Shown here: one piece after another, positions 1-64,000 of the stretch
How the letters are laid out: each line of letters begins with the position of its first letter
Position numbering within the stretch: the first letter of the stretch is position 1
NCBI GenBank assembly: GCA_963805085.1
Contig: CAWDTA010000002.1
Location: 1,856,001 to 1,920,000, forward strand
Length of the DNA: 64,000 nt
From: an uncultured Veillonellaceae bacterium
GTDB taxonomy: Bacteria > Bacillota > Negativicutes > JARBTT01
Direction: 5' to 3'
Position numbers and translations under genes: made by a program
The notes under the pieces: model-generated
Told to the model about the DNA's origin: nothing
Database searches by the model: none
The model's input: the letters and a program-made list of their open reading frames with translations, nothing else

Positions 1-3000
1 AAATATTAGTCGTAGATTCCAAAGATGTTGATGCTATGTATATGATGGCGGCGGCTTATTTGAAGCTCGAAGAGTATGACCATGCAATTCAGTATGCAAA
101 TTTAAAGCTTGCTACGAATGAACGATATCATTTGGAAACATATCTTATTTTAGCTTATGCGTATGCTGGGCTTTTTGACTATGAAGCCGCAATTGATAGC
201 CTGAAATATTTACTAGGTGTGATTGACATACGCAATGATCATAATGATCAAACACAACGTAATGACTTTATAGGCATGGTTCATCAAACATTAGCAAGTT
301 ATTATATGAATGTTGGTAATGTTTCAGATGCTAGAGCAGCTTATTTAAATGCGAGTAAGGTAAAGACAAATCAAATAGAAATTATTAATAATTTTAGCTC
401 ATATTTATTATGCTTACATTATGATTTATTGTTATCCGATGAATTTATTTTTGAGGAACATAAAAGATTCCAACAGTTTTTTAAGCAGGTTGTTCCTTAT
501 CAGCATAATGAAGTAAAACAAAAGGCGAAAATTAAGATTGGGTATATTTCCCCTGATTTTCGCCAACATGTCATGTTATCTTTTTATTATCAACTATTAG
601 CGTGCTATGATAAACAGAAGTTTCATATTACTTGTTATTCTTTAGGCGATACGGATGTTTATACAGAAGAGCTTAAGGCAATGGTAGATTGCTGGCGCGA
701 TGTTCAGGGGAAGGAATATCATGAGATTGCAAAAATAATTTATGAAGATCATATTGATATTTTAGTTGATTTAGCGGGGCATTCTGTAAATAGTGGATTG
801 GCGGTTTTGGCTTATAAACCCGCACCAATTCAGGTGTCAGGGCTTGGTTATTTTAATACAACGGGGCTGAATACGGTAGATTATTTTCTTACCGATGCAT
901 ATGTCGATCCAGTGGGGCAGCATGATACTTTATTTACCGAAAAATTAATGCGTTTGCCACATAGTCATTTTTGTTATAAAGGTCGCGAGGATTTAGCTGA
1001 GTGCAAAAATGCACCTTGTATAATAAAGGGGTTTGCTACTTTTTGCAGTTTTAATCGTATTGCAAAAATCACCAATGAGATATTAGTAGTTTGGCAAAAA
1101 ATTTTAGTGCAGGTACAAGGAGCAAAGCTAGTCTTTAAAGATAAGCTATTTATTAGCGAATCGGCGAAGCGTAGCTTTAGAACTCGTTTAGAGTATCTTG
1201 CTTTTCCAATGGAGCAAGTAGAACTTCAAGAAGGTAGTCATCAGTATATGGATGACTATTTAGCGATGGATGTTGCGTTAGATACTTTTCCCTATCCAGG
1301 TGGTGGTACGACTTTTGATGCTTTATATATGGGCGTACCAGTGATAACTTTAGTCGGTGAGCGTCATGGTGCTAGGTTTGGCTATAGCATTTTGAAAAAT
1401 ATTGAATTGGATGAGTGTATCGCTACAACGACAGAAGAATATATAGAGAAGGCAGTAAGCTTAGCAAGGAACAAATCACGATTAAATGAATTGCATCAAA
1501 TTTTACGCGCACGCATGCTACAGTCCCCATTAATGGATGGAAAACAGTATGTGCTAGATGTGGAACATGCATATCAAGAAATGTGGCGTGAGTTTGACAA
1601 TCATAAGCAGGAAAAAGGTATGAATGGAATGGATGATGAAGTAGCAAAGGAAGTTATGGTATTAAATCAATATATCAAGGTAAAGCCTAAAGATAAAACT
1701 GCCTTAAAGCGTTTAGCAAATTTGTATATGATGAGTAAAGAATATGAAAAAGTGCTTGAAATTACTGATAAGATGATTCAGTTAGACAAGTTCGATTATG
1801 AAGCGATGTATATGGCTTCAGCGGCTCATTTATATTTAGACGAGGATGAACAGGCGTTTCATTTAGCGAAAAAAGTAACTGAAATTAAAAAAGATTATAT
1901 CGGTGCCTACATGGCAATGGCATTTTATTACGATAAGAAACTACTGTTGAAAGAAAATATTGACACGTTACAAAAAGTCGTTTCTTTGATTGAACGGAAA
2001 AATAAACACGGTTTACGAAGTATGGAATATGATCTTTTTAGTCAGGCTTGGCAACAATTGGGCGCATCTAACTTAGTATTAGGCAATATTGCTGAAACAA
2101 AGAAAGCTTACTTAAAAGCTAGTGAAATAAAAAATGATTTGATTGGAAAAAGTGCAGAATATAGTGGCTATTTGATGTGTACCAATTATGATTTGAGTAT
2201 GTCAGAACAAGAAATGCTTGCGGAACATAAAAAATTTAATGCGTTTTTTACTGAAATACCGCAATATCAGCATACTGATTTTCAGTCTAAAGTGAAGTTG
2301 CGGATTGGTTACATATCCCCTGATTTTTCCTATCATGCCGTAGTCTTTTATTGCTATCCGTTATTACGTAGTTATGATAAGGAAAAATTTGAAGTCGTTT
2401 GTTATCATAAAGGAAAATCGGATATGACGACAGAGCAGCTAAAATCTTTTGGCACAGTTTGGCGTGATATTAGTAGTTTAAGTGAAGCTGAAGCAGCACA
2501 ACTGATTTATGAAGATAAAATTGATATTTTAGTTGAACTGGCTGGTCATACTGCGCATAATTGTTTACCGATCTTAGCCTACAAACCAGCGTCAATTCAA
2601 CTATGTGGCATTGGTTATTTCAATACGACAGGGTTAGATACGGTTGATTATTTTTTAACGGATCATTATGTTGATCCAATTGGAAAAAATGATACTTATT
2701 TTACAGAGAAACTTTTACGTTTGCCAGCGACGCATTGGTGTTATACCAATCGCTTGGATGAACCAGACTGTCAAGAAACTGCATGTATAAGGAATCATTA
2801 TATTACGTTTTGTAGTTTTAATAATTTTGCAAAAACAACGGATCAAATGTTAATGCTATGGAAAGAAATTTTAACGCGAGTTCCAAATGCAAAATTAGTG
2901 CTCAAGAATAAAGTCTTTGAGAGTGAATATGGTTGTGAACAAATTTCTCATAGACTTTTACAAATGGGACTTAGAATGGAGCAGATAGAATTTAGAGCAT

Positions 3001-3761
3001 CGACCAGCAATCATATGCAAGAATATCTAGAGATGGATATTGCTTTGGATACCTATCCTTATGTAGGTGGTGCGACAACCTGTGAAGCTTTATATATGGG
3101 AGTGCCAGTAGTTACATTAGTAGGCAATCGTCATGGCGCACGTTTTGGCTATAGCATGCTGAAGAATATTGGATTTGAGGAAGGTATTGCTTATAGTGAG
3201 CAGCAGTATGTAGAAAAGGCAGTCGCCTTGGCAGAGGATATAGATCGTTTAAATGAACTGCATAAAGGATTATTACGCAAAAAAATGCTAGAATCATCAT
3301 TGATGGACGGAAATCGCTATATGGCTGCATTGGAGCAAGCTTATCAAAAAATCTGGAATGATTTCGTTGGTAATCATTCTAACGAGATTCCTAATAAAGA
3401 AAGAACGTTAGAAGATGCATTGTATCGTATTTCTAAAAATGATGAATTGGAACAAAATTTTGCTGTGGTAAGTGAATATACAGCAGAAAAGATAGACGAA
3501 GAAATAATGAAATTATATATTCATAATGATGAAAGAATTAATCTGTTGAATGCTATTGCGGTGAATTTTTATGAAAGCAATCAGTTCGATGATGTAATAC
3601 CTTTATTAACTACAGCACTTTCTTTGGATGCAGATTATGATATTACATTGAGCAATTTGGGCATTGTTTTATATAATTTTGGCGAGAAAGAAATAGCAAA
3701 AAAATATTTAAGTAAAATTAAGAATAAAGATGAAAACATTATAGCTTTGTTGAAAAAATAA
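1..3761 (+). CDS. TPR-repeat protein with two tandem GT41 (O-GlcNAc transferase/SPINDLY-like) catalytic modules; 5'-truncated by window edge
   Basis: Frame is open upstream of ATG 36 to the window edge. Two copies of IGYISPDF..H, DILV(D/E)LAGH, KPA.IQ..G.GY..TTGL..VDY, F.SFN..AK and DxALDTxPY.GG.TT..ALYMGVPV, separated by TPR-like helices. Confidence 0.9.
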   Translation, partial: ILVVDSKDVDAMYMMAAAYLKLEEYDHAIQYANLKLATNERYHLETYLILAYAYAGLFDYEAAIDSLKYLLGVIDIRNDHNDQTQRNDFIGMVHQTLASYYMNVGNVSDARAAYLNASKVKTNQIEIINNFSSYLLCLHYDLLLSDEFIFEEHKRFQQFFKQVVPYQHNEVKQKAKIKIGYISPDFRQHVMLSFYYQLLACYDKQKFHITCYSLGDTDVYTEELKAMVDCWRDVQGKEYHEIAKIIYEDHIDILVDLAGHSVNSGLAVLAYKPAPIQVSGLGYFNTTGLNTVDYFLTDAYVDPVGQHDTLFTEKLMRLPHSHFCYKGREDLAECKNAPCIIKGFATFCSFNRIAKITNEILVVWQKILVQVQGAKLVFKDKLFISESAKRSFRTRLEYLAFPMEQVELQEGSHQYMDDYLAMDVALDTFPYPGGGTTFDALYMGVPVITLVGERHGARFGYSILKNIELDECIATTTEEYIEKAVSLARNKSRLNELHQILRARMLQSPLMDGKQYVLDVEHAYQEMWREFDNHKQEKGMNGMDDEVAKEVMVLNQYIKVKPKDKTALKRLANLYMMSKEYEKVLEITDKMIQLDKFDYEAMYMASAAHLYLDEDEQAFHLAKKVTEIKKDYIGAYMAMAFYYDKKLLLKENIDTLQKVVSLIERKNKHGLRSMEYDLFSQAWQQLGASNLVLGNIAETKKAYLKASEIKNDLIGKSAEYSGYLMCTNYDLSMSEQEMLAEHKKFNAFFTEIPQYQHTDFQSKVKLRIGYISPDFSYHAVVFYCYPLLRSYDKEKFEVVCYHKGKSDMTTEQLKSFGTVWRDISSLSEAEAAQLIYEDKIDILVELAGHTAHNCLPILAYKPASIQLCGIGYFNTTGLDTVDYFLTDHYVDPIGKNDTYFTEKLLRLPATHWCYTNRLDEPDCQETACIRNHYITFCSFNNFAKTTDQMLMLWKEILTRVPNAKLVLKNKVFESEYGCEQISHRLLQMGLRMEQIEFRASTSNHMQEYLEMDIALDTYPYVGGATTCEALYMGVPVVTLVGNRHGARFGYSMLKNIGFEEGIAYSEQQYVEKAVALAEDIDRLNELHKGLLRKKMLESSLMDGNRYMAALEQAYQKIWNDFVGNHSNEIPNKERTLEDALYRISKNDELEQNFAVVSEYTAEKIDEEIMKLYIHNDERINLLNAIAVNFYESNQFDDVIPLLTTALSLDADYDITLSNLGIVLYNFGEKEIAKKYLSKIKNKDENIIALLKK

Positions 3762-3831
3762 TATTTAACTGATTGTATTTTAAATATTAAAAAATAGTAT
3801 ATTACTGTTGTATCATTTATAGAAATAGGAT

Positions 3832-5118
3832 GTGGGTAGAATGTTTGGGATGCAGTATAATGATTGTATTCGTCAATTTTTAAAAAAAGAAGAGGTTTAT
3901 AATAAAAGAATCGTTGATGTGGGTTCCTTTGTTATCAATAATACATCGCCTAGATTTGCCATTGCACAATATGAGCCTGCAGAATATGTTGGAATTGATA
4001 TTATAGCAGGTGCCGGAGTAGATAAAGTTTGTACGGTAGAAGATTTTTTATTGGCGTATGGGGAAGAAACTTTTGATATTGTTTTTATGTCAGCAATATT
4101 CGAAGTAGCCAAGGATTACAAAAGTGTAATTTCATCGGCGAAACGTTTATGCAAGAAAAATGGTATTATAATCTTGACAGCAAGGACGGATAAACATCCT
4201 GAAAATGTGCCGATGAATGAGTATTGGCGGTATGAACAAGAAGATATGCGAAATTTATTTCGCGATTGTAATATTGTCATGGAGGGCAATGATGCTAAAT
4301 TCACAGAAATATTTTTAAAATTAGTTAAGCCTCAAGAGTTTGTTGAATGTAACTATGATGGTATTGCATTGTATAGTCCAATACTAAAAAGAAGAGTAAT
4401 ATGTAACGAAGACGTGTTAAATTTAATTACTTCTCATCTTAGTCAAGATGATGTTTGCCATGATTTTAACGAGGAGAAAGAATCGGTATATTTTAATCGA
4501 TATGTAGAACTTGAACAACTTGGCGTAAAAAGAGCTACGGATAAAAGTTCGTTATGGCATAATTATCTAAATAAATATGATATGTTTTTAAATCATTTAC
4601 GCCAAGAGGAGTTTATTTTTTTAGAGCTGGGTGTTTTTCATGGTTCTAGTGTAAAAATGTGGAGCGATTATTTTAGAAAAGCAAAAATTATTGGTGTTGA
4701 TATTGATCCAGAATGTAAACAATATGCTAGTGATAGAATCAATATATTGACGGGAGATTTATCAAATATTAAGAGCTTGAATGTATTAGCTTCATTAAAA
4801 CCAAGCGTAATTGTTGATGATGCATCACATATCTGGAGCCATCAAATTAGTGCTTTATTTGAATTATTTCCATGTTTACCAAGTGGTGGAATTTACATAA
4901 TGGAGGATGTCGGTACATCGTTAAATCTTAAGGCTTACCCGGGGTATAATGATGTATCAGTTAGCGCTTATGATGTGCTTTCACAAATTGCTGAAGTGTG
5001 TACAGGTGGACAAGAATTAAGAGTTCCAAGAGAGTTTCAAACTTTTATTGAAGAAATAGGCAAACAAGTTGAGATGATTTCGTTTATTAGAGAAAGTTGT
5101 ATTATGATAAAAAAATAA
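3832..5118 (+). CDS. Two-domain class I SAM-dependent methyltransferase
   Basis: N-terminal IVDVGS..YVGIDI..GAGVD and C-terminal LELGVFHGSS..IIGVDID..IVDDASH motifs. Exact start uncertain (3832/3841/3850). Confidence 0.8.
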   Translation: MGRMFGMQYNDCIRQFLKKEEVYNKRIVDVGSFVINNTSPRFAIAQYEPAEYVGIDIIAGAGVDKVCTVEDFLLAYGEETFDIVFMSAIFEVAKDYKSVISSAKRLCKKNGIIILTARTDKHPENVPMNEYWRYEQEDMRNLFRDCNIVMEGNDAKFTEIFLKLVKPQEFVECNYDGIALYSPILKRRVICNEDVLNLITSHLSQDDVCHDFNEEKESVYFNRYVELEQLGVKRATDKSSLWHNYLNKYDMFLNHLRQEEFIFLELGVFHGSSVKMWSDYFRKAKIIGVDIDPECKQYASDRINILTGDLSNIKSLNVLASLKPSVIVDDASHIWSHQISALFELFPCLPSGGIYIMEDVGTSLNLKAYPGYNDVSVSAYDVLSQIAEVCTGGQELRVPREFQTFIEEIGKQVEMISFIRESCIMIKK

Positions 5119-5139
5119 AGCTATTATAAATAATTTTTG

Positions 5140-5166
5140 AAGGCAGCCGTTGGCTGTCTTTTTTTA
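5140..5166 (+). terminator. Intrinsic terminator
   Basis: aaggcagcc-gtt-ggctgtctt followed by a T-run. Confidence 0.7.
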
Positions 5167-5234
5167 CTTATCGCTAAAATTGTCGGAATATTGTATAATA
5201 AAAGAAAAAATATGAAAATTTGTGAGTGTAAATT

Positions 5235-6683
5235 ATGTATAGACATAAAGATATAAAAGAAAAAGAAAAATTGAATATTGGCTATTTATTACCCGATTTT
5301 CGGCAATATGAAGTGGCTTGTATTAGTTATCCGCTGTTAGTGTCTTTTAATGAGGGCGAATTTAATGTTTTTTGTTATGCCAATGGCGATGTGAAAGAAC
5401 TTCGGGAGAGGCTTGGCAATCGAAGTGTTGTATGGCGTAATATTGCGGGAATCAGTGTGGAACTAGCGGTACGGGGAATTCAGAAAGATAAGATTGACAT
5501 TTTAGTTGACTTATCTAGCCATACTTCAAGTAATTGTTTACCAATTTTGTCGCGAAAACCAGCAGTTGTTCAAATGAGCAGTATTGGTTATTTTCACACC
5601 ACCGGTTTAAAAACAGTGGAATATTTATTAACCGATAAATATTGCAGTCCAGAAGAACAAAATCAGGATTATTTTATTGAAGATGTACTGCTCATTCCGC
5701 AAAGTCACTTTTGCTATCGCCCTCGCACTGAGCTTGTAACCTATGAAGATGCGCCTATAGCTAAAAATGGCTATGTGACGTTTGGGTGCTTTCATCATTT
5801 TACACATGTTATCGATGACTTTTTATTGGTTTGGCAGGAAATTATTACTAAAGTCCCGAATGCACGCTTGATTATTAAAAGTCGTATTTTTGGCAGTGGC
5901 TATGGTTGCCAAGAAACGCGCTTTCGTTTAAAAAGGTTGGGGTTTGATTTAAATCGTGTAGAGCTTCGGTCGTTGAGGGGCGATGATTTTGAGGATTATC
6001 GTGATATTGACATTATGCTCGATACTTGTCCGTATCAAGGTGCTAGTAGTACGTGTGATGCACTTTATATGGGAGTGCCGGTAATTGTAACGACTGGAAC
6101 TCGGCATAGTTCGAGGATGGGCTATAGCATTTTAAAAAACATTGGTTTAGAAGAATGTATCGCGCAAACGAAGGATGATTATATCAGTAAAGCGATTGCA
6201 CTGGCTAATAATCAGTATAAGGTAATGAATTTGCATAAGAATTTAAGAGAGCGTATGCGTAAGTCTCCATTAATGGATGAAAAACGCTATGTTACAAATG
6301 TTGAACGGCTTTATAAAAAAGTTTGGAAGAATATCGTTGACGAAGTACAAACAGAAAAAATTTTAAAAGAAGTGAGTGTATTATTGCATACGGTAGAAGA
6401 AGGCCTAGTCTATCTACATGGTAGATTGGTACTTGGTGATTTATCCGAAGTGGTCGTACAGATATTTGATGATACTGTGTATGCCTTCAAAAACACGCAG
6501 GTGGCAGTGCAGAGGATTTTTGGTGATACCGAAACAATTTTATATTTAATAAAAAAATCAAATAAAGCTCGCCAATTATGTAAAGCTAAGCAAGGGGCAA
6601 AAGCAGGTGAATGCATCGCAACAGAGCTTATGCCATTACTCAAAGAAATGATAAAGCGTGTAGAAGGGCGACTAGAAAAATAA
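5235..6683 (+). CDS. GT41-like protein without N-terminal TPRs, degenerate active-site motifs, helical C-terminal extension
   Basis: Paralogous to the modules of the upstream gene (IDILVDLSSHT, DIMLDTCPYQGASSTCDALYMGVPV). PDFRQH has become PDFRQY and FNxxAK has become FHHFTH. Confidence 0.8.
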   Translation: MYRHKDIKEKEKLNIGYLLPDFRQYEVACISYPLLVSFNEGEFNVFCYANGDVKELRERLGNRSVVWRNIAGISVELAVRGIQKDKIDILVDLSSHTSSNCLPILSRKPAVVQMSSIGYFHTTGLKTVEYLLTDKYCSPEEQNQDYFIEDVLLIPQSHFCYRPRTELVTYEDAPIAKNGYVTFGCFHHFTHVIDDFLLVWQEIITKVPNARLIIKSRIFGSGYGCQETRFRLKRLGFDLNRVELRSLRGDDFEDYRDIDIMLDTCPYQGASSTCDALYMGVPVIVTTGTRHSSRMGYSILKNIGLEECIAQTKDDYISKAIALANNQYKVMNLHKNLRERMRKSPLMDEKRYVTNVERLYKKVWKNIVDEVQTEKILKEVSVLLHTVEEGLVYLHGRLVLGDLSEVVVQIFDDTVYAFKNTQVAVQRIFGDTETILYLIKKSNKARQLCKAKQGAKAGECIATELMPLLKEMIKRVEGRLEK

Positions 6684-6735
6684 AAAACGAAGCAATTTAA
6701 GAGTTTTTATGTTGAGTACGAATCATTAGTATGAA

Positions 6736-6938
6736 TTATCAACACTTTCAAGGGAGTTATACACAGGGTTAAAAATAATGTTATCAACAGTTGTGGATAA
6801 AAAGGTGGATAAATGCCCTTGAAAGGTTTATTTATTGTGATTTTAAGTAAAAGGTATATGTTAATAATTTGTTAACAAATTGTTAATTTTATAAAAATAA
6901 GAGGGAAATGGAGTTATTAACAATTCTTTTGTTGATAA
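6736..6938. promoter_or_regulatory. DnaA-box cluster
   Basis: TTATACACA 6757 and TGTGGATAA 6792 are perfect TTATNCACA matches. TTATCAACA 6736 and 6781, GGTGGATAA 6804, TGTTAATAA 6859, TTATTAACA 6914 and TGTTGATAA 6930 each have one mismatch. Confidence 0.7.
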
Positions 6939-7010
6939 CTAGACTATAAATTTGTATAATGGCTGTATAGGATTTATTTAGAAAAATATAGTAACATGGA
7001 GGTGCTTTAT

Positions 7011-7205
7011 ATGGATATAGCGGCATTGTCGGTTGCGATGAGTCAAAATAATTTACAGCAAGACCTTGGCGTTTCAGTGATGAAGATGGCTCTGAACCAA
7101 ATTGGTGATCAGGGGACAGCATTGTCTGACATGATGGGTGATACGAAATCAATGGAATTGGCGGCAGAACCATATCTTGGCTCTAATGTTGATATTAGTG
7201 CATAA
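7011..7205 (+). CDS. YjfB-family small putative motility protein
   Basis: MDIAALSVAMSQ..LQQ..GVSVMKMAL...PYLGSNVDISA signature; GGAGGTG RBS before ATG 7011. Confidence 0.85.
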   Translation: MDIAALSVAMSQNNLQQDLGVSVMKMALNQIGDQGTALSDMMGDTKSMELAAEPYLGSNVDISA

Positions 7206-7214
7206 TTGCATGCT

Positions 7215-7250
7215 ACACTGAGCTTAATGAAATTGGGCTCGGTGTTTTTT
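7215..7250 (+). terminator. Intrinsic terminator
   Basis: acactgagctt / gggctcggtgt stem followed by a T-run. Confidence 0.7.
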
Positions 7251-7271
7251 CTAGTATAGGGGGATTTTGTA

Positions 7272-7697
7272 GTGGTTGAACTTTCAGAACGGGTGAAAAA
7301 GTTGATGTTATCTTTTTATGAAGACAATCCATTTGTAAAGCAGTTAGAAATCAAATTGGTGAAGGCTCAAGTGGGGCGGGTTGAAATGCTGATGCCGATT
7401 GATAGCGATTTCCATACAAATGTTTATAAGATAGCGCATGGCGGAGCTTTGATGTCGCTGGCGGACACGGCGATGGGAGCAACTTGTTTGACTTTAAATA
7501 AAAAAGTGGTAACGCTTGATTTTAATATCAATTGTATCAAAGGAGCACCAAGTAATTGCTCGGTGCTCGCAGTTGGCCAAGTTATACACAATGGATCAAG
7601 CACGATTGTCGTAGAAGCGGATATTATCGGGGAAAATGGCGAATTTTACGCCAAAGCGCGGGGAACTTTTTTTGTTATCGAAAAATTTACGGCTTAA
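7272..7697 (+). CDS. PaaI-family hotdog thioesterase
   Basis: N..KIAHGGALMSLADTAMG motif. Confidence 0.9.
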   Translation: MVELSERVKKLMLSFYEDNPFVKQLEIKLVKAQVGRVEMLMPIDSDFHTNVYKIAHGGALMSLADTAMGATCLTLNKKVVTLDFNINCIKGAPSNCSVLAVGQVIHNGSSTIVVEADIIGENGEFYAKARGTFFVIEKFTA

Positions 7698-7721
7698 ATA
7701 GGTAATAATGATAAAATGTTC

Positions 7722-7750
7722 TTGCTTTTTTTCTTACAGAAATTTATACT
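7722..7750 (+). promoter_or_regulatory. Sigma-A-type promoter of the raiA RNA
   Basis: TTGCTT-17-TATACT directly upstream of the RNA 5' stem. Confidence 0.6.
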
Positions 7751-7752
7751 TA

Positions 7753-8005
7753 GAGTTAAGAACTTATTGCTTAGGTCCGTGGTTGTAAGTCGATGCCAGT
7801 TGCAGGCGAAACGATCCACGTAAGGAATCCAAAAAGTGATTCTGATCATGGTGCAGCTTAGAGGTAAGTCCTGCCGGAGTCTTGTACATAATTGATGTCG
7901 ATATCCGAGAGAAGTAGTAGTGAGGGAATAATTTCTATTAGCGAAACTTCCAGCAGGCGAGTGTGGGGTCAAAAACCAGGTCGGCTGAGCATATTCTTAA
8001 AACTC
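7753..8005 (+). ncRNA. raiA-motif RNA
   Basis: Contains the conserved segments GTGGTTG(T)AAGTCGATGCCAG..GCAGGC.AAACGATCCACGTAAG, CATGGTGC.GCTTAGA.GTAAGTCCTGCCG and GCGAAACTTCCAGCAGGCGAGTGTGGGGTCAAA.ACCAGGTC. Closing stem tgcttag/ctgagca. Typical neighbourhood (zinc-ribbon gene, hpf/raiA downstream). Confidence 0.92.
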
Positions 8006-8027
8006 AAAAGGTGAGGGGATTTTTTTA

Positions 8028-8315
8028 ATGGCTTTCGAAGACAAAACTCTTCAGTGTAAAGATTGTGGAAAAGATTTTATTTTTGGCGCAGGAGAACAAG
8101 AATTCTACGCAGAGAAAGGTTTCGAAAACGAACCTGTACGTTGTCGCGATTGTCGCGATGCTAGACGTCGTAACCGTGATGGTGGCGAATCTAGACAACA
8201 ACGTGAAATGTTCGAAGTTGTTTGCGCTAACTGTGGCGTAACTACTCAAGTACCTTTCCAACCTCGTAACGATCGTCCAGTATACTGCCGCGATTGTTTC
8301 AACGCTAATAAATAA
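8028..8315 (+). CDS. Zinc-ribbon / CxxC-x17-CxxC domain protein
   Basis: DKTLQCKDCG..F.F...EQEFY..KGFENEP.RC..CR and C..CG....VPF.P..DRPVYC..CF. Confidence 0.92.
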   Translation: MAFEDKTLQCKDCGKDFIFGAGEQEFYAEKGFENEPVRCRDCRDARRRNRDGGESRQQREMFEVVCANCGVTTQVPFQPRNDRPVYCRDCFNANK

Positions 8316-8339
8316 TTATATACAATTGTATATACTTGA

Positions 8340-8361
8340 GGCCCGGAGAAATCCGGGCTTT
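8340..8361 (+). terminator. Terminator hairpin
   Basis: gcccgga-gaaa-tccgggc followed by ttt. Confidence 0.65.
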
Positions 8362-8421
8362 AGTGTTTGCTAGGTAAAATAATACTGAATACAATATTAC
8401 AAGTTTAAAGGAGGTTCCTCT

Positions 8422-9207
8422 ATGTCTAAAAAGATTTTAACGCTTTTCATGGTAAGTATGTTTGTTATGACAGCTTTATTCACTGGTTGTGGTGCACAAA
8501 AGGAACAAGCGCAAGCAAAGGAAACAAAAGAAAAAGTGTTACGTGTTGGTTGTAATGCTGACTTCGCTCCATTTGAATTCCAAGATGTCAATGGTAAAGA
8601 ATATGTTGGTTTCGATATGGATTTGATCAGAGCAATCGGTAAAGAAATGGGTTATGAAGTACAAATTCAAAATATTAATTTTGACGGTTTGATTCCAGCA
8701 ATGGATGCTGGCAATATTGACGTTATCATCAGCGGAATGACGATTACTGACGAACGTTCAAAGAAAGTGCAATTTTCTAAACCTTACTATCAATCAGGTT
8801 TAACAATTGCTGTTAAAAATGATAATAAAACAATTAACAGTTTTAAAGACTTAGAAGGTAAAACAATCGCTGTACAAATTGGTACGACTGGTGCAGAGGA
8901 AGCAAAAAAAGTCAAAGATGCAAAAGTGAAGGAATTTAACAGCTCAGCTGATACCTTTATGGAATTAAAAATCGGCGGTGTAGAAGCTGTTGTGAATGAT
9001 AGACCAGTAAATGATTATTACTTGGCACAAGGTGGCAGTAAAGACGCAAAAGCACTTAGTGAAATCTTAACTGCTGAAGATTATGGTATTGCTATAAACA
9101 AGAACAATGCGGATCTTGCAAAACAAGTAGATGCTGCTCTTGAAAAATTAAAATCTAATGGTGAATACGATAAAATTTATGCAAAATGGTTTGGGGCTAA
9201 AAAATAA
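8422..9207 (+). CDS. Polar/basic amino-acid ABC transporter substrate-binding lipoprotein
   Basis: Lipobox FTGC; FAPFEF, GFDMDL and SGMTITDER motifs. Confidence 0.92.
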   Translation: MSKKILTLFMVSMFVMTALFTGCGAQKEQAQAKETKEKVLRVGCNADFAPFEFQDVNGKEYVGFDMDLIRAIGKEMGYEVQIQNINFDGLIPAMDAGNIDVIISGMTITDERSKKVQFSKPYYQSGLTIAVKNDNKTINSFKDLEGKTIAVQIGTTGAEEAKKVKDAKVKEFNSSADTFMELKIGGVEAVVNDRPVNDYYLAQGGSKDAKALSEILTAEDYGIAINKNNADLAKQVDAALEKLKSNGEYDKIYAKWFGAKK

Positions 9208-9220
9208 TTCTGTAGTACAA

Positions 9221-9404
9221 AATAGATAAGTTGCAACGAAAATCGACAAGTTGGCAAGAGACGAATCTCAAGGTGGTACTGGTTCGATGACCGCAATGAA
9301 GGCTAAACTCCCTGCGGTCAAACAGAAAGCCTTCAAAGCTACGAGGTGGTAAGATTCGTCTATGTTGCCTTGGTTGAACGATTTTCTTATGCAACTTACC
9401 TATT
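9221..9404 (+). repeat. Structured intergenic repeat family A, copy 1 (~185 bp nested hairpin)
   Basis: Homologous to 26125-26315. Nested inverted repeats aatagataagttgca/tgcaacttacctatt, gaaaatcg/cgattttc, agacgaatct/agattcgtct and gaaggct/agccttc. Confidence 0.85.
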
Positions 9405-9421
9405 CGTTTAGACTTTGATTT

Positions 9422-9447
9422 AGAGCTGTTGCTTTTGCAACAGCTCT
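9422..9447. terminator. Perfect 11-bp hairpin between repeats A and B
   Basis: agagctgttgc-tttt-gcaacagctct. Confidence 0.55.
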
Positions 9448-9480
9448 TCTGTTGTCTGGCATATAAAAGTCTCTCTTCCG

Positions 9481-9591
9481 TTCCGCTTATAAACTGCTAC
9501 GAAGATAGGCTGCCGGCTGGTGAGAAGTGCTTAGATGCAAGGCGCAGAGGGGGGCTTATCGCTACCCCGCGGTCTGTCTGTCCTCGTTTTC
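9481..9591 (+). repeat. Intergenic repeat family B, internally deleted copy
   Basis: Shares ttcc(g/a)cttataaact..tacgaagataggctgcc..ggtga.aagt.ct.agatgc.aggc and gcttatcgc..cccgcggtctgtctgtcc with 26418-26592. Confidence 0.8.
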
Positions 9592-9609
9592 AATATTTAG
9601 GAAGTGGCA

Positions 9610-9639
9610 TTGACAGGGGATTTGAAATTGAAATATAAT
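9610..9639 (+). promoter_or_regulatory. Sigma-A promoter
   Basis: TTGACA-18-TATAAT upstream of the permease. Confidence 0.7.
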
Positions 9640-9699
9640 CATTAGAGTATGATTATGCAGAAAACAGTAATGAATTATGAATGGTTAGGATGAGTTTTT

Positions 9700-10365
9700 A
9701 TGGATTTTGATTTTGCCCTCGTGACCAATTCAATGCCACTCTTATTAGAAGGTGCCTTGGTCACAATAAAGATTACCGCCATGAGTGTCGGTTTAGGTTT
9801 GGTTATTGGCCTATTTGCAGGGATTGGAAGACTTGCTTTGTTTTGGCCGATAAAGTTTTTGGCGGCAGTTTACGTTGACTTTATTCGTGGGACACCGCTA
9901 TTAGTCCAAATTTTTATTATGTATTTTGCCTTGCCGATGCTAACCGGGATGCGTATTGATCCGTTTGTTGCGGCGATTACGGCATGTAGTGTCAACAGTG
10001 GTGCGTACATTGCAGAAATTTTTCGGGCTGGGATTGAATCCATTGATCAAGGTCAAATGGAAGCAGGTCGTTCTCTGGGAATGAGTTGGTCGCAAACGAT
10101 GCGTTATATTATTGTGCCACAAGCCTTTAAACGAATTATTCCACCACTAGGGAATGAGTTTATTGCGATGCTAAAGGACTCTTCCTTGGTTTCAGTTATT
10201 GGGTTTGAAGAGCTGACTAGACGCGGACAATTAATTATTGCACGTACGTATGGATCTCTGGAGATTTGGCTGAGTGTAGCGTTTATTTATTTGTTAATGA
10301 CGCTAACGATTTCCCGCTTTGTAGCTTATTTAGAGCGGAGGTATAAAATAGATGATAGACATTAA
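9700..10365 (+). CDS. Polar amino-acid ABC transporter permease
   Basis: [18 protein letters not shown] and [11 protein letters not shown] (EAA loop). Confidence 0.93.
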
Positions 10366-11071
10366 AAATTTGTATAAAGCTTTTGGGAAGACTGAGGTTT
10401 TAAGGGGAATTGATGTAAGCATTGCCGAAAAAGAAGTCGTTGTAATCATCGGGCCGAGTGGTTCAGGTAAATCCACGTTACTTCGTTGCATCAATTATCT
10501 TGAAGAACCTACGGCTGGTGAAATTATTGTTGATGGAATCCCCCTGACTGGCGAAGCTAACATCAATAAAGTACGTGAAGAAGTCGGAATGGTGTTCCAA
10601 CGTTTTAACCTATTTGGCCATATGACAGTGCTTGAAAATATCGTCCTTGCACCAATGAAAGTGCGTAAATTAAGTAGAGCAGATGCGGTAGCAACTGCAA
10701 ATGAGCTATTGCAAAAAGTTGGTCTGGAAGGTAAAGCAGAGGCTTATCCTTCACAATTATCTGGGGGGCAGCAACAGCGTGTGGCAATTGCCAGAGCACT
10801 TGCAATGAAACCAAAGATTATGTTATTTGATGAACCAACGTCAGCACTTGATCCAGAGATGGTCAATGAAGTGCTAGAAGTGATGAATACTCTTGCCAAA
10901 GAAGGTATGACGATGGTGGTTGTTACCCACGAAATGGGGTTTGCTCGTGAAGTTGGTGATCGGGTATTGTTTGTGGATGAAGGGAAAATAGTGGAACAAG
11001 GCCCACCAAAAGCGATTTTTGAAGAAGCAAAAGAAGAACGTTTGCAATCGTTTTTATCAAAAATATTATAA
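10352..11071 (+). CDS. Polar amino-acid ABC transporter ATPase (GlnQ-like)
   Basis: [29 protein letters not shown]. Confidence 0.93.
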
Positions 11072-11171
11072 ATTGGGTATTGCCCCAATTGTTACTGTTT
11101 ATGACAATAAACAACAATAATTTTGCTATAAGATATTTTTATTAAATTATCTTTAAATATGGGTTTTTGTG

Positions 11172-11200
11172 TTGACAAATATAACCAACAACTATATAAT
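11172..11200 (+). promoter_or_regulatory. Consensus sigma-A promoter of the cold-shock gene
   Basis: TTGACA-17-TATAAT. Confidence 0.8.
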
Positions 11201-11255
11201 AGTAAACGTGGTCATCAGAGTGATGTACCAGTTTATTTCTAGGAGGAGTTTCACA

Positions 11256-11456
11256 ATGATTGGTAAAGTTAAATGGTTTAGCGCAGAAAAAGGTTACGGA
11301 TTTATTGAAAGAGAAGATGGCGGCGATGTTTTCGTGCATTTTTCGGCTATTGAAGATGAAGGCTTTAAAACTTTAGCTGAAGGTCAAGGCGTTGAGTTTG
11401 AAATCGTTGAAGGTGCTCGTGGCCCTCAAGCTTCTAACGTTAAGAAAACAGCTTAA
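11256..11456 (+). CDS. Cold-shock protein (CspA family)
   Basis: GKVKWF..EKGYGFI (RNP1) and DVFVHFSAI (RNP2); AGGAGG RBS before ATG 11256. Confidence 0.95.
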
Positions 11457-11472
11457 TAATAAAGACGTTACT

Positions 11473-11501
11473 ACCCGACTTAGAATCTAAGTCGGGTTTT
11501 T
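11473..11501 (+). terminator. Intrinsic terminator
   Basis: acccgacttaga-a-tctaagtcgggt followed by a T-run. Confidence 0.8.
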
Positions 11502-11510
11502 ATGTTTTTT

Positions 11511-11606
11511 AGAGACTGTTACAAAATACCCTTCTGCGTTGCTCACCCTGCGAGCCCTCGTTCACGTTCTCGCCCTGCCTAGGATCTGGGCATCTTGTAA
11601 GAGTCT
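11511..11606 (-). repeat. Repeat family B-related element, internally deleted, opposite orientation
   Basis: Near-identical ends to 21125-21246 (gaga.tgttacaaaatacc..tctgcgttgctca ... tgcctag.atctgggcatcttgtaa). Confidence 0.8.
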
Positions 11607-11693
11607 TCTGGATGTGTTAAAATACACTCTTTTAGCGATTTTTCGACAATTTCATATTTAATTTGTAAAGTTTCTGAAAATTTGTTCTTTCTG

Positions 11694-11722
11694 GTAGGAG
11701 TTTTTACTCGAATGGAGAATAT
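11694..11722 (+). promoter_or_regulatory. Sigma-H-type promoter of hpf
   Basis: AGGA(11696)-N17-GAAT(11717) matches the Bacillus SigH consensus; hpf/yvyD is SigH-controlled in B. subtilis. Confidence 0.55.
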
Positions 11723-11760
11723 AGATAATCATAGGATACAAGAAAGGGGATGGATGCATA

Positions 11761-12297
11761 ATGGCAACATTCACTATTAGAGGAAAGAACATTGAAATAA
11801 CTCCAGCTTTAAAAGAATACGTGGAGAAACGAGTAGGTAAGGTGACGAAATATTTTGATGCCGTTGGCGAAATTACTGCACTTCTTACAGTTTGCAAAGG
11901 GCGTCATAGTGTAGAGGTTACATTACATGTTAATGGCATGTTACTTCGTGGCGAAGAGTCTACAATGGACATGTATACTTCCATCGATCTTGTAGTTGAA
12001 AAATTAGAAAAACAAATAGAAAAACATAAAACTAAAATAGCGAAAAGAATTCGTGTCGGTAGCTTTAAAATGGATGTCGCACCAGCTCCAGCAGCGGGTG
12101 TTGATGACTTAGAAGAATATCCAGTTGTTAAAACAAAAAGATTTGCGGTAAAACCTATGGATATTCAAGAAGCAATTATGCAAATGAATATGATCAATCA
12201 TGATTTCTTTGTATTTAGAGATGCCGACACAGAAGAGGTCAATGTGGTGTATCGTCGTAAAGATAATCGCTACGGCTTAATTGAACCAGGCGTATAA
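11761..12297 (+). CDS. hpf: Ribosome hibernation promoting factor (long HPF / RaiA)
   Basis: IRGKNIEITPALKEYVEKR, DMYTSIDLVVEKLEKQ and C-terminal KPMD..EAIMQMNM..HDFFVF. Confidence 0.95.
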   Translation: MATFTIRGKNIEITPALKEYVEKRVGKVTKYFDAVGEITALLTVCKGRHSVEVTLHVNGMLLRGEESTMDMYTSIDLVVEKLEKQIEKHKTKIAKRIRVGSFKMDVAPAPAAGVDDLEEYPVVKTKRFAVKPMDIQEAIMQMNMINHDFFVFRDADTEEVNVVYRRKDNRYGLIEPGV

Positions 12298-12318
12298 GCA
12301 TAGGATAAAATAAAAATG

Positions 12319-12356
12319 AAAAAACTCCACGATTTTGTGGAGTTTTTTTATTTTTA
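12319..12356 (+). terminator. Intrinsic terminator
   Basis: aaaaactccac-gattt-tgtggagtttttt. Confidence 0.75.
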
Positions 12357-12541
12357 AAGTTTATTGCTACTAGGTTAGATAATTTTTTTGAATCAGTATA
12401 TAATAAATAGAAAATAAAAATTTAGTAAATAGTTGATTTATTTTCTGAGAGCTTTTGACTTATTGATGATAGTTTGATAGAATTCTAAGATAGCCTAATA
12501 ATGCACGTAAATATATGTGCCAACTCAAGGAGTGATACTGT

Positions 12542-15073
12542 TTGTTCGGTTTTATAAAGAAATTCTTTGGTGATGATAATGAACAAGAAATAAAACGTAT
12601 GCGTGAAATTGTTGAAACGATTAATGGTTTAGAGCCTGACCTACAAGGTCTTAGTGATGCATCATTATGCGGTAAAACAACGCAATTTAAGCGCAGACTA
12701 GAAGAAGGCGAAACACTAGATGATATTTTGCCAGAGGCATTTGCGGTAGTTCGTGAAGCATCTCGTCGTGTACTTGGCATGCGCCATTTTGATGTGCAAA
12801 TGCTTGGTGGTATTTGTTTACATGAAGGTAAAATCGCGGAGATGCGTACTGGTGAAGGTAAAACTTTGGTTGGTACCTTACCTACATATTTAAATGCTTT
12901 AACTGGTAAAGGCGTACATGTCATTACGGTAAATGATTACCTAGCAAAACGTGACAGTGAGTGGATGGGGAAATTATATCGTTTCCTAGGCTTCTCTGTT
13001 GGTCTAATCGCCCATGGTTTAGATTTCCCAGATCGTAAACAAGCGTATGCTTGTGATATTACGTTCGGGACGAATAATGAATATGGTTTTGACTACTTAC
13101 GTGATAACATGGTGATCTATCAAGACCAAATGGTACAGCGTGAACTTAACTATGCGATTGTCGATGAAGTGGATAGTATCTTAGTCGATGAAGCAAGAAC
13201 ACCGCTCATAATTTCTGGCCCTGGTGATAAATCTACTGACATGTATAAAACCATGGCAGATGCAGTAAAAGTATTGGCAGAAGAAGTCGATTATACTGTC
13301 GATGAAAAAGCAAAAGCGGTTCTTCCAAAGGAAGAAGCGGTTGCTAAAATAGAAAAAGCTTTAAATGTAGTCAATTTATATGATAGTGAAAACATTGAAA
13401 TGTCACATTGCTTTACACAAGCATTACGGGCAAAAGCGTTGATGAAACGTGACCGCGACTATGTTGTACGTGATGGTGAGGTAGTAATCGTTGATGAATT
13501 TACAGGCCGGTTGATGTTTGGTCGTCGGTATTCTGATGGGCTTCATCAAGCCATTGAAGCAAAAGAAGGCGTGAAAATTGAACGTGAAAGTCAGACGTTA
13601 GCGTCGATTACGTTCCAAAATTACTTTAGAATGTACAAAAAATTAAGTGGTATGACTGGTACGGCGAAAACAGAGGAAGATGAATTTGTCAAAATCTACG
13701 GACTTCCTGTTATCGTTATCCCAACCAACCAAGACATTGCCCGGATCGATTATCCAGATGTTATTTATAAAACGAAGAGAGCAAAATACAAAGCAGTTGT
13801 GGATGCGATTATCGAAGCGCATCGCAAAGGTCAACCAGTTTTGGTTGGTACGACTTCCATTGCCCAGTCTGAAGAACTTAGTAAAGTACTGAAAAAGGGT
13901 GGAGTAGCGCATAACGTACTCAATGCGAAATATCATGAGATGGAAGCGCAAATTATTTCTGGAGCAGGTCAGCTAGGCGCGGTTACGATTGCAACCAATA
14001 TGGCTGGTCGTGGTACTGATATCGTACTTGGTGAAGGTGTGACTGAAATCGGTGGCCTACATATCATCGGTACAGAACGTCATGAAAGTCGTCGTATTGA
14101 TAATCAATTACGTGGTCGTGCTGGTCGTCAAGGTGATCCAGGTTCGTCCCGCTTTTATCTATCCTTAGAAGATGAATTGATGCGCTTATTTGGTTCTGAT
14201 AACATCGCAACCGTTATGGAAAAATTAGGGATGGAAGAAGACGAACCAATTGAACATAAATTAATTTCCCGTTCAATTGAGCAAGCACAAAAGAAAGTGG
14301 AAGGTCGTAACTTTGACATTCGTAAGCATGTGCTTGAATATGATGATGTGATGAACCAACAACGTGAAGTTATTTACGGACAACGTCGTCAAATTTTGAT
14401 GGGTGATAACTTGCGTGAAAATATCATGAATATGATTTATAAAATTATTGATCAAGATATGGATGCGTATGCCAATGAAAAGCTATATCCAGAAGAATGG
14501 GAAATAGACAGATTAATTACAGCATGCAATGAAATTTTTGCGCCAGAAGGTAGATTGGTGAAAGAGCAGCTTGAAGCTTTGAGTCGCGATGAACTAAAAG
14601 AAGAGCTTCGTAAGGTAGCCGAAGAAGCATATAAAGCCCGCGAAACCATCTTTGGTGAAGAGAGCATGCGTGAACTTGAAAAAGTGGTTATGCTGAAAGT
14701 CGTAGATGGAAAATGGATGGAGCATTTAGATCATATGGATTTGCTGCGTGAAGGTATTAATCTACGTGCCTATGGTCAACGTAACCCACTGATTGAATAT
14801 AAAGTGGAAGCTTATGATATGTTCCAAGCAATGATTGAAGTGATCCAAGAAGATATTGCAAAATTAATGTTTAGAGTGAATATTATTACGCAAGAACAAA
14901 AGCCAGAAGATCATCTAGTAAATGCGAAAGAAACTCGTGGCGAAGTGGAAGAAGATACAGATGAAGAAGTAAAACAACAGCCACATGTCAATCATGAAAC
15001 AACAGGCCGCAATGATTTATGTCCATGTGGATCAGGGAAAAAATATAAAAAATGTTGCGGACAAGAAAAATAA
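12542..15073 (+). CDS. secA: Preprotein translocase ATPase SecA
   Basis: [43 protein letters not shown] and C-terminal [19 protein letters not shown]. Confidence 0.98.
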
Positions 15074-15107
15074 TTTGGTTTTATAAGAGCCTTAGGAGTT
15101 GAAAACA

Positions 15108-16209
15108 ATGCTTTTGGAAGATTTAAGAGTACCGATTGTCGAGATCAAAAAGAAGCTTGATGAAATGGGGACTTCACTTTGACATTGCTGGTAAAGAAGC
15201 AAAAATAGCCGAACTTGAGTATAAGATGGGGGAACCTAGTTTCTGGGATAATCCAGATAAAGCGCAACTTACGATGCAAGAGCTAACGGCAGTCAAAGAT
15301 AGTGTAGTAAAATATAATTCCCTGAATGCGCAATATGAAGATATGTCAATCCTTTGGGAAATGGGAACAGAAGATAAAGATGAGAGTGTTTATGACGATG
15401 TCAATGAAGCGATCACCTCTATTAAGAAGCAAATTGAGGAACTCGAACTTGAACTTATGTTATCTGGTGAATATGATGGGAGCAATGCAATTTTAACCTT
15501 GCATGCGGGTGCTGGCGGAACAGAAGCCCAAGATTGGACACAGATGTTACTTCGTATGTATGTACGCTGGGCGGAACGAAGAAATTTGAAAGTAGAAACG
15601 ATGGACTTATTACCAGGCGATGAAGCTGGGGTGAAAAGTGCTACGATCATGGTCTCTGGTCGTAATGCCTATGGGTATTTAAAAGCAGAAAAAGGCGTAC
15701 ATCGTCTTGTGCGTATTTCTCCTTTTGATGCGAATGCGCGTCGTCATACGTCATTCTCGGCTTGTGATGTGATGCCGGAAATTGATGATACTGTAGAGAT
15801 TGATATCAATCCAGTAGATTTACGTGTTGATACGTATCGTGCGAGTGGTGCGGGCGGTCAGCATATCAATAAAACTGATTCTGCGGTTCGTATGACGCAT
15901 TTACCAACGGGGATTGTTGCGCAGTGCCAGAATCAACGTTCACAGATTCAAAACCGTGAACAATGTATGAAATTGCTAAGGGCGAAATTATTTGAGTTAG
16001 AACAAAAAAAACAAGCAGAAGCCAAAGCGGAAATCGCTGGGGACTATCAAGCAATTGAATGGGGCAGCCAAATTCGTTCGTATGTATTTCATCCATATAA
16101 TATGGTGAAAGATCATCGGACAAATGCTGAAACAGGAAACACACAAGCCGTTATGGATGGTGAAATTGATCAGTTTATTGAAGCGTATTTAAAATCAAAA
16201 GCGAATTAA
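15108..16209 (+). CDS. prfB: Peptide chain release factor 2 with programmed +1 frameshift
   Basis: ATG 15108 (MLLEDLRVPIVEIKKKLDEMGTSL) runs into CTT-TGA-C at 15177-15183, with a G-rich SD-like sequence just upstream. The +1 frame carries the SPF and GGQ motifs. Confidence 0.97.
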
Positions 16210-16223
16210 ATGATGGCGACAAC

Positions 16224-16258
16224 AAAGGGGTACGGAATGTTTTTTCCGTCTCCCTTTC
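16224..16258 (+). terminator. Terminator hairpin after prfB
   Basis: aaaggg.tacggaa / ttccgtctcccttt. Confidence 0.6.
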
Positions 16259-16303
16259 TGCTCGTAAATGACGATTCACATAAAATGTTTTGGAGGCGAA
16301 AAT

Positions 16304-16993
16304 ATGGCAAGACGACTGATGATCATGGGTGGTATCCTCATACTATTGCTTGCTTTTAGCCAAATATTATTACCGCTAGCTATTTCTGAAGTAATAGGAG
16401 TAGCGATGACGAAGCTGACCAGTGCTGATAAAGTGGAAGCAAGAGCCGATAAATCACCGGCGATTATGATGCTAGCTGGTAATTTTGATACCATAAGTGT
16501 AAAAGCTTTTGGTGCCAAAACAGATAAAGTAGTTTTCGATGAATTTGATATCAATTTAAGCAATATTGATGTTGATATGGGAAGTTTAATCCAAAATCGT
16601 ACGCTTACCATGAAATCAGTGGAGGATGTTACTGTAAAAGCAGTGATTTCGGAAGCTGAACTTGCTCGAACCATTAATCAGACAGTCAAGGGAACAAAAA
16701 ATGCTGAGGTTAGTATCACACCAGAAAAGGTAACGGCAACGAGTATGCTTTCTATGGGAGGGCTGGTCAATGCAAAGGTCATTCTTGAAGGAAAATTTGT
16801 TTCCACCGATAATGCCATTATCTTTCATACCGAGCACTTTCAGGTCAATAATAGTATAATGGGGAAATTTGGCGGAGCATTACTTACGGATATTACATTG
16901 GTAGACTTAAAGAAGTTACCGTTTGACGTAACTGTAAAAAATATTACGTTAGAACAAGGCAGAGCTGTTGTTTATGCCGAGTCACATCGTTAG
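16304..16993 (+). CDS. DUF2993/LmeA-like membrane-anchored protein
   Basis: N-terminal TM segment, P..MLAG.FD.I.V motif, beta-rich body; GGAGG RBS. Confidence 0.65.
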   Translation: MARRLMIMGGILILLLAFSQILLPLAISEVIGVAMTKLTSADKVEARADKSPAIMMLAGNFDTISVKAFGAKTDKVVFDEFDINLSNIDVDMGSLIQNRTLTMKSVEDVTVKAVISEAELARTINQTVKGTKNAEVSITPEKVTATSMLSMGGLVNAKVILEGKFVSTDNAIIFHTEHFQVNNSIMGKFGGALLTDITLVDLKKLPFDVTVKNITLEQGRAVVYAESHR

Positions 16994-17045
16994 ATGCATA
17001 CAGCTAATTAAAACAAAAATTAATTTTGGTTATAAGGTGGAGAAG

Positions 17046-19097
17046 ATGTTGAAGAAATTCAAATATAATCAATGGCTGATTGGCTTTATCGTGATTGGGT
17101 TAATAGCTGCCTTGTCAGTGGGTTTTTACCGACACAAGATAGAAGAAAGCAATACAACGGTAGAAATGGCTATTGACTATGAAGGTTTAGTAGAACTAGC
17201 GCAGATTGAAGGTTTATCAGTGAATGAAGTCTTCAAAAATGCAAAACAATCAGGTATTACGTCACTCGCCGTGTATGAAACTACGTTGAAAAAATTAACG
17301 GAAAATGGCAAAGTGACAACGACCGCTGGTGCTGACTTGATCAAAAATTATAATAATGGTACGTTAAGTGATCCTGCTTGGCGTGCGCTAGTAAGCAATG
17401 GTAGTGTAAATGCGGATAGTATTTATTTGACTAGTATTCAACCACAAATTTTTGCCGAAGTAAAAGCAGATTTAATCAGACGACTTGGAGAAAATCGGGT
17501 ACAGTCAATCAAAGTTGGTAGTGTCGAAGTTGTTGCGGTAAAGGCTAATTATGAAAAAGCAATGAAATGGAATTTGGGCATGCCAACCGATGAAATGAAA
17601 ATAGTGAACGACGCTGGCTTTTATGTTGTTGCCCGTCCGAGTAATTATGCAAAAGTAACAGAAGATGACATTCAATCTGTTTTCGATCGTTTAGATGGCT
17701 TCAAAATCTCTGATGTTATATTTTCTGGTGAAGAGATTCTTGGGGCGCCTAAAAATGTCAAAGATACAGCTCCACTATTTAAAAGTAGAGAGTATACCTT
17801 AGGGATGATTGAGCATCCCTTGCAATTGCAGTTTTTTAAACAAGAAGGTTTAATGGAACTAGCAGAAGACCTTGAGTATAAGGCGGCGCGAGTGTATTCT
17901 ATTCCTAAAGATGAACAACCAAAATTGAAAATTGCTGAAGCCGTGGAGCGTTGGGCAACAACGGATGAAGAACGGAATATTAGAATTAATTTACTTCGCA
18001 CGTATGAAAAACCGGAAGGTACGATGAGCTTATTCGAAACGAATATGAAGTACTTTGCTGATACCACGAAAGAGTTGAAAAACAAAGGTTTTTCGATAGG
18101 CAAAGCAGGGACCTATGAGAATTATTATCCAAGCAAATTTCTTCTTATTTTGATTACCCTTGGTGCAGTGGCAGCAGGTGTATTGTATGTATCATTGGTA
18201 TATCCATTTAAAGAGCGTTATCAAGCTATATTAATGGCTGTTATTTCGGTTATTTTGTTGACACCAATTCTAATGGGGCATGGAAATACGGTACGTAGTG
18301 TGGTAGCCTTGGCGAGTGCAAATTTATTTCCAGCCCTTGCGGTAATTTGGCAGCTTGATCGTTGGCGCGAAAATGAGTTTGATGCAAAAACCCCAATGAT
18401 AAAAATAATGCTTACTGGCGTAGTACTATTATTGACCACGGGTGCCTTGGCTTTTATTGGCGGTGCCTATGTTGGATCGGTGCTTGCCGATATCCAATAT
18501 TTACTCGAAGTAAATATTTTCCGTGGGGTAAAGCTGACCTTTATTCTGCCGATTGTTTTAGTAAGCTTGGCTTTCTTAGTACGCTTTAATTTATTTGAAG
18601 GCAAAGATTATTCTGGTAATGTTTTTGAACAAATTAAGAAAATTTTAAATACGCCTATTTATATAAAATCTTTAGTTGGTTTTTGTATTGCGGCAGTAGC
18701 AATGTTGGTTTATATTGGTCGATCTGGTCATACGGCTGGTATTCCGGTATCAGGAGCTGAACTTAAATTTAGAGCATTTTTAGAGCAGGCAATGTATGCT
18801 AGGCCCCGTTCGAAAGAATTGTTAATTGGTCATCCAGCGTTTATGTTAGCGGTGTTGGCAGTCTATAAAAAATGGCCAAGAATCTTATTTTTCATTTTAG
18901 TCCTTGTGGCGACAATTGGACAAGGTTCGCTGGTAGAAACGTTTTGTCATTTACGGACACCAATCTTTATGACCTTCATACGTGGTGTGAGTGGTTTGGT
19001 ATTGGGCGCAGGTGTAGGAGCATTTGCAATGCTTGCAGCGCATTTCTTATACAATCTATCTTCCTATATAGGGAGGGATACAACGAAACATGAGTAG
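17046..19097 (+). CDS. DUF5693-family membrane protein
   Basis: R.KIEE..TVEMAIDY, ERNIRI, FRGVKL, RPRSKELLIGHP and TFCHLRTP motifs; overlaps csaB. Confidence 0.85.
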   Translation: MLKKFKYNQWLIGFIVIGLIAALSVGFYRHKIEESNTTVEMAIDYEGLVELAQIEGLSVNEVFKNAKQSGITSLAVYETTLKKLTENGKVTTTAGADLIKNYNNGTLSDPAWRALVSNGSVNADSIYLTSIQPQIFAEVKADLIRRLGENRVQSIKVGSVEVVAVKANYEKAMKWNLGMPTDEMKIVNDAGFYVVARPSNYAKVTEDDIQSVFDRLDGFKISDVIFSGEEILGAPKNVKDTAPLFKSREYTLGMIEHPLQLQFFKQEGLMELAEDLEYKAARVYSIPKDEQPKLKIAEAVERWATTDEERNIRINLLRTYEKPEGTMSLFETNMKYFADTTKELKNKGFSIGKAGTYENYYPSKFLLILITLGAVAAGVLYVSLVYPFKERYQAILMAVISVILLTPILMGHGNTVRSVVALASANLFPALAVIWQLDRWRENEFDAKTPMIKIMLTGVVLLLTTGALAFIGGAYVGSVLADIQYLLEVNIFRGVKLTFILPIVLVSLAFLVRFNLFEGKDYSGNVFEQIKKILNTPIYIKSLVGFCIAAVAMLVYIGRSGHTAGIPVSGAELKFRAFLEQAMYARPRSKELLIGHPAFMLAVLAVYKKWPRILFFILVLVATIGQGSLVETFCHLRTPIFMTFIRGVSGLVLGAGVGAFAMLAAHFLYNLSSYIGRDTTKHE

Positions 19098-20196
19098 TAT
19101 TGTAGTTTCTGGCTATTATGGCTTTAAAAATGCTGGTGATGAAGCTATGTTAGCCGCTATGATAGAAGTATTGTCGGATTTAGATCCTACTGTAAATATT
19201 ACGGTTATTTCTGCAAATCCTGAAGATACTAAACATAGACATGGTGTAAAAGCAGTGTATTGGCTGAATTATATTCAAATAGCCAAAGAATTAAAAAATA
19301 GTGATTTATTAATTAGTGGCGGCGGTAGTTTACTTCAGGATGTAACGAGCGGTAGAAGCTTGTATTATTATATGAGTATCTTGTTTTTAGCGAAAACGCT
19401 TGGTACGCCAGTAATGCTCTACGCACAGGGGATTGGTCCAATCTGCGGCGAATTTGCCCGTAAAGCGATGCATTACATAGGTAATATGGTCGACTTGATT
19501 ACGGTTCGAGATTCTGGTTCTTTACAGGAACTGAAAGAATTAGCTATTGATAAGCCAGCAATTCATGTTACGGCAGATCCGGTACTGGCAATTCATCCAG
19601 TAGATAAGCAAATTGGTAGAGCCATTCTAAGGCGGCATGATCTCGAAGGTGCTAAAAATCTGGTGGGAATATCGGTACGTGAATGGCGTGAATGGAAACA
19701 TTATAAAAATATATTGGCTAAAATCACGGATAAAATCGTCAATGAACTAGATGCAAGAGTGGTTTTTCTCCCAATGCAATTTCCCGAGGATGTTGAGACT
19801 GCAATGAAAATTGTGAGTTGTACGGAGCATTCGGCAGTGGTACTAGATGATGAATATACAACCAGTGAGCTATTATCTATCGTAGGTAATTTGGATTTAT
19901 TAATTGGTGTTCGTTTACATGCTCTTATTTTTGCTGGTGTCATGGGCGTGCCAATGATCGGAATGTCATATGATCCTAAAATTGATCGGTTTTTAACATC
20001 TATTGGACAAGATGTTGTAGGAGATTTAGAAAACATTACAGTGGATAAAATGATGGCAAGTATTCAGGAAAAATGGCAAGCGAAAAAAGAGCTTAACGAA
20101 AGTAATGTGCGATTACTGGCAGGTCTTCGGAATGATGCTTTTAGCAATGCCGAACTCGCAATTGATTTAATCGCAAGTCGTAAATCTATGAGGTGA
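19090..20196 (+). CDS. csaB: Polysaccharide pyruvyl transferase CsaB
   Basis: SGYYGFKNAGDEA, GGGSLLQDVTS, AQGIGP, ITVRD, RLHALI, YDPK. Confidence 0.93.
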   Translation: MSSIVVSGYYGFKNAGDEAMLAAMIEVLSDLDPTVNITVISANPEDTKHRHGVKAVYWLNYIQIAKELKNSDLLISGGGSLLQDVTSGRSLYYYMSILFLAKTLGTPVMLYAQGIGPICGEFARKAMHYIGNMVDLITVRDSGSLQELKELAIDKPAIHVTADPVLAIHPVDKQIGRAILRRHDLEGAKNLVGISVREWREWKHYKNILAKITDKIVNELDARVVFLPMQFPEDVETAMKIVSCTEHSAVVLDDEYTTSELLSIVGNLDLLIGVRLHALIFAGVMGVPMIGMSYDPKIDRFLTSIGQDVVGDLENITVDKMMASIQEKWQAKKELNESNVRLLAGLRNDAFSNAELAIDLIASRKSMR

Positions 20197-21059
20197 ACAG
20201 TGTGCGAAAAAAGATCAGACAGTATGTAGGAATGACATTAGGGATACTCATTACAGCTGTTGCAATGAACTTATTTTTAATTCCCCATAAGATTGCAGCC
20301 GGTGGTATTGGTGGTGTAGCTACTGTACTACATTATTTATTTAATTTTCCCGTTGGTGTCATTATGCTCCTCTTTAATATTCCGATTTTTATGTTTGGTT
20401 TGAAAATATTAGGGGCGCGTTATGGATTGAACACTTTGTATGGTGCGATCATGTTATCGGTATTTATTGATATTACCGGGAAAATTACGCCAGTTGTTAC
20501 GGAAGATATTTTACTCAATTGTCTTTATGGCGGCGTTATGGTTGGCGTTGGGATGGGGCTAGTATTTCGCTTCAAAGGGAATACGGCAGGGACAGCCCTA
20601 CTGGCAGCAATCTTAAATAAGCTATTTCATATCAGCGTCGGACAAGCCTTACTCATCGCGGATGGCTGTGTTGTTGCTTTTGCCGGGATTGTCTTTCAAA
20701 GTCCAGAGCTTGCCCTGTATGCAACGATTTCAATTTTTGTAACTTCGCAGATCATAGATTTAGTCCAAGAAGGTCCATCAACGAGTAAATCTTTCTTGAT
20801 TATGGCTGAAAATCCTGGTGAGTTAGCGGATAAAATTTTTCAGGAAATTGATCGTGGCGTTACGTATCTACAAGGACGGGGTGGCTACACAGGACAGAGT
20901 CGTGAGATGCTCCTGTGTGTTGTGGAGACAAGTCAAGTAACACAGTTAAAAGACCTGATTGTGCAGCATGATTCAAAAGCTTTTATCGTTGTTAATGATG
21001 CGCATGAAGTTTTTGGTGAAGGATTTACCAGTTATGAAAGTAAGAAAAATATAAAATAA
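20193..21059 (+). CDS. YitT-family membrane protein (DUF161/DUF2179)
   Basis: P.KIAAGG.GG, N.P.F..G, RGVT...G.GGYTG, D.KAF.....A.EVFGEGF. Confidence 0.9.
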   Translation: MNSVRKKIRQYVGMTLGILITAVAMNLFLIPHKIAAGGIGGVATVLHYLFNFPVGVIMLLFNIPIFMFGLKILGARYGLNTLYGAIMLSVFIDITGKITPVVTEDILLNCLYGGVMVGVGMGLVFRFKGNTAGTALLAAILNKLFHISVGQALLIADGCVVAFAGIVFQSPELALYATISIFVTSQIIDLVQEGPSTSKSFLIMAENPGELADKIFQEIDRGVTYLQGRGGYTGQSREMLLCVVETSQVTQLKDLIVQHDSKAFIVVNDAHEVFGEGFTSYESKKNIK

Positions 21060-21069
21060 TCGAACGGAT

Positions 21070-21115
21070 AAAGTGGCTCTTAGATGCATACGCATGTAAA
21101 GAAGCCACTTTTTTT
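21070..21115 (+). terminator. Intrinsic terminator
   Basis: aaagtggct / agccacttt stem followed by a T-run. Confidence 0.7.
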
Positions 21116-21124
21116 GTGTGTAGC

Positions 21125-21246
21125 AGAGATTGTTACAAAATACCCATCTGCGTTGCTCAACCTGCGAGCCATCGCTCAACGTACTATACACGTACGCCTT
21201 CGCGTTCTCGTCGTGCCTAGCATCTGGGCATCTTGTAACAATCTTT
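21125..21246 (-). repeat. Repeat family B-related element, full copy
   Basis: Terminal IR agattgttacaa/ttgtaacaatct. Reverse strand has the core CAGATGCTAGGCAC..GTACGT..ACGCAGATG shared with 26469-26552. Confidence 0.85.
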
Positions 21247-21266
21247 TGAAATTTAAGGAGAGCATT

Positions 21267-21995
21267 ATGATTTTTTTTGGTAAAAAAATTTATAAACGGA
21301 TCGCTGTTTTATGTATTACGGCAATCGCGTTATTAAAATTACATGCGACATTTACCATGTTCATTTCCATGCTCGTGTCGATTGTGTGTTATGCATTGCC
21401 GTTTGATCTTTCTTTTGCCATTGGTTTTGTATTGTTACTATTCGCCCATGAATTTGGGCATGTGCTTGCGTCGCGGGTAGTCGGGCTTCGTACATCACCA
21501 CCGATATTCATCCCATTTTTAGGTGCGATGATTCATTTAAAACGCCAGCCAGTGAATGCGAAGATGACGGCAAATATTGCAATTGGCGGGCCAGCAATGG
21601 GCGCTTTGAGTGCACTTGTTTGTATTGCGTGTTATTTTTGGACAGACGAACGGTTATTCTTAATCCTAGCGTATGTAGCTTGTATTTTAAATTTGTTTAA
21701 CTTGATTCCCAGTGAACCCTTAGATGGTGGTAAAATTATCGTGGCGATTTCTCCATATCTTTCTTGGCTTGGTACACTCATCATTGGTGTATTATTTTTT
21801 TATACGTATAATATCATTATTTTTATCATCTTTATCTTTTCTTTAACGCGACTATGGAAGTTAAGTAGTACTGATTATACGGAATATTACTATCAAATTC
21901 CTACCAGAGTAAGATGGCTTGTATTTAGTTGGTATATTGGGTTGATCGCAGTTTTGGGGGTTGCAACTGTCTATATTGGGGAATTACTAAGATAA
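21267..21995 (+). CDS. Site-2 protease (M50) family membrane metalloprotease
   Basis: HEFGH zinc motif, AIGGP, NLFNLIP..PLDGG; AAGGAG RBS before ATG 21267. Confidence 0.9.
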   Translation: MIFFGKKIYKRIAVLCITAIALLKLHATFTMFISMLVSIVCYALPFDLSFAIGFVLLLFAHEFGHVLASRVVGLRTSPPIFIPFLGAMIHLKRQPVNAKMTANIAIGGPAMGALSALVCIACYFWTDERLFLILAYVACILNLFNLIPSEPLDGGKIIVAISPYLSWLGTLIIGVLFFYTYNIIIFIIFIFSLTRLWKLSSTDYTEYYYQIPTRVRWLVFSWYIGLIAVLGVATVYIGELLR

Positions 21996-22111
21996 AGCTA
22001 TTTTATAAAAATTTATACCTCTGAAAAAAAGGTTTTTAGACAAAAATGTCTAAAGATATAACGTTATGAGATAAATTGTATTTTTTTTGGATTAAGGGGG
22101 TTTGGTCACCG

Positions 22112-22798
22112 TTGATACATATGAGTGAAGTTTCAAAAGTGTATGAAAATGGTTCATCTGCATTGAATAATATCAATATTGATATAGAAAAAGGTGAGTT
22201 CGTTTTCTTAGTTGGTTCGAGCGGTGCAGGGAAATCTACTTTTATTAAAATGATTTTCCGCGAGGTATTACCATCTAAGGGGCAGTTAATCATCAATGGT
22301 CGTAATATCATGACAATGAAGGAAGAAGAAGTCCCATATTTAAGACGTGGTTTAGGGATTGTCTTTCAAGATTATCGTTTACTCCCTGATAAAAATGTTT
22401 ATGAAAATGTGGCCTTCGCTATGCAAGTAATTGAAGCACCACGGCGTGAAATGCAAAAACGTGTAAACAGTGTTCTAGAATTGGTTGGTCTTAGAGATAA
22501 GTTGAAAAGTTTGCCGTCTCAATTATCAGGGGGAGAACAGCAAAGAGTAGCGATTGCCCGCGCGATTGTCAACAGTCCGATGATTGTGATTGCTGATGAA
22601 CCAACGGGTAATCTAGATCCAGATACATCATGGGAAATTATGAAGATATTTGAACGTATCAATAAATCAGGTACGACAATTGTTATGGCAACGCATGATA
22701 AAACTATTGTTGATGCGATGAAAAAAAGGGTTATTGCAATTGAAGATGGCTGTATTATCCGTGATGAAGTGAAGGGAGCATACGGCTATGAAGATTAG
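22112..22798 (+). CDS. ftsE: Cell division ATP-binding protein FtsE
   Basis: GSSGAGKST, LRR.LG.VFQDYRLL, ADEPTGNLDP. Confidence 0.95.
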   Translation: MIHMSEVSKVYENGSSALNNINIDIEKGEFVFLVGSSGAGKSTFIKMIFREVLPSKGQLIINGRNIMTMKEEEVPYLRRGLGIVFQDYRLLPDKNVYENVAFAMQVIEAPRREMQKRVNSVLELVGLRDKLKSLPSQLSGGEQQRVAIARAIVNSPMIVIADEPTGNLDPDTSWEIMKIFERINKSGTTIVMATHDKTIVDAMKKRVIAIEDGCIIRDEVKGAYGYED

Positions 22799-23675
22799 AA
22801 CCTGGGAATATTTTATCCGTGAAGTATTTGTTTCTCTAAAACGTAATAGTTGGATGACCTTTGCCTCCATTAGTACGGTGGCGCTGTCTCTGCTAATATT
22901 AGGTTTATTTTTGATTATTGTTTTAAATTTGAATAATATGGCGACATCTCTGGAATCTCAGGTACAAATTAATGTTTATTTAAAAGATGAGTTATCTGAT
23001 AAGAAGATGGAGGATATCGGTCAGAAAATAAAAAAATTGCCTGGTGTGGAAGAAATCAAGTTTGTCAGTAAAAAAGAAGCGATGGAACGATTCAAAGAAC
23101 GTTTAGGTGATCAACAAACCTTGCTTACTGCATTAGGGGAATCGAATCCATTACCGAATGCCTTTGAAGTTAAGCTCAGAGCTCCAGAACAGGTAAAAGC
23201 AGCGGCCAATTTAATCAATGAATATGAGGGGGTCGAAAATGCAAAATTTGGACAAGACATCATTGACCAATTATTTGAGTTAACGAAGATGATTCGAATT
23301 TTTGGTTTTATTATCATTGTATTTTTGGCCTTAGCGACCATTTTTATTATTTCAAATACCATTCGGTTAACGGTATTTGCTCGACGCAAAGAGATTGGTA
23401 TTATGAAGTATGTTGGAGCTACCGACTGGTTTATTCGCTGGCCATTTCTAATGGAAGGCATGGTGCTCGGATTATTGGGTTCAGCGGTTGCGACGATCAT
23501 ATTGCGTAATTCTTATGGTGCTGTTGTCGCAAAAATTTATGATACATTGACTTTTTTACCGCTCATTCCCGAGCAACCGTTTTTGAATAATGTCAGTATT
23601 TTAATGGTTGTTGTTGGTACGGCCATTGGGGCACTTGGTAGTACAATTTCGTTAAAACGGTTTATGAAGGTATAA
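22788..23675 (+). CDS. ftsX: Cell division permease FtsX
   Basis: NPLP, ISNTIRLTVFARRKEI.IMKYVGAT..FIRWPF. Confidence 0.95.
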   Translation: MKIRTWEYFIREVFVSLKRNSWMTFASISTVALSLLILGLFLIIVLNLNNMATSLESQVQINVYLKDELSDKKMEDIGQKIKKLPGVEEIKFVSKKEAMERFKERLGDQQTLLTALGESNPLPNAFEVKLRAPEQVKAAANLINEYEGVENAKFGQDIIDQLFELTKMIRIFGFIIIVFLALATIFIISNTIRLTVFARRKEIGIMKYVGATDWFIRWPFLMEGMVLGLLGSAVATIILRNSYGAVVAKIYDTLTFLPLIPEQPFLNNVSILMVVVGTAIGALGSTISLKRFMKV

Positions 23676-23687
23676 GGAGAGTTTTTA

Positions 23688-24821
23688 GTGAATAATTTAA
23701 AGCGTTATTGGGTTGTGGCAACTGCGCTATTAGTGCTAAGCTCTTTTTCCATAACCGTTTTTGCCAGTTCTCTCGACGATAAACTTAGCGATATCAAGAG
23801 TCAGATGTCTGATCAAAAAAGTAAAGCGGCAGAAGCACAGCAACAAGTGGAAAATATATCTGATCAACTTCGTTTGATACAACAAAATTTACAGGTTGTC
23901 ACGGATGAATATAAAGGCATTCAGAAACAATCCAACGAAACAGAAGAAAAAATTGATAAAAATAAAGACGCGTTAGCTAAAGCTGAGAAAGAGCTAGCTG
24001 CGCGGATGAAAATCTTGGATAAACGCATTCGTGATATCTATGAAAATGGGCAAATCAGTTATGTCGATGTATTATTTGGCGCTAAAGATTTTAATGATTT
24101 TATGACGCGGATGGATCTACTCAAACGCATTATCAAACATGACTATGATCTGATTATCAAAATTCAGGATCAACGTAAGCTGATTTTAGAAAAAAAAGCG
24201 GAATTAGAACGCGATCAAGCAGCCTTAAAAGAGCTTGAAATAGCTGCCGAGTCAAAGAAAAAAGAAGTAGAAGCGAGCAAGGCAAAACAAGAAAAAATAC
24301 TGGATAAAATGGCCAATGATCGTGATACTGCTGAACGTGCTTATCAGGAATTATTAGAAGCATCACGGCAAGTTGAGCAAATGATTCGCCAAAGTAGATA
24401 TCAAGTGAGTGAAGGAAAAGGTAGTGGCAAATCTACAGGTACGATGATTTGGCCAATTGATGGGCCAATTACTTCTCCATTCGGCTGGCGTACCCATCCG
24501 ATTTTTGGCACTTCTATATTTCATAGTGGTCTTGATATTGGTGGTGATTATGGCATGCCAGTGGTTGCTGCTGATGGTGGCGTTGTCATTTATGCTGGCT
24601 GGATTAGTGGCTATGGTAATGCGGTCATCATTGATCATGGGAATGGTGTATCTTCACTTTATGGACATAATCAGAGCTTGGTAGTTAGTGAAGGACAATC
24701 GGTATCACAAGGACAGCTAATTTCATATTGTGGTTCTACAGGTAATTCAACTGGGCCACATGTTCATTTTGAAGTCAGAGAAAATGGTACACCGGTGAGC
24801 CCGTATAATTATTTAAGATAG
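23688..24821 (+). CDS. Coiled-coil M23 peptidase (EnvC-like murein hydrolase/activator)
   Basis: Signal peptide, long coiled coil, H.GLD and HVH M23 motifs. Confidence 0.9.
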   Translation: MNNLKRYWVVATALLVLSSFSITVFASSLDDKLSDIKSQMSDQKSKAAEAQQQVENISDQLRLIQQNLQVVTDEYKGIQKQSNETEEKIDKNKDALAKAEKELAARMKILDKRIRDIYENGQISYVDVLFGAKDFNDFMTRMDLLKRIIKHDYDLIIKIQDQRKLILEKKAELERDQAALKELEIAAESKKKEVEASKAKQEKILDKMANDRDTAERAYQELLEASRQVEQMIRQSRYQVSEGKGSGKSTGTMIWPIDGPITSPFGWRTHPIFGTSIFHSGLDIGGDYGMPVVAADGGVVIYAGWISGYGNAVIIDHGNGVSSLYGHNQSLVVSEGQSVSQGQLISYCGSTGNSTGPHVHFEVRENGTPVSPYNYLR

Positions 24822-24965
24822 TATAAATAAAGTGCTTTTGGCATACGTTATAGCAATGTAGGAGAATCAAAGCCGAAAATAAATAATGAAAAGTAGCAGA
24901 ATGTTATAATGATGATAGTAAGTAACATTCTGCTAATTTTTATAGCAGTGAATAGAGGTGGAAAA

Positions 24966-26105
24966 ATGAGCAAGAAAAAACTAATACTTGGGTCTGTTTT
25001 TTTAGTATTTATAACAATGTTTTCTACACTGATTGGTGTTTACTATGTGCTAGGATTAAGTCAATTTAAAATTGGTGATACCGTTCGTTTTTTGCATGCA
25101 CTACGTTTTGTTGATAGTCAATTTGTCAATGAAGTCGACGATAATAAACTAGTCACAGGTGCGATTTCTGGGATGATGGCTTCTCTAGGAGATCCTCATT
25201 CGGTTTATTTGGATCCACAGATGTATAAAGAGCTAATGAGTCATACTGAAGGTTCTTTTGGTGGTGTAGGTATTGTAATGGGTGTCAAAGATAAGATGCT
25301 TACTGTAGTTGCACCGATTGAAGGTACGCCTAGTTTCAATGCCGGTATTAAAAGCGGTGATAAGATCGTAAAAATCGACGGCGAAGACACCAAAGATATC
25401 GCAGTCGATCAAGCAGCGAATAAAATTCGTGGAGAAATTGGTACAGAGGTTACACTTACCATACATCGTGACGGAGAAGTAGACAAAGATTACGTGTTAA
25501 AGCGTTCCAATATCGAAATTAAAACAGTAGCAAGTAAAATGCTCGACAATGGTGTAGGTTATATCAGAATTTCTACGTTCAGTGAACATACTGGTAAAGA
25601 TGTCGATAAAGCTTACAAAGAGCTAGAAGATCAAGGAATGAAGGCAATCGTATTAGATTTACGTGATAATCCAGGTGGTTTACTTACTACTAGTGTTGAA
25701 GTGGCCAATAATTTCATTCCCAAAGGTACAGTCGTTTCTACAGTAAAACGCGATGGTACTAGAGAAGTGTTGAATGCGACCAAACTGGATGCTGTCAAAT
25801 ATCCAGCAGCAGTTCTTGTCAATGGCGGTAGTGCGAGTGCTTCGGAAATCGTGTCTGGCGCAATTCAAGATACTGGTTCAGGTACGATTGTTGGTACGAC
25901 ATCTTATGGGAAAGGTTCTGTACAGATTGTTATGCCAATGTACGGTGGCGATGCGTTAAAATTAACCATAGCAAAATACTATACGCCAAATGATCGATCC
26001 ATTGATGGGATTGGGATTCAACCTGATGTTGTTGTAGAACCAAATGGAACAACGGATAATCAATTGGAAAAGGCAATTGAAGTGGTGACGAGTAAACTAA
26101 AATAA
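24966..26105 (+). CDS. S41 C-terminal processing peptidase with PDZ domain
   Basis: DPHS, GGVGI, DLRDNPGG, SASASE, GKGSVQ. Confidence 0.93.
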   Translation: MSKKKLILGSVFLVFITMFSTLIGVYYVLGLSQFKIGDTVRFLHALRFVDSQFVNEVDDNKLVTGAISGMMASLGDPHSVYLDPQMYKELMSHTEGSFGGVGIVMGVKDKMLTVVAPIEGTPSFNAGIKSGDKIVKIDGEDTKDIAVDQAANKIRGEIGTEVTLTIHRDGEVDKDYVLKRSNIEIKTVASKMLDNGVGYIRISTFSEHTGKDVDKAYKELEDQGMKAIVLDLRDNPGGLLTTSVEVANNFIPKGTVVSTVKRDGTREVLNATKLDAVKYPAAVLVNGGSASASEIVSGAIQDTGSGTIVGTTSYGKGSVQIVMPMYGGDALKLTIAKYYTPNDRSIDGIGIQPDVVVEPNGTTDNQLEKAIEVVTSKLK

Positions 26106-26124
26106 ATTTAACATTCTATGCTAG

Positions 26125-26315
26125 AGAAGCAGATAAATTGCAACGAAAACCAGTAAGTCGGCAAAAGACAAATCTCAAGTTAGCGCTAGATACAAAACCG
26201 CAATGAAGGCTCAAACTTCCTACGGTTAAACAGAAAGCCTTCAAAGCTAAGTAGTAGTAAGATTTGTCTATGTTGCCTTAGTTAAAAGGTTTTCTTTTGC
26301 AACTTATCTGCTTCT
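26125..26315 (+). repeat. Structured intergenic repeat family A, copy 2
   Basis: agaagcagataa/ttatctgcttct, gaaaacc/ggttttc, agacaaatct/agatttgtct, gaaggct/agccttc. Confidence 0.85.
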
Positions 26316-26417
26316 ATAATTAAAAATCGAAAGTATCTACGATATTTTGTAGGTACTTTTTAGGTTGTCGACAAAATAAAATATTTGTGTCGATGATTTA
26401 GAAAATATCTAAATCTG

Positions 26418-26592
26418 TTCCACTTATAAACTAGTACGAAGATAGGCTGCCAGTTGGTGAAAAGTACTCAGATGCTAGGCACAGTAAGGGGGTGCGAAGG
26501 AGTCGTACTTTTGTACGTCGACGAGCAGTACCTTACTGTAACGACGCAGATGAATGCTTATCGCCGACCCGCGGTCTGTCTGTCCATAGTTT
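26418..26592 (+). repeat. Intergenic repeat family B, full copy
   Basis: gataggctgc/gcggtctgtc outer stem, acagtaagg/ccttactgt and gtac-tttt-gtac inner stems; homologous to 9481-9591. Confidence 0.8.
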
Positions 26593-26682
26593 ATCTACAG
26601 GCTAGAAAACACTTACGAAGTTTTGTAGGTACTTTTATTTTTTTCGCAAAATTTGTATATAATAATAATAAATTATTTGTAT

Positions 26683-26705
26683 CGTACATATGTTTGTGTT
26701 ATAAT
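26683..26705 (+). promoter_or_regulatory. LexA (Cheo/SOS) box next to an extended -10 of uvrB
   Basis: CGTACATATGTTTG versus the Bacillota consensus CGAACNNNNGTTCG, directly followed by TGTTATAAT. Confidence 0.6.
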
Positions 26706-26795
26706 TTATTGGATAATTGTTATTGATTAGCTTTAATTGGAATGAAGAAATTAAGTGGGATATAAATAGTCCCTCTGTCTGGTGAGGTGTTTTTT

Positions 26796-28853
26796 GTGGT
26801 AGATGTGCCAAAATTAAATACAGTTTATCAAGATGGTGGTGTACCGTTTCAAGTGGTGTCGCCGTTTGAACCGACGGGAGATCAACCAAAAGCGATTGAA
26901 CAGTTGGTCGGTGGCATTGAAAATGGACAGACTGCACAAGTTTTGCTCGGAGCAACGGGGACTGGCAAAACATTTACGATAGCAAAAACAATAGAGCGGG
27001 TGCAAAAACCAACGCTTGTGATTGCCCATAATAAGACACTTGCTGCGCAGCTCGCTAGTGAGTTTAAAGAGTTTTTTCCTAATAATGCAGTTGGCTATTT
27101 CGTTAGTTATTATGATTATTATCAACCAGAGGCATATATTGCCCATACGGATACTTATATCGAAAAAGATGCATCCATTAATGATGAGATAGATAAATTA
27201 CGCCATTCGGCGACCTGTTCTTTATTTGAACGACGTGATGTTATTATCGTTGCGAGTGTTTCATGTATCTATGGTTTAGGTTCGCCCGATGAATATCAAG
27301 GTTTGGTGTTATCGCTCCGGCAGGGGCAAATTTACGATCGTAATGATATTTTGCGAAAGTTAGTTAGCATTCAATACGAACGCAATGACATTAGCTTTAC
27401 GCGTGGTAAGTTTCGTGTGCGTGGGGATGTAGTAGAAATATTTCCGGCCGGTTATAATGAACGGGCAATTCGCGTCGAATTATTTGGCGATGAAATTGAA
27501 CGTATTTTAGAAATTGATGTGCTAACTGGAGAAATCTATGGAGAGCGCAAACATATTACCGTTTATCCAGCTTCTCACTATGTTACATCACGAGAAAATA
27601 TGCTTGATGCGGTAGAAGCAATTGAAGCGGAATTAGAAGAACGTTTAGCATATTTAAACGCCAACAATAAATTAGTGGAGGCGCAACGACTCGAACAACG
27701 GACGCGCTATGACATTGAGATGATGTTGGAAATGGGCTATTGCTCTGGAATAGAAAATTATTCGAAGCATTTGACCAAACGAGAAACTGGTGATGCACCA
27801 TATACCCTGATGAATTATTTTCCCGATGATTTTTTAATTGTGATTGATGAGTCTCATGTGACCTTACCGCAGATTCGAGCTATGTACGCTGGGGATCGTA
27901 GTCGCAAAGAATCATTGGTGCAAAATGGTTTTCGTTTGCCGTCAGCGTTTGATAACCGACCATTTAAATTTGAGGAGTTCGTAAATCGGATCAATCAAAT
28001 TATTTATGTTTCGGCAACACCAGCGAAGTATGAGTTAGAGCAGGCAAATCAAGTGGTAGAACAAATCATTCGTCCTACTGGGTTACTTGATCCACAAATT
28101 GATATTCGTCCACTCAAGGGGCAAATGGATGATTTGCTAGGGGAAATAAAAAAACGCATTGTCGTAAAAGAGCGGGTACTGGTAACGACCTTAACAAAAA
28201 AGATGGCCGAGAATTTAACGGAATACTTAAAAGAAATGGGCATCAAAGTTCGGTACTTACATTCTGATATTGTGACGATGGAACGGGCGGAAATCATTCG
28301 TGATTTGCGTGCTGGTGTATTCGATGTTCTTATTGGCATCAATTTGCTGCGTGAAGGATTGGATTTACCAGAGGTTTCTTTAGTGGCAATTCTTGATGCG
28401 GATAAAGAAGGCTTCTTGCGTTCAGATACTTCGCTGATTCAAACAATCGGACGGGCAGCGCGTAATGAGCAAGGTAAAGTTATCATGTATGCCGATCGTA
28501 TGACAGACTCCATGAAAAGGGCTATTGATGAAACGGACCGTCGGCGTGAAGTTCAAGCTGCGTATAATAAAGTCCATGGTATTACGCCACAAACGATCCA
28601 AAAGAGCATTAAGAATTTAATTGAAACGACGAAAGTTGCCGAAGAGCCCGCTGTATATAAAACAAAATCTGGTATAAAGATGTCAGATAATGAAAAACAA
28701 GAATTGATTACTACCTTGGAAAAAGAAATGCGCGAGGCGTCACGAAAACTCGAATTTGAGCGTGCAGCAAAATTACGAGATATGTTGGTGGAGCTAAAGA
28801 CGAGTTTGCCAGCAAAGAAGGCAGCAGGCAAACCAACACGTAAGAAAAAATAA
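26796..28853 (+). CDS. uvrB: Excinuclease ABC subunit B
   Basis: [37 protein letters not shown]-terminal UVR domain. Confidence 0.98.
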
Positions 28854-28894
28854 GTAGCAGTACGCTTTGCCGAAGCAGTGGAAAGGAAAGAGCA

Positions 28895-31723
28895 GTGAAA
28901 GATAAAATAATCGTTAAAGGTGCGCGTGAGCACAATTTGAAAAATATTGATATTGAAATTCCTCGTGATGAATTGGTCGTTGTAACTGGGCTTAGTGGTT
29001 CTGGTAAGTCATCACTCGCTTTTGATACGATTTATGCAGAGGGCCAACGGCGTTATGTGGAGTCCCTTTCCGCTTATGCACGTCAATTTTTAGGACAAAT
29101 GGATAAACCTGATGTTGATTATATCGAAGGGCTGTCGCCAGCAATCTCAATCGATCAGAAAACAACGAGTCGTAATCCGCGTTCTACTGTAGGTACGGTT
29201 ACGGAAATTTATGATTATTTACGATTGATGTTTGCGCGCGCAGGTCGTCCGCATTGTCCTAAATGTGGCAAGCCAATTGCCCAGCAGACGGTAGATCAAA
29301 TGGTGGATCAATTGATGACACAGCCAGATTCGACGAAGATTATGGTAATGGCGCAAGTGGTGCGTGGGAAAAAAGGCGAGCATCAAAAAGTCCTCGATGA
29401 TATTCGTAAAAATGGCTATGTCAGAGTTCGGATTGACGGACAAATTCAAGATGTAAGTGATGAAATAAAATTAGAAAAGAATAAAAAGCATACCATTGAG
29501 GTAGTCATTGATCGTCTGGTGATTCGTGAGGGCATTGAACAGCGTTTGGCAGATTCTTTGGAAACTGCCCTTGAGCTGGGGGAAGGCGTAGTATTTGTCC
29601 AAATCATTGACGGCGAAGAGCTCATGTTTAGTCAAAATTTTGCTTGTGTTGAGTGTGGGATCAGTTTACCAGAGATTGCTCCAAGGATGTTTTCTTTCAA
29701 TAGCCCGTTTGGGGCCTGTCCTGCTTGCACTGGACTGGGCAACAATATGGAGTTTGATATCGAGCTTGTTATGCCAGATAGCAGTATGAGTTTTGCTGAA
29801 GGACTATTTGCACCGTTATCAAAGAACGTCAATTCTTATGCAATGTGTCAATTAGATGCTGTACTCACTAAGTCTGGTTATTCGTTAGACAGCACTTGGA
29901 CTATGTTAGATGAACCAGTTAAAGAGATCATCCTATATGGTTCTGGTGAGGAAAAGTTTAAATATTACTATGAAAATATGTATGGTGAGAATAAAGAATA
30001 TAATTCATCTTTTGAAGGCATTATGCCAATGCTCAACCGCCGTTATAGTGAATCCAATTCTGATGTGCAGCGGGAAGAATATGAGTCGTATATGAGTACG
30101 AAAACTTGTCCAGTTTGTAAAGGGGCTCGTTTAAAACCAGAGACCTTAGCGATTAAAGTTGGCAATAAAAATATCCATGAAGTGACCTGTTTTACGATTG
30201 CCGAATGTAAAGATTTCTTTGACAATGTAGAGCTTTCAGAGCGGGAAAAAATGATTGCCGTACAGATTTTAAAAGAAATCAATGCGAGACTCGGGTTCTT
30301 GTTAGATGTAGGCTTAGACTATTTAACATTAAGTCGTGCAGCCGGTACCTTGTCAGGCGGGGAAGCGCAGCGGATTCGACTGGCCACGCAAATCGGTTCA
30401 GGCCTTGTTGGGGTACTTTACATTCTTGATGAACCAAGTATCGGTTTGCATCAACGTGATAACAATCGTTTACTGGCGACCTTAAAACATTTACGCGATG
30501 TCGGTAATACTTTAATTGTGGTCGAACATGATGAAGATACGATGTATGCGGCTGACCATATCATCGACATTGGTCCAGTTGCAGGAGAAGGTGGTGGCTA
30601 TGTTGTCGCCCAAGGAACAGTCGAGCAAATTAAGTCAAATCCTGACTCTATTACCGGGCAATATTTGAGCCGAAAGCAATATATTCCTGTACCAAAAGAG
30701 CGTAAAATGCCAAATGGTAAATGGTTGGAAGTGATCGGGGCCAAGGAAAATAATCTAAAAAATATCAATGCTGAATTTCCCATTGGACTATTTACTGCCG
30801 TTACAGGCGTATCTGGTTCAGGAAAATCTACCTTAGTAAATGAGATTCTATATAAAGGTTTAGCAAGTAAACTGTATCGTGGCCGTGGTAAAGCAGGCGC
30901 TCATAAAGAAATTCGTGGGATTGATTTGATTGATAAAATTATTGATATTGATCAATCGCCAATTGGTAGAACGCCTCGTTCCAATCCAGCGACGTACACT
31001 GGTTTATTCGATAATATTCGCGAAGTATTTAGCCAGACAAATGAAGCTAAAATGCGTGGTTATAAACCTGGTCGGTTTAGTTTCAATGTCAAAGGTGGTC
31101 GTTGTGAAGCATGTCATGGCGATGGGATTATTAAAATAGAAATGCATTTCTTACCTGATGTTTATGTACCTTGTGAAGTATGTAAAAGCGCCCGTTATAA
31201 TCGCGAAACCTTGGAAGTGCATTATAAGGGAAAATCAATTGCTGATGTGCTCAATATGGTCATTGATGAAGCTTTGGAATTCTTTAAAAATATACCGAAA
31301 TTACAGCGTAAATTGCAAATATTGCAAGATGTTGGCTTGGGATATATCAAGCTAGGTCAACCAGCAACCACGCTTTCAGGCGGGGAAGCACAACGGGTTA
31401 AGCTCGCGACCGAATTAGCGCGTCGTAGCACTGGTAGAACACTGTATATTCTTGATGAACCGACGACTGGTCTGCATACTGCCGATATCCACAAACTTCT
31501 AGAGGTTTTAAAACGTCTGATAGAATGTGGTGATACCGTTGTAGTTATAGAGCATAACTTAGATGTGATCAAGACAGCAGATTACGTGATTGACCTGGGC
31601 CCAGAAGGTGGCTTCCGAGGCGGGAATATTGTCGTCAAAGGTACTCCGGAACAAGTAGCCGCTGAGTCAAAATCTTATACAGGACAGTTTTTGAAGCCAT
31701 TACTTGAAGAGAAAATAGAGTAG
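28895..31723 (+). CDS. uvrA: Excinuclease ABC subunit A
   Basis: GAREHNLKN, two ABC ATPase modules, zinc fingers. Confidence 0.98.
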
Positions 31724-31742
31724 AATCAAAAAAAGTAGAAAT

Positions 31743-31775
31743 AAAAAAGTACCTATAGGTACTTTTTTATTTTTT
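31743..31775. terminator. Terminator-like palindrome after uvrA
   Basis: aaaaaagtacctataggtactttttt. Confidence 0.65.
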
Positions 31776-31860
31776 AGACCAGGGAAGATAAAAGCCATTT
31801 AAGGAATGAAATCATAAAATACTGTTCGATTTAATTAAGGCGAATAAATTTTTTATTTTA

Positions 31861-31957
31861 CCCGTTGAAAAGGATAAGCTTGCAGGAATGTATCTTAATG
31901 AAGGCCTATATACAGGGAAAAAAATTAATGATAAACGTTCCTAAGCTATATTAGTTT
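31861..31957 (+). promoter_or_regulatory. Island motif copy 1: bipartite promoter-like element plus leader hairpin
   Basis: CCCGTTGAAAA 31861, AATGTATCTTAA 31887, then tata-cagggaa...ttcctaagc-tata hairpin. Confidence 0.75.
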
Positions 31958-31992
31958 TCAAAAGTATTATCGTAAATTGAGGAGGAATTTAC

Positions 31993-32925
31993 ATGTCTAC
32001 ATATTATAAAGGAGCAGATTTGAGCTGGCTACCTGCGATGGAATCAAAAAAATATACTTTTAAAAACTCAAGCGGCACAACACAAGACGAAATGACGACG
32101 ATGAAAGAATTAGGAGTTAATGCAGTTAGATTGAGACTATGGGTTAATCCTTCAAGTGACGTCTACAGTGGTATGTGCAATGAAACTCAAGTAATTGGAA
32201 TGGCAAAACGAGCAAAAGCTATAGGTGCTGATATCATGCTAGATCTACATTATAGCGATACATGGGCAGATCCAGGAGCCCAGACAATACCAGCTGCTTG
32301 GTCAACTTGTACTACGATGTCTGCATTAGGGACGCAGGTGTACAATTATACTTATCAAGTGATGACTAATATGAAAAATGCCGGTGTAACGCCTACTTGG
32401 GTACAAATAGGCAATGAGATTAATTCAGGTTTAATATGGCCTCTCGGAAATACTTCAAATGGTTTCGCCAATGTTGCATGGCTAATTAACTCTGGTTATA
32501 ATGCTGTTAAAGCTGTAAGTAGCTCAACTAAATGCATCGTCCATTTAGCAAATGGCTATAATAATACTACTTTTAGATGGTTTTTTGATGGGCTGAAAGC
32601 AGCTGGTGGCAATTGGGATATTATAGGGATGTCACTTTATCCGACGGCAAGTAATTATACTACCTATAACAGCCAATGCTTAACGAATATGAAGGACATG
32701 CTATCTAGATATGATACAAATGTAGTGATTGCTGAAGCTGGGTTTGCCTATAATGATCCAACAACTGCTGCTAAATTTCTTGCACAGCTTAAAACTAATG
32801 TTAAAGCTGTAGGAGGTGTCGGAATATTCTATTGGGAACCTGAATGTTATAATTGGAACAGTTATGGTATGGGCGCAACAGATCCCTCGACTAAAAAACC
32901 AACAAGTGCTATGCCTGCATACTAA
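31993..32925 (+). CDS. GH53 endo-beta-1,4-galactanase, no signal peptide
   Basis: KGADLSW, RLRLWVNP, DLHYSDTWADPG.Q, QIGNEI (acid/base), IAEAG (nucleophile), YWEP; catalytic domain starts at about residue 4. Confidence 0.93.
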   Translation: MSTYYKGADLSWLPAMESKKYTFKNSSGTTQDEMTTMKELGVNAVRLRLWVNPSSDVYSGMCNETQVIGMAKRAKAIGADIMLDLHYSDTWADPGAQTIPAAWSTCTTMSALGTQVYNYTYQVMTNMKNAGVTPTWVQIGNEINSGLIWPLGNTSNGFANVAWLINSGYNAVKAVSSSTKCIVHLANGYNNTTFRWFFDGLKAAGGNWDIIGMSLYPTASNYTTYNSQCLTNMKDMLSRYDTNVVIAEAGFAYNDPTTAAKFLAQLKTNVKAVGGVGIFYWEPECYNWNSYGMGATDPSTKKPTSAMPAY

Positions 32926-33042
32926 GAAGTTCAATCTAAACATAATGTAATTTCTTGTAATTTAATAAAACTATATGCTTCTATTATTCTGAGGGCGTTA
33001 TGCCTTATTAGATAAGGTATATGTAGGCATATTGAAGCCATT

Positions 33043-33080
33043 AATCACTATGGAGTTACAGCTCTGTAGTGATTTTTTTC
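33043..33080 (+). terminator. Intrinsic terminator
   Basis: aatcactatggag-ttacag-ctctgtagtgatt followed by a T-run. Confidence 0.75.
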
Positions 33081-33136
33081 TTGTTAATGTTCATTATACA
33101 GGATGATTCAGATTAGGTGATCATTTTCTAGTTAAA

Positions 33137-33235
33137 CCCGTTTAAAAAAGAATATTAAATAAATGTATATAAGTAAAATCTAATATATAGGGAAAAAAAT
33201 AATGAAAAAAATAGTTCCTTAGCTATATTGGTTTT
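33137..33235 (+). promoter_or_regulatory. Island motif copy 2
   Basis: CCCGTTTAAAA 33137, AATGTATATAA 33162, hairpin aatata-tagggaa...ttccttagc-tatattgg. Confidence 0.8.
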
Positions 33236-33261
33236 TAGAAATTTAGAAGGGTTGTGTAAAA

Positions 33262-34263
33262 ATGTCTACTTATAATGTAACGACTTACTCAGATCTAAAA
33301 AGCAAGGTGGCAGCAGCAGGATCAGGAGATACAATTTATATTGGAGCTTCGATTACTTGTACTGCTCAAATCGTATTGAGTGGTAGTGGTATCACTCTAA
33401 CGGCAAAAAGCGGAGTAACCCCTGTTCTTGATTTTTCGGCTATATCCAGTATTAACTCAGGTTCAGCTGGTATTGGAATCTATGTAACAGGCAGTAATAA
33501 TACGATTAGTGGCCTTATCGTACAAAAAGCTGGTGATAATGGACTGAAAATTGAAGGTGCTAGTAATACGGTGCAAAACTGTATCTTCCGTTATAACGGA
33601 GATACAGGTCTACAGATATCCAAGTCTACAGCTAAAAAAAATACGATCAAGTATTGTGATTCCTATCGAAATTGTGATAAAGCAACGAGTGGTGGAAATG
33701 CGGACGGCTTTGCCTGTAAGTTGAGTGCTGGTGCAGGCAATTCATTTATTGGTTGCCGAGCTTTCCAAAATTCTGATGATGGTTGGGACAGTTATGATAT
33801 GAATAATGATGTTACATATACCGATTGTATTACTTGGCATAATGGAGACGCGAGTATAACTACTTATGCTGGTAATGGCAATGGTTTTAAACTTGGCTCT
33901 AAAGGTGCCACTGGAAAACGGACAATGACTCGCTGTATCGCGTGGGATACAAAATATAGCGGTAAAAAAGGATTTGATCAAAACAATGGGGTTGGAGTAG
34001 TAACATTAACCAACTGCCTGTCTTTTGACAATGTGATTGGCTATCAGCTGGATGATGCTACAAGTCTTACTATGACAAACTGTAGAGAGTTTAATTGCAC
34101 TTCCTCCGATTCTCTTCCTTCTGGTGTAACTGTTACGAAGATTACGGATACAGCTAAACAAGCTTCAATTCGTAGTGCAATTAAAACTGCGTGCAATAAA
34201 ATTTTATCCAATTGCGAAAATAATATCATTACTGGAGCAATCACTTTGAATATATGGAGCTAA
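33262..34263 (+). CDS. PL9-family pectate lyase (parallel beta-helix), no signal peptide
   Basis: AGDNG, N.DTGLQI, GNADGFACKL (catalytic Lys), NSDDGWD, GNGNGFKLG. Confidence 0.88.
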   Translation: MSTYNVTTYSDLKSKVAAAGSGDTIYIGASITCTAQIVLSGSGITLTAKSGVTPVLDFSAISSINSGSAGIGIYVTGSNNTISGLIVQKAGDNGLKIEGASNTVQNCIFRYNGDTGLQISKSTAKKNTIKYCDSYRNCDKATSGGNADGFACKLSAGAGNSFIGCRAFQNSDDGWDSYDMNNDVTYTDCITWHNGDASITTYAGNGNGFKLGSKGATGKRTMTRCIAWDTKYSGKKGFDQNNGVGVVTLTNCLSFDNVIGYQLDDATSLTMTNCREFNCTSSDSLPSGVTVTKITDTAKQASIRSAIKTACNKILSNCENNIITGAITLNIWS

Positions 34264-34332
34264 TAGCTAAAAATAGTTATTACAGGCGTTGCAAAAAGTT
34301 TTGGAAAAATAATTAGAAAATACTATGAGTTT

Positions 34333-34358
34333 GCCCCTAGCTTAGGCTAGGGGTTTTT
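34333..34358 (+). terminator. Intrinsic terminator
   Basis: gcccctagc-ttag-gctaggggt followed by a T-run. Confidence 0.8.
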
Positions 34359-34595
34359 AATTTTTATCAGGTTAATTTCAAACTTGAAAGCGTGTATGAA
34401 AAATAATGTATGTAAAAATTGCAATGAAAAATATGATACGGTATATATTTTGTCACAACAGAGATCTTTAAATAATCGGAAAGTAAAGGGGCGATTGTAT
34501 AGTTAAGATACGTTATGAAATATAGAAAAATTCACCTATATTAATCGTTAATTTACTTTTTTTAGTAGTAAAATTACCATTTTAGACAAGACATA

Positions 34596-34624
34596 TTGAA
34601 ATAATAGAAAATTGTAATTATAAT
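34596..34624 (+). promoter_or_regulatory. Possible sigma-A promoter upstream of the sigma-factor unit
   Basis: TTGAAA-17-TATAAT, but in very AT-rich DNA. Confidence 0.4.
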
Positions 34625-34760
34625 TAAATATAACTGGTAAAAATGTAAAAATATTCAATCAAATAAGACGTAAAATATGAAATTATCAAATAATTTTTAT
34701 ATTTGTACATTTTGAGAACAAATTGCATGGGGGTAATGAAAAAAAAGTAAAAGTAAAATT

Positions 34761-34790
34761 AGCTGCTTAATTTAGAGCGGCTTTTTGTTT
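34761..34790 (+). terminator. Terminator-like hairpin
   Basis: agctgct-taatttag-agcggct followed by a T-run. Confidence 0.55.
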
Positions 34791-34863
34791 TCTTTAGTAG
34801 CTGATGGCGAAATTAAGTTAGAGATAACGTCGAAAAAAATTTTTTTATATAATTGTGGGTTGA

Positions 34864-34953
34864 CCCGTTTAAAAAAGCATCTTTAAAAAATGTATATAAG
34901 TAGAAGCCAATATTTAACAGAATAAATTAAAAGTATTTTGTTATAGCGGCTTT
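34864..34953 (+). promoter_or_regulatory. Island motif copy 3
   Basis: CCCGTTTAAAA 34864, AATGTATATAA 34889, hairpin aagcc..taacagaata / tattttgtta..ggctt. Confidence 0.8.
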
Positions 34954-34986
34954 ACAAAAACATTAAAAATTTGGGAGGCGATTTAA

Positions 34987-35187
34987 ATGGTATACAATCA
35001 AGATTTATCTAGAAATAGTGGGGTGAATGGTAGAAAAGACTTGATCGTATCACAAGAAAACCAACTTATTTTTGTTAATAGTAAGAATATTTCTAAAAAT
35101 GTCAAATTTACGTGCGTTATTAAGAAAGCGTTTACTAATAGTATAAAAAATAATAGAAATGCAGAAAAATCATGGGTACAGTGTTAG
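34987..35187 (+). CDS. Small 66-aa ORF sharing RBS and N-terminus with the GH51 gene; overlaps the sigma start
   Basis: GGAGG RBS; ggaggcgattt(t)aaatg.. tacaatcaagatttatct is shared with 37253-37290 (MVYNQDLS vs MSYNQDLS). Confidence 0.5.
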   Translation: MVYNQDLSRNSGVNGRKDLIVSQENQLIFVNSKNISKNVKFTCVIKKAFTNSIKNNRNAEKSWVQC

Positions 35188-35678
35188 ATTTTGAACCACT
35201 AGTGCGTAAATACACTTGGAATAAATCAGAGGATGTAAGGGCGGAAGCCTGGTTAGCAGTAGTGGAGGCAACAAAATTATATGATTCTACGAAGGGAGTA
35301 CCATTTGCTGGTTATGTAAAAAGCAAAGTCAAATATTCAGTTTGGAATATGGTTAGGAAGCAGCAAAGGAAATGCCAGTATGAAGTGGCTATTGAGGGGG
35401 ATGGTGATAATGAAGAAAATAGTCTACTTGATACATTACAAAGCAGCACAAATGTTTCAGATGAGGTTGAGAAGAAGTTTTTGACTGAAGAATTACAAGC
35501 AGCTATTAATATGCTGCCAGAACGTCAGCGGATTGCTGTACTTAAAACTGTAGCTTGGAACTTTAGTCAAACAGAAACTGCAGCAGCATTGGGGGTAACG
35601 CCACAAGCAATATTTAATTTGCGCAATCGTGGGTTGGCCCGTTTAAAAAAAACGGCCTGTATGAATGTATATAATTAA
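35172..35678 (+). CDS. Small alternative sigma-70 factor (regions 2 and 4 only)
   Basis: FEPLVRKY, D..AEAWLAVVEA..LYD.TKGVPFAGYV (region 2); LPERQR..SQTETAAALGVTPQAI...RNRGLARLKK (region 4 HTH). Confidence 0.88.
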   Translation: MGTVLDFEPLVRKYTWNKSEDVRAEAWLAVVEATKLYDSTKGVPFAGYVKSKVKYSVWNMVRKQQRKCQYEVAIEGDGDNEENSLLDTLQSSTNVSDEVEKKFLTEELQAAINMLPERQRIAVLKTVAWNFSQTETAAALGVTPQAIFNLRNRGLARLKKTACMNVYN

Positions 35679-35730
35679 AGCCAATATACATAGAAAAATT
35701 TAATGAAAAGGTTCTGGACTATTGAAAGCA
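35638..35730 (+). promoter_or_regulatory. Island motif copy 4, inside the last codons of the sigma gene
   Basis: CCCGTTTAAAA 35638 (codons A-R-L-K), AATGTATATAA 35664 (N-V-Y-N), then aagccaatataca. Confidence 0.8.
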
Positions 35731-35824
35731 ATAAGAAAGGTGTATGTTGATGGGGAAACGATAAAGAGTTTCATATATATTAAAGTTTCTTTTTTTAATT
35801 AATAAAGTAATAGGAGTGTTGATT

Positions 35825-37009
35825 ATGAGTGATTTATACGTATCTAATTCAGGAAGTGCCAGTAATGCAGGTACTGTGAGTAGCCCGCTTACTCTTGTTG
35901 CGGCAATTACAAAGGTTGCTGCAGGCGGGACAATTTACATGATGTCAGGAACATATAGTTATGCTACTCAAATAACGATTGAGCGTGGCAATAATGGAAC
36001 TTCAGGTAGTTACAAAAGCATTAAGCCATACAACTCTGGAACCGTAATCTTAGACTTTTCTTCCCAGACGTATGGAGATCCTTCGAGTGTAAGTAATCCT
36101 AGAGGACTGCAGATCAACGGCAATTACTGGCATATAAAAGGACTTGCTGTAAAAGGCGCTGCTGACAATGGTATTTTTATCGGAGGGAGCTATAACAAAA
36201 TAGAACTTTGTGAAACTTATGCGAATAGAGACTCAGGCTTGCAGTTAGGAAGATATATCTCCACCGCCGCAGAAAGTGAATGGCCAGCATATAACGAAAT
36301 CCTGAATTGTACTTCTCATGATAATTCTGACCCTGATAATGGCGAGGATGCGGATGGTTTTGCTTGCAAGCTGACTACAGGTGAAGGCAACGTATTTAGC
36401 GGTTGCATTTCCTATAATAATGTTGATGACGGTTGGGATCTATATACAAAATCTGCCACTGGTGCTATTGGCGTTGTAACTATAAAAGACTGTGTAGCCT
36501 ATAATAACGGTGTAACTTCTAGTGGGACAAGTACGGCAAACAGTGATGGTAATGGATTTAAATTAGGTGGTGACAAAGTAGCTGTTAACCATATAGTGAA
36601 AAATTGTATAGCCTTCAATAACAAAAAGCATGGATTTACCTATAATAGTAACCCAGGCTCTATCACGTTAACAAATTGTACAAGCTATAACAACGGAACT
36701 ACATCAGGAAGCAATTTTTCTTTTGATAAAGGTATGCATGTATTTACTAATTTATTATCTTATAAAGCTAGTTCAAGTGATAAGACAAGCGGTACTGATG
36801 TAAATAGTTCAAATGTATGGTGGAAAAATTCAAAAACTACAAATGCAAATGGGTTAGCTTGTAATGATGCAGACTTTGTTAGCCTTACTCCAGCCGTAAC
36901 TAGAAATACGGATGGTTCCATTAATTTAGGAAACTTTTTAAAACTTGCTGCTGGTAGTGACCTGATTGGTGCAGGCACTCCAAGTGGCACTAATATTGGA
37001 GCTAGATAG
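35825..37009 (+). CDS. PL9-family pectate lyase, no signal peptide
   Basis: LYVS..GS..NAGT..SP, AADNG, NRDSGLQL, EDADGFACKL, NVDDGWD, DGNGFKLGG. Confidence 0.92.
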   Translation: MSDLYVSNSGSASNAGTVSSPLTLVAAITKVAAGGTIYMMSGTYSYATQITIERGNNGTSGSYKSIKPYNSGTVILDFSSQTYGDPSSVSNPRGLQINGNYWHIKGLAVKGAADNGIFIGGSYNKIELCETYANRDSGLQLGRYISTAAESEWPAYNEILNCTSHDNSDPDNGEDADGFACKLTTGEGNVFSGCISYNNVDDGWDLYTKSATGAIGVVTIKDCVAYNNGVTSSGTSTANSDGNGFKLGGDKVAVNHIVKNCIAFNNKKHGFTYNSNPGSITLTNCTSYNNGTTSGSNFSFDKGMHVFTNLLSYKASSSDKTSGTDVNSSNVWWKNSKTTNANGLACNDADFVSLTPAVTRNTDGSINLGNFLKLAAGSDLIGAGTPSGTNIGAR

Positions 37010-37055
37010 ATTTATATAATTTGGATGGTATGTCAAATTCGATTTTTCTCAACAT

Positions 37056-37086
37056 ACCCGGTATCTTAGGACGCCGGGTTTTATTT
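37056..37086 (+). terminator. Intrinsic terminator
   Basis: acccggtatc-ttag-gacgccgggt followed by a T-run. Confidence 0.75.
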
Positions 37087-37139
37087 TATATCTAGTTTAA
37101 TGACCAATTCGGGACAATACTTCGAATTTTTTATTTTTA

Positions 37140-37238
37140 CCCGTTTAAAAAAATTTTTTAAATCAATGTATATAAGTATAAGCCAATATACAAGGAAAAA
37201 ACACAATTTGATAAGAGTTCCTTAGCTATATTGGCTTT
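37140..37238 (+). promoter_or_regulatory. Island motif copy 5
   Basis: CCCGTTTAAAA 37140, AATGTATATAA 37165, perfect aagccaatata/tatattggctt stem (37180-37237) with inner aaggaa/ttcctt. Confidence 0.82.
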
Positions 37239-37266
37239 TATTAGGAATTTCTGGAGGCGATTTTAA

Positions 37267-39777
37267 ATGTCTTACAATCAAGATTTATCTGCAGATAAGA
37301 CAGATATTAATAATTGTAAAAACGGGGTTGCTTTGGAACTGGAAGTAAATACAGATCAGATAGGTATAAACATTAGTCCTGATCTTTATGGAATATTTTT
37401 TGAAGATATAAATCATGCTGCAGATGGTGGCTTATATGCAGAATTAATTCAAAATCGCTCTTTTGAGGATGATTCAACAACACCTAAACATTGGTCATTA
37501 GTAAAGACAGGAACAGCTGAAGGTACAATGACTCTTGATGATACTGTTCTTTTAAACAGCGTTCAGTCGAGATCGTTACGTCTTGATGTAACAACGGCAG
37601 ACCCAGCTGGAAGCATTGGTATAGCAAACGAAGGTTATTGGGGGATAAGCGTAAAAAAAGGAATACAATATAATTTATCATTCTTTGCTAAAGCTAGCAG
37701 TGATTTTTCAGGAGATATAACAGCTAGTCTCCAAAGCGCTGCTGGACAAACTGTTTATGGACAGATAGTACTATCAAGTATAGCTACAGAGTGGGAAAAG
37801 TATATTGTGACAATTACTTCAAACGGAACTGACCAAAATGCAGTATTTGTATTATCAATAAATACAGTAGGCTCAGTATGGTTTGATGTGGTCTCGCTGT
37901 TTCCGCCGACGTTTAATAATAGACCTAATGGACTAAGAGAAGATCTAGTAAACATGATAAAAGAGATGAAGCCTAGGTTTATGAGATTTCCAGGAGGATG
38001 CTTTGTTGAAGGAGCGGCTATGGCAACTGCGTTCAGGTGGAAAACTACGATTGGAAAGATAGAAGAAAGAGCAGGACATCAAAATCTTTGGGGTTACCAT
38101 ACAACTGATGGTATGGGATATCATGAATTCCTGCAACTTTCTGAAGACCTTGGTGCAGAACCATTGTATGTTATCAATATTGGGATAGCCCACAAAGATA
38201 ACATCCCGCTGGAGGAACTTGATTCTTGGGTACAAGAGGCTCTTGATGCTATAGAGTATGCAAATGGGGATATTACAACAACATATGGTGCGATGAGAGC
38301 AGCCAATGGTCATTATGAATCTTTTAATTTAAAATATATTGAAATCGGTAATGAAAATAATCAACATAGCACCACGGATAACAGAAGTAATCTTTATGGT
38401 GACAGATATATCAAGTTTTATAATGCGATAAAGAATAAGTATCCCGAAATATATACGATAGGCAATGTTGAAGCATGGGGGACAGATACACCTTCATGGC
38501 AATATTCACATCCAGTGGAATTGGTTGACGAGCACTATTATAGAGGGACACAATGGTTTATCAATAAGGCTAATAAGTATGACAGTTATGATAGAAACAG
38601 TCATAATATTTATGTAGGAGAATATGCGGTTACTACGACTCTTGACTGTGGAAAAGGAAATTTAAATGCAGCTATAGGGGAAGCCGCTTTCATGACAGGA
38701 CTTGAAAAAAATTCTGATATTGTAAAAATGGCTTCTTATGCACCATTATTGGTTAATACAAATGATCGAGCGTGGAATCCGGATGCAATTGTTTACAATG
38801 CTTACGATGTGTATGGAACACCATCTTATTATGTACAAAAAATGTTTGCCAACAACCTAGGTAGTTTTATTTTACCTACAACGTTAAAATTTTTGAATAG
38901 TACTACGGATACTACTTCTACTTCGGCTAGGCAGATTGTGGGACAAGTAGGAATTGGCAGCTGGGATACAGCAGTGAGTTATAATAATGTTTCAGTTACG
39001 AAAAATAGTGATAGCAGTATTTTCCTAACGAATGATTTTTCAGAAGATGCACCTAACTGGAAGGTGATAAGTGGTACTTGGAGTCTAACGTATAATCAAA
39101 CCAATACTACTGTAGAGCCTGGAATGATAGTTGCTGGAAGTAGTGATTGGAATAATTACACACTGGAGCTAACAGCGAAGAAGATGAGTGGCAGCGAAGG
39201 AATGATGATTTACTTTGGATTTTTAGATGGTGATAATTCTTATGATTTAAATCTTGGCGGGTGGAAAAATACTCTGCATGCTATACAAAAAAATGATAAT
39301 GGAAGCACATCATTACTTGCTAGTCAAGCCGGATCGATTAAAGCAGGTCAAAGTTATAAAATTAAGGTAGTCGTTTCTGGAACAAATATTAAGGCTTATT
39401 TGGATGACCAATTATTATTTGATGTAACTGATTCATCGCCATTAAAACCAGCTACTCGTGATCCATTATATTTTGTCACAAGTAAGGATACTGAGTCAGG
39501 AGATATTATCATGAAAGTAGTAAATCCTAACGACAAAGATGGTAAGGCTGTGATAAGAATTAACGGAAAAGATAAAATTTTAGGCGGGACAGCAAGCGTG
39601 CTCACTTCAAATAATATTGCCGATGAAAATTCATTTGCAAACCCATTAAAAGTAGTTCCTGTTGACAGTCAATTTGTAAGTTGTGGTGAATCAAACCAAT
39701 TTAACTATATATTTTCTAAGAATTCGATAACTGTATTAAGATTAGAAACGCATGGAAATCATATAATAATTAAATAA
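37267..39777 (+). CDS. GH51 alpha-L-arabinofuranosidase with inserted beta-sandwich domain, no signal peptide
   Basis: LYGIFFEDINHAADGGLYAEL..NRSF, RFPGGC, IGNEN, VDEHYY, YVGEY, MASYAPL. Confidence 0.93.
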   Translation: MSYNQDLSADKTDINNCKNGVALELEVNTDQIGINISPDLYGIFFEDINHAADGGLYAELIQNRSFEDDSTTPKHWSLVKTGTAEGTMTLDDTVLLNSVQSRSLRLDVTTADPAGSIGIANEGYWGISVKKGIQYNLSFFAKASSDFSGDITASLQSAAGQTVYGQIVLSSIATEWEKYIVTITSNGTDQNAVFVLSINTVGSVWFDVVSLFPPTFNNRPNGLREDLVNMIKEMKPRFMRFPGGCFVEGAAMATAFRWKTTIGKIEERAGHQNLWGYHTTDGMGYHEFLQLSEDLGAEPLYVINIGIAHKDNIPLEELDSWVQEALDAIEYANGDITTTYGAMRAANGHYESFNLKYIEIGNENNQHSTTDNRSNLYGDRYIKFYNAIKNKYPEIYTIGNVEAWGTDTPSWQYSHPVELVDEHYYRGTQWFINKANKYDSYDRNSHNIYVGEYAVTTTLDCGKGNLNAAIGEAAFMTGLEKNSDIVKMASYAPLLVNTNDRAWNPDAIVYNAYDVYGTPSYYVQKMFANNLGSFILPTTLKFLNSTTDTTSTSARQIVGQVGIGSWDTAVSYNNVSVTKNSDSSIFLTNDFSEDAPNWKVISGTWSLTYNQTNTTVEPGMIVAGSSDWNNYTLELTAKKMSGSEGMMIYFGFLDGDNSYDLNLGGWKNTLHAIQKNDNGSTSLLASQAGSIKAGQSYKIKVVVSGTNIKAYLDDQLLFDVTDSSPLKPATRDPLYFVTSKDTESGDIIMKVVNPNDKDGKAVIRINGKDKILGGTASVLTSNNIADENSFANPLKVVPVDSQFVSCGESNQFNYIFSKNSITVLRLETHGNHIIIK

Positions 39778-39800
39778 TTGGTAGTCTTTAGTTTTAACAA

Positions 39801-39849
39801 TAAAAAGTGGTATAAATTAGCTAGAAATAGCTGTTTATACCACTTTTTA
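39801..39849. terminator. Bidirectional terminator between convergent genes
   Basis: taaaaagtggtataaa / tttataccacttttta. Confidence 0.75.
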
Positions 39850-39921
39850 GTTGCATTTATAGCATTTTATTTTTTATATTTCAGTTATTATTATAAAAGA
39901 ATGTTTCACTCTTTTTGGCGT

Positions 39922-40869
39922 TTATGTGCATTGACCGCAACTGTTGCAATCACTGGAAGTGCAGTTGCTTTTTTCGGTACGTTTCGTGGACATAATCGTA
40001 ACCTTAATATCGGACAACGGATAACGATGGTCAGTGGAGTCGGTAATGATGACATCGGTCTTTGTAAAGGTTAAGGTAAGGGGCAAAGTGATCGTGTCGT
40101 TGTCATCAAGGGGATTCATTTTTTCAATGGGTTTGATTAAATCGACGGTTTCTTTTGTTGTGAGCATGAACTGATCGATCGTTTTTATGGATACAATATC
40201 CCCAGTTTCACTGAATTGGAGAGAATTACGGTCAGCGTGGATGCCAATGCTTTGCGGATCAAAAGCATTGATTTTGCCAATTGGCGTTGTTACTGGTGTC
40301 GGTCTAGCCGGTTCCACGGAGGTTATGTTGCCTTGCTGATCCAAGGAAAAGCCGGTTTTTACAGCAATAGTACCAACTGGTGTTGCAAGGTCTATCACTT
40401 CTGCTGGCTGCAGAGTTAAACTATATAGTTGTCCTGTTTCATAAAAATGCAGGCTGATAATTTTGGCAGTGAATTTTGCAAAATCGAAATCGAAGGTAAA
40501 GGGGCGCGCTAATTCACTTTCTTGGCTTTCTGACCAATAGCCACTGAGCCTGCCATTTAAGGGGAAGATTCTTTTGAGGGCACCTGTCGGGTAAAAAGTG
40601 ATGAATTCAGCGGGGATTTTGCCAAATGGCGTTTGGATTTGGGTGCTTGCTTCGAGAGAAATGCTTTTTAAATCCCCTGATTCATAAAAGGTTAGGGAAT
40701 TGATATATTTACGGCGCAAGTCATCATAATGATACTGCGGTACTAAGTCACCAACCTTTGTTTTGATAATGTTTTTTTCTTGAAGAATGCAACCCGCTAA
40801 GGTACCATTGTTATGATATTCTTCACGAGTACAATCCATGAGTGTACCGTAGTTTGTTTCAATGTTCAT
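39922..40869 (-). CDS. nif-associated hypothetical protein with internal beta-repeats and Cys-rich C-terminus
   Basis: Repeated FY.(S/T)G.L.(S/R) and (T/K)P.G.I units; ends CTSSDCNSCGQCT; co-oriented with the AnfO-like gene. Confidence 0.7.
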   Translation of the reverse strand: MNIETNYGTLMDCTREEYHNNGTLAGCILQEKNIIKTKVGDLVPQYHYDDLRRKYINSLTFYESGDLKSISLEASTQIQTPFGKIPAEFITFYPTGALKRIFPLNGRLSGYWSESQESELARPFTFDFDFAKFTAKIISLHFYETGQLYSLTLQPAEVIDLATPVGTIAVKTGFSLDQQGNITSVEPARPTPVTTPIGKINAFDPQSIGIHADRNSLQFSETGDIVSIKTIDQFMLTTKETVDLIKPIEKMNPLDDNDTITLPLTLTFTKTDVIITDSTDHRYPLSDIKVTIMSTKRTEKSNCTSSDCNSCGQCT

Positions 40870-40881
40870 AGTTAATCATCC

Positions 40882-41514
40882 TTAATATTTACAGATTTTT
40901 TTTGTGATTGTTACAAGCATCGCTGAACCACTTTTTTTATTGACAATGTCAAAAACGCTTTTGTATTCAGTATTTTCTAACCAAGGTGGTAAGTGTGAGC
41001 AGAGCATATCCAATTTGATAAAGGGAGTATTGTGTAAAAAGGGCTGTAAGGCTTTTTTTGATGAAATATCAGGGCGGTTCGCTTGCAATTGAATGAGATC
41101 CAAAAAATAAATGCCATCAACAGTCTCAATGGGAGTGGTTGGTATCGCTTCATTTCGCTCGATATTTTCCGTATTGTTAATGATATCCATAAAAATGTCA
41201 TTAAGAACCGTTTTCTGAAAAGTAGGCACTTCAAATATATGAAAGCCCATACGATCAAAAACGTTGTACACAAGGCCAGTAATGGACTGACTGACAATGA
41301 TATTACAATCATCTAACTTGGTAATTAAATTGCGTACTTGATTCCTAATTTCCTGCAGGTTAGTCGATAAATCAATTTGATAAGGAATTTCTTTTCTCGC
41401 GATCCAATCAGTATCTCGTTTTTCAAAGACCATAAGCGTATCCGCTTGGGTTAACTTAGCAAGGTCACTTTTTCCTTTGAAAGTTACAGCAATTTTCTCT
41501 GCCATATCATTCAC
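40882..41514 (-). CDS. AnfO-family nitrogenase accessory protein
   Basis: KIAV, L..C.IIV...ITGLVY..FD.MGF.IFE, Y.LDL..LQ......SSKKALQPFL....F..L...CSH.PPW. Confidence 0.8.
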   Translation of the reverse strand: MNDMAEKIAVTFKGKSDLAKLTQADTLMVFEKRDTDWIARKEIPYQIDLSTNLQEIRNQVRNLITKLDDCNIIVSQSITGLVYNVFDRMGFHIFEVPTFQKTVLNDIFMDIINNTENIERNEAIPTTPIETVDGIYFLDLIQLQANRPDISSKKALQPFLHNTPFIKLDMLCSHLPPWLENTEYKSVFDIVNKKSGSAMLVTITKKICKY

Positions 41515-41769
41515 TACCTTTCTGTACGATTTAAAGTTTGTATAATTTTAATAATATAACGATGTGTACACAAAAAGTCAATAATTAAAAATGTATACAA
41601 AATTTTTTTAAAAAATGTAAAATGTATATTTTTGTCGAAAACAAAAGTCTTTTAGGTGGAAACGTTAATTTTTAAAGTGGAAAATAGGATGGCTTAAATT
41701 TAAAAATCATTTCATTTTTAGATCAGAATATTGTGATAATTTATTGGGTTTTTTGCATAAAAATGGCCA

Positions 41770-41798
41770 TTGACAGAGGGAATCTTTTAAATTATAGT
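41770..41798 (+). promoter_or_regulatory. Sigma-A promoter of the nif operon
   Basis: TTGACA-17-TATAGT; no sigma-54 -24/-12 motif noticed. Confidence 0.7.
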
Positions 41799-41879
41799 TA
41801 CCGTATAAACAATTCACACAAAAACATTTTAAGTTTTTAAAAAATATTGCTTAAAAAATTAATAAGGTAGTGCTAAGAC

Positions 41880-41933
41880 AAAGACAGTCTTGATTATAAG
41901 CTTTCGCTATAATTAAGACTGTCTTTTGCTTTC
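41880..41933 (+). terminator. Leader terminator/attenuator between the nif promoter and nifH
   Basis: aaagacagtcttgattata / tataattaagactgtcttt 19-bp stem followed by T-rich tail. Confidence 0.7.
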
Positions 41934-42005
41934 TAAGGTATAAAGTACAAATCATTTCCACCTTAATTTGGTGGTGATGGTACTTTAAATAAAAAAATTA
42001 AGTGA

Positions 42006-42848
<843 letters not shown>

Positions 42849-42900
42849 GGTTAAATAGCAAATTTAAGTAAAAGAGCAATTTTGAGAGGAGCTAACTATT

Positions 42901-43224
42901 ATGATCATGATTAGAGCCATTGTTAGACCGGAGAAATCTAATGTTGTATTATCGGAGCTTTCTGATGCTGGGTATTCTGGGGTAACCAAAGAAGAAGTAT
43001 ATGGTCGCGGTCGCCAAAAAGGAATCATTGTCGGTGAGGTGCATTATGATGAATTACCGAAAGAACTTTTAATCATTTTTGCTAATGATGAAGATAAAGA
43101 TGATATTATCAAAATCATTTTGAAAAATGCAAAAACAGGTGAGGGCAATTTCGGTGATGGACGTATTTTTGTGAGTCCAGTACTGGAAGCATATACGATC
43201 AGTTCAGGCAAAGCTGGCTTATAA
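42901..43224 (+). CDS. nifI1: PII-family nitrogenase regulator NifI1
   Basis: IRAIVRPEK, V.GRGRQKG, YDELPKE, G.FGDGRIFV; lies between nifH and nifD. Confidence 0.9.
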   Translation: MIMIRAIVRPEKSNVVLSELSDAGYSGVTKEEVYGRGRQKGIIVGEVHYDELPKELLIIFANDEDKDDIIKIILKNAKTGEGNFGDGRIFVSPVLEAYTISSGKAGL

Positions 43225-43243
43225 GAGAAGGGGTGGCTATATA

Positions 43244-43648
43244 ATGAGAGAAATTATGGCTTTTATACGGATGAATATGGTAAACCCAACCAAGCAGGCA
43301 CTTGCCAAAGCTGGGTATCCGGCGTTTAACTTTTCAAAAGCTGTAGGCCGTGGCAAGAAGCCACTGGCTACAAAAGCAATCGAAGTCATCATGGGCAATG
43401 CCGGTTCTGTACCTGCCGATTCGATTGGTGAACATTTGTCGGAAGGGACGCGGCTCGTATCAAAACGTGCCTTTACTCTAATTGTTGATGATGAGCAAGT
43501 AGAATTGGCAGTGAAAACGATTATCAAGGTAAATCAGACAGGAAATCCTGGCGATGGTAGAATCTTTGTTATGCCAGTGATGGAAGGCTACAATATTAGA
43601 ACAGGTGAATGTCGTGAGCGAGAAAGCGATTTGACAGATAGGAGGTAA
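43244..43648 (+). CDS. nifI2: PII-family nitrogenase regulator NifI2
   Basis: EIMAFIRMN....TKQAL, GRGKK, NQTGNPGDGRIFV. Confidence 0.9.
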   Translation: MREIMAFIRMNMVNPTKQALAKAGYPAFNFSKAVGRGKKPLATKAIEVIMGNAGSVPADSIGEHLSEGTRLVSKRAFTLIVDDEQVELAVKTIIKVNQTGNPGDGRIFVMPVMEGYNIRTGECRERESDLTDRR

Positions 43649-45246
43649 TGGCTGTGGATAAACGTACGAAAATTTTAGATAAATATTCTGCACGGGTTTT
43701 TAAAAACCGTAAAGATCATATTATTGAGCTAGAAGATGTTGCGAACGCGCAAAGCATCGCAGCCAATAGCCGAGCAATACCAGGGGTTATGACAAATCGC
43801 GGCTGTTGTTATGCTGGCTGTAAAGGTGTTGTTTTAGGCCCATTAAAGGATGTTGTAGTTATTACACATGGCCCAATTGGTTGTGGCTTCTATACTTGGG
43901 GAACACGTCGTAATAAAGCAAAAGCAAGTGATAATGGCAAGAACTTTATTGAATATAGTTTTTCCACTGATATGCAAGAACCAGATATCGTATTTGGTGG
44001 GGAAAAGAAATTAAAGCAAGCAATTACCGAAGCGGTTGAGATTTTCAAACCAGAATGTATTATGATTTGTTCCACCTGTCCAGTTGGGCTAATCGGTGAC
44101 GATATTCATGCAGTAGCGACTTGGACAGAAGAAACATATAAAATAAAATGCGTTGCTTATAGTTGTGAAGGTTATAAAGGGGTCAGTCAATCAGCTGGTC
44201 ACCATATCGCCAATAATAGTTTAATGAAATATGTTATTGGTACAGGGGATAAGGCGCCAACACAAAAATTCTCCATAAATATTTTGGGTGAATATAATAT
44301 TGGTGGCGATGGCTGGGAAACTTCTCGTATCTTAAAAAGAATTGGTTATGAAGTGATTTCGGTATTTACTGGTGATGGTAGTTATGAAGAAATAAAAAAT
44401 GCGCATACAGCAAACTTAAATTTAGTGCAATGTCATCGTTCTATCAACTACATTGCAGAAATGATGAAAACAAAGTATGGCATTGATTGGATCAAAGTTA
44501 ACTTTATCGGTGTCGATGAAACAATTCGTTCCTTGCGCGAAATGGCAACGTATTTTGGTGATGCTGATTTAACCGCACGGACAGAAGCTGTTATCGAAGA
44601 TGAGCTTGCAAATATTGCTGATGATATGGCATATTATAAATCAAAATTGCAAGGGAAAAAGGCTGGTTTATTCTGCGGTGGTTCACGTTCCCATCACTAT
44701 CAAAATTTACTTGCTGACCTAGGCGTAGAAACCGTCGTAGCCGGCTACGAATTTGCGCATCGCGATGATTATGAAGGCAGGGAAGTGCTTCCTACCATCA
44801 AAACAGATGCCGATAGTAAAAATATCGAAGAAATGACAGTTACACCAGATGAAAGACATTTCCGCTTACTTTTGACCCAGGAAAAATTCGAACAATTGTC
44901 TAAGGCAATTGATTTAGAAGCGTATGCTGGGATGATTAAAGATATGGGTAATGGTACAGTGGTAATCGACGATTTTAATCATTATGAAACTGAACAATTA
45001 ATAGAATTATTCAAACCTGATATTTTCTATTCAGGCATTAAAGATAAATATATTATTCAAAAAATCGGAGTTGTATCGCGGCAGTTGCATTCCTATGATT
45101 ATAGCGGCCCTTATGCTGGATTTAAAGGAGCAGTTAATTTCGCTAGAGATACGACGATGGGAATTTTCACACCTGCGTGGAATTATGTAACTCCACCATG
45201 GCGCACGCTGCCAACGCTAGAAGGAAAGATTGGAGGTGAGGAGTAA
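43648..45246 (+). CDS. nifD: Mo-nitrogenase alpha chain (clostridial group II type with internal insertion)
   Basis: RGCCYAGCKGVV, LVQCHRS (cofactor Cys), QLHSYDYSGPY (Nif-type His ligand). Confidence 0.96.
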   Translation: MAVDKRTKILDKYSARVFKNRKDHIIELEDVANAQSIAANSRAIPGVMTNRGCCYAGCKGVVLGPLKDVVVITHGPIGCGFYTWGTRRNKAKASDNGKNFIEYSFSTDMQEPDIVFGGEKKLKQAITEAVEIFKPECIMICSTCPVGLIGDDIHAVATWTEETYKIKCVAYSCEGYKGVSQSAGHHIANNSLMKYVIGTGDKAPTQKFSINILGEYNIGGDGWETSRILKRIGYEVISVFTGDGSYEEIKNAHTANLNLVQCHRSINYIAEMMKTKYGIDWIKVNFIGVDETIRSLREMATYFGDADLTARTEAVIEDELANIADDMAYYKSKLQGKKAGLFCGGSRSHHYQNLLADLGVETVVAGYEFAHRDDYEGREVLPTIKTDADSKNIEEMTVTPDERHFRLLLTQEKFEQLSKAIDLEAYAGMIKDMGNGTVVIDDFNHYETEQLIELFKPDIFYSGIKDKYIIQKIGVVSRQLHSYDYSGPYAGFKGAVNFARDTTMGIFTPAWNYVTPPWRTLPTLEGKIGGEE

Positions 45247-46610
45247 TGCTAGACTTAACTCCAAAAGAAATAATTGAACGTAAAGGGCTAAGGATTAATC
45301 CTTGCAAAACTTGTCAACCGGTTGGTGCGATCTATGCGGCGCTTGGTGTGCATAAATGTATGCCACATAGCCATGGTTCACAAGGTTGCGTATCCTTTCA
45401 TCGTATGTTTTTATCCAGACATTTTAAAGAGCCAGCAATTGCTTCCACGAGCTCTTTCACCGAAGGAACTTCAGTATTTGGCGGCGGTAGTAATGTAAAA
45501 ACAGCAGTTAAAAATGTTTTCGACATTTATAATCCTGATATTATTGCGATTCACACCACTTGTTTGAGTGAAACGATTGGTGATGACCTCAACACCTATA
45601 TTCAACAGATGGAAATACCAGAAGGAAAAATCGTGTTGCATAGTAATACGCCAAGTTATGCTGGTTCGCATATCAGCGGTTATTTCAATATGATGAGTGG
45701 TTTCATCAAATATTTAGCGAAGAATACCGGAGTAGATAATGGTAAAATCGGTATTTTCCCTGGTTTCACCAATCCCGGCGATATGCGTGAAATGAAGAAA
45801 ATCGCTAAACTATTAGGTGCTGATTTTACGATGTTCCCTGACACCAGTGGTGTTATGGATGCACCGATGACTGGCAACTATGAAATGTATCCAAAAGGTG
45901 GTACAACGATTCCTGAAATCATTGGTTTAGGTGACTGTAAAAAAGTATTGGCACTCGGTGAACTTACTAGTATGGAACCAGCAATGGAGTTAAAACGCAA
46001 ATGCGAAGTTGATTTCGATTGTTTACCACTTCCGATTGGAATCGAAGCAACCGATGCATATGTAACAGTATTGTCACATTTCACCAAGAATGAAGTGCCA
46101 TACGCCTTAGAAGAGGAACGTGGACAATTGGTTGATATCATGTTGGATTCCCATGCGTATTATGATAAGAAGACCGTAGCAATTTATGGTGATCCTGATA
46201 CCGTTCTTGGTATTACAAGTTTGGTATTAGAAATGGGCATGATTCCTAAATATGTGCTTACTGGTACGCCAAATGAAAAGTTTACAAAAAAAGCAAATGC
46301 CTTATTTGAGAAATTTGGCGTAACCGATTGTAAAGCAAAAGCGTCGGGAGATTTATTTGAACTTCATCAATGGATCAAAAATGAACCAGTAGATTTATTG
46401 ATTGGTAGTTCCTATGGAAAACAGATTGCAAGAGCAGAGGATATTCCGTTTGTTCGTGCTGGTTTCCCAATCCTTGACCGCTATGTGCATTCTTATATGC
46501 CGATTGTCGGCTACCGAGGTGCCATTCGTTTGGTTGAACTCATTAGCAATGCATTAATGGATCGCCGTGATCGCGATTGTGAAGATGAAGATATGGAACT
46601 TGTAATGTAA
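45246..46610 (+). CDS. nifK: Mo-nitrogenase beta chain
   Basis: NPCKTCQP.GA, HGSQGC, TTCLSETIGDD, TPSY.GSH. Confidence 0.96.
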   Translation: MLDLTPKEIIERKGLRINPCKTCQPVGAIYAALGVHKCMPHSHGSQGCVSFHRMFLSRHFKEPAIASTSSFTEGTSVFGGGSNVKTAVKNVFDIYNPDIIAIHTTCLSETIGDDLNTYIQQMEIPEGKIVLHSNTPSYAGSHISGYFNMMSGFIKYLAKNTGVDNGKIGIFPGFTNPGDMREMKKIAKLLGADFTMFPDTSGVMDAPMTGNYEMYPKGGTTIPEIIGLGDCKKVLALGELTSMEPAMELKRKCEVDFDCLPLPIGIEATDAYVTVLSHFTKNEVPYALEEERGQLVDIMLDSHAYYDKKTVAIYGDPDTVLGITSLVLEMGMIPKYVLTGTPNEKFTKKANALFEKFGVTDCKAKASGDLFELHQWIKNEPVDLLIGSSYGKQIARAEDIPFVRAGFPILDRYVHSYMPIVGYRGAIRLVELISNALMDRRDRDCEDEDMELVM

Positions 46611-46638
46611 AAAAATGTGATGTACAATAAGTAGAGAA

Positions 46639-46703
46639 AGCAAAATAGACTCTTGATACAAAGATGTATTTCATTTGTTCAAGGGTCTATTTTGCTTATT
46701 TTT
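46639..46703 (+). terminator. Long intercistronic stem-loop between nifK and nifE
   Basis: agcaaaatagactcttga / tcaagggtctattttgct followed by T-rich tail. Confidence 0.65.
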
Positions 46704-46724
46704 GTATTTAAAGGAGGGCTAGCG

Positions 46725-48065
46725 ATGGAAGCAAGGATACTTGAGGAGAGAAAACAATCCATTATGGTAAAAGATTTTTGTTGTAGTGGGGATGGAAAGA
46801 GTATTACCTGTGAAAAAGAAAGTGTTTCGGGGGCTGTTAGTCAACGCGCTTGTGTATATTGTGGTGCCCGCGTAGTGCTCAATCCGATTACAGATGCCTA
46901 CCATATCGTTCATGGACCAATTGGCTGTGCAAGTTATACTTGGGATATTCGTGGCAGCCTTTCTAGTGGCAGCGATTTATATCGCAATAGTTTTTCAACA
47001 GATTTAAGAGAAAGAGATGTTATTTTTGGTGGTGAAAAAAGATTAACTGCCGCCATTGATGAAATCGTAGCCAATCATTCACCTAAATTAATTTTCGTGT
47101 ATGCGACCTGTATCGTGGGTGTTATTGGCGATGATATAGAAGCTGTCTGTAAGCAGGCAACGCAAAAGTATAATATCTGTGTAGTTCCAGTGAAAGCACC
47201 AGGTTTCTCTGGTACCAAGACACTTGGCTATAAAATGGCCTGTGATGCTTTAATGCAAGTGATAAAGCCACATGCAAAACCAGAACAAGCGAAAAAAGGA
47301 ATTAATATTTTAGGGGACTTTAACCTGGCTGGTGAAATGTGGATTATTAAAAATTATTTTAAGAAAATCGGGGTCAATGTTGTCTCAACGATCACTGGTG
47401 ATGCTTCTTACGATACCTTGATCAAAGCTTCTCAGGCAGAGCTCAATATCGTGCAATGTGCAGGGTCGAGTACCTATTTGGCCAATCGCATGGAAGATGA
47501 ACTGGCGATACCTTTTTTAAAGGTAAGCTTTTTCGGCGTAGAAGATACGACCAATTCTTTAATGCGGGTTGCCTATGCCATTGGCGATGCAGAGGTCATT
47601 CGCAAGGCACAAGCTTTTACGGAAGTAGAAGCAGCAAAACTACAAGATTTTTTAACAAAATATCGTCGTAATCTCCTCGGTAAAAAAGCAGCAATCTATG
47701 TTGGCGGCGGCTTTAAAGCCATTTCGTTGATTCGTCAGTTTAATGAAATGGGAATCGAAACCGTTGTCGTTGGGACACAGACGGGTAAACAAGAAGATTA
47801 TGCGGTCATTCAAAGTTTGGTGAATGAACATACCGTGATTTTAGATGATGCCAACCCAGCTGAACTAGAAACTTTCATGAAAGAAAAAGGTGCAGATATT
47901 TTGGTTGGTGGCGTCAAAGAGCGGCCGCTTGCTTATAAACTAGGCATTGCCTTTTGTGATCACAATCATGAACGCAAACATGCCTTAGCGGGTTATGAAG
48001 GGGTAATCAATTTTACCAAAGAAATTAACCTGACCATCAACAGTCCAGTTTGGCAGTTATTATAG
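46725..48065 (+). CDS. nifE: FeMo-cofactor scaffold NifE
   Basis: GAVSQRACVYCGARVVL, HGPIGC, TCIVGVIGDD; GGAGG RBS before ATG 46725. Confidence 0.95.
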   Translation: MEARILEERKQSIMVKDFCCSGDGKSITCEKESVSGAVSQRACVYCGARVVLNPITDAYHIVHGPIGCASYTWDIRGSLSSGSDLYRNSFSTDLRERDVIFGGEKRLTAAIDEIVANHSPKLIFVYATCIVGVIGDDIEAVCKQATQKYNICVVPVKAPGFSGTKTLGYKMACDALMQVIKPHAKPEQAKKGINILGDFNLAGEMWIIKNYFKKIGVNVVSTITGDASYDTLIKASQAELNIVQCAGSSTYLANRMEDELAIPFLKVSFFGVEDTTNSLMRVAYAIGDAEVIRKAQAFTEVEAAKLQDFLTKYRRNLLGKKAAIYVGGGFKAISLIRQFNEMGIETVVVGTQTGKQEDYAVIQSLVNEHTVILDDANPAELETFMKEKGADILVGGVKERPLAYKLGIAFCDHNHERKHALAGYEGVINFTKEINLTINSPVWQLL

Positions 48066-48095
48066 TAAAGATGAAAAAAGAGGAGGCTGGTTTCA

Positions 48096-50723
48096 GTGGG
48101 AATCAATTTTACAAATTTGAATGTAAATCCTTGCAAAATGTGTACGCCGATGGGGTCGGTTACCGCGTTATATGGCATAAAAAAATGTATGTCGATTTTA
48201 CATGGCTCACAAGGCTGTAGTACCTATATACGTCGCCATATGGCAACGCATTATAATGAACCAGTTGATATCGCTTCCTCCTCCCTAACGGAAGAAGGCA
48301 CTGTATTTGGCGGTGCAAGCAATCTGATTAAGGGTTTAGAAAATCTCATTCGCTTATATAATCCCGAAGTGATCGGTGTATCTACCACTTGTTTGGCAGA
48401 AACCATCGGTGAGGATATCAAAGCGATTATTAAAAATTTTTATACAGCAAATCCTGACTGTAAGGTAAAAATCATTCCAGTTTCGACAGCTGGCTACGCT
48501 GGTACGCAATATGAAGGTTTTTTTAAAGCTTTACAAGCTGTGGTAGCAAATGTAGAAATGGCTATGGAAAAAAATAATAAAATCAATATCATTACGGGGT
48601 TGATTTCACCAGCAGATACGCGTTATCTAAAACAATTACTAGACGGCTTAGGTGTTTCCTATATTTTATTGCCTGATTTAGCGGAAAATTTAGATGGCGT
48701 CCATGTTGATGTTTATAATAGATTGCCAAGTGAAGGAACCTCGCTAGAAGAAATTAGTCAAATGGCTGGAGCCAAATTTACGATAGAACTATCTACCTTT
48801 GTTAGCGATGATATTTCTCCAGCAAAATATCTAGCTGACCATTATGGTGTCCCTTATCAAAGAATGGATTTGCCGGTAGGTTTGCAGGCGACCGATGCGT
48901 TTATTAAGCAAATTGTAGAATTGGGCGGCGTTATTTCACCAGAATTAACTAAGGAACGTGGGCGTTATCTTGATGCGATGGTAGATTCTCATAAATACAA
49001 TGCCCTTGGCAGAGCAACGGTATTTGGTGAACCTGATTTCGTCAAAGCGATCATCAACCTATGCTGTGAAAATGGTATCGTCCCAGTGGTGAGTGCGACA
49101 GGTGCTGCTTGCAGTAAGTTTCAAGAAAAAATTGAAGGACCCATCAAGAAAGTTGCCGCAGGCCTTTTTGTCGAAAGCTATGTAATGGTTGACGATGCTG
49201 ATTTTGAAACAATTGAGCAGTTAACCTTAGATTTAAAAGCAAATGTTATGATCGGTAATTCTGATGCCCGGAGGATTTCAGAGAAACATTCGATAGATCT
49301 TGTCCGCTGTGCGTTCCCGATCCATGATCGCGTGGGCGGGCAACGAATACAAATGATTGGTTACGCTGGTTCTTTACAATTACTCGATCGTATTTCGAAT
49401 ACACTGCTAGGAGCAAAAGAAAGTACTTTCCGTGAAGAACTCTACGAGAAATATTATACTGGCAGTGATAAAAAATCGCCACAGGCGATTCATGAGGTGA
49501 CGAAGATGAATACACAAGAAATTATTGCACAAAAAACGGCAACCCATCCCTGTTATAATTGCGGCGCTGGTAAATATGCGAGAATTCATTTACCAATTGC
49601 ACCAAAATGTAATGTCCAATGCAATTATTGTGTTAGAAAATATGATTGTCCAAATGAAAGTCGTCCTGGTGTTACTACAGAAATTCTTACACCAGAAGAG
49701 GCATTCCAAAAATATGTTATCGTAAAAGAAAAAATGCCAAATTTAAAAGTGGTCGGCATTGCTGGGCCTGGGGATTCATTGGCGAATTTTGAACAAACCA
49801 AAGAAACGTTAACACTCATCAAAGAATATGATCCCCAAGTAACGTTTTGCTTATCAACAAATGGTTTGATGTTGCCACTTTACGCCCAAGAGCTAATTGA
49901 TTTAGGTGTTACCCATGTAACGATTACTTTAAATGCCATCGATCCAAAAATCGGGGCGAAAATCTATAAATATGTAGATTATATGGGCGTTCGCTATACG
50001 GGGGAAAGTGGCGCAGGCATTTTGATTGGTAATCAATTGGCTGGATTAAAATATCTGACGAGTCGTGGTATTATTTGTAAGGTAAACACAGTTATGTTAA
50101 AAGGTGTGAATGATGATCATATCGAAACTGTCGTGAAAAAAGTGAAAGAACTTGGTTGTGAAATCACCAATATCATGCAGCTTATTCCAGTAGCTGGTAG
50201 TGCCTTTGAAGATATGCCGCTTGTGAATAACAAAGAAATTACGGTGATGCGTAAACAATGCGAAGTACACATCAAACAAATGTATCATTGCAAGCAATGT
50301 CGCGCTGACGCAATTGGTACACTAGACAATGATGTTTCCATTGAATATCGTGGGTGTACAGAGACTTCTAGTGGCAAAGAGAAAACCGTAGAATCAAAAC
50401 GCTTTGCTGTGGCGACGAAAAGTGGTATGCTAGTCGATCAGCATTTCGGGCACGCTAGTGAATTTTATATTTATGAAAGCGACGGTAAAACGGCTAAATT
50501 TATTGAACGTCGGAATGTTGAAAAGTATTGTACAGGGGTGGAACACTGTGAGGATAAAGCAAGTAAGATTGACAATATTTTAACTGCGGTGAAAGATTGT
50601 CACAGTGTGCTGGCGCTGCGCATTGGTGATTCACCATCAAAACGATTACAAGATATGGGCATTGGTATCGTTGTTACGTATGATCGTATTGAAGATGCTG
50701 TGAAAAAGGCAGCCAATCAATAA
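48096..50723 (+). CDS. nifB: Fused NifN-NifB protein with C-terminal NifX-like domain
   Basis: NifN part NPCKMC.P.G, HGSQGC; NifB part HPC, CNVQCNYC (radical SAM), ESRPG, AGPGD, CKQCRADA; C-terminal VDQHFGHA. Confidence 0.95.
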   Translation: MGINFTNLNVNPCKMCTPMGSVTALYGIKKCMSILHGSQGCSTYIRRHMATHYNEPVDIASSSLTEEGTVFGGASNLIKGLENLIRLYNPEVIGVSTTCLAETIGEDIKAIIKNFYTANPDCKVKIIPVSTAGYAGTQYEGFFKALQAVVANVEMAMEKNNKINIITGLISPADTRYLKQLLDGLGVSYILLPDLAENLDGVHVDVYNRLPSEGTSLEEISQMAGAKFTIELSTFVSDDISPAKYLADHYGVPYQRMDLPVGLQATDAFIKQIVELGGVISPELTKERGRYLDAMVDSHKYNALGRATVFGEPDFVKAIINLCCENGIVPVVSATGAACSKFQEKIEGPIKKVAAGLFVESYVMVDDADFETIEQLTLDLKANVMIGNSDARRISEKHSIDLVRCAFPIHDRVGGQRIQMIGYAGSLQLLDRISNTLLGAKESTFREELYEKYYTGSDKKSPQAIHEVTKMNTQEIIAQKTATHPCYNCGAGKYARIHLPIAPKCNVQCNYCVRKYDCPNESRPGVTTEILTPEEAFQKYVIVKEKMPNLKVVGIAGPGDSLANFEQTKETLTLIKEYDPQVTFCLSTNGLMLPLYAQELIDLGVTHVTITLNAIDPKIGAKIYKYVDYMGVRYTGESGAGILIGNQLAGLKYLTSRGIICKVNTVMLKGVNDDHIETVVKKVKELGCEITNIMQLIPVAGSAFEDMPLVNNKEITVMRKQCEVHIKQMYHCKQCRADAIGTLDNDVSIEYRGCTETSSGKEKTVESKRFAVATKSGMLVDQHFGHASEFYIYESDGKTAKFIERRNVEKYCTGVEHCEDKASKIDNILTAVKDCHSVLALRIGDSPSKRLQDMGIGIVVTYDRIEDAVKKAANQ

Positions 50724-50747
50724 GTTAATTTTAGTGAGGTGGGAGAA

Positions 50748-51701
50748 ATGATATGTATCACAGATAATACGCTGGCTTGTCTTGATGCATACGAGGCAAC
50801 GCCAAAAGAGCTGCATGAGCTATTAGAGTTATTATTAACTTTGCCGATTCGTTCGATTGAAATGTCGATCCAGGCTTATGAAAAGCTTATTTCCCTTGCA
50901 CCACTGCCTGAATTTGAAAATTATTTGTTGAAAATAAATAATTTATGTGAATTGAAAAAATACCAAGGGTTTGCTGGTTATCTGTTTCCGGCGTCTAGTT
51001 TTGGCAATGTTGGCAATGCTACCTATGAAATTAATTTTAAAAATGATCAAGATATCGGTTATAATGAAGAATGTATCCAAGGTTTGCGGATGATTGGTTT
51101 TGCTGATCGTATCTGCACAGACGTTGCCAGTGAATTTAAACATATTTTATCGACAAAAATGAAATTTGAAATTTGTCCGCAAAATGATTTTTTCTGTGCT
51201 ACTGCCTTAGCGGTGGAATGGTGTCGGTTAGGGGGGGAAAAGCTGGTAGCTAGTTTTACTGGTATCGGTAATCAGGCGAGTTTAGAGGAAGTGCTGCTAG
51301 CTTTACACCTCGAAAAACAACAGGAACTTACAGAGAATATCAGTTGTTTTGAACGGATGAAACAAGTATTTGAGCAGATTACTGGTAAAAAAATAGCAAA
51401 AAACAAAGCCATTATTGGCGAGGAAATTTTTTGCGTGGAAGCTGGTATTCATGTCGATGGCATTGTGAAAAACCCTAAAATTTATGAGCCTTATCCACCA
51501 GAACTCGTAGGTAGTAAACGGCGCGTGATCATGGGGAAACATTCTGGCAAGAGTGCTATTTTAGCTAAATTAAGTGAATTGAAAATTGCCAAAGCGAGTG
51601 TGGATGTAGAAAAATTATTGCTAGCTGTAAAGCAAAAAAGTGTAGAAAAACAACAGAGCTTAACTGATGAGGAATTTATTGAGCTGATCAAGGTGGTGTA
51701 G
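50748..51701 (+). CDS. nifV: Homocitrate synthase omega-like subunit (split NifV)
   Basis: C-terminal NKAIIG..IF.VEAGIHVDG..KNP..YEPY.PE.VG..R....GKHSG; degenerate N-terminal barrel. Confidence 0.8.
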   Translation: MICITDNTLACLDAYEATPKELHELLELLLTLPIRSIEMSIQAYEKLISLAPLPEFENYLLKINNLCELKKYQGFAGYLFPASSFGNVGNATYEINFKNDQDIGYNEECIQGLRMIGFADRICTDVASEFKHILSTKMKFEICPQNDFFCATALAVEWCRLGGEKLVASFTGIGNQASLEEVLLALHLEKQQELTENISCFERMKQVFEQITGKKIAKNKAIIGEEIFCVEAGIHVDGIVKNPKIYEPYPPELVGSKRRVIMGKHSGKSAILAKLSELKIAKASVDVEKLLLAVKQKSVEKQQSLTDEEFIELIKVV

Positions 51702-51703
51702 CA

Positions 51704-52504
51704 ATGAAAGAGCCGCGACATATTGTTGATACTACCTTGCGAGATGGCGAGCAAAGTCCTGGACTCGCTTTTCGTAAGCGGGATAAGTTAACCATTGCAA
51801 AGTTACTAGATGACGCCAACGTTTATCAAATTGAGGCTGGAATTCCGGCAATGGGCAATTTAGAAAAGGAAGCAATCCTAGCAATAAAAGATAGCTGTAA
51901 ACATTCGCTCATATCCACCTGGAATCGTATTAATAAAGCCGATATTCAGCATTCGTTTGATTGTCAGCCAGATCTGATTCATATTAGCGTTCCCGTATCA
52001 ACGGCGCAGATCTATGAAAAACTGCGCAAAGATAAAACTTGGCTCAAAGAAAATATGGTTGCTTGCGTCGAATTTGCCAGAGAAAAAGGCTATCCAGTAA
52101 CCGTTGGCTTTGAAGATGCCTCAAGGGCGGAGCTAGAATTTATGTTAGAGTTGGCCAAAATCCTGAAACGTTATGAAGTTCGTTATATTCGCTTTGCTGA
52201 TACAGTTGGGATTTTAACGCCTGCAAGTACAGAGCAAAAGATCAAAGCAATCATTGAGGATACAGGAATGGAGATTGAATTTCATGCCCATAATGATCTC
52301 GGCATGGCGGTGGCCAATTCCATTTCAGCGGCAAAAGCTGGCGCGAAATTTATTGATACAACCATTGCTGGAATTGGTGAACGTACTGGTAATTGTGATT
52401 TTATGCAATTTATTTACACGGCGAGTACCTTATATGATATTTCTACCGATTTCAGAGCTGCGCAAGCGGTGACAAAGCAAGTAGAAAAGATCGTGCGAAA
52501 ATAA
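51704..52504 (+). CDS. nifV: Homocitrate synthase alpha-like subunit (split NifV)
   Basis: DTTLRDGEQ, ADTVG, HAHNDLGMA.ANS, GIGER.GN. Confidence 0.88.
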   Translation: MKEPRHIVDTTLRDGEQSPGLAFRKRDKLTIAKLLDDANVYQIEAGIPAMGNLEKEAILAIKDSCKHSLISTWNRINKADIQHSFDCQPDLIHISVPVSTAQIYEKLRKDKTWLKENMVACVEFAREKGYPVTVGFEDASRAELEFMLELAKILKRYEVRYIRFADTVGILTPASTEQKIKAIIEDTGMEIEFHAHNDLGMAVANSISAAKAGAKFIDTTIAGIGERTGNCDFMQFIYTASTLYDISTDFRAAQAVTKQVEKIVRK

Positions 52505-52520
52505 GAAGGAGTGAATCTTG

Positions 52521-53336
52521 ATGAAAAAACAAAAGTTTATGATGGTATTATGTGCTTTATTCTTATTATTCACAGTATTGTTAGCTGGGTGTGGCAATGA
52601 TGCTGAGAAAAAAGAAGCGGCGGCTCCGGCACCAGCCAAAGAAAAGGTAGAAATCTTCGTCTCTGCAGCTGCTAGTCTAACGGACGTAATGAAAGAAATC
52701 GCCCAAATGTATAACAAAGAAAATCCCAATGTGAAATTAACCTTTAGCTTTGGTGCTAGTGGAGCCTTGCAAACGGCAATTGAGCAAGGCGCACCGTCAG
52801 ATATTTTTCTTTCCGCCGCGCAAAAGCAAATGGATGCGTTAGATAAAGGCGGATTACTTGCTGATGGCACGAAGAAAAACTTGCTGATTAATAAAGTGGT
52901 ATTGATTACCCCAAAAGACAGTAAAGCTGGCATTGTAGATTTTAAAGATATCAACACCGATAAAGTAAAACGGATCGCACTTGGTGAACCAAAAGGTGTA
53001 CCGGTTGGACAGTATTCGGAAGAAATCTTTAAATCATTAAACATTCTAGATGAAGCAAAAGCAAAAGCTGCGTACGGTTCTGATGTGCGCCAAGTGCTAA
53101 CTTGGGTAGAATCTGGCGAAGTGGATTGTGGAATTGTTTATGCAACTGATGCTGCAACTTCCCAAAAAATTACGGTAGTTGCTGAAGCGCCAGAAGGCAG
53201 TCATAAACCAGTGATTTATCCAGAAGCAGTTTTGAAATCTAGTAAAAATATGGAACAGGCAAAAGCATTTTTAGATTATTTATCGAGACCAGAAGTGGGC
53301 AAAGTATTTGAAAAATATGGATTTAAATTGAACTAA
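52521..53336 (+). CDS. modA: Molybdate ABC transporter substrate-binding lipoprotein
   Basis: Lipobox LAGC, AAASL, FGASG.L..QIEQGAP.D.F.SA-like segment, VPVG.Y, GIVYATDA. Confidence 0.95.
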   Translation: MKKQKFMMVLCALFLLFTVLLAGCGNDAEKKEAAAPAPAKEKVEIFVSAAASLTDVMKEIAQMYNKENPNVKLTFSFGASGALQTAIEQGAPSDIFLSAAQKQMDALDKGGLLADGTKKNLLINKVVLITPKDSKAGIVDFKDINTDKVKRIALGEPKGVPVGQYSEEIFKSLNILDEAKAKAAYGSDVRQVLTWVESGEVDCGIVYATDAATSQKITVVAEAPEGSHKPVIYPEAVLKSSKNMEQAKAFLDYLSRPEVGKVFEKYGFKLN

Positions 53337-54016
53337 TGGATTTATCACCGTTTATTATATCCTTAAAAACGGCATTCCTCGCGACCTTGATTACTTTTTT
53401 TCTCGGCATTTATGCTGCCCACTGCGTCGTGAAGATGAAACGATTTCAAGGCGTGATGGATACGATTTTTACGCTACCGATGGTTTTACCACCAACAGTA
53501 GTAGGATTTTTTCTACTGTTGCTTTTTGGTAGAAACAGTTTCATTGGAAAAATTCTGCTTAGCTTTGATCTTACCTTTGTGTTTTCGTGGGAAGCAACGG
53601 TCGTATCGGCGGTCGTTGTTTCATTACCACTGATGTATCGGACGACTAGAGGAGCATTCGAACAAATTGATAAGAATATTATTTATGCGGCAAGAACGCT
53701 TGGTATATCGGAGACAAAAATATTTTGGCATGTGATATTGCCGAATGCTTGGTATGGTATAATAGGCGGTGTAATCCTATCTTTTACTAGAGCATTGGGC
53801 GAATTTGGGGCAACGATTATGGTCGCTGGAAATATTCCAGGGCGGACCCAAACGATGTCTACCGCCATTTATTCTGCAGTACAAGCAGGCGACAATGAAA
53901 CCGCTTTTCAATGGGTGATCGTGGTCGTATTGATCTCTTTTGCCGTGATTATGCTTATGAATTATTGGACAAGTAACCATTTGAAACGAATGAGAAAACT
54001 GTCAAAGAAAAAGTGA
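53336..54016 (+). CDS. modB: Molybdate ABC transporter permease
   Basis: LPMVLPPTVVGF, RALGEFGAT..VAGNIPG.TQTM. Confidence 0.95.
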   Translation: MDLSPFIISLKTAFLATLITFFLGIYAAHCVVKMKRFQGVMDTIFTLPMVLPPTVVGFFLLLLFGRNSFIGKILLSFDLTFVFSWEATVVSAVVVSLPLMYRTTRGAFEQIDKNIIYAARTLGISETKIFWHVILPNAWYGIIGGVILSFTRALGEFGATIMVAGNIPGRTQTMSTAIYSAVQAGDNETAFQWVIVVVLISFAVIMLMNYWTSNHLKRMRKLSKKK

Positions 54017-54026
54017 GGTGCTGACA

Positions 54027-55067
54027 GTGGCGTTGTCTGTTGATATCAAAAAGAACTTAGGCGATTTTGATTTAAATATAAAATTTCGAGCAGATCAAGA
54101 AGTGCTTGCTTTGCTAGGTGCTTCCGGATGTGGGAAAAGCATGACCTTAAAATGTATCGCGGGGATTGAAACGCCAGATTGTGGGGTCATCAAACTTGAT
54201 GATCATGTTTTATTCGACAGTGAGCGCAAGATTAATTTACCACCGCAAAAGCGGAAGGTGGGTTATCTTTTTCAAAACTATGCTTTGTTTCCCAATATGA
54301 CCGTAGTGGAAAATATCGCTTTTGTCGTTCAGGGAACAAAACAAGAAAAGCGTAAAGTTGTAACAGAAAAAGTAAAAATGTTTTGTCTAGAAGGGTTAGA
54401 ACATCTTTATCCCTTGCAATTATCGGGCGGGCAGCAACAGCGGGTTGCTTTCGCTCGTATCTTGGCGTCAGAGACAAAACTGCTGATGTTAGACGAACCA
54501 TTTTCAGCCTTGGATAGTTATTTGAAGTGGCAAGTAGAGCAAGAATTAACGAGTTTATTAGAAAAATATAATCGCGCTACTTTATTTGTTTCGCATAATC
54601 GTGATGAAGTATACCGGATTTGCGATCGCATTGCGGTGATGTCCAACGGCAATATCGATACGGTTCGGACAAAATATGATTTGTTTGAATCACCAGAAAC
54701 TTTGGCGGGAACAATACTTACTGGCTGTAAAAATATTTCGACGGCAAAAAAAATCAATGATCATGTCGTATTTGCGGAAGAATGGGGACTCCAGTTACAA
54801 GTTGATCGCCCAGTGCCTGACAATGTACAATATGTTGGCTTTCGGGCTCACTTCTTTTCGTTTGTTAAGCATGAAAAAAATGCATTTGAAGTTGAGATTG
54901 TCAAAGTAGTGGAGGATACATTTTCTTTTATCGTCATGATTCGACCGAAAGGTTTGGATGTTACACCGCTTCGTTGGGAGCTAGAAAAAGCACAATGGCA
55001 GAGTCTTGATAAAACGAAACTTTTTTTAAGTATCCCTGAAGATAAAATTATATTAATGAAGAAATGA
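54027..55067 (+). CDS. modC: Molybdate ABC transporter ATPase
   Basis: [35 protein letters not shown]. Confidence 0.9.
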   Translation: MALSVDIKKNLGDFDLNIKFRADQEVLALLGASGCGKSMTLKCIAGIETPDCGVIKLDDHVLFDSERKINLPPQKRKVGYLFQNYALFPNMTVVENIAFVVQGTKQEKRKVVTEKVKMFCLEGLEHLYPLQLSGGQQQRVAFARILASETKLLMLDEPFSALDSYLKWQVEQELTSLLEKYNRATLFVSHNRDEVYRICDRIAVMSNGNIDTVRTKYDLFESPETLAGTILTGCKNISTAKKINDHVVFAEEWGLQLQVDRPVPDNVQYVGFRAHFFSFVKHEKNAFEVEIVKVVEDTFSFIVMIRPKGLDVTPLRWELEKAQWQSLDKTKLFLSIPEDKIILMKK

Positions 55068-55078
55068 GGGGTAAACAA

Positions 55079-55288
55079 ATGAAAATTAGTGCAAGAAATC
55101 AATTAAAAGGTACTGTGGTATCTATTCAAGAAGGTGCAGTCAATGCAATCGTTGGCATAAAAATTGCTAGCGGTGATATTGTAACTGCAACAGTATCGAT
55201 GTCTTCTGTAAAAGAATTGGGCTTAGAAGTTGGTAAAGAAGCGTATGCCATCATCAAAGCAACATCAGTGATGGTTGGGGTAGAATAG
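55079..55288 (+). CDS. Molybdate-binding Mop/TOBE protein
   Basis: MKISARNQLKG.V, LGL.VG....AIIKA.SVM. Confidence 0.93.
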   Translation: MKISARNQLKGTVVSIQEGAVNAIVGIKIASGDIVTATVSMSSVKELGLEVGKEAYAIIKATSVMVGVE

Positions 55289-55353
55289 CATAAGTAAATA
55301 GAAAAGGCATGCAGGCATAAGAGTTGGAAAACTGTGAATAAAAGATATGCTAT

Positions 55354-55400
55354 GATCGCTGAGTCAATCAATAATGAAGGGCTTGGCGATCTTTATTTTC
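55354..55400 (+). terminator. Terminator ending the nif-mod operon
   Basis: gatcgctgagtc / ggcttggcgatc followed by T-rich tail. Confidence 0.6.
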
Positions 55401-55527
55401 GTTGTGCTGTGTTTTCAACTGGCACAGATTTTTGCATCTCAATGCGCAAGAGCTCTTGAAAAAAACTATTACTGAAATTTTCTGTACAAACTGATATGAT
55501 TAAATCAAACAAGACGTACGGAGGTGA

Positions 55528-57600
55528 TTGTATTTGGAACTAAAAACCAGACTTGTATATATCATGAATCGTCTGAATAATGTGAAAAATGGCGAGCATA
55601 TCAAAATTTTCCTTGCTGAGTTAGATATAACCCAGCGAACTTTTTATTATGATATGGAGCAGATCAATGACTGGCTTGCTACGAATGGCCTTGGCAAAAT
55701 GCTCATCTCTAACCAACAAGTCTACTTGGAAATAAATAACCAGTCTGCATTCCAAAATATGCTTTCTAAAACGCAAAGCTATTACTTTTCTGTTTCCGAC
55801 CGCAGAGCCATGGAAATAATTTATATAGCTTTATATCATGACGTCGTCACCATTGATAAACTCAGAGCTTTTTTCTATGTAAGCAAGAATACGATCTTGT
55901 CTGATATCAAAGCATGGAAATCGCTGTTAAAAGATTGGAACATTACGATTTCTAGCACAGTTAAAACGGGATATGTTTTCAAAGGGTCGGAAACCGCTAT
56001 TAGAAAACTGATCAGTAAGCAATTGACATTGCTCCTATCTAATCTATGTGTGAGAGCAATATTATCTGAGACTTTAGTGTCGTTCACCCATAATGACATA
56101 GACTTTTTTGAGATAAGCCGCTGTCTTATCAAGCAATATGCAAAAGACATAAAAGGAGATTTATTTTTAAACGATATCGATATGGAATGCATGCTTATCT
56201 TAGTTTCATGGATAAGAAGCATGAAAGGTTATACGTTTGAAATAAACCCTGACGAAAAAGCCACCCTCTTCAATACAGCTTCTTATCGTTCACTAAAATT
56301 AAGCCTCAAAAAATTGGTTCTGCATAACATGCATATACCAACCTCAGAGATATATTATCTGATCCCTTTATTTCTAGGAATACGAACGACTGATTTTGTC
56401 TCAGAAGAGCAGGAAGATACTTATATCATGGATTTCACCAAAGAGTTAGTACACAATTTTGAATGTGTTGCCTGCATTTCGTTCCTAAACAAGGAGCGTC
56501 TATATCATCAACTATCTTTTCATATTAGACCGCTGTACTACCGCCTGAAATATGGCATCATATCTCCGAATCCTTTAGTAAGCAATATCCAGAAAACATA
56601 CTCCTATATATATGAGTTTACCGCACGAGCTTTAGCAAAAACCAACAATGATCTATCCAGCATGATAACTACAGATGAAATAGCTTACTTATGCGTATAC
56701 TTTGCCAGTCATTTAAATTATAAAAAAATCGTTAGTACCAGTCAGAAACGGAAAGGTAAGATATTAATCGTAGTCGGAACGAACATGGCGCAAGCCATGC
56801 TGATTCAGGAGCAATTGACGAGTTTATTCAATGACCGTTTCGATTACGAAAAAATTTCTATCGGCCGGCTAAAAAACTGGATGCTCAACGATTATGTATT
56901 AGTCGTAACTACAATAGCATTCAAAAATCTTTCGACGTATAGTAACGTTATTTGTGTCGATCCTTTTATCAATGACAGCAGTAAAAGAAAAATCATTGAT
57001 GTTATTGAATCTAAAGGTTGTGTTCCACGGTATGATGAACGTATCCGCAAAGTCATAGATGTAACAAAAAATCATTGTACTGGTGAAATCGAAGAGGATG
57101 AGCTGTATTTTGAATTATTTCGACTATTTTATAATGAAGAAAAGCATAGTCCTTTCATGTCCTATACCGAAAACATTCGTGAAAAGCTGGAAAAAGGGAA
57201 AGTTCTGACCGTCTCTTTGGCAAGCAATTGGAAAGATATCTTAGAAACAGCTTGTAAACAAATCGGAGGTCGACATTATACTAAACGCACCTTCGAAAGA
57301 TTGTTAAATTTATTGCAGCGCCGTAAAGGGAAAGTTTATCAAATAAGCTCGGAGGTATTGTGTATTTGCTGCCCTATGCAGGGTGAAAGTCATAGAAAGA
57401 TAGACATTTCAGTCGTGGTCTCCCAAAACGATATAGAATTTCTCGATGGGAATAAAGGAAAAATACTATTATTTATCGCTACCATAGATAATTATTCACA
57501 TTGGTCATTGCTCATGGATACATATCAATACTTAGAAAACGAAGAGCATATTGCCGGCATGATCGAAACCTTTAGCATATGTCATGAGGAAATATTATAG
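55528..57600 (+). CDS. PRD-containing (MtlR/LicR-like) transcriptional regulator
   Basis: N-terminal HTHs (ITQRTFYYD, VSKNTILSD), PRD motifs (L..HIRP..YRL, DEIAYL..YFASH), EIIB- and EIIA-like C-terminus. Confidence 0.85.
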   Translation: MYLELKTRLVYIMNRLNNVKNGEHIKIFLAELDITQRTFYYDMEQINDWLATNGLGKMLISNQQVYLEINNQSAFQNMLSKTQSYYFSVSDRRAMEIIYIALYHDVVTIDKLRAFFYVSKNTILSDIKAWKSLLKDWNITISSTVKTGYVFKGSETAIRKLISKQLTLLLSNLCVRAILSETLVSFTHNDIDFFEISRCLIKQYAKDIKGDLFLNDIDMECMLILVSWIRSMKGYTFEINPDEKATLFNTASYRSLKLSLKKLVLHNMHIPTSEIYYLIPLFLGIRTTDFVSEEQEDTYIMDFTKELVHNFECVACISFLNKERLYHQLSFHIRPLYYRLKYGIISPNPLVSNIQKTYSYIYEFTARALAKTNNDLSSMITTDEIAYLCVYFASHLNYKKIVSTSQKRKGKILIVVGTNMAQAMLIQEQLTSLFNDRFDYEKISIGRLKNWMLNDYVLVVTTIAFKNLSTYSNVICVDPFINDSSKRKIIDVIESKGCVPRYDERIRKVIDVTKNHCTGEIEEDELYFELFRLFYNEEKHSPFMSYTENIREKLEKGKVLTVSLASNWKDILETACKQIGGRHYTKRTFERLLNLLQRRKGKVYQISSEVLCICCPMQGESHRKIDISVVVSQNDIEFLDGNKGKILLFIATIDNYSHWSLLMDTYQYLENEEHIAGMIETFSICHEEIL

Positions 57601-57610
57601 GAGGGATAGC

Positions 57611-58012
57611 ATGGATAAAATGAAGCATTGTATATATTGCGGGAAAGTTACCTTGAGAATACGCCCTTTCATACTGAATCCACACGCTGACGATGAACTA
57701 CATTGTTGTTCAGCCGAATGCCTGACTAGGGCTAAAAAGTTTTTAGAATGGGATATGAAGAATAGAACTCGCGCATTCTTACTGCTTGCTATTTGCGTAA
57801 TAGCGAATTTATTGTCATTCGGTTTTTACTGGACTGGCGTAGAACAATTTTTACCAATGCTGTTCATGGGGGGCATCGTTATTATTTATCCTCTGGTTTT
57901 TATGAGGTATTCCTCCTATCAACCGCTGGGCATTCACAAAGTAACTAAAATCGTGAGAACCTTCGGGTTCCTATTCATGGCATTGAGTTTATTTTATATG
58001 GTTTTTCCTTGA
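57611..58012 (+). CDS. Small membrane protein with N-terminal Cys motif
   Basis: CIYCG...CCSAEC followed by three hydrophobic segments; GGAGG RBS. Confidence 0.7.
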   Translation: MDKMKHCIYCGKVTLRIRPFILNPHADDELHCCSAECLTRAKKFLEWDMKNRTRAFLLLAICVIANLLSFGFYWTGVEQFLPMLFMGGIVIIYPLVFMRYSSYQPLGIHKVTKIVRTFGFLFMALSLFYMVFP

Positions 58013-58147
58013 CTGCATTTATAAGTGATTAAGCACAAATTTTAGTAGAAATCTGATTATTCTGAATTGCAAAACATTGCTCTTTTTTATTCCAGCCCAT
58101 ATTGATAAACTAAACATGTAGGAAAAAGGCAAAGGAGGGAAGAAAAA

Positions 58148-58606
58148 TTGGAATTGCTAAATAAAGATCTGATCAAAATCGACGCTGCTGTGAATTCAGC
58201 TGAAGAATGTATCAGATTAGCCGGAGATCTCTTTCTCAGATACGGCTATGTAAAGGAAGGATACAGCGAAGCAGTGATTGAGCGTGAAAAAACCTATCCG
58301 ACAGGGTTGCCCGGCAAAGACATCTGTATCGCGATCCCCCATACGAACAACAAGCTGGTCAATCAGCCTGCGATTGGGGTAATCATACCGCAAGAGCCGG
58401 TCGAATTCTGCATGATGGGCAACAAAGACCAAATATTGTCATGCGAAGTGATCATCCCATTGGTGGTAAAAGATTCAGAAATGCAATTATCAACGCTGAA
58501 AAAGATGTCTCGCATAATCCAAGATGGAGAGCTTTTAAAAAAAATTAAAAATGCACGTTCCCCGGAAGAAGTATTGTGTTATCTGAAAATATTAGATGAA
58601 GATTGA
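58148..58606 (+). CDS. PTS EIIA component (Gat/Fru family)
   Basis: EREK.YPTGL, IAIPH phospho-His motif. Confidence 0.92.
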   Translation: MELLNKDLIKIDAAVNSAEECIRLAGDLFLRYGYVKEGYSEAVIEREKTYPTGLPGKDICIAIPHTNNKLVNQPAIGVIIPQEPVEFCMMGNKDQILSCEVIIPLVVKDSEMQLSTLKKMSRIIQDGELLKKIKNARSPEEVLCYLKILDED

Positions 58607-58640
58607 TTTTAAGTAAGGATCTTGAAAGGAGTTGTTTATC

Positions 58641-58940
58641 ATGAGACCTGTAAAGATTTTATCTGTTTGTGGTTCCGGTACGGTTAGCTCCGCAATGTTA
58701 TCATTAAAATTATCGGATATTTTAGAGGAAAACGGATATAGTGTTGAATCAACGGAAGTCAGTCCAGGTGGCGTTCCAGGTGCAATGAGCTCAGGCAAAT
58801 ATGACCTCATCGCATATACCAGTCCTGTAGAAGGTGATTTCGGCGTACCCAAGCTCAATGCCACAGGTTTCCTTGTCGGTATCAACGAAGATGAATTTGT
58901 TGAAGAATTGCTTGGCGTAGTAGGAAAATTAAAATTATGA
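58641..58940 (+). CDS. PTS EIIB component (Gat family)
   Basis: ILSVCGSGTVSS phospho-Cys loop. Confidence 0.9.
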   Translation: MRPVKILSVCGSGTVSSAMLSLKLSDILEENGYSVESTEVSPGGVPGAMSSGKYDLIAYTSPVEGDFGVPKLNATGFLVGINEDEFVEELLGVVGKLKL

Positions 58941-58977
58941 TCAATGGCCAATATCATTTTAAAGGAGGCGTATCATT

Positions 58978-60399
58978 ATGTGGGAAGGATTAAAATTATT
59001 TTTTGATACCTTTGGCAGCTATATCATGGTGCCAATCATTTTGTTCGTTATCGCATTGGTATTCAAGGCACCTGTAAAAAAGGCTTTTATGTCTGCCGTA
59101 TTGGCCGGTGTAGGTTTAAAAGGTATGGAATTTATCACCAAAGCTTTCGGGGCAGTTTTATCTCCCTTGGTACAAAGATTGGTTGATATAACAGGGATCA
59201 ACCTGCCTGTTATCGACATTGGCTGGCAAGCCGTGGCTTCTGTAGCATATTCTACAGATATAGGTTTGATGTATATCGGCGTAGGTTTAATATTTCAAGT
59301 TTTCCTCTATTTAATAAAATGGACTGATATTTTTATGCCATCTGATTTGTGGAACAACTATTCCATATTTGTCTGGGGTTCTTTATTCCTGCAAATAACG
59401 GGTAATTTACCTATAGCGTTTGGCTTGATGCTCTTTATCAACTTAGTAGTTTTATTGATAGCCGAGGTGGTACAAAAAAGATGGTCTTCCTATTATGGAT
59501 ATCCCGGCTGTGCAATGACTGCGCCGCATCATATGGGCGATGCGCCGATGTATCTGGTTCTGGATTTCGTTTTGGGGCGATTGGGGTTCGATAAAATAAA
59601 TGTACGTCCTGAATCTATCAAGCAAAAATTCGGCTTTTTAGGTGAACCTATGTATGTCGGTATCATCGTTGGGCTGATCTTAGGTATTATCGGCAATATC
59701 AATATTTTAGGAACGATGAAAGCGTGGGGGCAAATAGCGAATGTTGCTATCACCTGTTCAGCTGTTATGGCCATCTTCCCCAAAGTTGCAGGCTTGTTCG
59801 CATCTGCATTCACCACCATCACTGACTATTCAAGAAAAACGCTCAAAAATAGCAAGTATGGCAAAGATAGAGAGTTCATCATCGCTGTGAATGATGCTCT
59901 GGGATATGGTGAGATAGCTACATTGACTACCGGCCTTTTGGTTATCCCGTTCGCCGTGCTGCTAGCATTTGTTGTCCCTGGAAATCTCGTCATTCCCTTA
60001 ATGGTACTTCCATCGCTGCCATATATGGTCGAAGTTCCTGTATGTCTTAGTAATGGTAACATAGCAAAATCAGCAGTTGCAGCGTGTATCGTATTTGCCT
60101 GCAAGCTTCTTATGGCTTCCTCGTGGGCTGCGGTTTTCACAAAAATCGCAACGCAAGTTGGATTTGAAGTTACGACTGGAAGTGTATTGATCATAGGTTT
60201 TATCATGTCAAACTGTACTGCTGGCCTGATTACATATGCCTTTATGACCTTTAATCCAGTCGTTATAGTGGCCGTTGTTATCATATATCTGGTGGCGTTC
60301 CTATTGTTCAAAAAGAACAAGCATGCTGTATGGGACTATTTAGAAAGTAATGCGTTTCGTTATCAAAAACTGAATGGTGAAGCAGCAAATAATACTTGA
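58978..60399 (+). CDS. PTS EIIC component (GatC family)
   Basis: LPVIDIGW, DLWN, GEPMYVG, FPKVA.LF; many TM helices. Confidence 0.9.
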   Translation: MWEGLKLFFDTFGSYIMVPIILFVIALVFKAPVKKAFMSAVLAGVGLKGMEFITKAFGAVLSPLVQRLVDITGINLPVIDIGWQAVASVAYSTDIGLMYIGVGLIFQVFLYLIKWTDIFMPSDLWNNYSIFVWGSLFLQITGNLPIAFGLMLFINLVVLLIAEVVQKRWSSYYGYPGCAMTAPHHMGDAPMYLVLDFVLGRLGFDKINVRPESIKQKFGFLGEPMYVGIIVGLILGIIGNINILGTMKAWGQIANVAITCSAVMAIFPKVAGLFASAFTTITDYSRKTLKNSKYGKDREFIIAVNDALGYGEIATLTTGLLVIPFAVLLAFVVPGNLVIPLMVLPSLPYMVEVPVCLSNGNIAKSAVAACIVFACKLLMASSWAAVFTKIATQVGFEVTTGSVLIIGFIMSNCTAGLITYAFMTFNPVVIVAVVIIYLVAFLLFKKNKHAVWDYLESNAFRYQKLNGEAANNT

Positions 60400-60430
60400 T
60401 CATTTACGTGATCATTCATAGGAGGATAAG

Positions 60431-61489
60431 ATGATGAAAATAGTAGTAGTTGGTGATCTTATTGTCAGTTGCGAGCTGCTGGCAGAAGCTGCTAAAGAGC
60501 TCAAGCCAAACGAAAATATCACAATAAAAACGATCTATTGGCCGGCAAAAGACCGAAAAGATTTTCAAAAAAAAGCTCTTCATTTAGAAACTGATGGTCC
60601 AGAGGCAGAGCAAGCACCACCAGAACTTTACGAAGAAATCGTGGATGCGGAAATTCTCTTAGTCCATTTTTGCCCTGTATCTGCTGACTTGATAGGAAAA
60701 GGCAAAAAGCTTAAACTCATCGGGACTTGCCGCGGCGGGATGGAGCATGTTGATGTATCTGCTGCAACGAAAGCGGGCATCCCCGTTATTCACGTCATAA
60801 GAAATGCCGAGGCAACATCCGATTTTGCCATTGGTCTTATGTTCGCTGAAACGCGTAACATCGCTCGTGCACATGCTGCGTTAAAAAATGGTGTTTGGCG
60901 CAAAGAATATGTAAATTCTAAGTACACAACAACATTTAGACAAATGACATTAGGGGTTGTAGGGCTCGGTCATATCGGCAAATTAGTAGCGGAAAAAGCA
61001 CTTGGCATAGGCATGAAGGTAATTGCCTTCGATCCTTATATTTCGCAGGAAATGATAAACGATAAAGGCTTGCATGTAAAAATGACAGATAAGGAAACGT
61101 TATTCAAAACAGCTGATATCATTACGTTGCACCTTCGTCTTACACCAGAGACTGAAAACAGTATCAATAAAACAGTGATTGATCTAATGAAACCGACTGC
61201 GTATCTGATAAATACTTCACGTGCAAGAGTAGTAAGCAAAGAAGATCTAATCGATGCGCTGCAAAATAAACGTATAGGCGGCGCTGCTTTGGATGTATTC
61301 TGGGAAGAGCCGATACCAGAAAATGATCCTCTGCTAAAGTTAGATAATGTTACGATTACGCCTCATAATGCTGGCAATGTAGTGGATGCTTTGCCTCGCT
61401 CACCAATGCTTCTCATCGATACAATCAGACATTTTTGGGAGACCGGAAAAAGTGATATGGTAGTTAACCTAAAAAATTTGAAACAATAA
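60431..61489 (+). CDS. D-isomer-specific 2-hydroxyacid dehydrogenase family (SerA-like)
   Basis: GVVGLGHIG, INTSRA, AALDVF..EP, TPHNAG. Confidence 0.9.
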   Translation: MMKIVVVGDLIVSCELLAEAAKELKPNENITIKTIYWPAKDRKDFQKKALHLETDGPEAEQAPPELYEEIVDAEILLVHFCPVSADLIGKGKKLKLIGTCRGGMEHVDVSAATKAGIPVIHVIRNAEATSDFAIGLMFAETRNIARAHAALKNGVWRKEYVNSKYTTTFRQMTLGVVGLGHIGKLVAEKALGIGMKVIAFDPYISQEMINDKGLHVKMTDKETLFKTADIITLHLRLTPETENSINKTVIDLMKPTAYLINTSRARVVSKEDLIDALQNKRIGGAALDVFWEEPIPENDPLLKLDNVTITPHNAGNVVDALPRSPMLLIDTIRHFWETGKSDMVVNLKNLKQ

Positions 61490-61505
61490 GGATGGTAATA
61501 GAATA

Positions 61506-62156
61506 ATGTTAATGGAGAAAGAACGTTGTCAAATTGTAGAATATGGTGAAAAAATGAGCTCAACTGGACTCAGCAAAGGAACCAGTGGTAATATAAGCGT
61601 TTATAACCATGAAACAAAATACATGGCGATCAGTCCGTCGGGTATCGGCTATTTTGAAACGGAACCGCAAGATGTCGTTATCATGGATCTGGACGGAAAC
61701 ATCATTGATGGTGATCGTAAACCATCAAGTGAACATAACATACATTCAAATTTTTATAAAGCAAAACCTGATATGGAAGCTGTTGTGCATACTCACTCTA
61801 CTTTTTGTTCCACTTTAGCATGTATGCATTTGCCAATCAATGCGGTTCACTATGTTATCGGGGGCGCAGGGGCAGCAACCGTCCCTTGTGCGGAATATGC
61901 GACCTTCGGCACTTTTGAATTGGCAAAAAATGCAATTGATGCCTGTGGAAAAAGCAAAGCCGTATTGCTTGCCAATCACGGTCTCGTAACTTGCGGTATC
62001 AATTTGGCAAAAGCTTTCGGACTGGCTGTAAACATGGAATTTGTCGCTGAAATGCAGTGGCGTTCCCTGTGTGCGGGTAAACCAGTGATTATTGATGATA
62101 ACGAAATGGCGCATGTGATGGAAGAGTTTAAAACTTACGGTCAAGTAAAAAAATAA
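61506..62156 (+). CDS. fucA: Class II aldolase, L-fuculose-1-phosphate aldolase-like
   Basis: GTSGNIS, ISPSG, KPSSE, VVHTHS, LLANHG. Confidence 0.85.
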   Translation: MLMEKERCQIVEYGEKMSSTGLSKGTSGNISVYNHETKYMAISPSGIGYFETEPQDVVIMDLDGNIIDGDRKPSSEHNIHSNFYKAKPDMEAVVHTHSTFCSTLACMHLPINAVHYVIGGAGAATVPCAEYATFGTFELAKNAIDACGKSKAVLLANHGLVTCGINLAKAFGLAVNMEFVAEMQWRSLCAGKPVIIDDNEMAHVMEEFKTYGQVKK

Positions 62157-62165
62157 TACATACTA

Positions 62166-62213
62166 AAAATATACGATATAAGCATTGGTTTTCATGTTTA
62201 TATCGTATATTTT
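62166..62213. other. Intercistronic 20-bp inverted repeat
   Basis: aaaatatacgatataagcat / atgtttatatcgtatatttt. Confidence 0.6.
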
Positions 62214-62235
62214 ATCCTGATAAAGGGGTGAGCAG

Positions 62236-63261
62236 ATGTTAAGAGCTGTCTTATATAAAGAAAAGGATTTAAGGATAGAAGAAATCCCCATTCCTGAAAT
62301 CGGCCCTGACGAGGTTCTGATAAAAAACAAAATTTCGATCACATGCGGTACAGATGTGAAAACATATAACCGAGGGTATCCGCTATTAAAACCGCCGCAC
62401 CCATTCGGTCATGAATATTCCGGTGTGATAGCTAAAATAGGCAAAGACGTTAACGGTTTCAAAGAAGGTGATCGTGTAGCTGTCCATAATACAGCTCCCT
62501 GTAACGAATGCTACTACTGTAAAAAAGGTGTGCCTTCCATGTGCGAGAATATGCTTTTCAACCGCGGCAGTTATGCTGAATATGTCAAAGTTCCCTCACG
62601 TATCGTAAAGCAAAATATGTTCGCTATGCCTGACATTATGACGCATAAAACAGCTGCGCTCATGGAACCTCTTTCGTGTGCCGTCTATGGAATATCACAC
62701 TGCCCTATCGAATTAGGCGATTATGTCGTTGTCAACGGTGCCGGTCCCATAGGTCTGATGTTCATACGCTTAGCGGTGATGAAAGGTGCCAAAGTCATTG
62801 CTACCGATATGACCCAAAGCAGGCTAGACTTAGCGATGAAATTAGGCGCCTATAAAACGGTCAATATGTCTTCGGTAACGGATGGTGTAGTTGCGGTAAA
62901 AGGATTGACCGATAACCTGCGTGGCGCAGATGTTGTTATCGAAGCAACAGGCTTGGTCCAAGTATGGAACGATAGTATAAAAATGGCTCGTAAAGGCGGT
63001 TTTGTTCTATTATTCGGCGGAACTAAACAAAATATGCTTTTTGAAGTAGACACTACGCTTTTACATTACTCGCAATTGACGATCAAAGGTGTTTTCCATA
63101 CCACGCCGCGTCATGTTGCGGAAGCCTTTGAATTATTAAAGATGAACGTTATATCGTCCGATGATTTTATTCAAAATGACTATTCGTTAAAAGATATAAG
63201 CAGTGCACTAGAAGAGCATGCTGCGCATAAAGTCATAAAAAATTGTATCGTGTATGATTGA
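62236..63261 (+). CDS. Zinc-dependent (MDR) sugar/polyol dehydrogenase
   Basis: CGTD, GHE, C..C..C.......C structural zinc site, GAGPIG. Confidence 0.9.
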   Translation: MLRAVLYKEKDLRIEEIPIPEIGPDEVLIKNKISITCGTDVKTYNRGYPLLKPPHPFGHEYSGVIAKIGKDVNGFKEGDRVAVHNTAPCNECYYCKKGVPSMCENMLFNRGSYAEYVKVPSRIVKQNMFAMPDIMTHKTAALMEPLSCAVYGISHCPIELGDYVVVNGAGPIGLMFIRLAVMKGAKVIATDMTQSRLDLAMKLGAYKTVNMSSVTDGVVAVKGLTDNLRGADVVIEATGLVQVWNDSIKMARKGGFVLLFGGTKQNMLFEVDTTLLHYSQLTIKGVFHTTPRHVAEAFELLKMNVISSDDFIQNDYSLKDISSALEEHAAHKVIKNCIVYD

Positions 63262-63280
63262 TAAATTGGGAGGAGAAAAA

Positions 63281-64000
63281 ATGTATTCGATAAAATTAGG
63301 TTGCGACAAAATATTTTATGGAAAAGATTCAATAAAAACACTGCATAATTTGCCTGGTAAAGACAAAAAAGCGTTTATTGTTATGAGCGGAACGATACTA
63401 GAAGAAATCGGTTCATTAAAAATCGTTACAGAAGTACTCGAACATGCCGGTTTCAAATGGCAGACGTATACAGATGTAGAGCCGGAGCCCAGCTTCAATA
63501 CTATAAAAAAAGGGGTTAAAGCCATGTCTGACTTTGCGCCGGATTGGATTATCGGTTTTGGCGGTGGATCTGCAATGGATGCTGCAAAGGCGATGTGGGT
63601 CTTTTATGAAAATCCGGAATATAAGGAACTTGATGATGTTATGCCGCCCAAAATCATCAATAACCTTAAAGTCAAAGCCCGTATCGCTTGCATACCTACA
63701 TCCGCCGGTACTGGCAGTGAAGCAACACGCGCTGCATTGATAAAAGATACTGATAAAAAGAAAAAGTATTCCATACGAGATATGAATGGACGCATGATAC
63801 CTGATGTAGCTATCCTTGATCCTATTTTCACAGTATCTATGCCGAAAAGCTTGACGGCAGCCTCCGGTATGGATGCAATAACACATGCTATAGAATCCTA
63901 TGTGACGCCAATTGCAAATCCATTTTCAGATGCAATGGCCATTTCTTCATTTATCAACGGCTATCATAATATTTTAAAAACCTATGAACACGGAGACGAT
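63281..64000 (+). CDS. Iron-containing alcohol dehydrogenase, 3'-truncated by window edge (absent from the ORF track)
   Basis: ATG 63281 after GGAGGAG; reads MYSIKLGCDKIFYG...VEPEPS...GFGGGSAMDAAKA...IPTSAGTGSEAT...GMDAITHAIES. Confidence 0.92.
   Translation, partial: MYSIKLGCDKIFYGKDSIKTLHNLPGKDKKAFIVMSGTILEEIGSLKIVTEVLEHAGFKWQTYTDVEPEPSFNTIKKGVKAMSDFAPDWIIGFGGGSAMDAAKAMWVFYENPEYKELDDVMPPKIINNLKVKARIACIPTSAGTGSEATRAALIKDTDKKKKYSIRDMNGRMIPDVAILDPIFTVSMPKSLTAASGMDAITHAIESYVTPIANPFSDAMAISSFINGYHNILKTYEHGDD

Follow-up and report, generated by a model that had tools for sequence, protein, structure and literature searches.

A promoter cassette common to leaderless polysaccharide-degrading enzymes and phage-derived lysis and tail genes suggests release by cell lysis in a Negativicute

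How plant-wall enzymes that carry no signal peptide could leave a cell bounded by an outer membrane is the question raised by a locus of an uncultured Veillonellaceae bacterium, found in the 64,000-nt stretch of DNA analysed here (the window). In the preliminary description, this locus was read as a toxin-locus-like set of pectin-degrading enzymes under a sigma factor of its own. Its features are as follows:

31861..31895, + strand, promoter-like element 1 (-35 GTTGAAAA, -10 AATGTATCT; pattern match, genome model)
31897..31965, + strand, 5' hairpin leader 1 (CM R1, 61.8 bits, training member; covariation)
31993..32925, + strand, GH53 endo-galactanase, 310 aa, starting at the mature N-terminus of signal-bearing relatives (Pfam, N-terminal comparison)
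33043..33074, + strand, intrinsic terminator-like hairpin after GH53
33137..33170, + strand, promoter-like element 2 (pattern match)
33172..33242, + strand, 5' hairpin leader 2 (CM)
33262..34263, + strand, PL9 pectate lyase a, 333 aa, without signal peptide (Pfam, motif alignment)
34333..34354, + strand, terminator-like hairpin after PL9a
34596..34624, + strand, sigma-A-like site TTGAAA-17-TATAAT, possible priming promoter (consensus match only)
34761..34782, + strand, terminator-like hairpin between the sigma-A-like site and element 3 (RNAfold)
34864..34897, + strand, promoter-like element 3, candidate autoregulatory, upstream of the small ORF and sigma (conserved in L041 and L042)
34899..34960, + strand, 5' hairpin leader 3, diverged (CM, 44.7 bits)
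34987..35187, + strand, 66-aa ORF overlapping the sigma start
35172..35678, + strand, 168-aa sigma-70-family factor of a short, lysis-cassette-associated clade (Pfam, TIGR02937, AlphaFold, tree)
35638..35672, + strand, promoter-like element 4, within the last codons of sigma, downstream hairpin decayed (no CM match)
35825..37009, + strand, PL9 pectate lyase b, 394 aa, without signal peptide (Pfam)
37056..37079, + strand, terminator-like hairpin after PL9b (RNAfold)
37140..37173, + strand, promoter-like element 5 (pattern match)
37175..37245, + strand, 5' hairpin leader 5 (CM, 65.1 bits)
37267..39777, + strand, GH51 arabinofuranosidase with CBM4, 836 aa, without signal peptide (Pfam)
39801..39849, + strand, long terminator-like hairpin after GH51 (RNAfold)

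Pfam agrees with the enzyme identities first proposed (GH53, two PL9 and GH51), and each of the four genes is followed by its own terminator-like hairpin, as had been described. Both PL9 proteins are Pel9A-like in Pfam, and the PL9 motifs DGF, DDGWD and NGFKLG align to Pel9A (PDB 1ru4). According to a hydrophobicity heuristic, used here in place of SignalP for all signal-peptide calls, none of the four enzymes has a signal-peptide-like N-terminus and none acquires one by upstream in-frame extension, in agreement with their initial description as leaderless. The GH53 protein starts at the point where the signal peptide of its relatives at 80-88% ends; such a peptide occurs in all seven of these relatives, and 114 of 120 GH53 homologues are signal-like. 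In another Negativicute genome (G184), a leaderless orthologue of PL9a (85%) sits in a hairpin-led operon, while motif and hairpin are both missing from the paralogue that bears a signal (74%). The closest relatives of at least one captured enzyme are clostridial. More generally, only 2 of 55 first genes behind the element are signal-like, and among proteins of extracellular-like composition signals were found in 2/17 of the regulon versus 56/129 of the others (p 0.016). A weak copy of the element (19.9 bits) precedes a GH48-GH9-GH44 operon that includes CBM3 and is likewise leaderless. Two targets in the host genome, a GH43 (C5:53013) and a C39 peptidase (C2:1465779), have retained their signal peptide, and other pectin and xylan enzymes with signals exist outside the regulon; Sec-routed enzymes are therefore tolerated. 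A PF00437 search of the same genome detected no type II secretion ATPase (best match marginal, 25.5 bits) and one stand-alone secretin is present; because the genome is rated 83% complete, the type II secretion genes are not proven absent.

The pattern CCCGTTKAAAA-N13..16-AATGTATMT matched at 31861, 33137, 34864, 35638 and 37140, the five starts initially given, always on the + strand with a spacer of 14 or 15, and 0/100 dinucleotide shuffles gave a match. Across the whole 4.21-Mb genome, the strict CCCGTTKAAAA motif is confined to these five sites, so that its presumed rarity holds for this form; it does not hold for the relaxed core, GTTTAAAA-N14/15-AATGTATAT, with 24 sites of at least 19.9 bits (shuffle maxima 18.1 and 18.4), 14 of which were training sites of the motif model. 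Genes behind the relaxed sites include those of leaderless GH48/GH26 enzymes, tail-fibre-like genes and a lysis-type operon. Because there are 24 sites genome-wide, and given a chromosomal paralogue with the same region 4.2 helix, the sigma factor does not appear dedicated to this locus; nor is the regulon specific for pectin, as it also covers cellulases, GH26, a C1 protease, tail-fibre-like proteins and lysis genes. The strict motif was found in 12 of 65 sigma-positive versus 2 of 336 sigma-negative Negativicute genomes (reversed-motif control, 2/401), and two genomes with one sigma match each (G004 and G027) nevertheless have 5 and 6 hairpin elements, respectively. Judging from these patterns, the motif very likely acts as the -35/-10 promoter read by a family of small sigma-70 factors from Negativicutes, in line with its first interpretation, and there is good reason to believe that the regulon is dispersed over the genome, the window being one module.

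The fourth element is itself part of the sigma ORF (codons R-L-K-K ... M-N-V-Y), and across the sigma family the motif coincides with the 3' end of the gene. At the -35 site, Arg is encoded by CGT in 27/29 cases versus 70/359 elsewhere, and Leu by TTA in 27/29 versus 164/567, as computed from 31 of 37 sigma genes (36-61% GC; six without the anchor were dropped) whose kinship makes them non-independent. Because of this synonymous codon lock, the 3' end of the sigma gene is under selection at the DNA level. In L031, the box has shifted to just beyond the stop codon.

The 168-aa protein itself was confirmed as the region-2/4 sigma in the middle of the locus, with Pfam r2 and r4_2 matches, a TIGR02937 score above cut-off and an AlphaFold model of two helical domains; having regions 2 and 4 only, it shows the layout of ECF-like (group 4) sigma-70 factors. 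The host genome encodes two further candidate sigmas. In a tree of 33 rows that raised long-branch warnings, the window sigma falls in the starred clade (96/95) with the short sigmas of L051-L053 and L061; those of L051, L052 and L061, at least, are the last genes of lysis cassettes. This clade adjoins a chromosomal sigma of Negativicutes, in which the embedded motif stands before DUF1659-DUF2922, and in core loci the motif is found ahead of DUF1659-DUF2922-YvrJ; in the host genome, the DUF1659-DUF2922 pair has a degenerate copy (17.7 bits, inside the shuffle range) and YvrJ was not found. SigI/RsgI systems, the biomass-sensing sigmas of cellulolytic clostridia, likewise place plant-wall enzymes under an alternative sigma with an A-tract in the -35 region. 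The window sigma differs from them by its score with the SigI model (26.7 bits, where the cut-off is 244), the lack of an RsgI-like anti-sigma beside the gene and targets without signal peptides. As regards a co-encoded anti-sigma, the sole neighbour is the 66-aa ORF, which is poorly conserved and missing from the other short-sigma loci. As for the suspected likeness to TcdR/BotR/TetR/UviA (group 5), the analogy of a small sigma, holin, endolysin and signal-less cargo, described for loci with TcdE or UviB holins in PMC4031146 and PMC9527704, stands, but membership does not. The group-5 markers in PMC4031146 are a -35 box TTTACA, one base from the TTTAAA found here, and SRQ in region 4.2; all copies here have TTTAAA or TTGAAA, the window sigma has TPQ, its regulon is dispersed, and UviA-like sequences (SRQ or SKQ) form a separate branch at 22-28% local identity. 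No clostridial plasmid sigma was among the matches of the window sigma, while a search with P0021 of the host genome (TRQ) matched 31 Clostridium records. The phylogenetic comparison proposed at the outset places the factor apart from the UviA-like sequences and among the short sigmas of lysis cassettes. No LexA-like box occurs upstream of its gene. Positive autoregulation, also proposed earlier, is plausible because a perfect motif copy is located upstream of the gene.

Four of the five window elements are followed by a conserved hairpin leader, in which 88.8% of cells are paired (36-48% in slid controls) with 25 double-sided changes versus 11.7 in shuffles (0/500). The hairpin CM also matches loci outside the training set (L096, L105, L122 and L124). 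No Rfam model of a known cis-regulatory RNA matched near gathering score in window positions 31700-40000 or over the elements of L006, L050, L113 and L041. In the GH51-PL9-PL9-sigma operon of G184, the hairpin is retained and the -35/-10 boxes are lost.

What links these genes to lysis is the context of the other copies. In G004 (L050), the full motif directly precedes holin-amidase-Rz-like genes, twice, and in the host genome it precedes an XhlA-like gene and Amidase_2 (C3:293259, 29.6 bits), the motif-led XhlA-like genes being weak matches (Pfam E 0.018, Atlas 0.91). A holin and peptidoglycan hydrolase pair is present both in L050 and in the C5 tail cluster of the host genome, where the canonical holin has no motif copy directly upstream; the copy preceding the XhlA-like/amidase pair of L006 is degenerate (<14 bits). 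Gene context places the cassette units at holin-endolysin-spanin genes or behind them, with accessory tail-fibre and lectin-like genes downstream, and shows that some in prophage remnants include their own short sigma copy. Twelve of 40 element loci in six chosen genomes are within 6 kb of Amidase_3 or GH25, where ca. 1 would be expected.

The promoter and hairpin cassette that the enzymes have in common with lysis and tail genes of phage origin leads us to suggest that a fraction of the cells burst for the benefit of the rest. We consider it an evenly balanced proposition that this is a type 10 secretion-like regulon, in which cytoplasmically made enzymes would be released by holin/endolysin lysis. 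The small sigma-70 factors would read a promoter encoded in the last codons of their own gene, which the chromosomal member may employ for DUF1659-DUF2922-YvrJ; prophage remnants carry promoter and 5' hairpin as a portable expression cassette, which in this lineage has captured polysaccharide-degrading enzymes now devoid of Sec signals. As a motif copy sits ahead of it, the phage-type window sigma could amplify itself. Enzymes exported through Sec would end up confined to the periplasm, given the outer membrane and the lack of any type II secretion detected here; sigma-on cells would most likely make and store them in the cytoplasm until the envelope is opened by XhlA/holin-amidase genes under the same control, a subpopulation probably being lysed in the manner of RoeA/YenLC in Yersinia entomophaga. 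A more ambitious and rather doubtful reading joins a SigS-like sigma, phage lysis cassettes and the new hairpin in a suicidal exoenzyme programme: monoderm-derived enzymes would drop their signal peptides once captured behind the cassette, the self-amplifying sigma would commit a few cells whose bursting supplies the population with pectinases and cellulases, and the same switch would deploy spare tail-fibre proteins. DUF1659-DUF2922-YvrJ would then gain a lysis-module context.

The same regulon might instead direct enzymes that act in the cytoplasm on imported oligomers, or that leak out by autolysis or mother-cell lysis during sporulation, the phage link reflecting cassette ancestry. GH51 enzymes are frequently cytoplasmic, and both they and exo-type PL9 can function inside the cell envelope; the window and its surroundings contain no holin or lysin (nearest cassette ca. 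113 kb away), 28 of the 40 element loci are farther than 6 kb from a detected lysin, and the sigma family is present in some Negativicute families but scarce or lacking in f12, f17 and f24, which are large, a distribution that one may guess tracks sporulation. We nevertheless find this unlikely, as the substrates of GH48/GH9-CBM3 cellulases and endo-galactanase are insoluble or large polymers and as the G004 motif directly precedes holin-amidase-spanin-like genes. Export without lysis, through a holin as proposed for TcdE/TpeE or through the flagellar type III apparatus and with the 5' hairpin or S/T-rich N-termini as signal, would explain why the hairpin marks cargo genes, is absent from lysis and DUF1659 genes and is kept where the promoter is lost. 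The chromosomal sigma lies ca. 4 kb upstream of a flgM-flgK-like cluster, the remaining leaderless proteins with an extracellular-like composition in the host genome include flagellar components (named from sequence), and holin export without lysis is reviewed in PMC9527704. The GH53 protein, however, has no added N-terminal tag, and Rz-like genes (weak PHROG matches) accompany the cassettes, spanins being indicative of outer-membrane rupture according to the same review, so that such export seems quite improbable.

Two further alternatives concern the element itself. The window sigma alone could read the five CCCG copies as a local autoregulated switch, as first proposed, the other sites belonging to its chromosomal paralogue: the strict motif is limited to the window, TATA, ATGT or TTGA stands ahead of the box elsewhere in the genome, and L041 and L042 retain the PL9-ORF-sigma-PL9 block as a unit. 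Against this, both sigmas have the region 4.2 helix GVTPQAI(F/Y)NL, core-sigma genes carry CCCG, CACG and CGCG variants, and CCCG-type boxes are dispersed in G184, one of them before a GH53 orthologue distant from any sigma, which makes a purely local switch very unlikely. That the element, which corresponds to sigma C-terminal coding sequence plus flank and has many copies in mobile DNA, is a passive relic copied with cassettes and devoid of promoter role is hardly credible in view of the codon lock, the conservation of both boxes with a variable spacer across 16 copies of the host genome and in non-coding copies, the fixed spacing to ribosome-binding sites and the covarying leader.

Prophage morons and accessory tail-fibre cassettes are likewise promoter-gene-terminator units inserted behind a lysis module; here, a single alternative-sigma promoter and hairpin occur in all, and some are now chromosomal enzyme genes. 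The lysis-linked regulon most resembles, in outline, the type 10 secretion systems RoeA/YenLC of Y. entomophaga, a regulator coupled to a lysis cassette (PMC10847048), and ChiR/ChiWX of Serratia, with its master regulator (PMC9527704). In these systems, a single regulator is believed to link a lysis cassette of phage origin, by way of a common promoter motif, to scattered genes of exoproteins that lack signal peptides, in a diderm host. By comparison, the regulator here is a sigma factor with a promoter in its own 3' end, the cargo consists of plant-wall enzymes and tail-fibre-like proteins with a common RNA leader, the diderm host belongs to the Firmicutes, and a lysis link is suggested by motif sharing and gene neighbourhood. 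In S. aureus, SigS drives sroAB (DUF1659-DUF2922), and positive feedback is reported through stabilisation of sigS mRNA by SroA (bioRxiv 10.1101/2022.10.19.512975; PMC13192611); passages searched in these sources gave no promoter consensus, phage link or lysis role. The likeness concerns the region-2/4 domains and the target pair, which in the present family comes immediately after the chromosomal sigma and is followed by YvrJ. The literature searched, with few subscription papers and no bioRxiv supplements, contained no description of the present system. It offers a testable answer to how outer-membrane Negativicutes without detected type II secretion externalise large polysaccharide-degrading enzymes, and would add plant-biomass degradation to the toxins and chitinases covered by regulator-coupled lysis release. 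Further outcomes are a predicted promoter for the DUF1659/DUF2922-linked sigma family, a structured leader RNA not described before and a clear example of a signal peptide lost upon gene capture.

Finally, sigma-A-like sites are no more frequent than in shuffles; the one at 34596 is retained in L042 and mostly lost in L041. The 66-aa ORF has kept its length while its sequence has diverged (62% and 41%), and its N-terminus resembles those of GH51 and tail-fibre-like cargo; it is probably a decayed cargo remnant serving translational coupling.

The system is real and wider than the preliminary description had it. All five copies of the bipartite motif CCCGTTKAAAA-N13..16-AATGTATMT were recovered in the window (0 matches in 100 shuffles) and, with the scan extended outside it, are the only strict matches in the 4.21-Mb source genome:

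31861, copy 1, preceding the GH53 gene
33137, copy 2, preceding PL9a
34864, copy 3, upstream of a 66-aa ORF and the 168-aa sigma gene
35638, copy 4, inside the 3' end of the sigma gene, preceding PL9b
37140, copy 5, preceding the GH51 gene

Pfam agreed with the gene identities proposed for the locus, and the catalytic-site motifs of the PL9 enzymes align with those of Pel9A. The terminators and leaderless enzymes reported there were likewise confirmed, with a terminator-like hairpin at each enzyme gene and 0 signal-like N-termini by a heuristic call. The nearest named locus, in a Massilibacillus MAG (sigma 94%), occupies the same site after uvrA without GH53, while the second nearest, in Pelosinus baikalensis (sigma 80%), has the order PL9-ORF-sigma-PL9 at a different site. 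These kin place the source genome in the Negativicutes, which are Firmicutes with an outer membrane. Eight contigs of a metatranscriptome run (word share 0.10), six at 90-95% identity and two below 90%, match the window locus and span most of the four enzyme genes and of the sigma gene, with a single contig (34925-37022) running across sigma and PL9b; since these contigs come from a single study and give no starts, strand or level, they were not counted as evidence.

The copies are genuine but the element extends further than the two boxes originally described, since alignment of the copies revealed a common leader 3' of the -10 box. This leader folds as a two-helix hairpin in which 88.8% of cells pair (30 copies, 8 genomes), with 25 double-sided changes versus 11.7 in shuffles and 36-48% in slid controls; the alignment rows were hand-picked from motif-anchored matches and are mutually related, kinship that inflates covariation counts, and the shuffle counts are therefore not probabilities. 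Single-sequence folding of the five window leaders gave weak z-scores (-1.0 to -2.3), so that the claim of structure is based on covariation. A covariance model detects the hairpin at four of the five window copies and at loci outside its training set, with 18 matches in the source genome and 14, 7, 5, 10 and 6 in the compared genomes G184, G034, G004, G098 and G027, respectively (150 candidates scored per genome, training members included); it did not find it in the DUF1659 loci, the lysis-type operon of contig C3 or the UviA-like loci tested. Rfam scans returned no relevant match to the leader, and both the putative promoter and the RNA leader are previously undescribed. In other genomes, element/hairpin arrays (L096:4725-5415 and L124:1060-1869) start directly 3' of an ArpU/RinA-like gene (named by eye), which is the place of a phage late promoter.

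The motif originated in the sigma gene itself. Copy 4 codes for R-L-K-K...M-N-V-Y at the C-terminus of the window sigma, whose relatives are present in 65 of the 401 Negativicute genomes searched. For the most part these relatives are single chromosomal genes with DUF1659, DUF2922 and YvrJ behind them, and their last codons contain the same boxes. The -35-site arginine is CGT in 27/29 cases versus 70/359 elsewhere in the same sigma genes and the leucine TTA in 27/29 versus 164/567, in a count that spans genes of 36-61% GC and from which 6 of 37 genes were dropped for a missing anchor. This codon lock is missing in two genes, at locus L027 and in the chromosomal paralogue of the source genome (a second sigma of the same family), neither of which directly precedes the DUF pair. 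Non-coding copies have both boxes conserved and a variable spacer, and the strict motif is found in 12 of the 65 sigma-positive versus 2 of the 336 sigma-negative Negativicute genomes. All this is behaviour expected of a promoter, with transcription predicted to start a few bases 3' of AATGTATAT. Two other promoter readings were ruled out: that of sigma-A, the TATAAT-like hexamer having no -35 at 17 bases, and that of SigH, the consensus of which has AGGA and GAAT boxes, no AGGA box being seen although GAAT is present in many copies. No LexA-like box was found upstream of the window sigma.

Kinship with TcdR, BotR and UviA was not supported: the window sigma differs from group-5 sigmas in failing the markers of that group set out in PMC4031146. 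A 33-row tree groups it with short sigmas from G034 and G044 in a clade that is starred (96/95), adjoins the chromosomal clade and is separate from UviA-like proteins (with long-branch warnings on deep joins). An alignment search did not find it in IMG/VR and its matches in phage and plasmid records are weak; the DNA element was found in four viral contigs. ESM Atlas look-alikes, which are phage and Bacillota sigmas, are a lead only, and Foldseek with the sigma model gave general sigma-70 matches and nothing closer. P0021, a TcdR-like sigma of the source genome, adjoins one motif-led operon and is a possible third reader of a motif that is itself embedded in the other sigma family. This operon (L009:8013-14128, where P0021 is the TcdR/UviA-like neighbour) and another (L048:4428-8325) are motif-led without a hairpin and code for 526-570-aa proteins of no known family, then for repeated 300-334-aa paralogues.

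In S. aureus, SigS acts directly on the DUF1659-DUF2922 pair (sroAB), and the sigS mRNA is in turn stabilised by SroA (bioRxiv 10.1101/2022.10.19.512975). DUF1659 is present in 131 of the 251 Bacillota genomes searched. Outside Negativicutes, an amidase- or peptidase-like gene follows DUF1659-DUF2922-YvrJ in ca. 8 of 30 loci (L074, L075, L081, L082, L086, L089, L090 and L072, the last with PHROG confirmation), YvrJ has a weak holin match (E 0.0013) and LexA-like boxes lie upstream of DUF1659 in L064, L067, L069, L073 and L077. Perhaps this module is an ancient holin-lysin cassette induced by damage.

The cassette has spread over the genome. A weight matrix (14 training sites) scored 24 source-genome sites higher than any site in two shuffled genomes, with targets including GH48-GH9-GH44 with CBM3, GH26, a C1 protease, tail-fibre-like and FN3 proteins, and an XhlA-like gene with an amidase. 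Partial copies lie upstream of leaderless GH62 and two GH30 genes (the second named by likeness to the first). By composition, the 54 most extracellular-like of 1824 proteins lacking a signal or membrane helix include 14 regulon genes, versus 8 among the other 1770. GH48 occurs in the source genome alone of the 401 Negativicute genomes searched, and the cellulase cargo is therefore lineage-specific; the leaderless GH48-GH9-GH44 operon with CBM3 lies at L044:9713-17072, its GH44 gene split into two ORFs. A further repeated unit (L006:9530-10298 and several other sites) consists of a leader and a 74-108-aa ORF beginning MYRIY or MYRTY, which has no Pfam or PHROG family and is often near regulon genes.

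Signal peptides are missing from the cargo. The GH53 N-terminus, MSTYYKG, corresponds to the stretch that follows a signal peptide (e.g. VKA-ATYYKG) in all seven relatives that share 80-88% with it, Clostridium estertheticum being the name given for one of them, and 114 of 120 homologues are signal-like. PL9a has seven leaderless proteins as its nearest relatives; a signal is first seen in the eighth (74%), and 81 of 120 are signal-like. G184 has both PL9 types: a hairpin-led GH51-PL9-PL9-sigma operon without -35/-10 carries the leaderless PL9, the signal-bearing one has neither feature, and at another place in G184 a leaderless GH53 lies behind the complete element. Of the genes that come first after 55 element matches, 2 are signal-like (a set including orthologous cargo and four DUF1659 genes); two regulon targets of the source genome retain a signal peptide. 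The source genome (rated 83% complete) has one stand-alone secretin, and no convincing PF00437 ATPase was found in it.

Elements are also associated with lysis modules. At least three short sigmas of the window-sigma clade end holin-lysin-spanin-like cassettes, and behind their embedded motif come a hairpin and a LamG/FN3 gene that is itself leaderless; in G004 the motif lies directly upstream of holin-amidase-Rz-like operons, and viral contigs bear arrays of such cassettes. In six chosen genomes, 21/60 hairpin matches and 12/40 element loci have an Amidase_3 or GH25 gene within 6 kb versus ca. 1.5 and ca. 1 expected (GH25 being searched in the five genomes other than the source, contig ends ignored). 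No head genes were seen in ORF lists inspected by eye at the three lysis-type cassettes of the source genome. A tail-only phage-like cluster ca. 8 kb after recA (G000:C5:795597-829621, partly L047) comprises an XRE-like repressor, an ArpU-like activator, tail genes, a 1444-aa tape-measure-like gene, a holin, an amidase and an Rz-like gene, and closes with a weak element and cargo. No head genes were seen in it (tail and regulator names by eye); it is a candidate F-type tailocin.

Our preferred reading, held at about even odds, is a regulon that releases cytoplasmically made enzymes by lysis. Both the chromosomal and window sigmas would read the element, the window copy, its translation probably coupled to that of the 66-aa ORF, would boost itself from behind element 3, enzymes would accumulate in the cytoplasm from hairpin-led mRNAs, and co-regulated lysis genes would release them from a subpopulation. 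The regulon would work like a type 10 secretion system, of which it is a putative member, and the scheme follows the logic of the RoeA/YenLC soldier cells and of the UviA/UviB loci as presented in PMC10847048 and PMC9527704, respectively. A bolder version, to which we give well under even odds, is that a SigS-like sigma, phage lysis cassettes and the 5' hairpin form a suicidal exoenzyme-release programme.

Three points speak against the lysis link: the window has no lysis cassette nearby, a majority of element loci have no lysin close to them, and the XhlA-like gene is weakly identified as a holin. Enzymes used in the cytoplasm, or released by general lysis, would suit the first two points, and we regard this as unlikely. 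Non-lytic export seems slightly less probable again. A purely local switch at the window, improbable in our judgement, would agree with the strict motif being confined there. The claim of a sigma dedicated to this locus was not borne out, given the 24 genome-wide sites and the several elements of G004 and G027, which have one sigma match each; the chromosomal sigma is therefore probably sufficient, and the window copy is probably an amplifier, not a dedicated switch. That the element is a passive relic, as its coding origin might allow, is very improbable beside boxes conserved in non-coding copies.

Beyond the locus, window 39922-48065 holds minus-strand AnfO-like and MORN-repeat genes and then a nitrogenase cluster of nifH, two PII-like genes, nifD, nifK and a nifE-like gene (nif names by eye). 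Finally, a non-coding repeat recurs in intergenic regions, at window 26454-26600, at L006:12236-12433 and also after the chromosomal sigma.

Follow-up and report, generated by a model that had tools for sequence, protein, structure and literature searches.

The stretch of DNA analysed here, referred to as the window, comprises 64,000 nucleotides (C2:1856001-1920000) of a 4.2-Mb genome (G000) whose assembly is 83% complete. With Sporomusa and Pelosinus records as its named relatives, the genome is assigned to the class Negativicutes. A small sigma factor gene lies in the window within a cluster of genes for carbohydrate-active enzymes, and several features in and around this gene resemble promoters and leader hairpins. 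These features are summarized in Table 1.

The sigma protein is matched by Pfam Sigma70_r4_2 at residues 106-158, ending at L158, and by Sigma70_r2 at residues 19-66 with 23 bits, just below the cut-off of 24; TIGR02937 exceeds its cut-off. Its AlphaFold model consists of two helical domains and a short linker, which is the layout of group-4 (ECF-like) sigma factors, with one helix running from residue 144 to 167 and a pLDDT of 63 in the last block. The protein represents a short mobile subtype without about 25 N-terminal residues of the chromosomal orthologue. The latter is found once per genome and precedes DUF1659, DUF2922 and YvrJ genes; in this genome, a paralogue of the chromosomal type is located at C2:1808953, has a near-identical or similar recognition helix and carries no tail motif. 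No anti-sigma factor gene adjoins either form, the neighbours of the window's gene being PL9 genes and a 66-codon ORF. No clear ribosome site was seen in the sequence at the start of the sigma gene, and the 66-codon ORF may couple its translation. The length of this ORF, not its sequence, is conserved in two other genomes (G001 and G098); it is fused in frame to the sigma factor in protein P0005, and its N-terminus is like that of the GH51 gene. Elsewhere in the genome, at C5:700851-701411, a SigK-like ORF stops after region 2, as if split by an excisable element.

No terminator was found between the sigma gene and the PL9 gene in the terminator scan. An RNA contig from a 94%-identical relative spans about 34911-37064 and thus both genes, which is weak evidence as contigs show neither starts nor single transcripts; it stems from one study in which nif and other neighbouring genes are covered too, so no specific expression is shown. 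A nitrogenase cluster directly follows the enzyme cluster (39922-63261; nifH at 42012, two PII genes, nifD). The GH53, PL9 and GH51 proteins (31993-39777) have no obvious signal peptide by eye, which would fit release by holin-like genes of the regulon described below.

Table 1. Positions of genes, predicted regulatory elements and hairpins at the sigma gene locus, counted within the window.
Feature	Position	Strand	Basis
Degenerate promoter-hairpin copy before GH53 gene (31993-32925)	31864..31960	+	pattern, Pfam
Other terminator-like hairpins in window	33043-33074 and 34333-34354		terminator scan
Promoter-hairpin copy before first PL9-like gene (33262-34263)	33140..33236	+	pattern, Pfam, folding
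Terminator-like hairpin insulating upstream copy	34761..34782	+	terminator scan
Upstream predicted promoter (-35 at 34867) and hairpin copy, after fossil of sigma codons 149-156	34846..34954	+	pattern, folding
66-codon upstream ORF, strong ribosome site, overlapping sigma start out of frame	34987..35187	+	ORF call
Sigma-70 family gene, regions 2 and 4 only, 168 aa	35172..35678	+	ORF call, Pfam
Predicted -35 box GTTTAAAA, dual-coded with R157-L158-K159	35641..35648	+	sequence, codon comparison
Predicted -10 box GAATGTATATA, i.e. GAATGTAT(ATA), codons M164-Y167	35663..35673	+	sequence, alignment
Predicted transcription start, at or just before stop codon	35674..35678	+	box geometry, inferred
Decayed family leader hairpin, 5' arm AGCCAATATAC	35679..35729	+	folding, alignment
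Cargo gene, PL9-like pectate lyase (beta helix), likelier start ATG 35825	35816..37009	+	ORF, Pfam
Promoter-hairpin copy before GH51 arabinofuranosidase gene (37267-39777)	37143..37239	+	pattern, Pfam, folding

Codon constraint in the sigma gene tail

The sigma gene ends in GCC CGT TTA AAA AAA ACG GCC TGT ATG AAT GTA TAT AAT TAA, encoding A156 R L K K T A C M N V Y N and stop, i.e. 14 codons with the stop included. The original prediction placed both boxes of a promoter inside these last 14 codons, and the sequence and ORF confirm this. It also assigned both boxes to region-4 codons, which holds for the -35 box, situated in the region-4 helix, but not for the -10 box, whose residues 164-167 lie beyond the Pfam match; among homologues, the C-terminal stretch holding it shows changes of frame or early stop codons. 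With regard to the idea that the DNA of the final helix is itself the recognised site, the R-L-K codons end the recognition helix, as judged by alignment to the RpoD of this genome. By the same alignment, these three residues lie beyond the base-reading positions of the helix.

Taken alone, the overlap in the window is suggestive only: recoding of the peptide at this AT-rich codon usage gives both boxes in 2.2% of cases, and 2 of 3194 long ORFs in this genome end in the motif at one mismatch per box. A two-mismatch look-alike at about 3748-3780, at the end of a 1241-aa ORF (36-3761), is the only other such case among these long ORFs and is probably due to chance. A comparison restricted to the three closest genes yields no information from synonymous conservation.

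Homologous tails can be compared more widely. From 301 genomes of the class, 75 tails were collected, with 3 further partial hits excluded; three tails with frame errors (L053, L060 and L067; the first reads AGT TTA AAA) were dropped, and the remaining 72 were classed solely by the position of the -10 box, with L016 and L023, whose boxes were spurious, reassigned from the displaced to the no-box class. In the coupled class, defined by a distance of 22-23 nt between the Arg codon and the -10 box, the R-L-K codons read GTTTAAA in 42/42 genes. GTTTAAA is found at these codons in 0/15 genes whose -10 box is displaced past the gene end and in 1/15 genes with no box. In 12 of the 15 displaced genes, a -35 box has been formed anew, again at a distance of 21 nt. 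The third-position GC content (GC3) of the coupled genes ranges from 0.26 to 0.74, and background use is 0.20 for both CGT and TTA. Adjacent codons vary freely in the coupled genes, with TTA used for Leu155 in 9/30 and CGT for Arg153 in 12/37. At least four separate displacements of the -10 box are forced by a tree that was made by quick search with the tail columns included and L063 left out, and that contains many closely related rows.

Most genes read the -10 box as G-M-Y or R-M-Y, the window's gene reads it as N-V-Y via a one-base insertion, and in 5 of the 42 coupled genes it falls behind the stop codon. Because the -10 box survives such frame changes and earlier stops, the constraint on the sigma tail acts on DNA. 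Excess synonymous conservation in the last codons of homologous sigma genes, which was to be expected under the original prediction, is therefore present in the form of the 42/42 versus 0/15 difference at R-L-K.

Motif copies, mobile cassettes and the leader hairpin

The motif consists of two boxes with fixed spacing, a free spacer, a single orientation and no palindrome. The pattern CCGTTTAAAA-N12-18-ATGTATATA has 4 matches in the window (33138, 34865, 35639 and 37141) versus 0.00 in 100 shuffles, and a degenerate fifth copy is found at 31864. The genes preceded by the motif in the window are those for GH53, PL9, the sigma factor itself, the second PL9 and GH51. A weight matrix trained solely on 30 motif copies from other genomes identifies 20 distinct sites in this genome versus 1 in the reversed control, with a score of 27.6 bits for the sigma-tail copy. 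Genes for GH26, GH43 and GH48 enzymes, a papain-like protease, and tail-fibre, collar and fn3 proteins are among those behind the copies in the genome (Pfam was run on the 20 proteins downstream of motif copies, 7 of which are without a family). A consensus scan for standard sigma-70 promoters gives 40 sites versus 37.0 expected, none of them at the tail. Three leaders in this genome (L219, L220 and L221; C2:341494, C5:37504 and C5:45147), located before genes for GH30 and GH62, retain the -10 box and the beginning of the hairpin; where the -35 box would be, they have a T-rich run.

Both boxes of the window's tail copy are exact consensus, and their distance, counted from the start of the -35 box, is 22 nt versus 21 in 42/46 copies, so that the spacer is one base too long. 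This longer tail is common to G001, the organism of the RNA contig and 6 protein clusters ending in N-V/I-Y-N, and the ORF is intact in all of these sequences.

A quick tree places the window's short-subtype gene together with copies that come from two further families, separate from the chromosomal genes of these families. Short copies are located behind endolysin genes in prophage-like regions of three genomes (G034, G044 and G220) and, in G001 and G098, inside PL9 clusters; behind each copy come the tail promoter motif, the hairpin and a cargo gene (LamG, fn3 or PL9). Several of the short sigma copies are broken while the tail still stands. The copy at 34867 matches sigma codons 149-156 at 16/24 bases, where the 99.9th percentile of the background is 13, and its counterpart in G098 reads R-N-H-G-L-I-R-L-K-K; by this resemblance, it is identified as a duplicated sigma tail. 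A motif copy is likewise present upstream of the sigma gene in G001 and G098, and the one at 34867 is predicted to make the sigma gene autoregulated. The motif was not seen upstream of those chromosomal orthologues that were examined, and no sigma-tail remnant was seen at most other free motif copies. Among 20 pattern matches in viral contigs, the full element is found in 4 (L147, L149, L157 and L162), a fifth (L163) places the predicted promoter ahead of a holin-like gene, and the remainder look like chance. No close relatives of the sigma protein were found in the viral contigs, and phage and plasmid collections gave distant sigma factors only. The original suggestion of a portable sigma-plus-promoter cassette is supported by mobile units that precede different cargo genes and by promoter copies that are fossils of sigma tails.

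A leader hairpin was also predicted to begin at the stop codon. Its 5' arm does start at 35679, right after the stop, but the window's copy folds no better than shuffles (z +0.5) and is the weakest among 45 copies. The 3' arm is 10 nt shorter in the window, and the RNA contig of the relative has 10 extra bases after 35714. Over the 45 copies, 85% of cells are paired versus at most 48% when the alignment is slid; 4 of 49 leaders were excluded from this alignment, and the stem was obtained with RIBOSUM settings, the default fold giving no structure. Covariation is modest and mostly G-U, with 15/37 two-sided changes from one poorly aligned pair. The hairpin is present in the mobile form and absent from the DUF1659 operons. 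It has no Rfam match at the gathering score, the sole match in the window being a raiA RNA motif at 7766-7993 (197 bits). Its role might be 5' protection or control by the DUF1659 pair, which is a guess.

Predicted transcription start, proposed reader of the motif and rival explanations

The DUF1659 operon provides a second setting in which the motif can be examined. In this genome, the operon (C2:122180) is 1.7 Mb from either sigma gene and still has the motif. In the available part of a dRNA-seq study of Sporomusa sphaeroides KIAC, a primary start at 1924493 is reported for DUF1659 in both conditions, is assigned to none of the SigA, H, F, E, K and L motifs, and marks the beginning of a unit of 726 nt with DUF1659, DUF2922 and YvrJ, immediately downstream of the sigma gene KIAC18_001900 (PMC12456013). 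This start was placed approximately; going by the most compact of 7 Sporomusa-type records, its leader would be at most about 25 nt if KIAC is equally compact, and the position fits a -10 role of the box. In all 7 of these records, the box begins 30-31 nt ahead of the start codon. Expression of DUF1659, DUF2922 and YvrJ in KIAC follows the order methanol > CO2 > betaine > formate in the data available, as does the adjacent sigma gene, a correlation that comes from one test with 4 conditions and low sigma counts and that could be raised artificially by target reads extending into the end of the sigma gene. Of the 12 further sigma genes in the available rows, which do not include SigF and SigK, none shares this order, and the ranks of SigE, G, H, FliA and RpoD differ from those of the operon.

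The strict motif pattern is found in 51/62 genomes with the sigma family versus 9/239 without it, a comparison that is partly circular, the motif lying inside the sigma gene, and in which kin genomes are not independent. It is present in 2 of the 20 sporulators without the family. Within the phylum, DUF1659 occurs in 208/401 genomes, and outside the class a sigma gene of such type is upstream in only 10/70 DUF1659 loci, which counts against the proposal made below. In its favour, six of these loci, all from one lineage, combine another recognition helix with another motif across the gene end.

Based on these comparisons, the tail motif is likely a promoter that is read by this sigma family and starts a transcript at the stop codon. 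The tail is dual-coding DNA, in which the R-L-K codons and those that follow spell GTTTAAAA-N13/14-GAATGTAT. For the chromosomal form, which occurs across the class, this transcript would carry DUF1659, DUF2922 and YvrJ. The shorter mobile form has the leader hairpin in addition and travels in prophage lysis regions and carbohydrate-enzyme clusters, where any gene behind the tail would enter the regulon. Decay of the sigma part could then leave the tail promoter in place, with the chromosomal copy serving it in trans. Reading of the motif by the sigma family, which we infer with reasonable confidence, is better supported than reading by the window's own protein, because the paralogue at C2:1808953 has a similar helix and because two genomes (G004 and G019) have 9 and 2 motif copies with only the chromosomal sigma type present. 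More tentatively, and at somewhat short of an even chance, the findings describe a hitherto undescribed family with its promoter consensus in its own recognition-helix codons; phages and recombination would move the gene, or the tail by itself, as a plug-in switch, which in this lineage would have produced a regulon of about twenty genes (tail-fibre and lysis genes and a set of plant-cell-wall enzymes), with the conserved hairpin as a second, post-transcriptional control.

Several rival explanations can be weighed against this proposal. The tail copy of the window could be a fading remnant, with most PL9 transcripts arising by read-through from 34867 and with the chromosomal paralogue, rather than the short sigma factor, as the reader. 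This possibility is on the unlikely side and is compatible with the proposal at the level of the family. The longer spacer and poorly folding hairpin of the window, the lack of a terminator before PL9, the single RNA contig across both genes (weak as noted), the copies kept in G004 and G019 with the chromosomal type alone and the broken short genes are all in its favour, whereas the exact consensus of both boxes and the sharing of the longer tail, always with an intact ORF, speak against decay. Synonymous recoding was originally expected to abolish PL9 transcription; a complete loss is unlikely because of the upstream copy at 34867, the missing terminator and the paralogue. Alternatively, R-L-K may simply end many sigma genes, with AT-rich codons spelling the box by chance. 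The recoding frequency in this genome leaves some room for this reading, but GTTTAAA is invariant even in coupled genes whose GC3 reaches 0.74 and is no longer kept once the box is displaced, and the weight matrix finds 20 genomic sites against 1. It is thus the comparative codon test, and not the codon choice of a single copy, that refutes chance at the level of the family, and this explanation retains a negligible probability.

Another holoenzyme (SigH, SigF, SigD, or SigA with an activator) might be served by the motif, the overlap reflecting a compact operon, although this is improbable. Similarity to SigF can be seen in GTTTA-N15 and to the SigD -10 box in GCCGATAT of the hairpin arm, and 54/62 genomes with the family also sporulate. 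The SigD/FliA consensus is TAAA-N15/16-GCCGATAW; exact TAAA with GCCGATAW is found in 0/45 copies, 14 having the -10 and 2 the TAAA. SigH promoters have AGGA at -35 and GAAT at -10 in the part of the source available (PMC12456013). The GAAT in the motif matches the latter, but the -35 box is GTTTAAAA, not AGGA, in a logo of 42 copies. Against other holoenzymes in general are the KIAC start, which in the available part of that study carries none of the six motifs named above, the discordant expression ranks in the same data, and 18/20 sporulators without the family that lack the pattern. Variants of the motif also persist in genomes where SigF/SigG were not found (G018, G038, G011 and G032); the absence of SigF, SigG and SpoIVA from G000 was not counted, as the assembly is incomplete and G001 has them. 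Very improbable is a role as an operator or RNA-level signal, e.g. for the DUF1659/DUF2922 proteins, with no promoter involved. SroA, a DUF1659 protein, acts on the stability of sigS mRNA according to the accessible part of one report (bioRxiv 10.1101/2022.10.19.512975), and a conserved hairpin follows in the mobile form. The two boxes at fixed spacing around a free spacer, the single orientation, the constant distance to the start codon in all 7 Sporomusa-type records, the reported primary start at the KIAC operon and the absence of a palindrome argue against such a signal.

Relation to known systems and significance

Parts of the proposed arrangement have precedents. The E. coli promoter rseA P3 is a sigma-E promoter inside rpoE, and thus a case of a group-4 sigma gene that holds its own target promoter in its coding region and drives the genes behind it, as the predicted boxes within the sigma coding region would do here. 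As described in the part of the source consulted, transcription from rseA P3 begins 228 nt upstream of rseA and supplies anti-sigma genes (PMC8595263). Here, in contrast, the recognition helix ends with the R-L-K codons that form the -35 box, transcription is predicted to begin at the stop codon, and a mobile unit precedes cargo genes of different kinds.

S. aureus SigS directly transcribes sroAB (DUF1659, DUF2922) in vitro, and the accessible text describes no overlap of promoter and sigS, no consensus and no start site (bioRxiv 10.1101/2022.10.19.512975). The likeness is one of target type, a small region-2-plus-4 sigma factor being tied to a DUF1659-DUF2922 operon; such an operon lies behind the motif both at the orthologous loci and at the unlinked C2:122180. 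No SigS model is among the 25 families listed. B. subtilis SigO-RsoA (YvrI-YvrHa), an alternative sigma factor, transcribes yvrJ and its own operon, its regulon being given as oxdC-yvrL and yvrJ in the parts of the sources seen (PMC8103513; PMC12370630). Unlike the present single chain of 168 aa with no adjacent anti-sigma factor, it is a two-subunit sigma factor with a membrane anti-sigma factor. Tn916 Sig7-8 is an element-borne, self-activating sigma factor that drives element genes, but its promoter is upstream of the gene and the sigma factor is split, as far as the available part of the report goes (bioRxiv 10.64898/2026.10.01.756105). A literature search gave no account of this sigma family, its motif or the overlap; related data on promoters may be present in primary papers on SigO and in bioRxiv supplements. 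Both a small sigma factor with DUF1659-DUF2922 targets and a sigma promoter lying within the gene for that sigma factor are already known, whereas the dual-coding test with natural release, the fossil tails and the enzyme regulon are new.

For a sigma factor that is widespread, unstudied and linked to DUF1659-DUF2922-YvrJ genes, these findings offer a predicted consensus promoter and a predicted regulon, and they provide a clean natural case of dual-coding DNA that is released once the two functions separate. Copying of the regulator's own 3' end could be a route for regulon growth, and the gene with its tail would act as a movable on-switch for the next gene, here for enzymes that digest plant walls. 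If the proposed explanation is true, every copy of the sigma gene is born with a working target behind it. The compact sigma-plus-promoter unit would also be a candidate for use as an orthogonal part for gene expression in acetogens and bacteria related to them.

DUF1659 loci beyond this family show other arrangements. In six loci outside the class (L103, L105, L111, L123, L128 and L131), a second sigma lineage with a different recognition helix is found 95 nt before DUF1659, and its motif, about GTCCAAA-N13-GTCAGTCTATA, overlaps the end of its gene. Ten others (L102, L104, L107, L109, L110, L112, L117, L122, L124 and L130) have no sigma gene upstream of DUF1659 and carry a GAAC-N4-GTTC-like site there, which echoes the DNA-damage induction of SigS-sroAB. 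We take this site to resemble the Firmicute LexA box.
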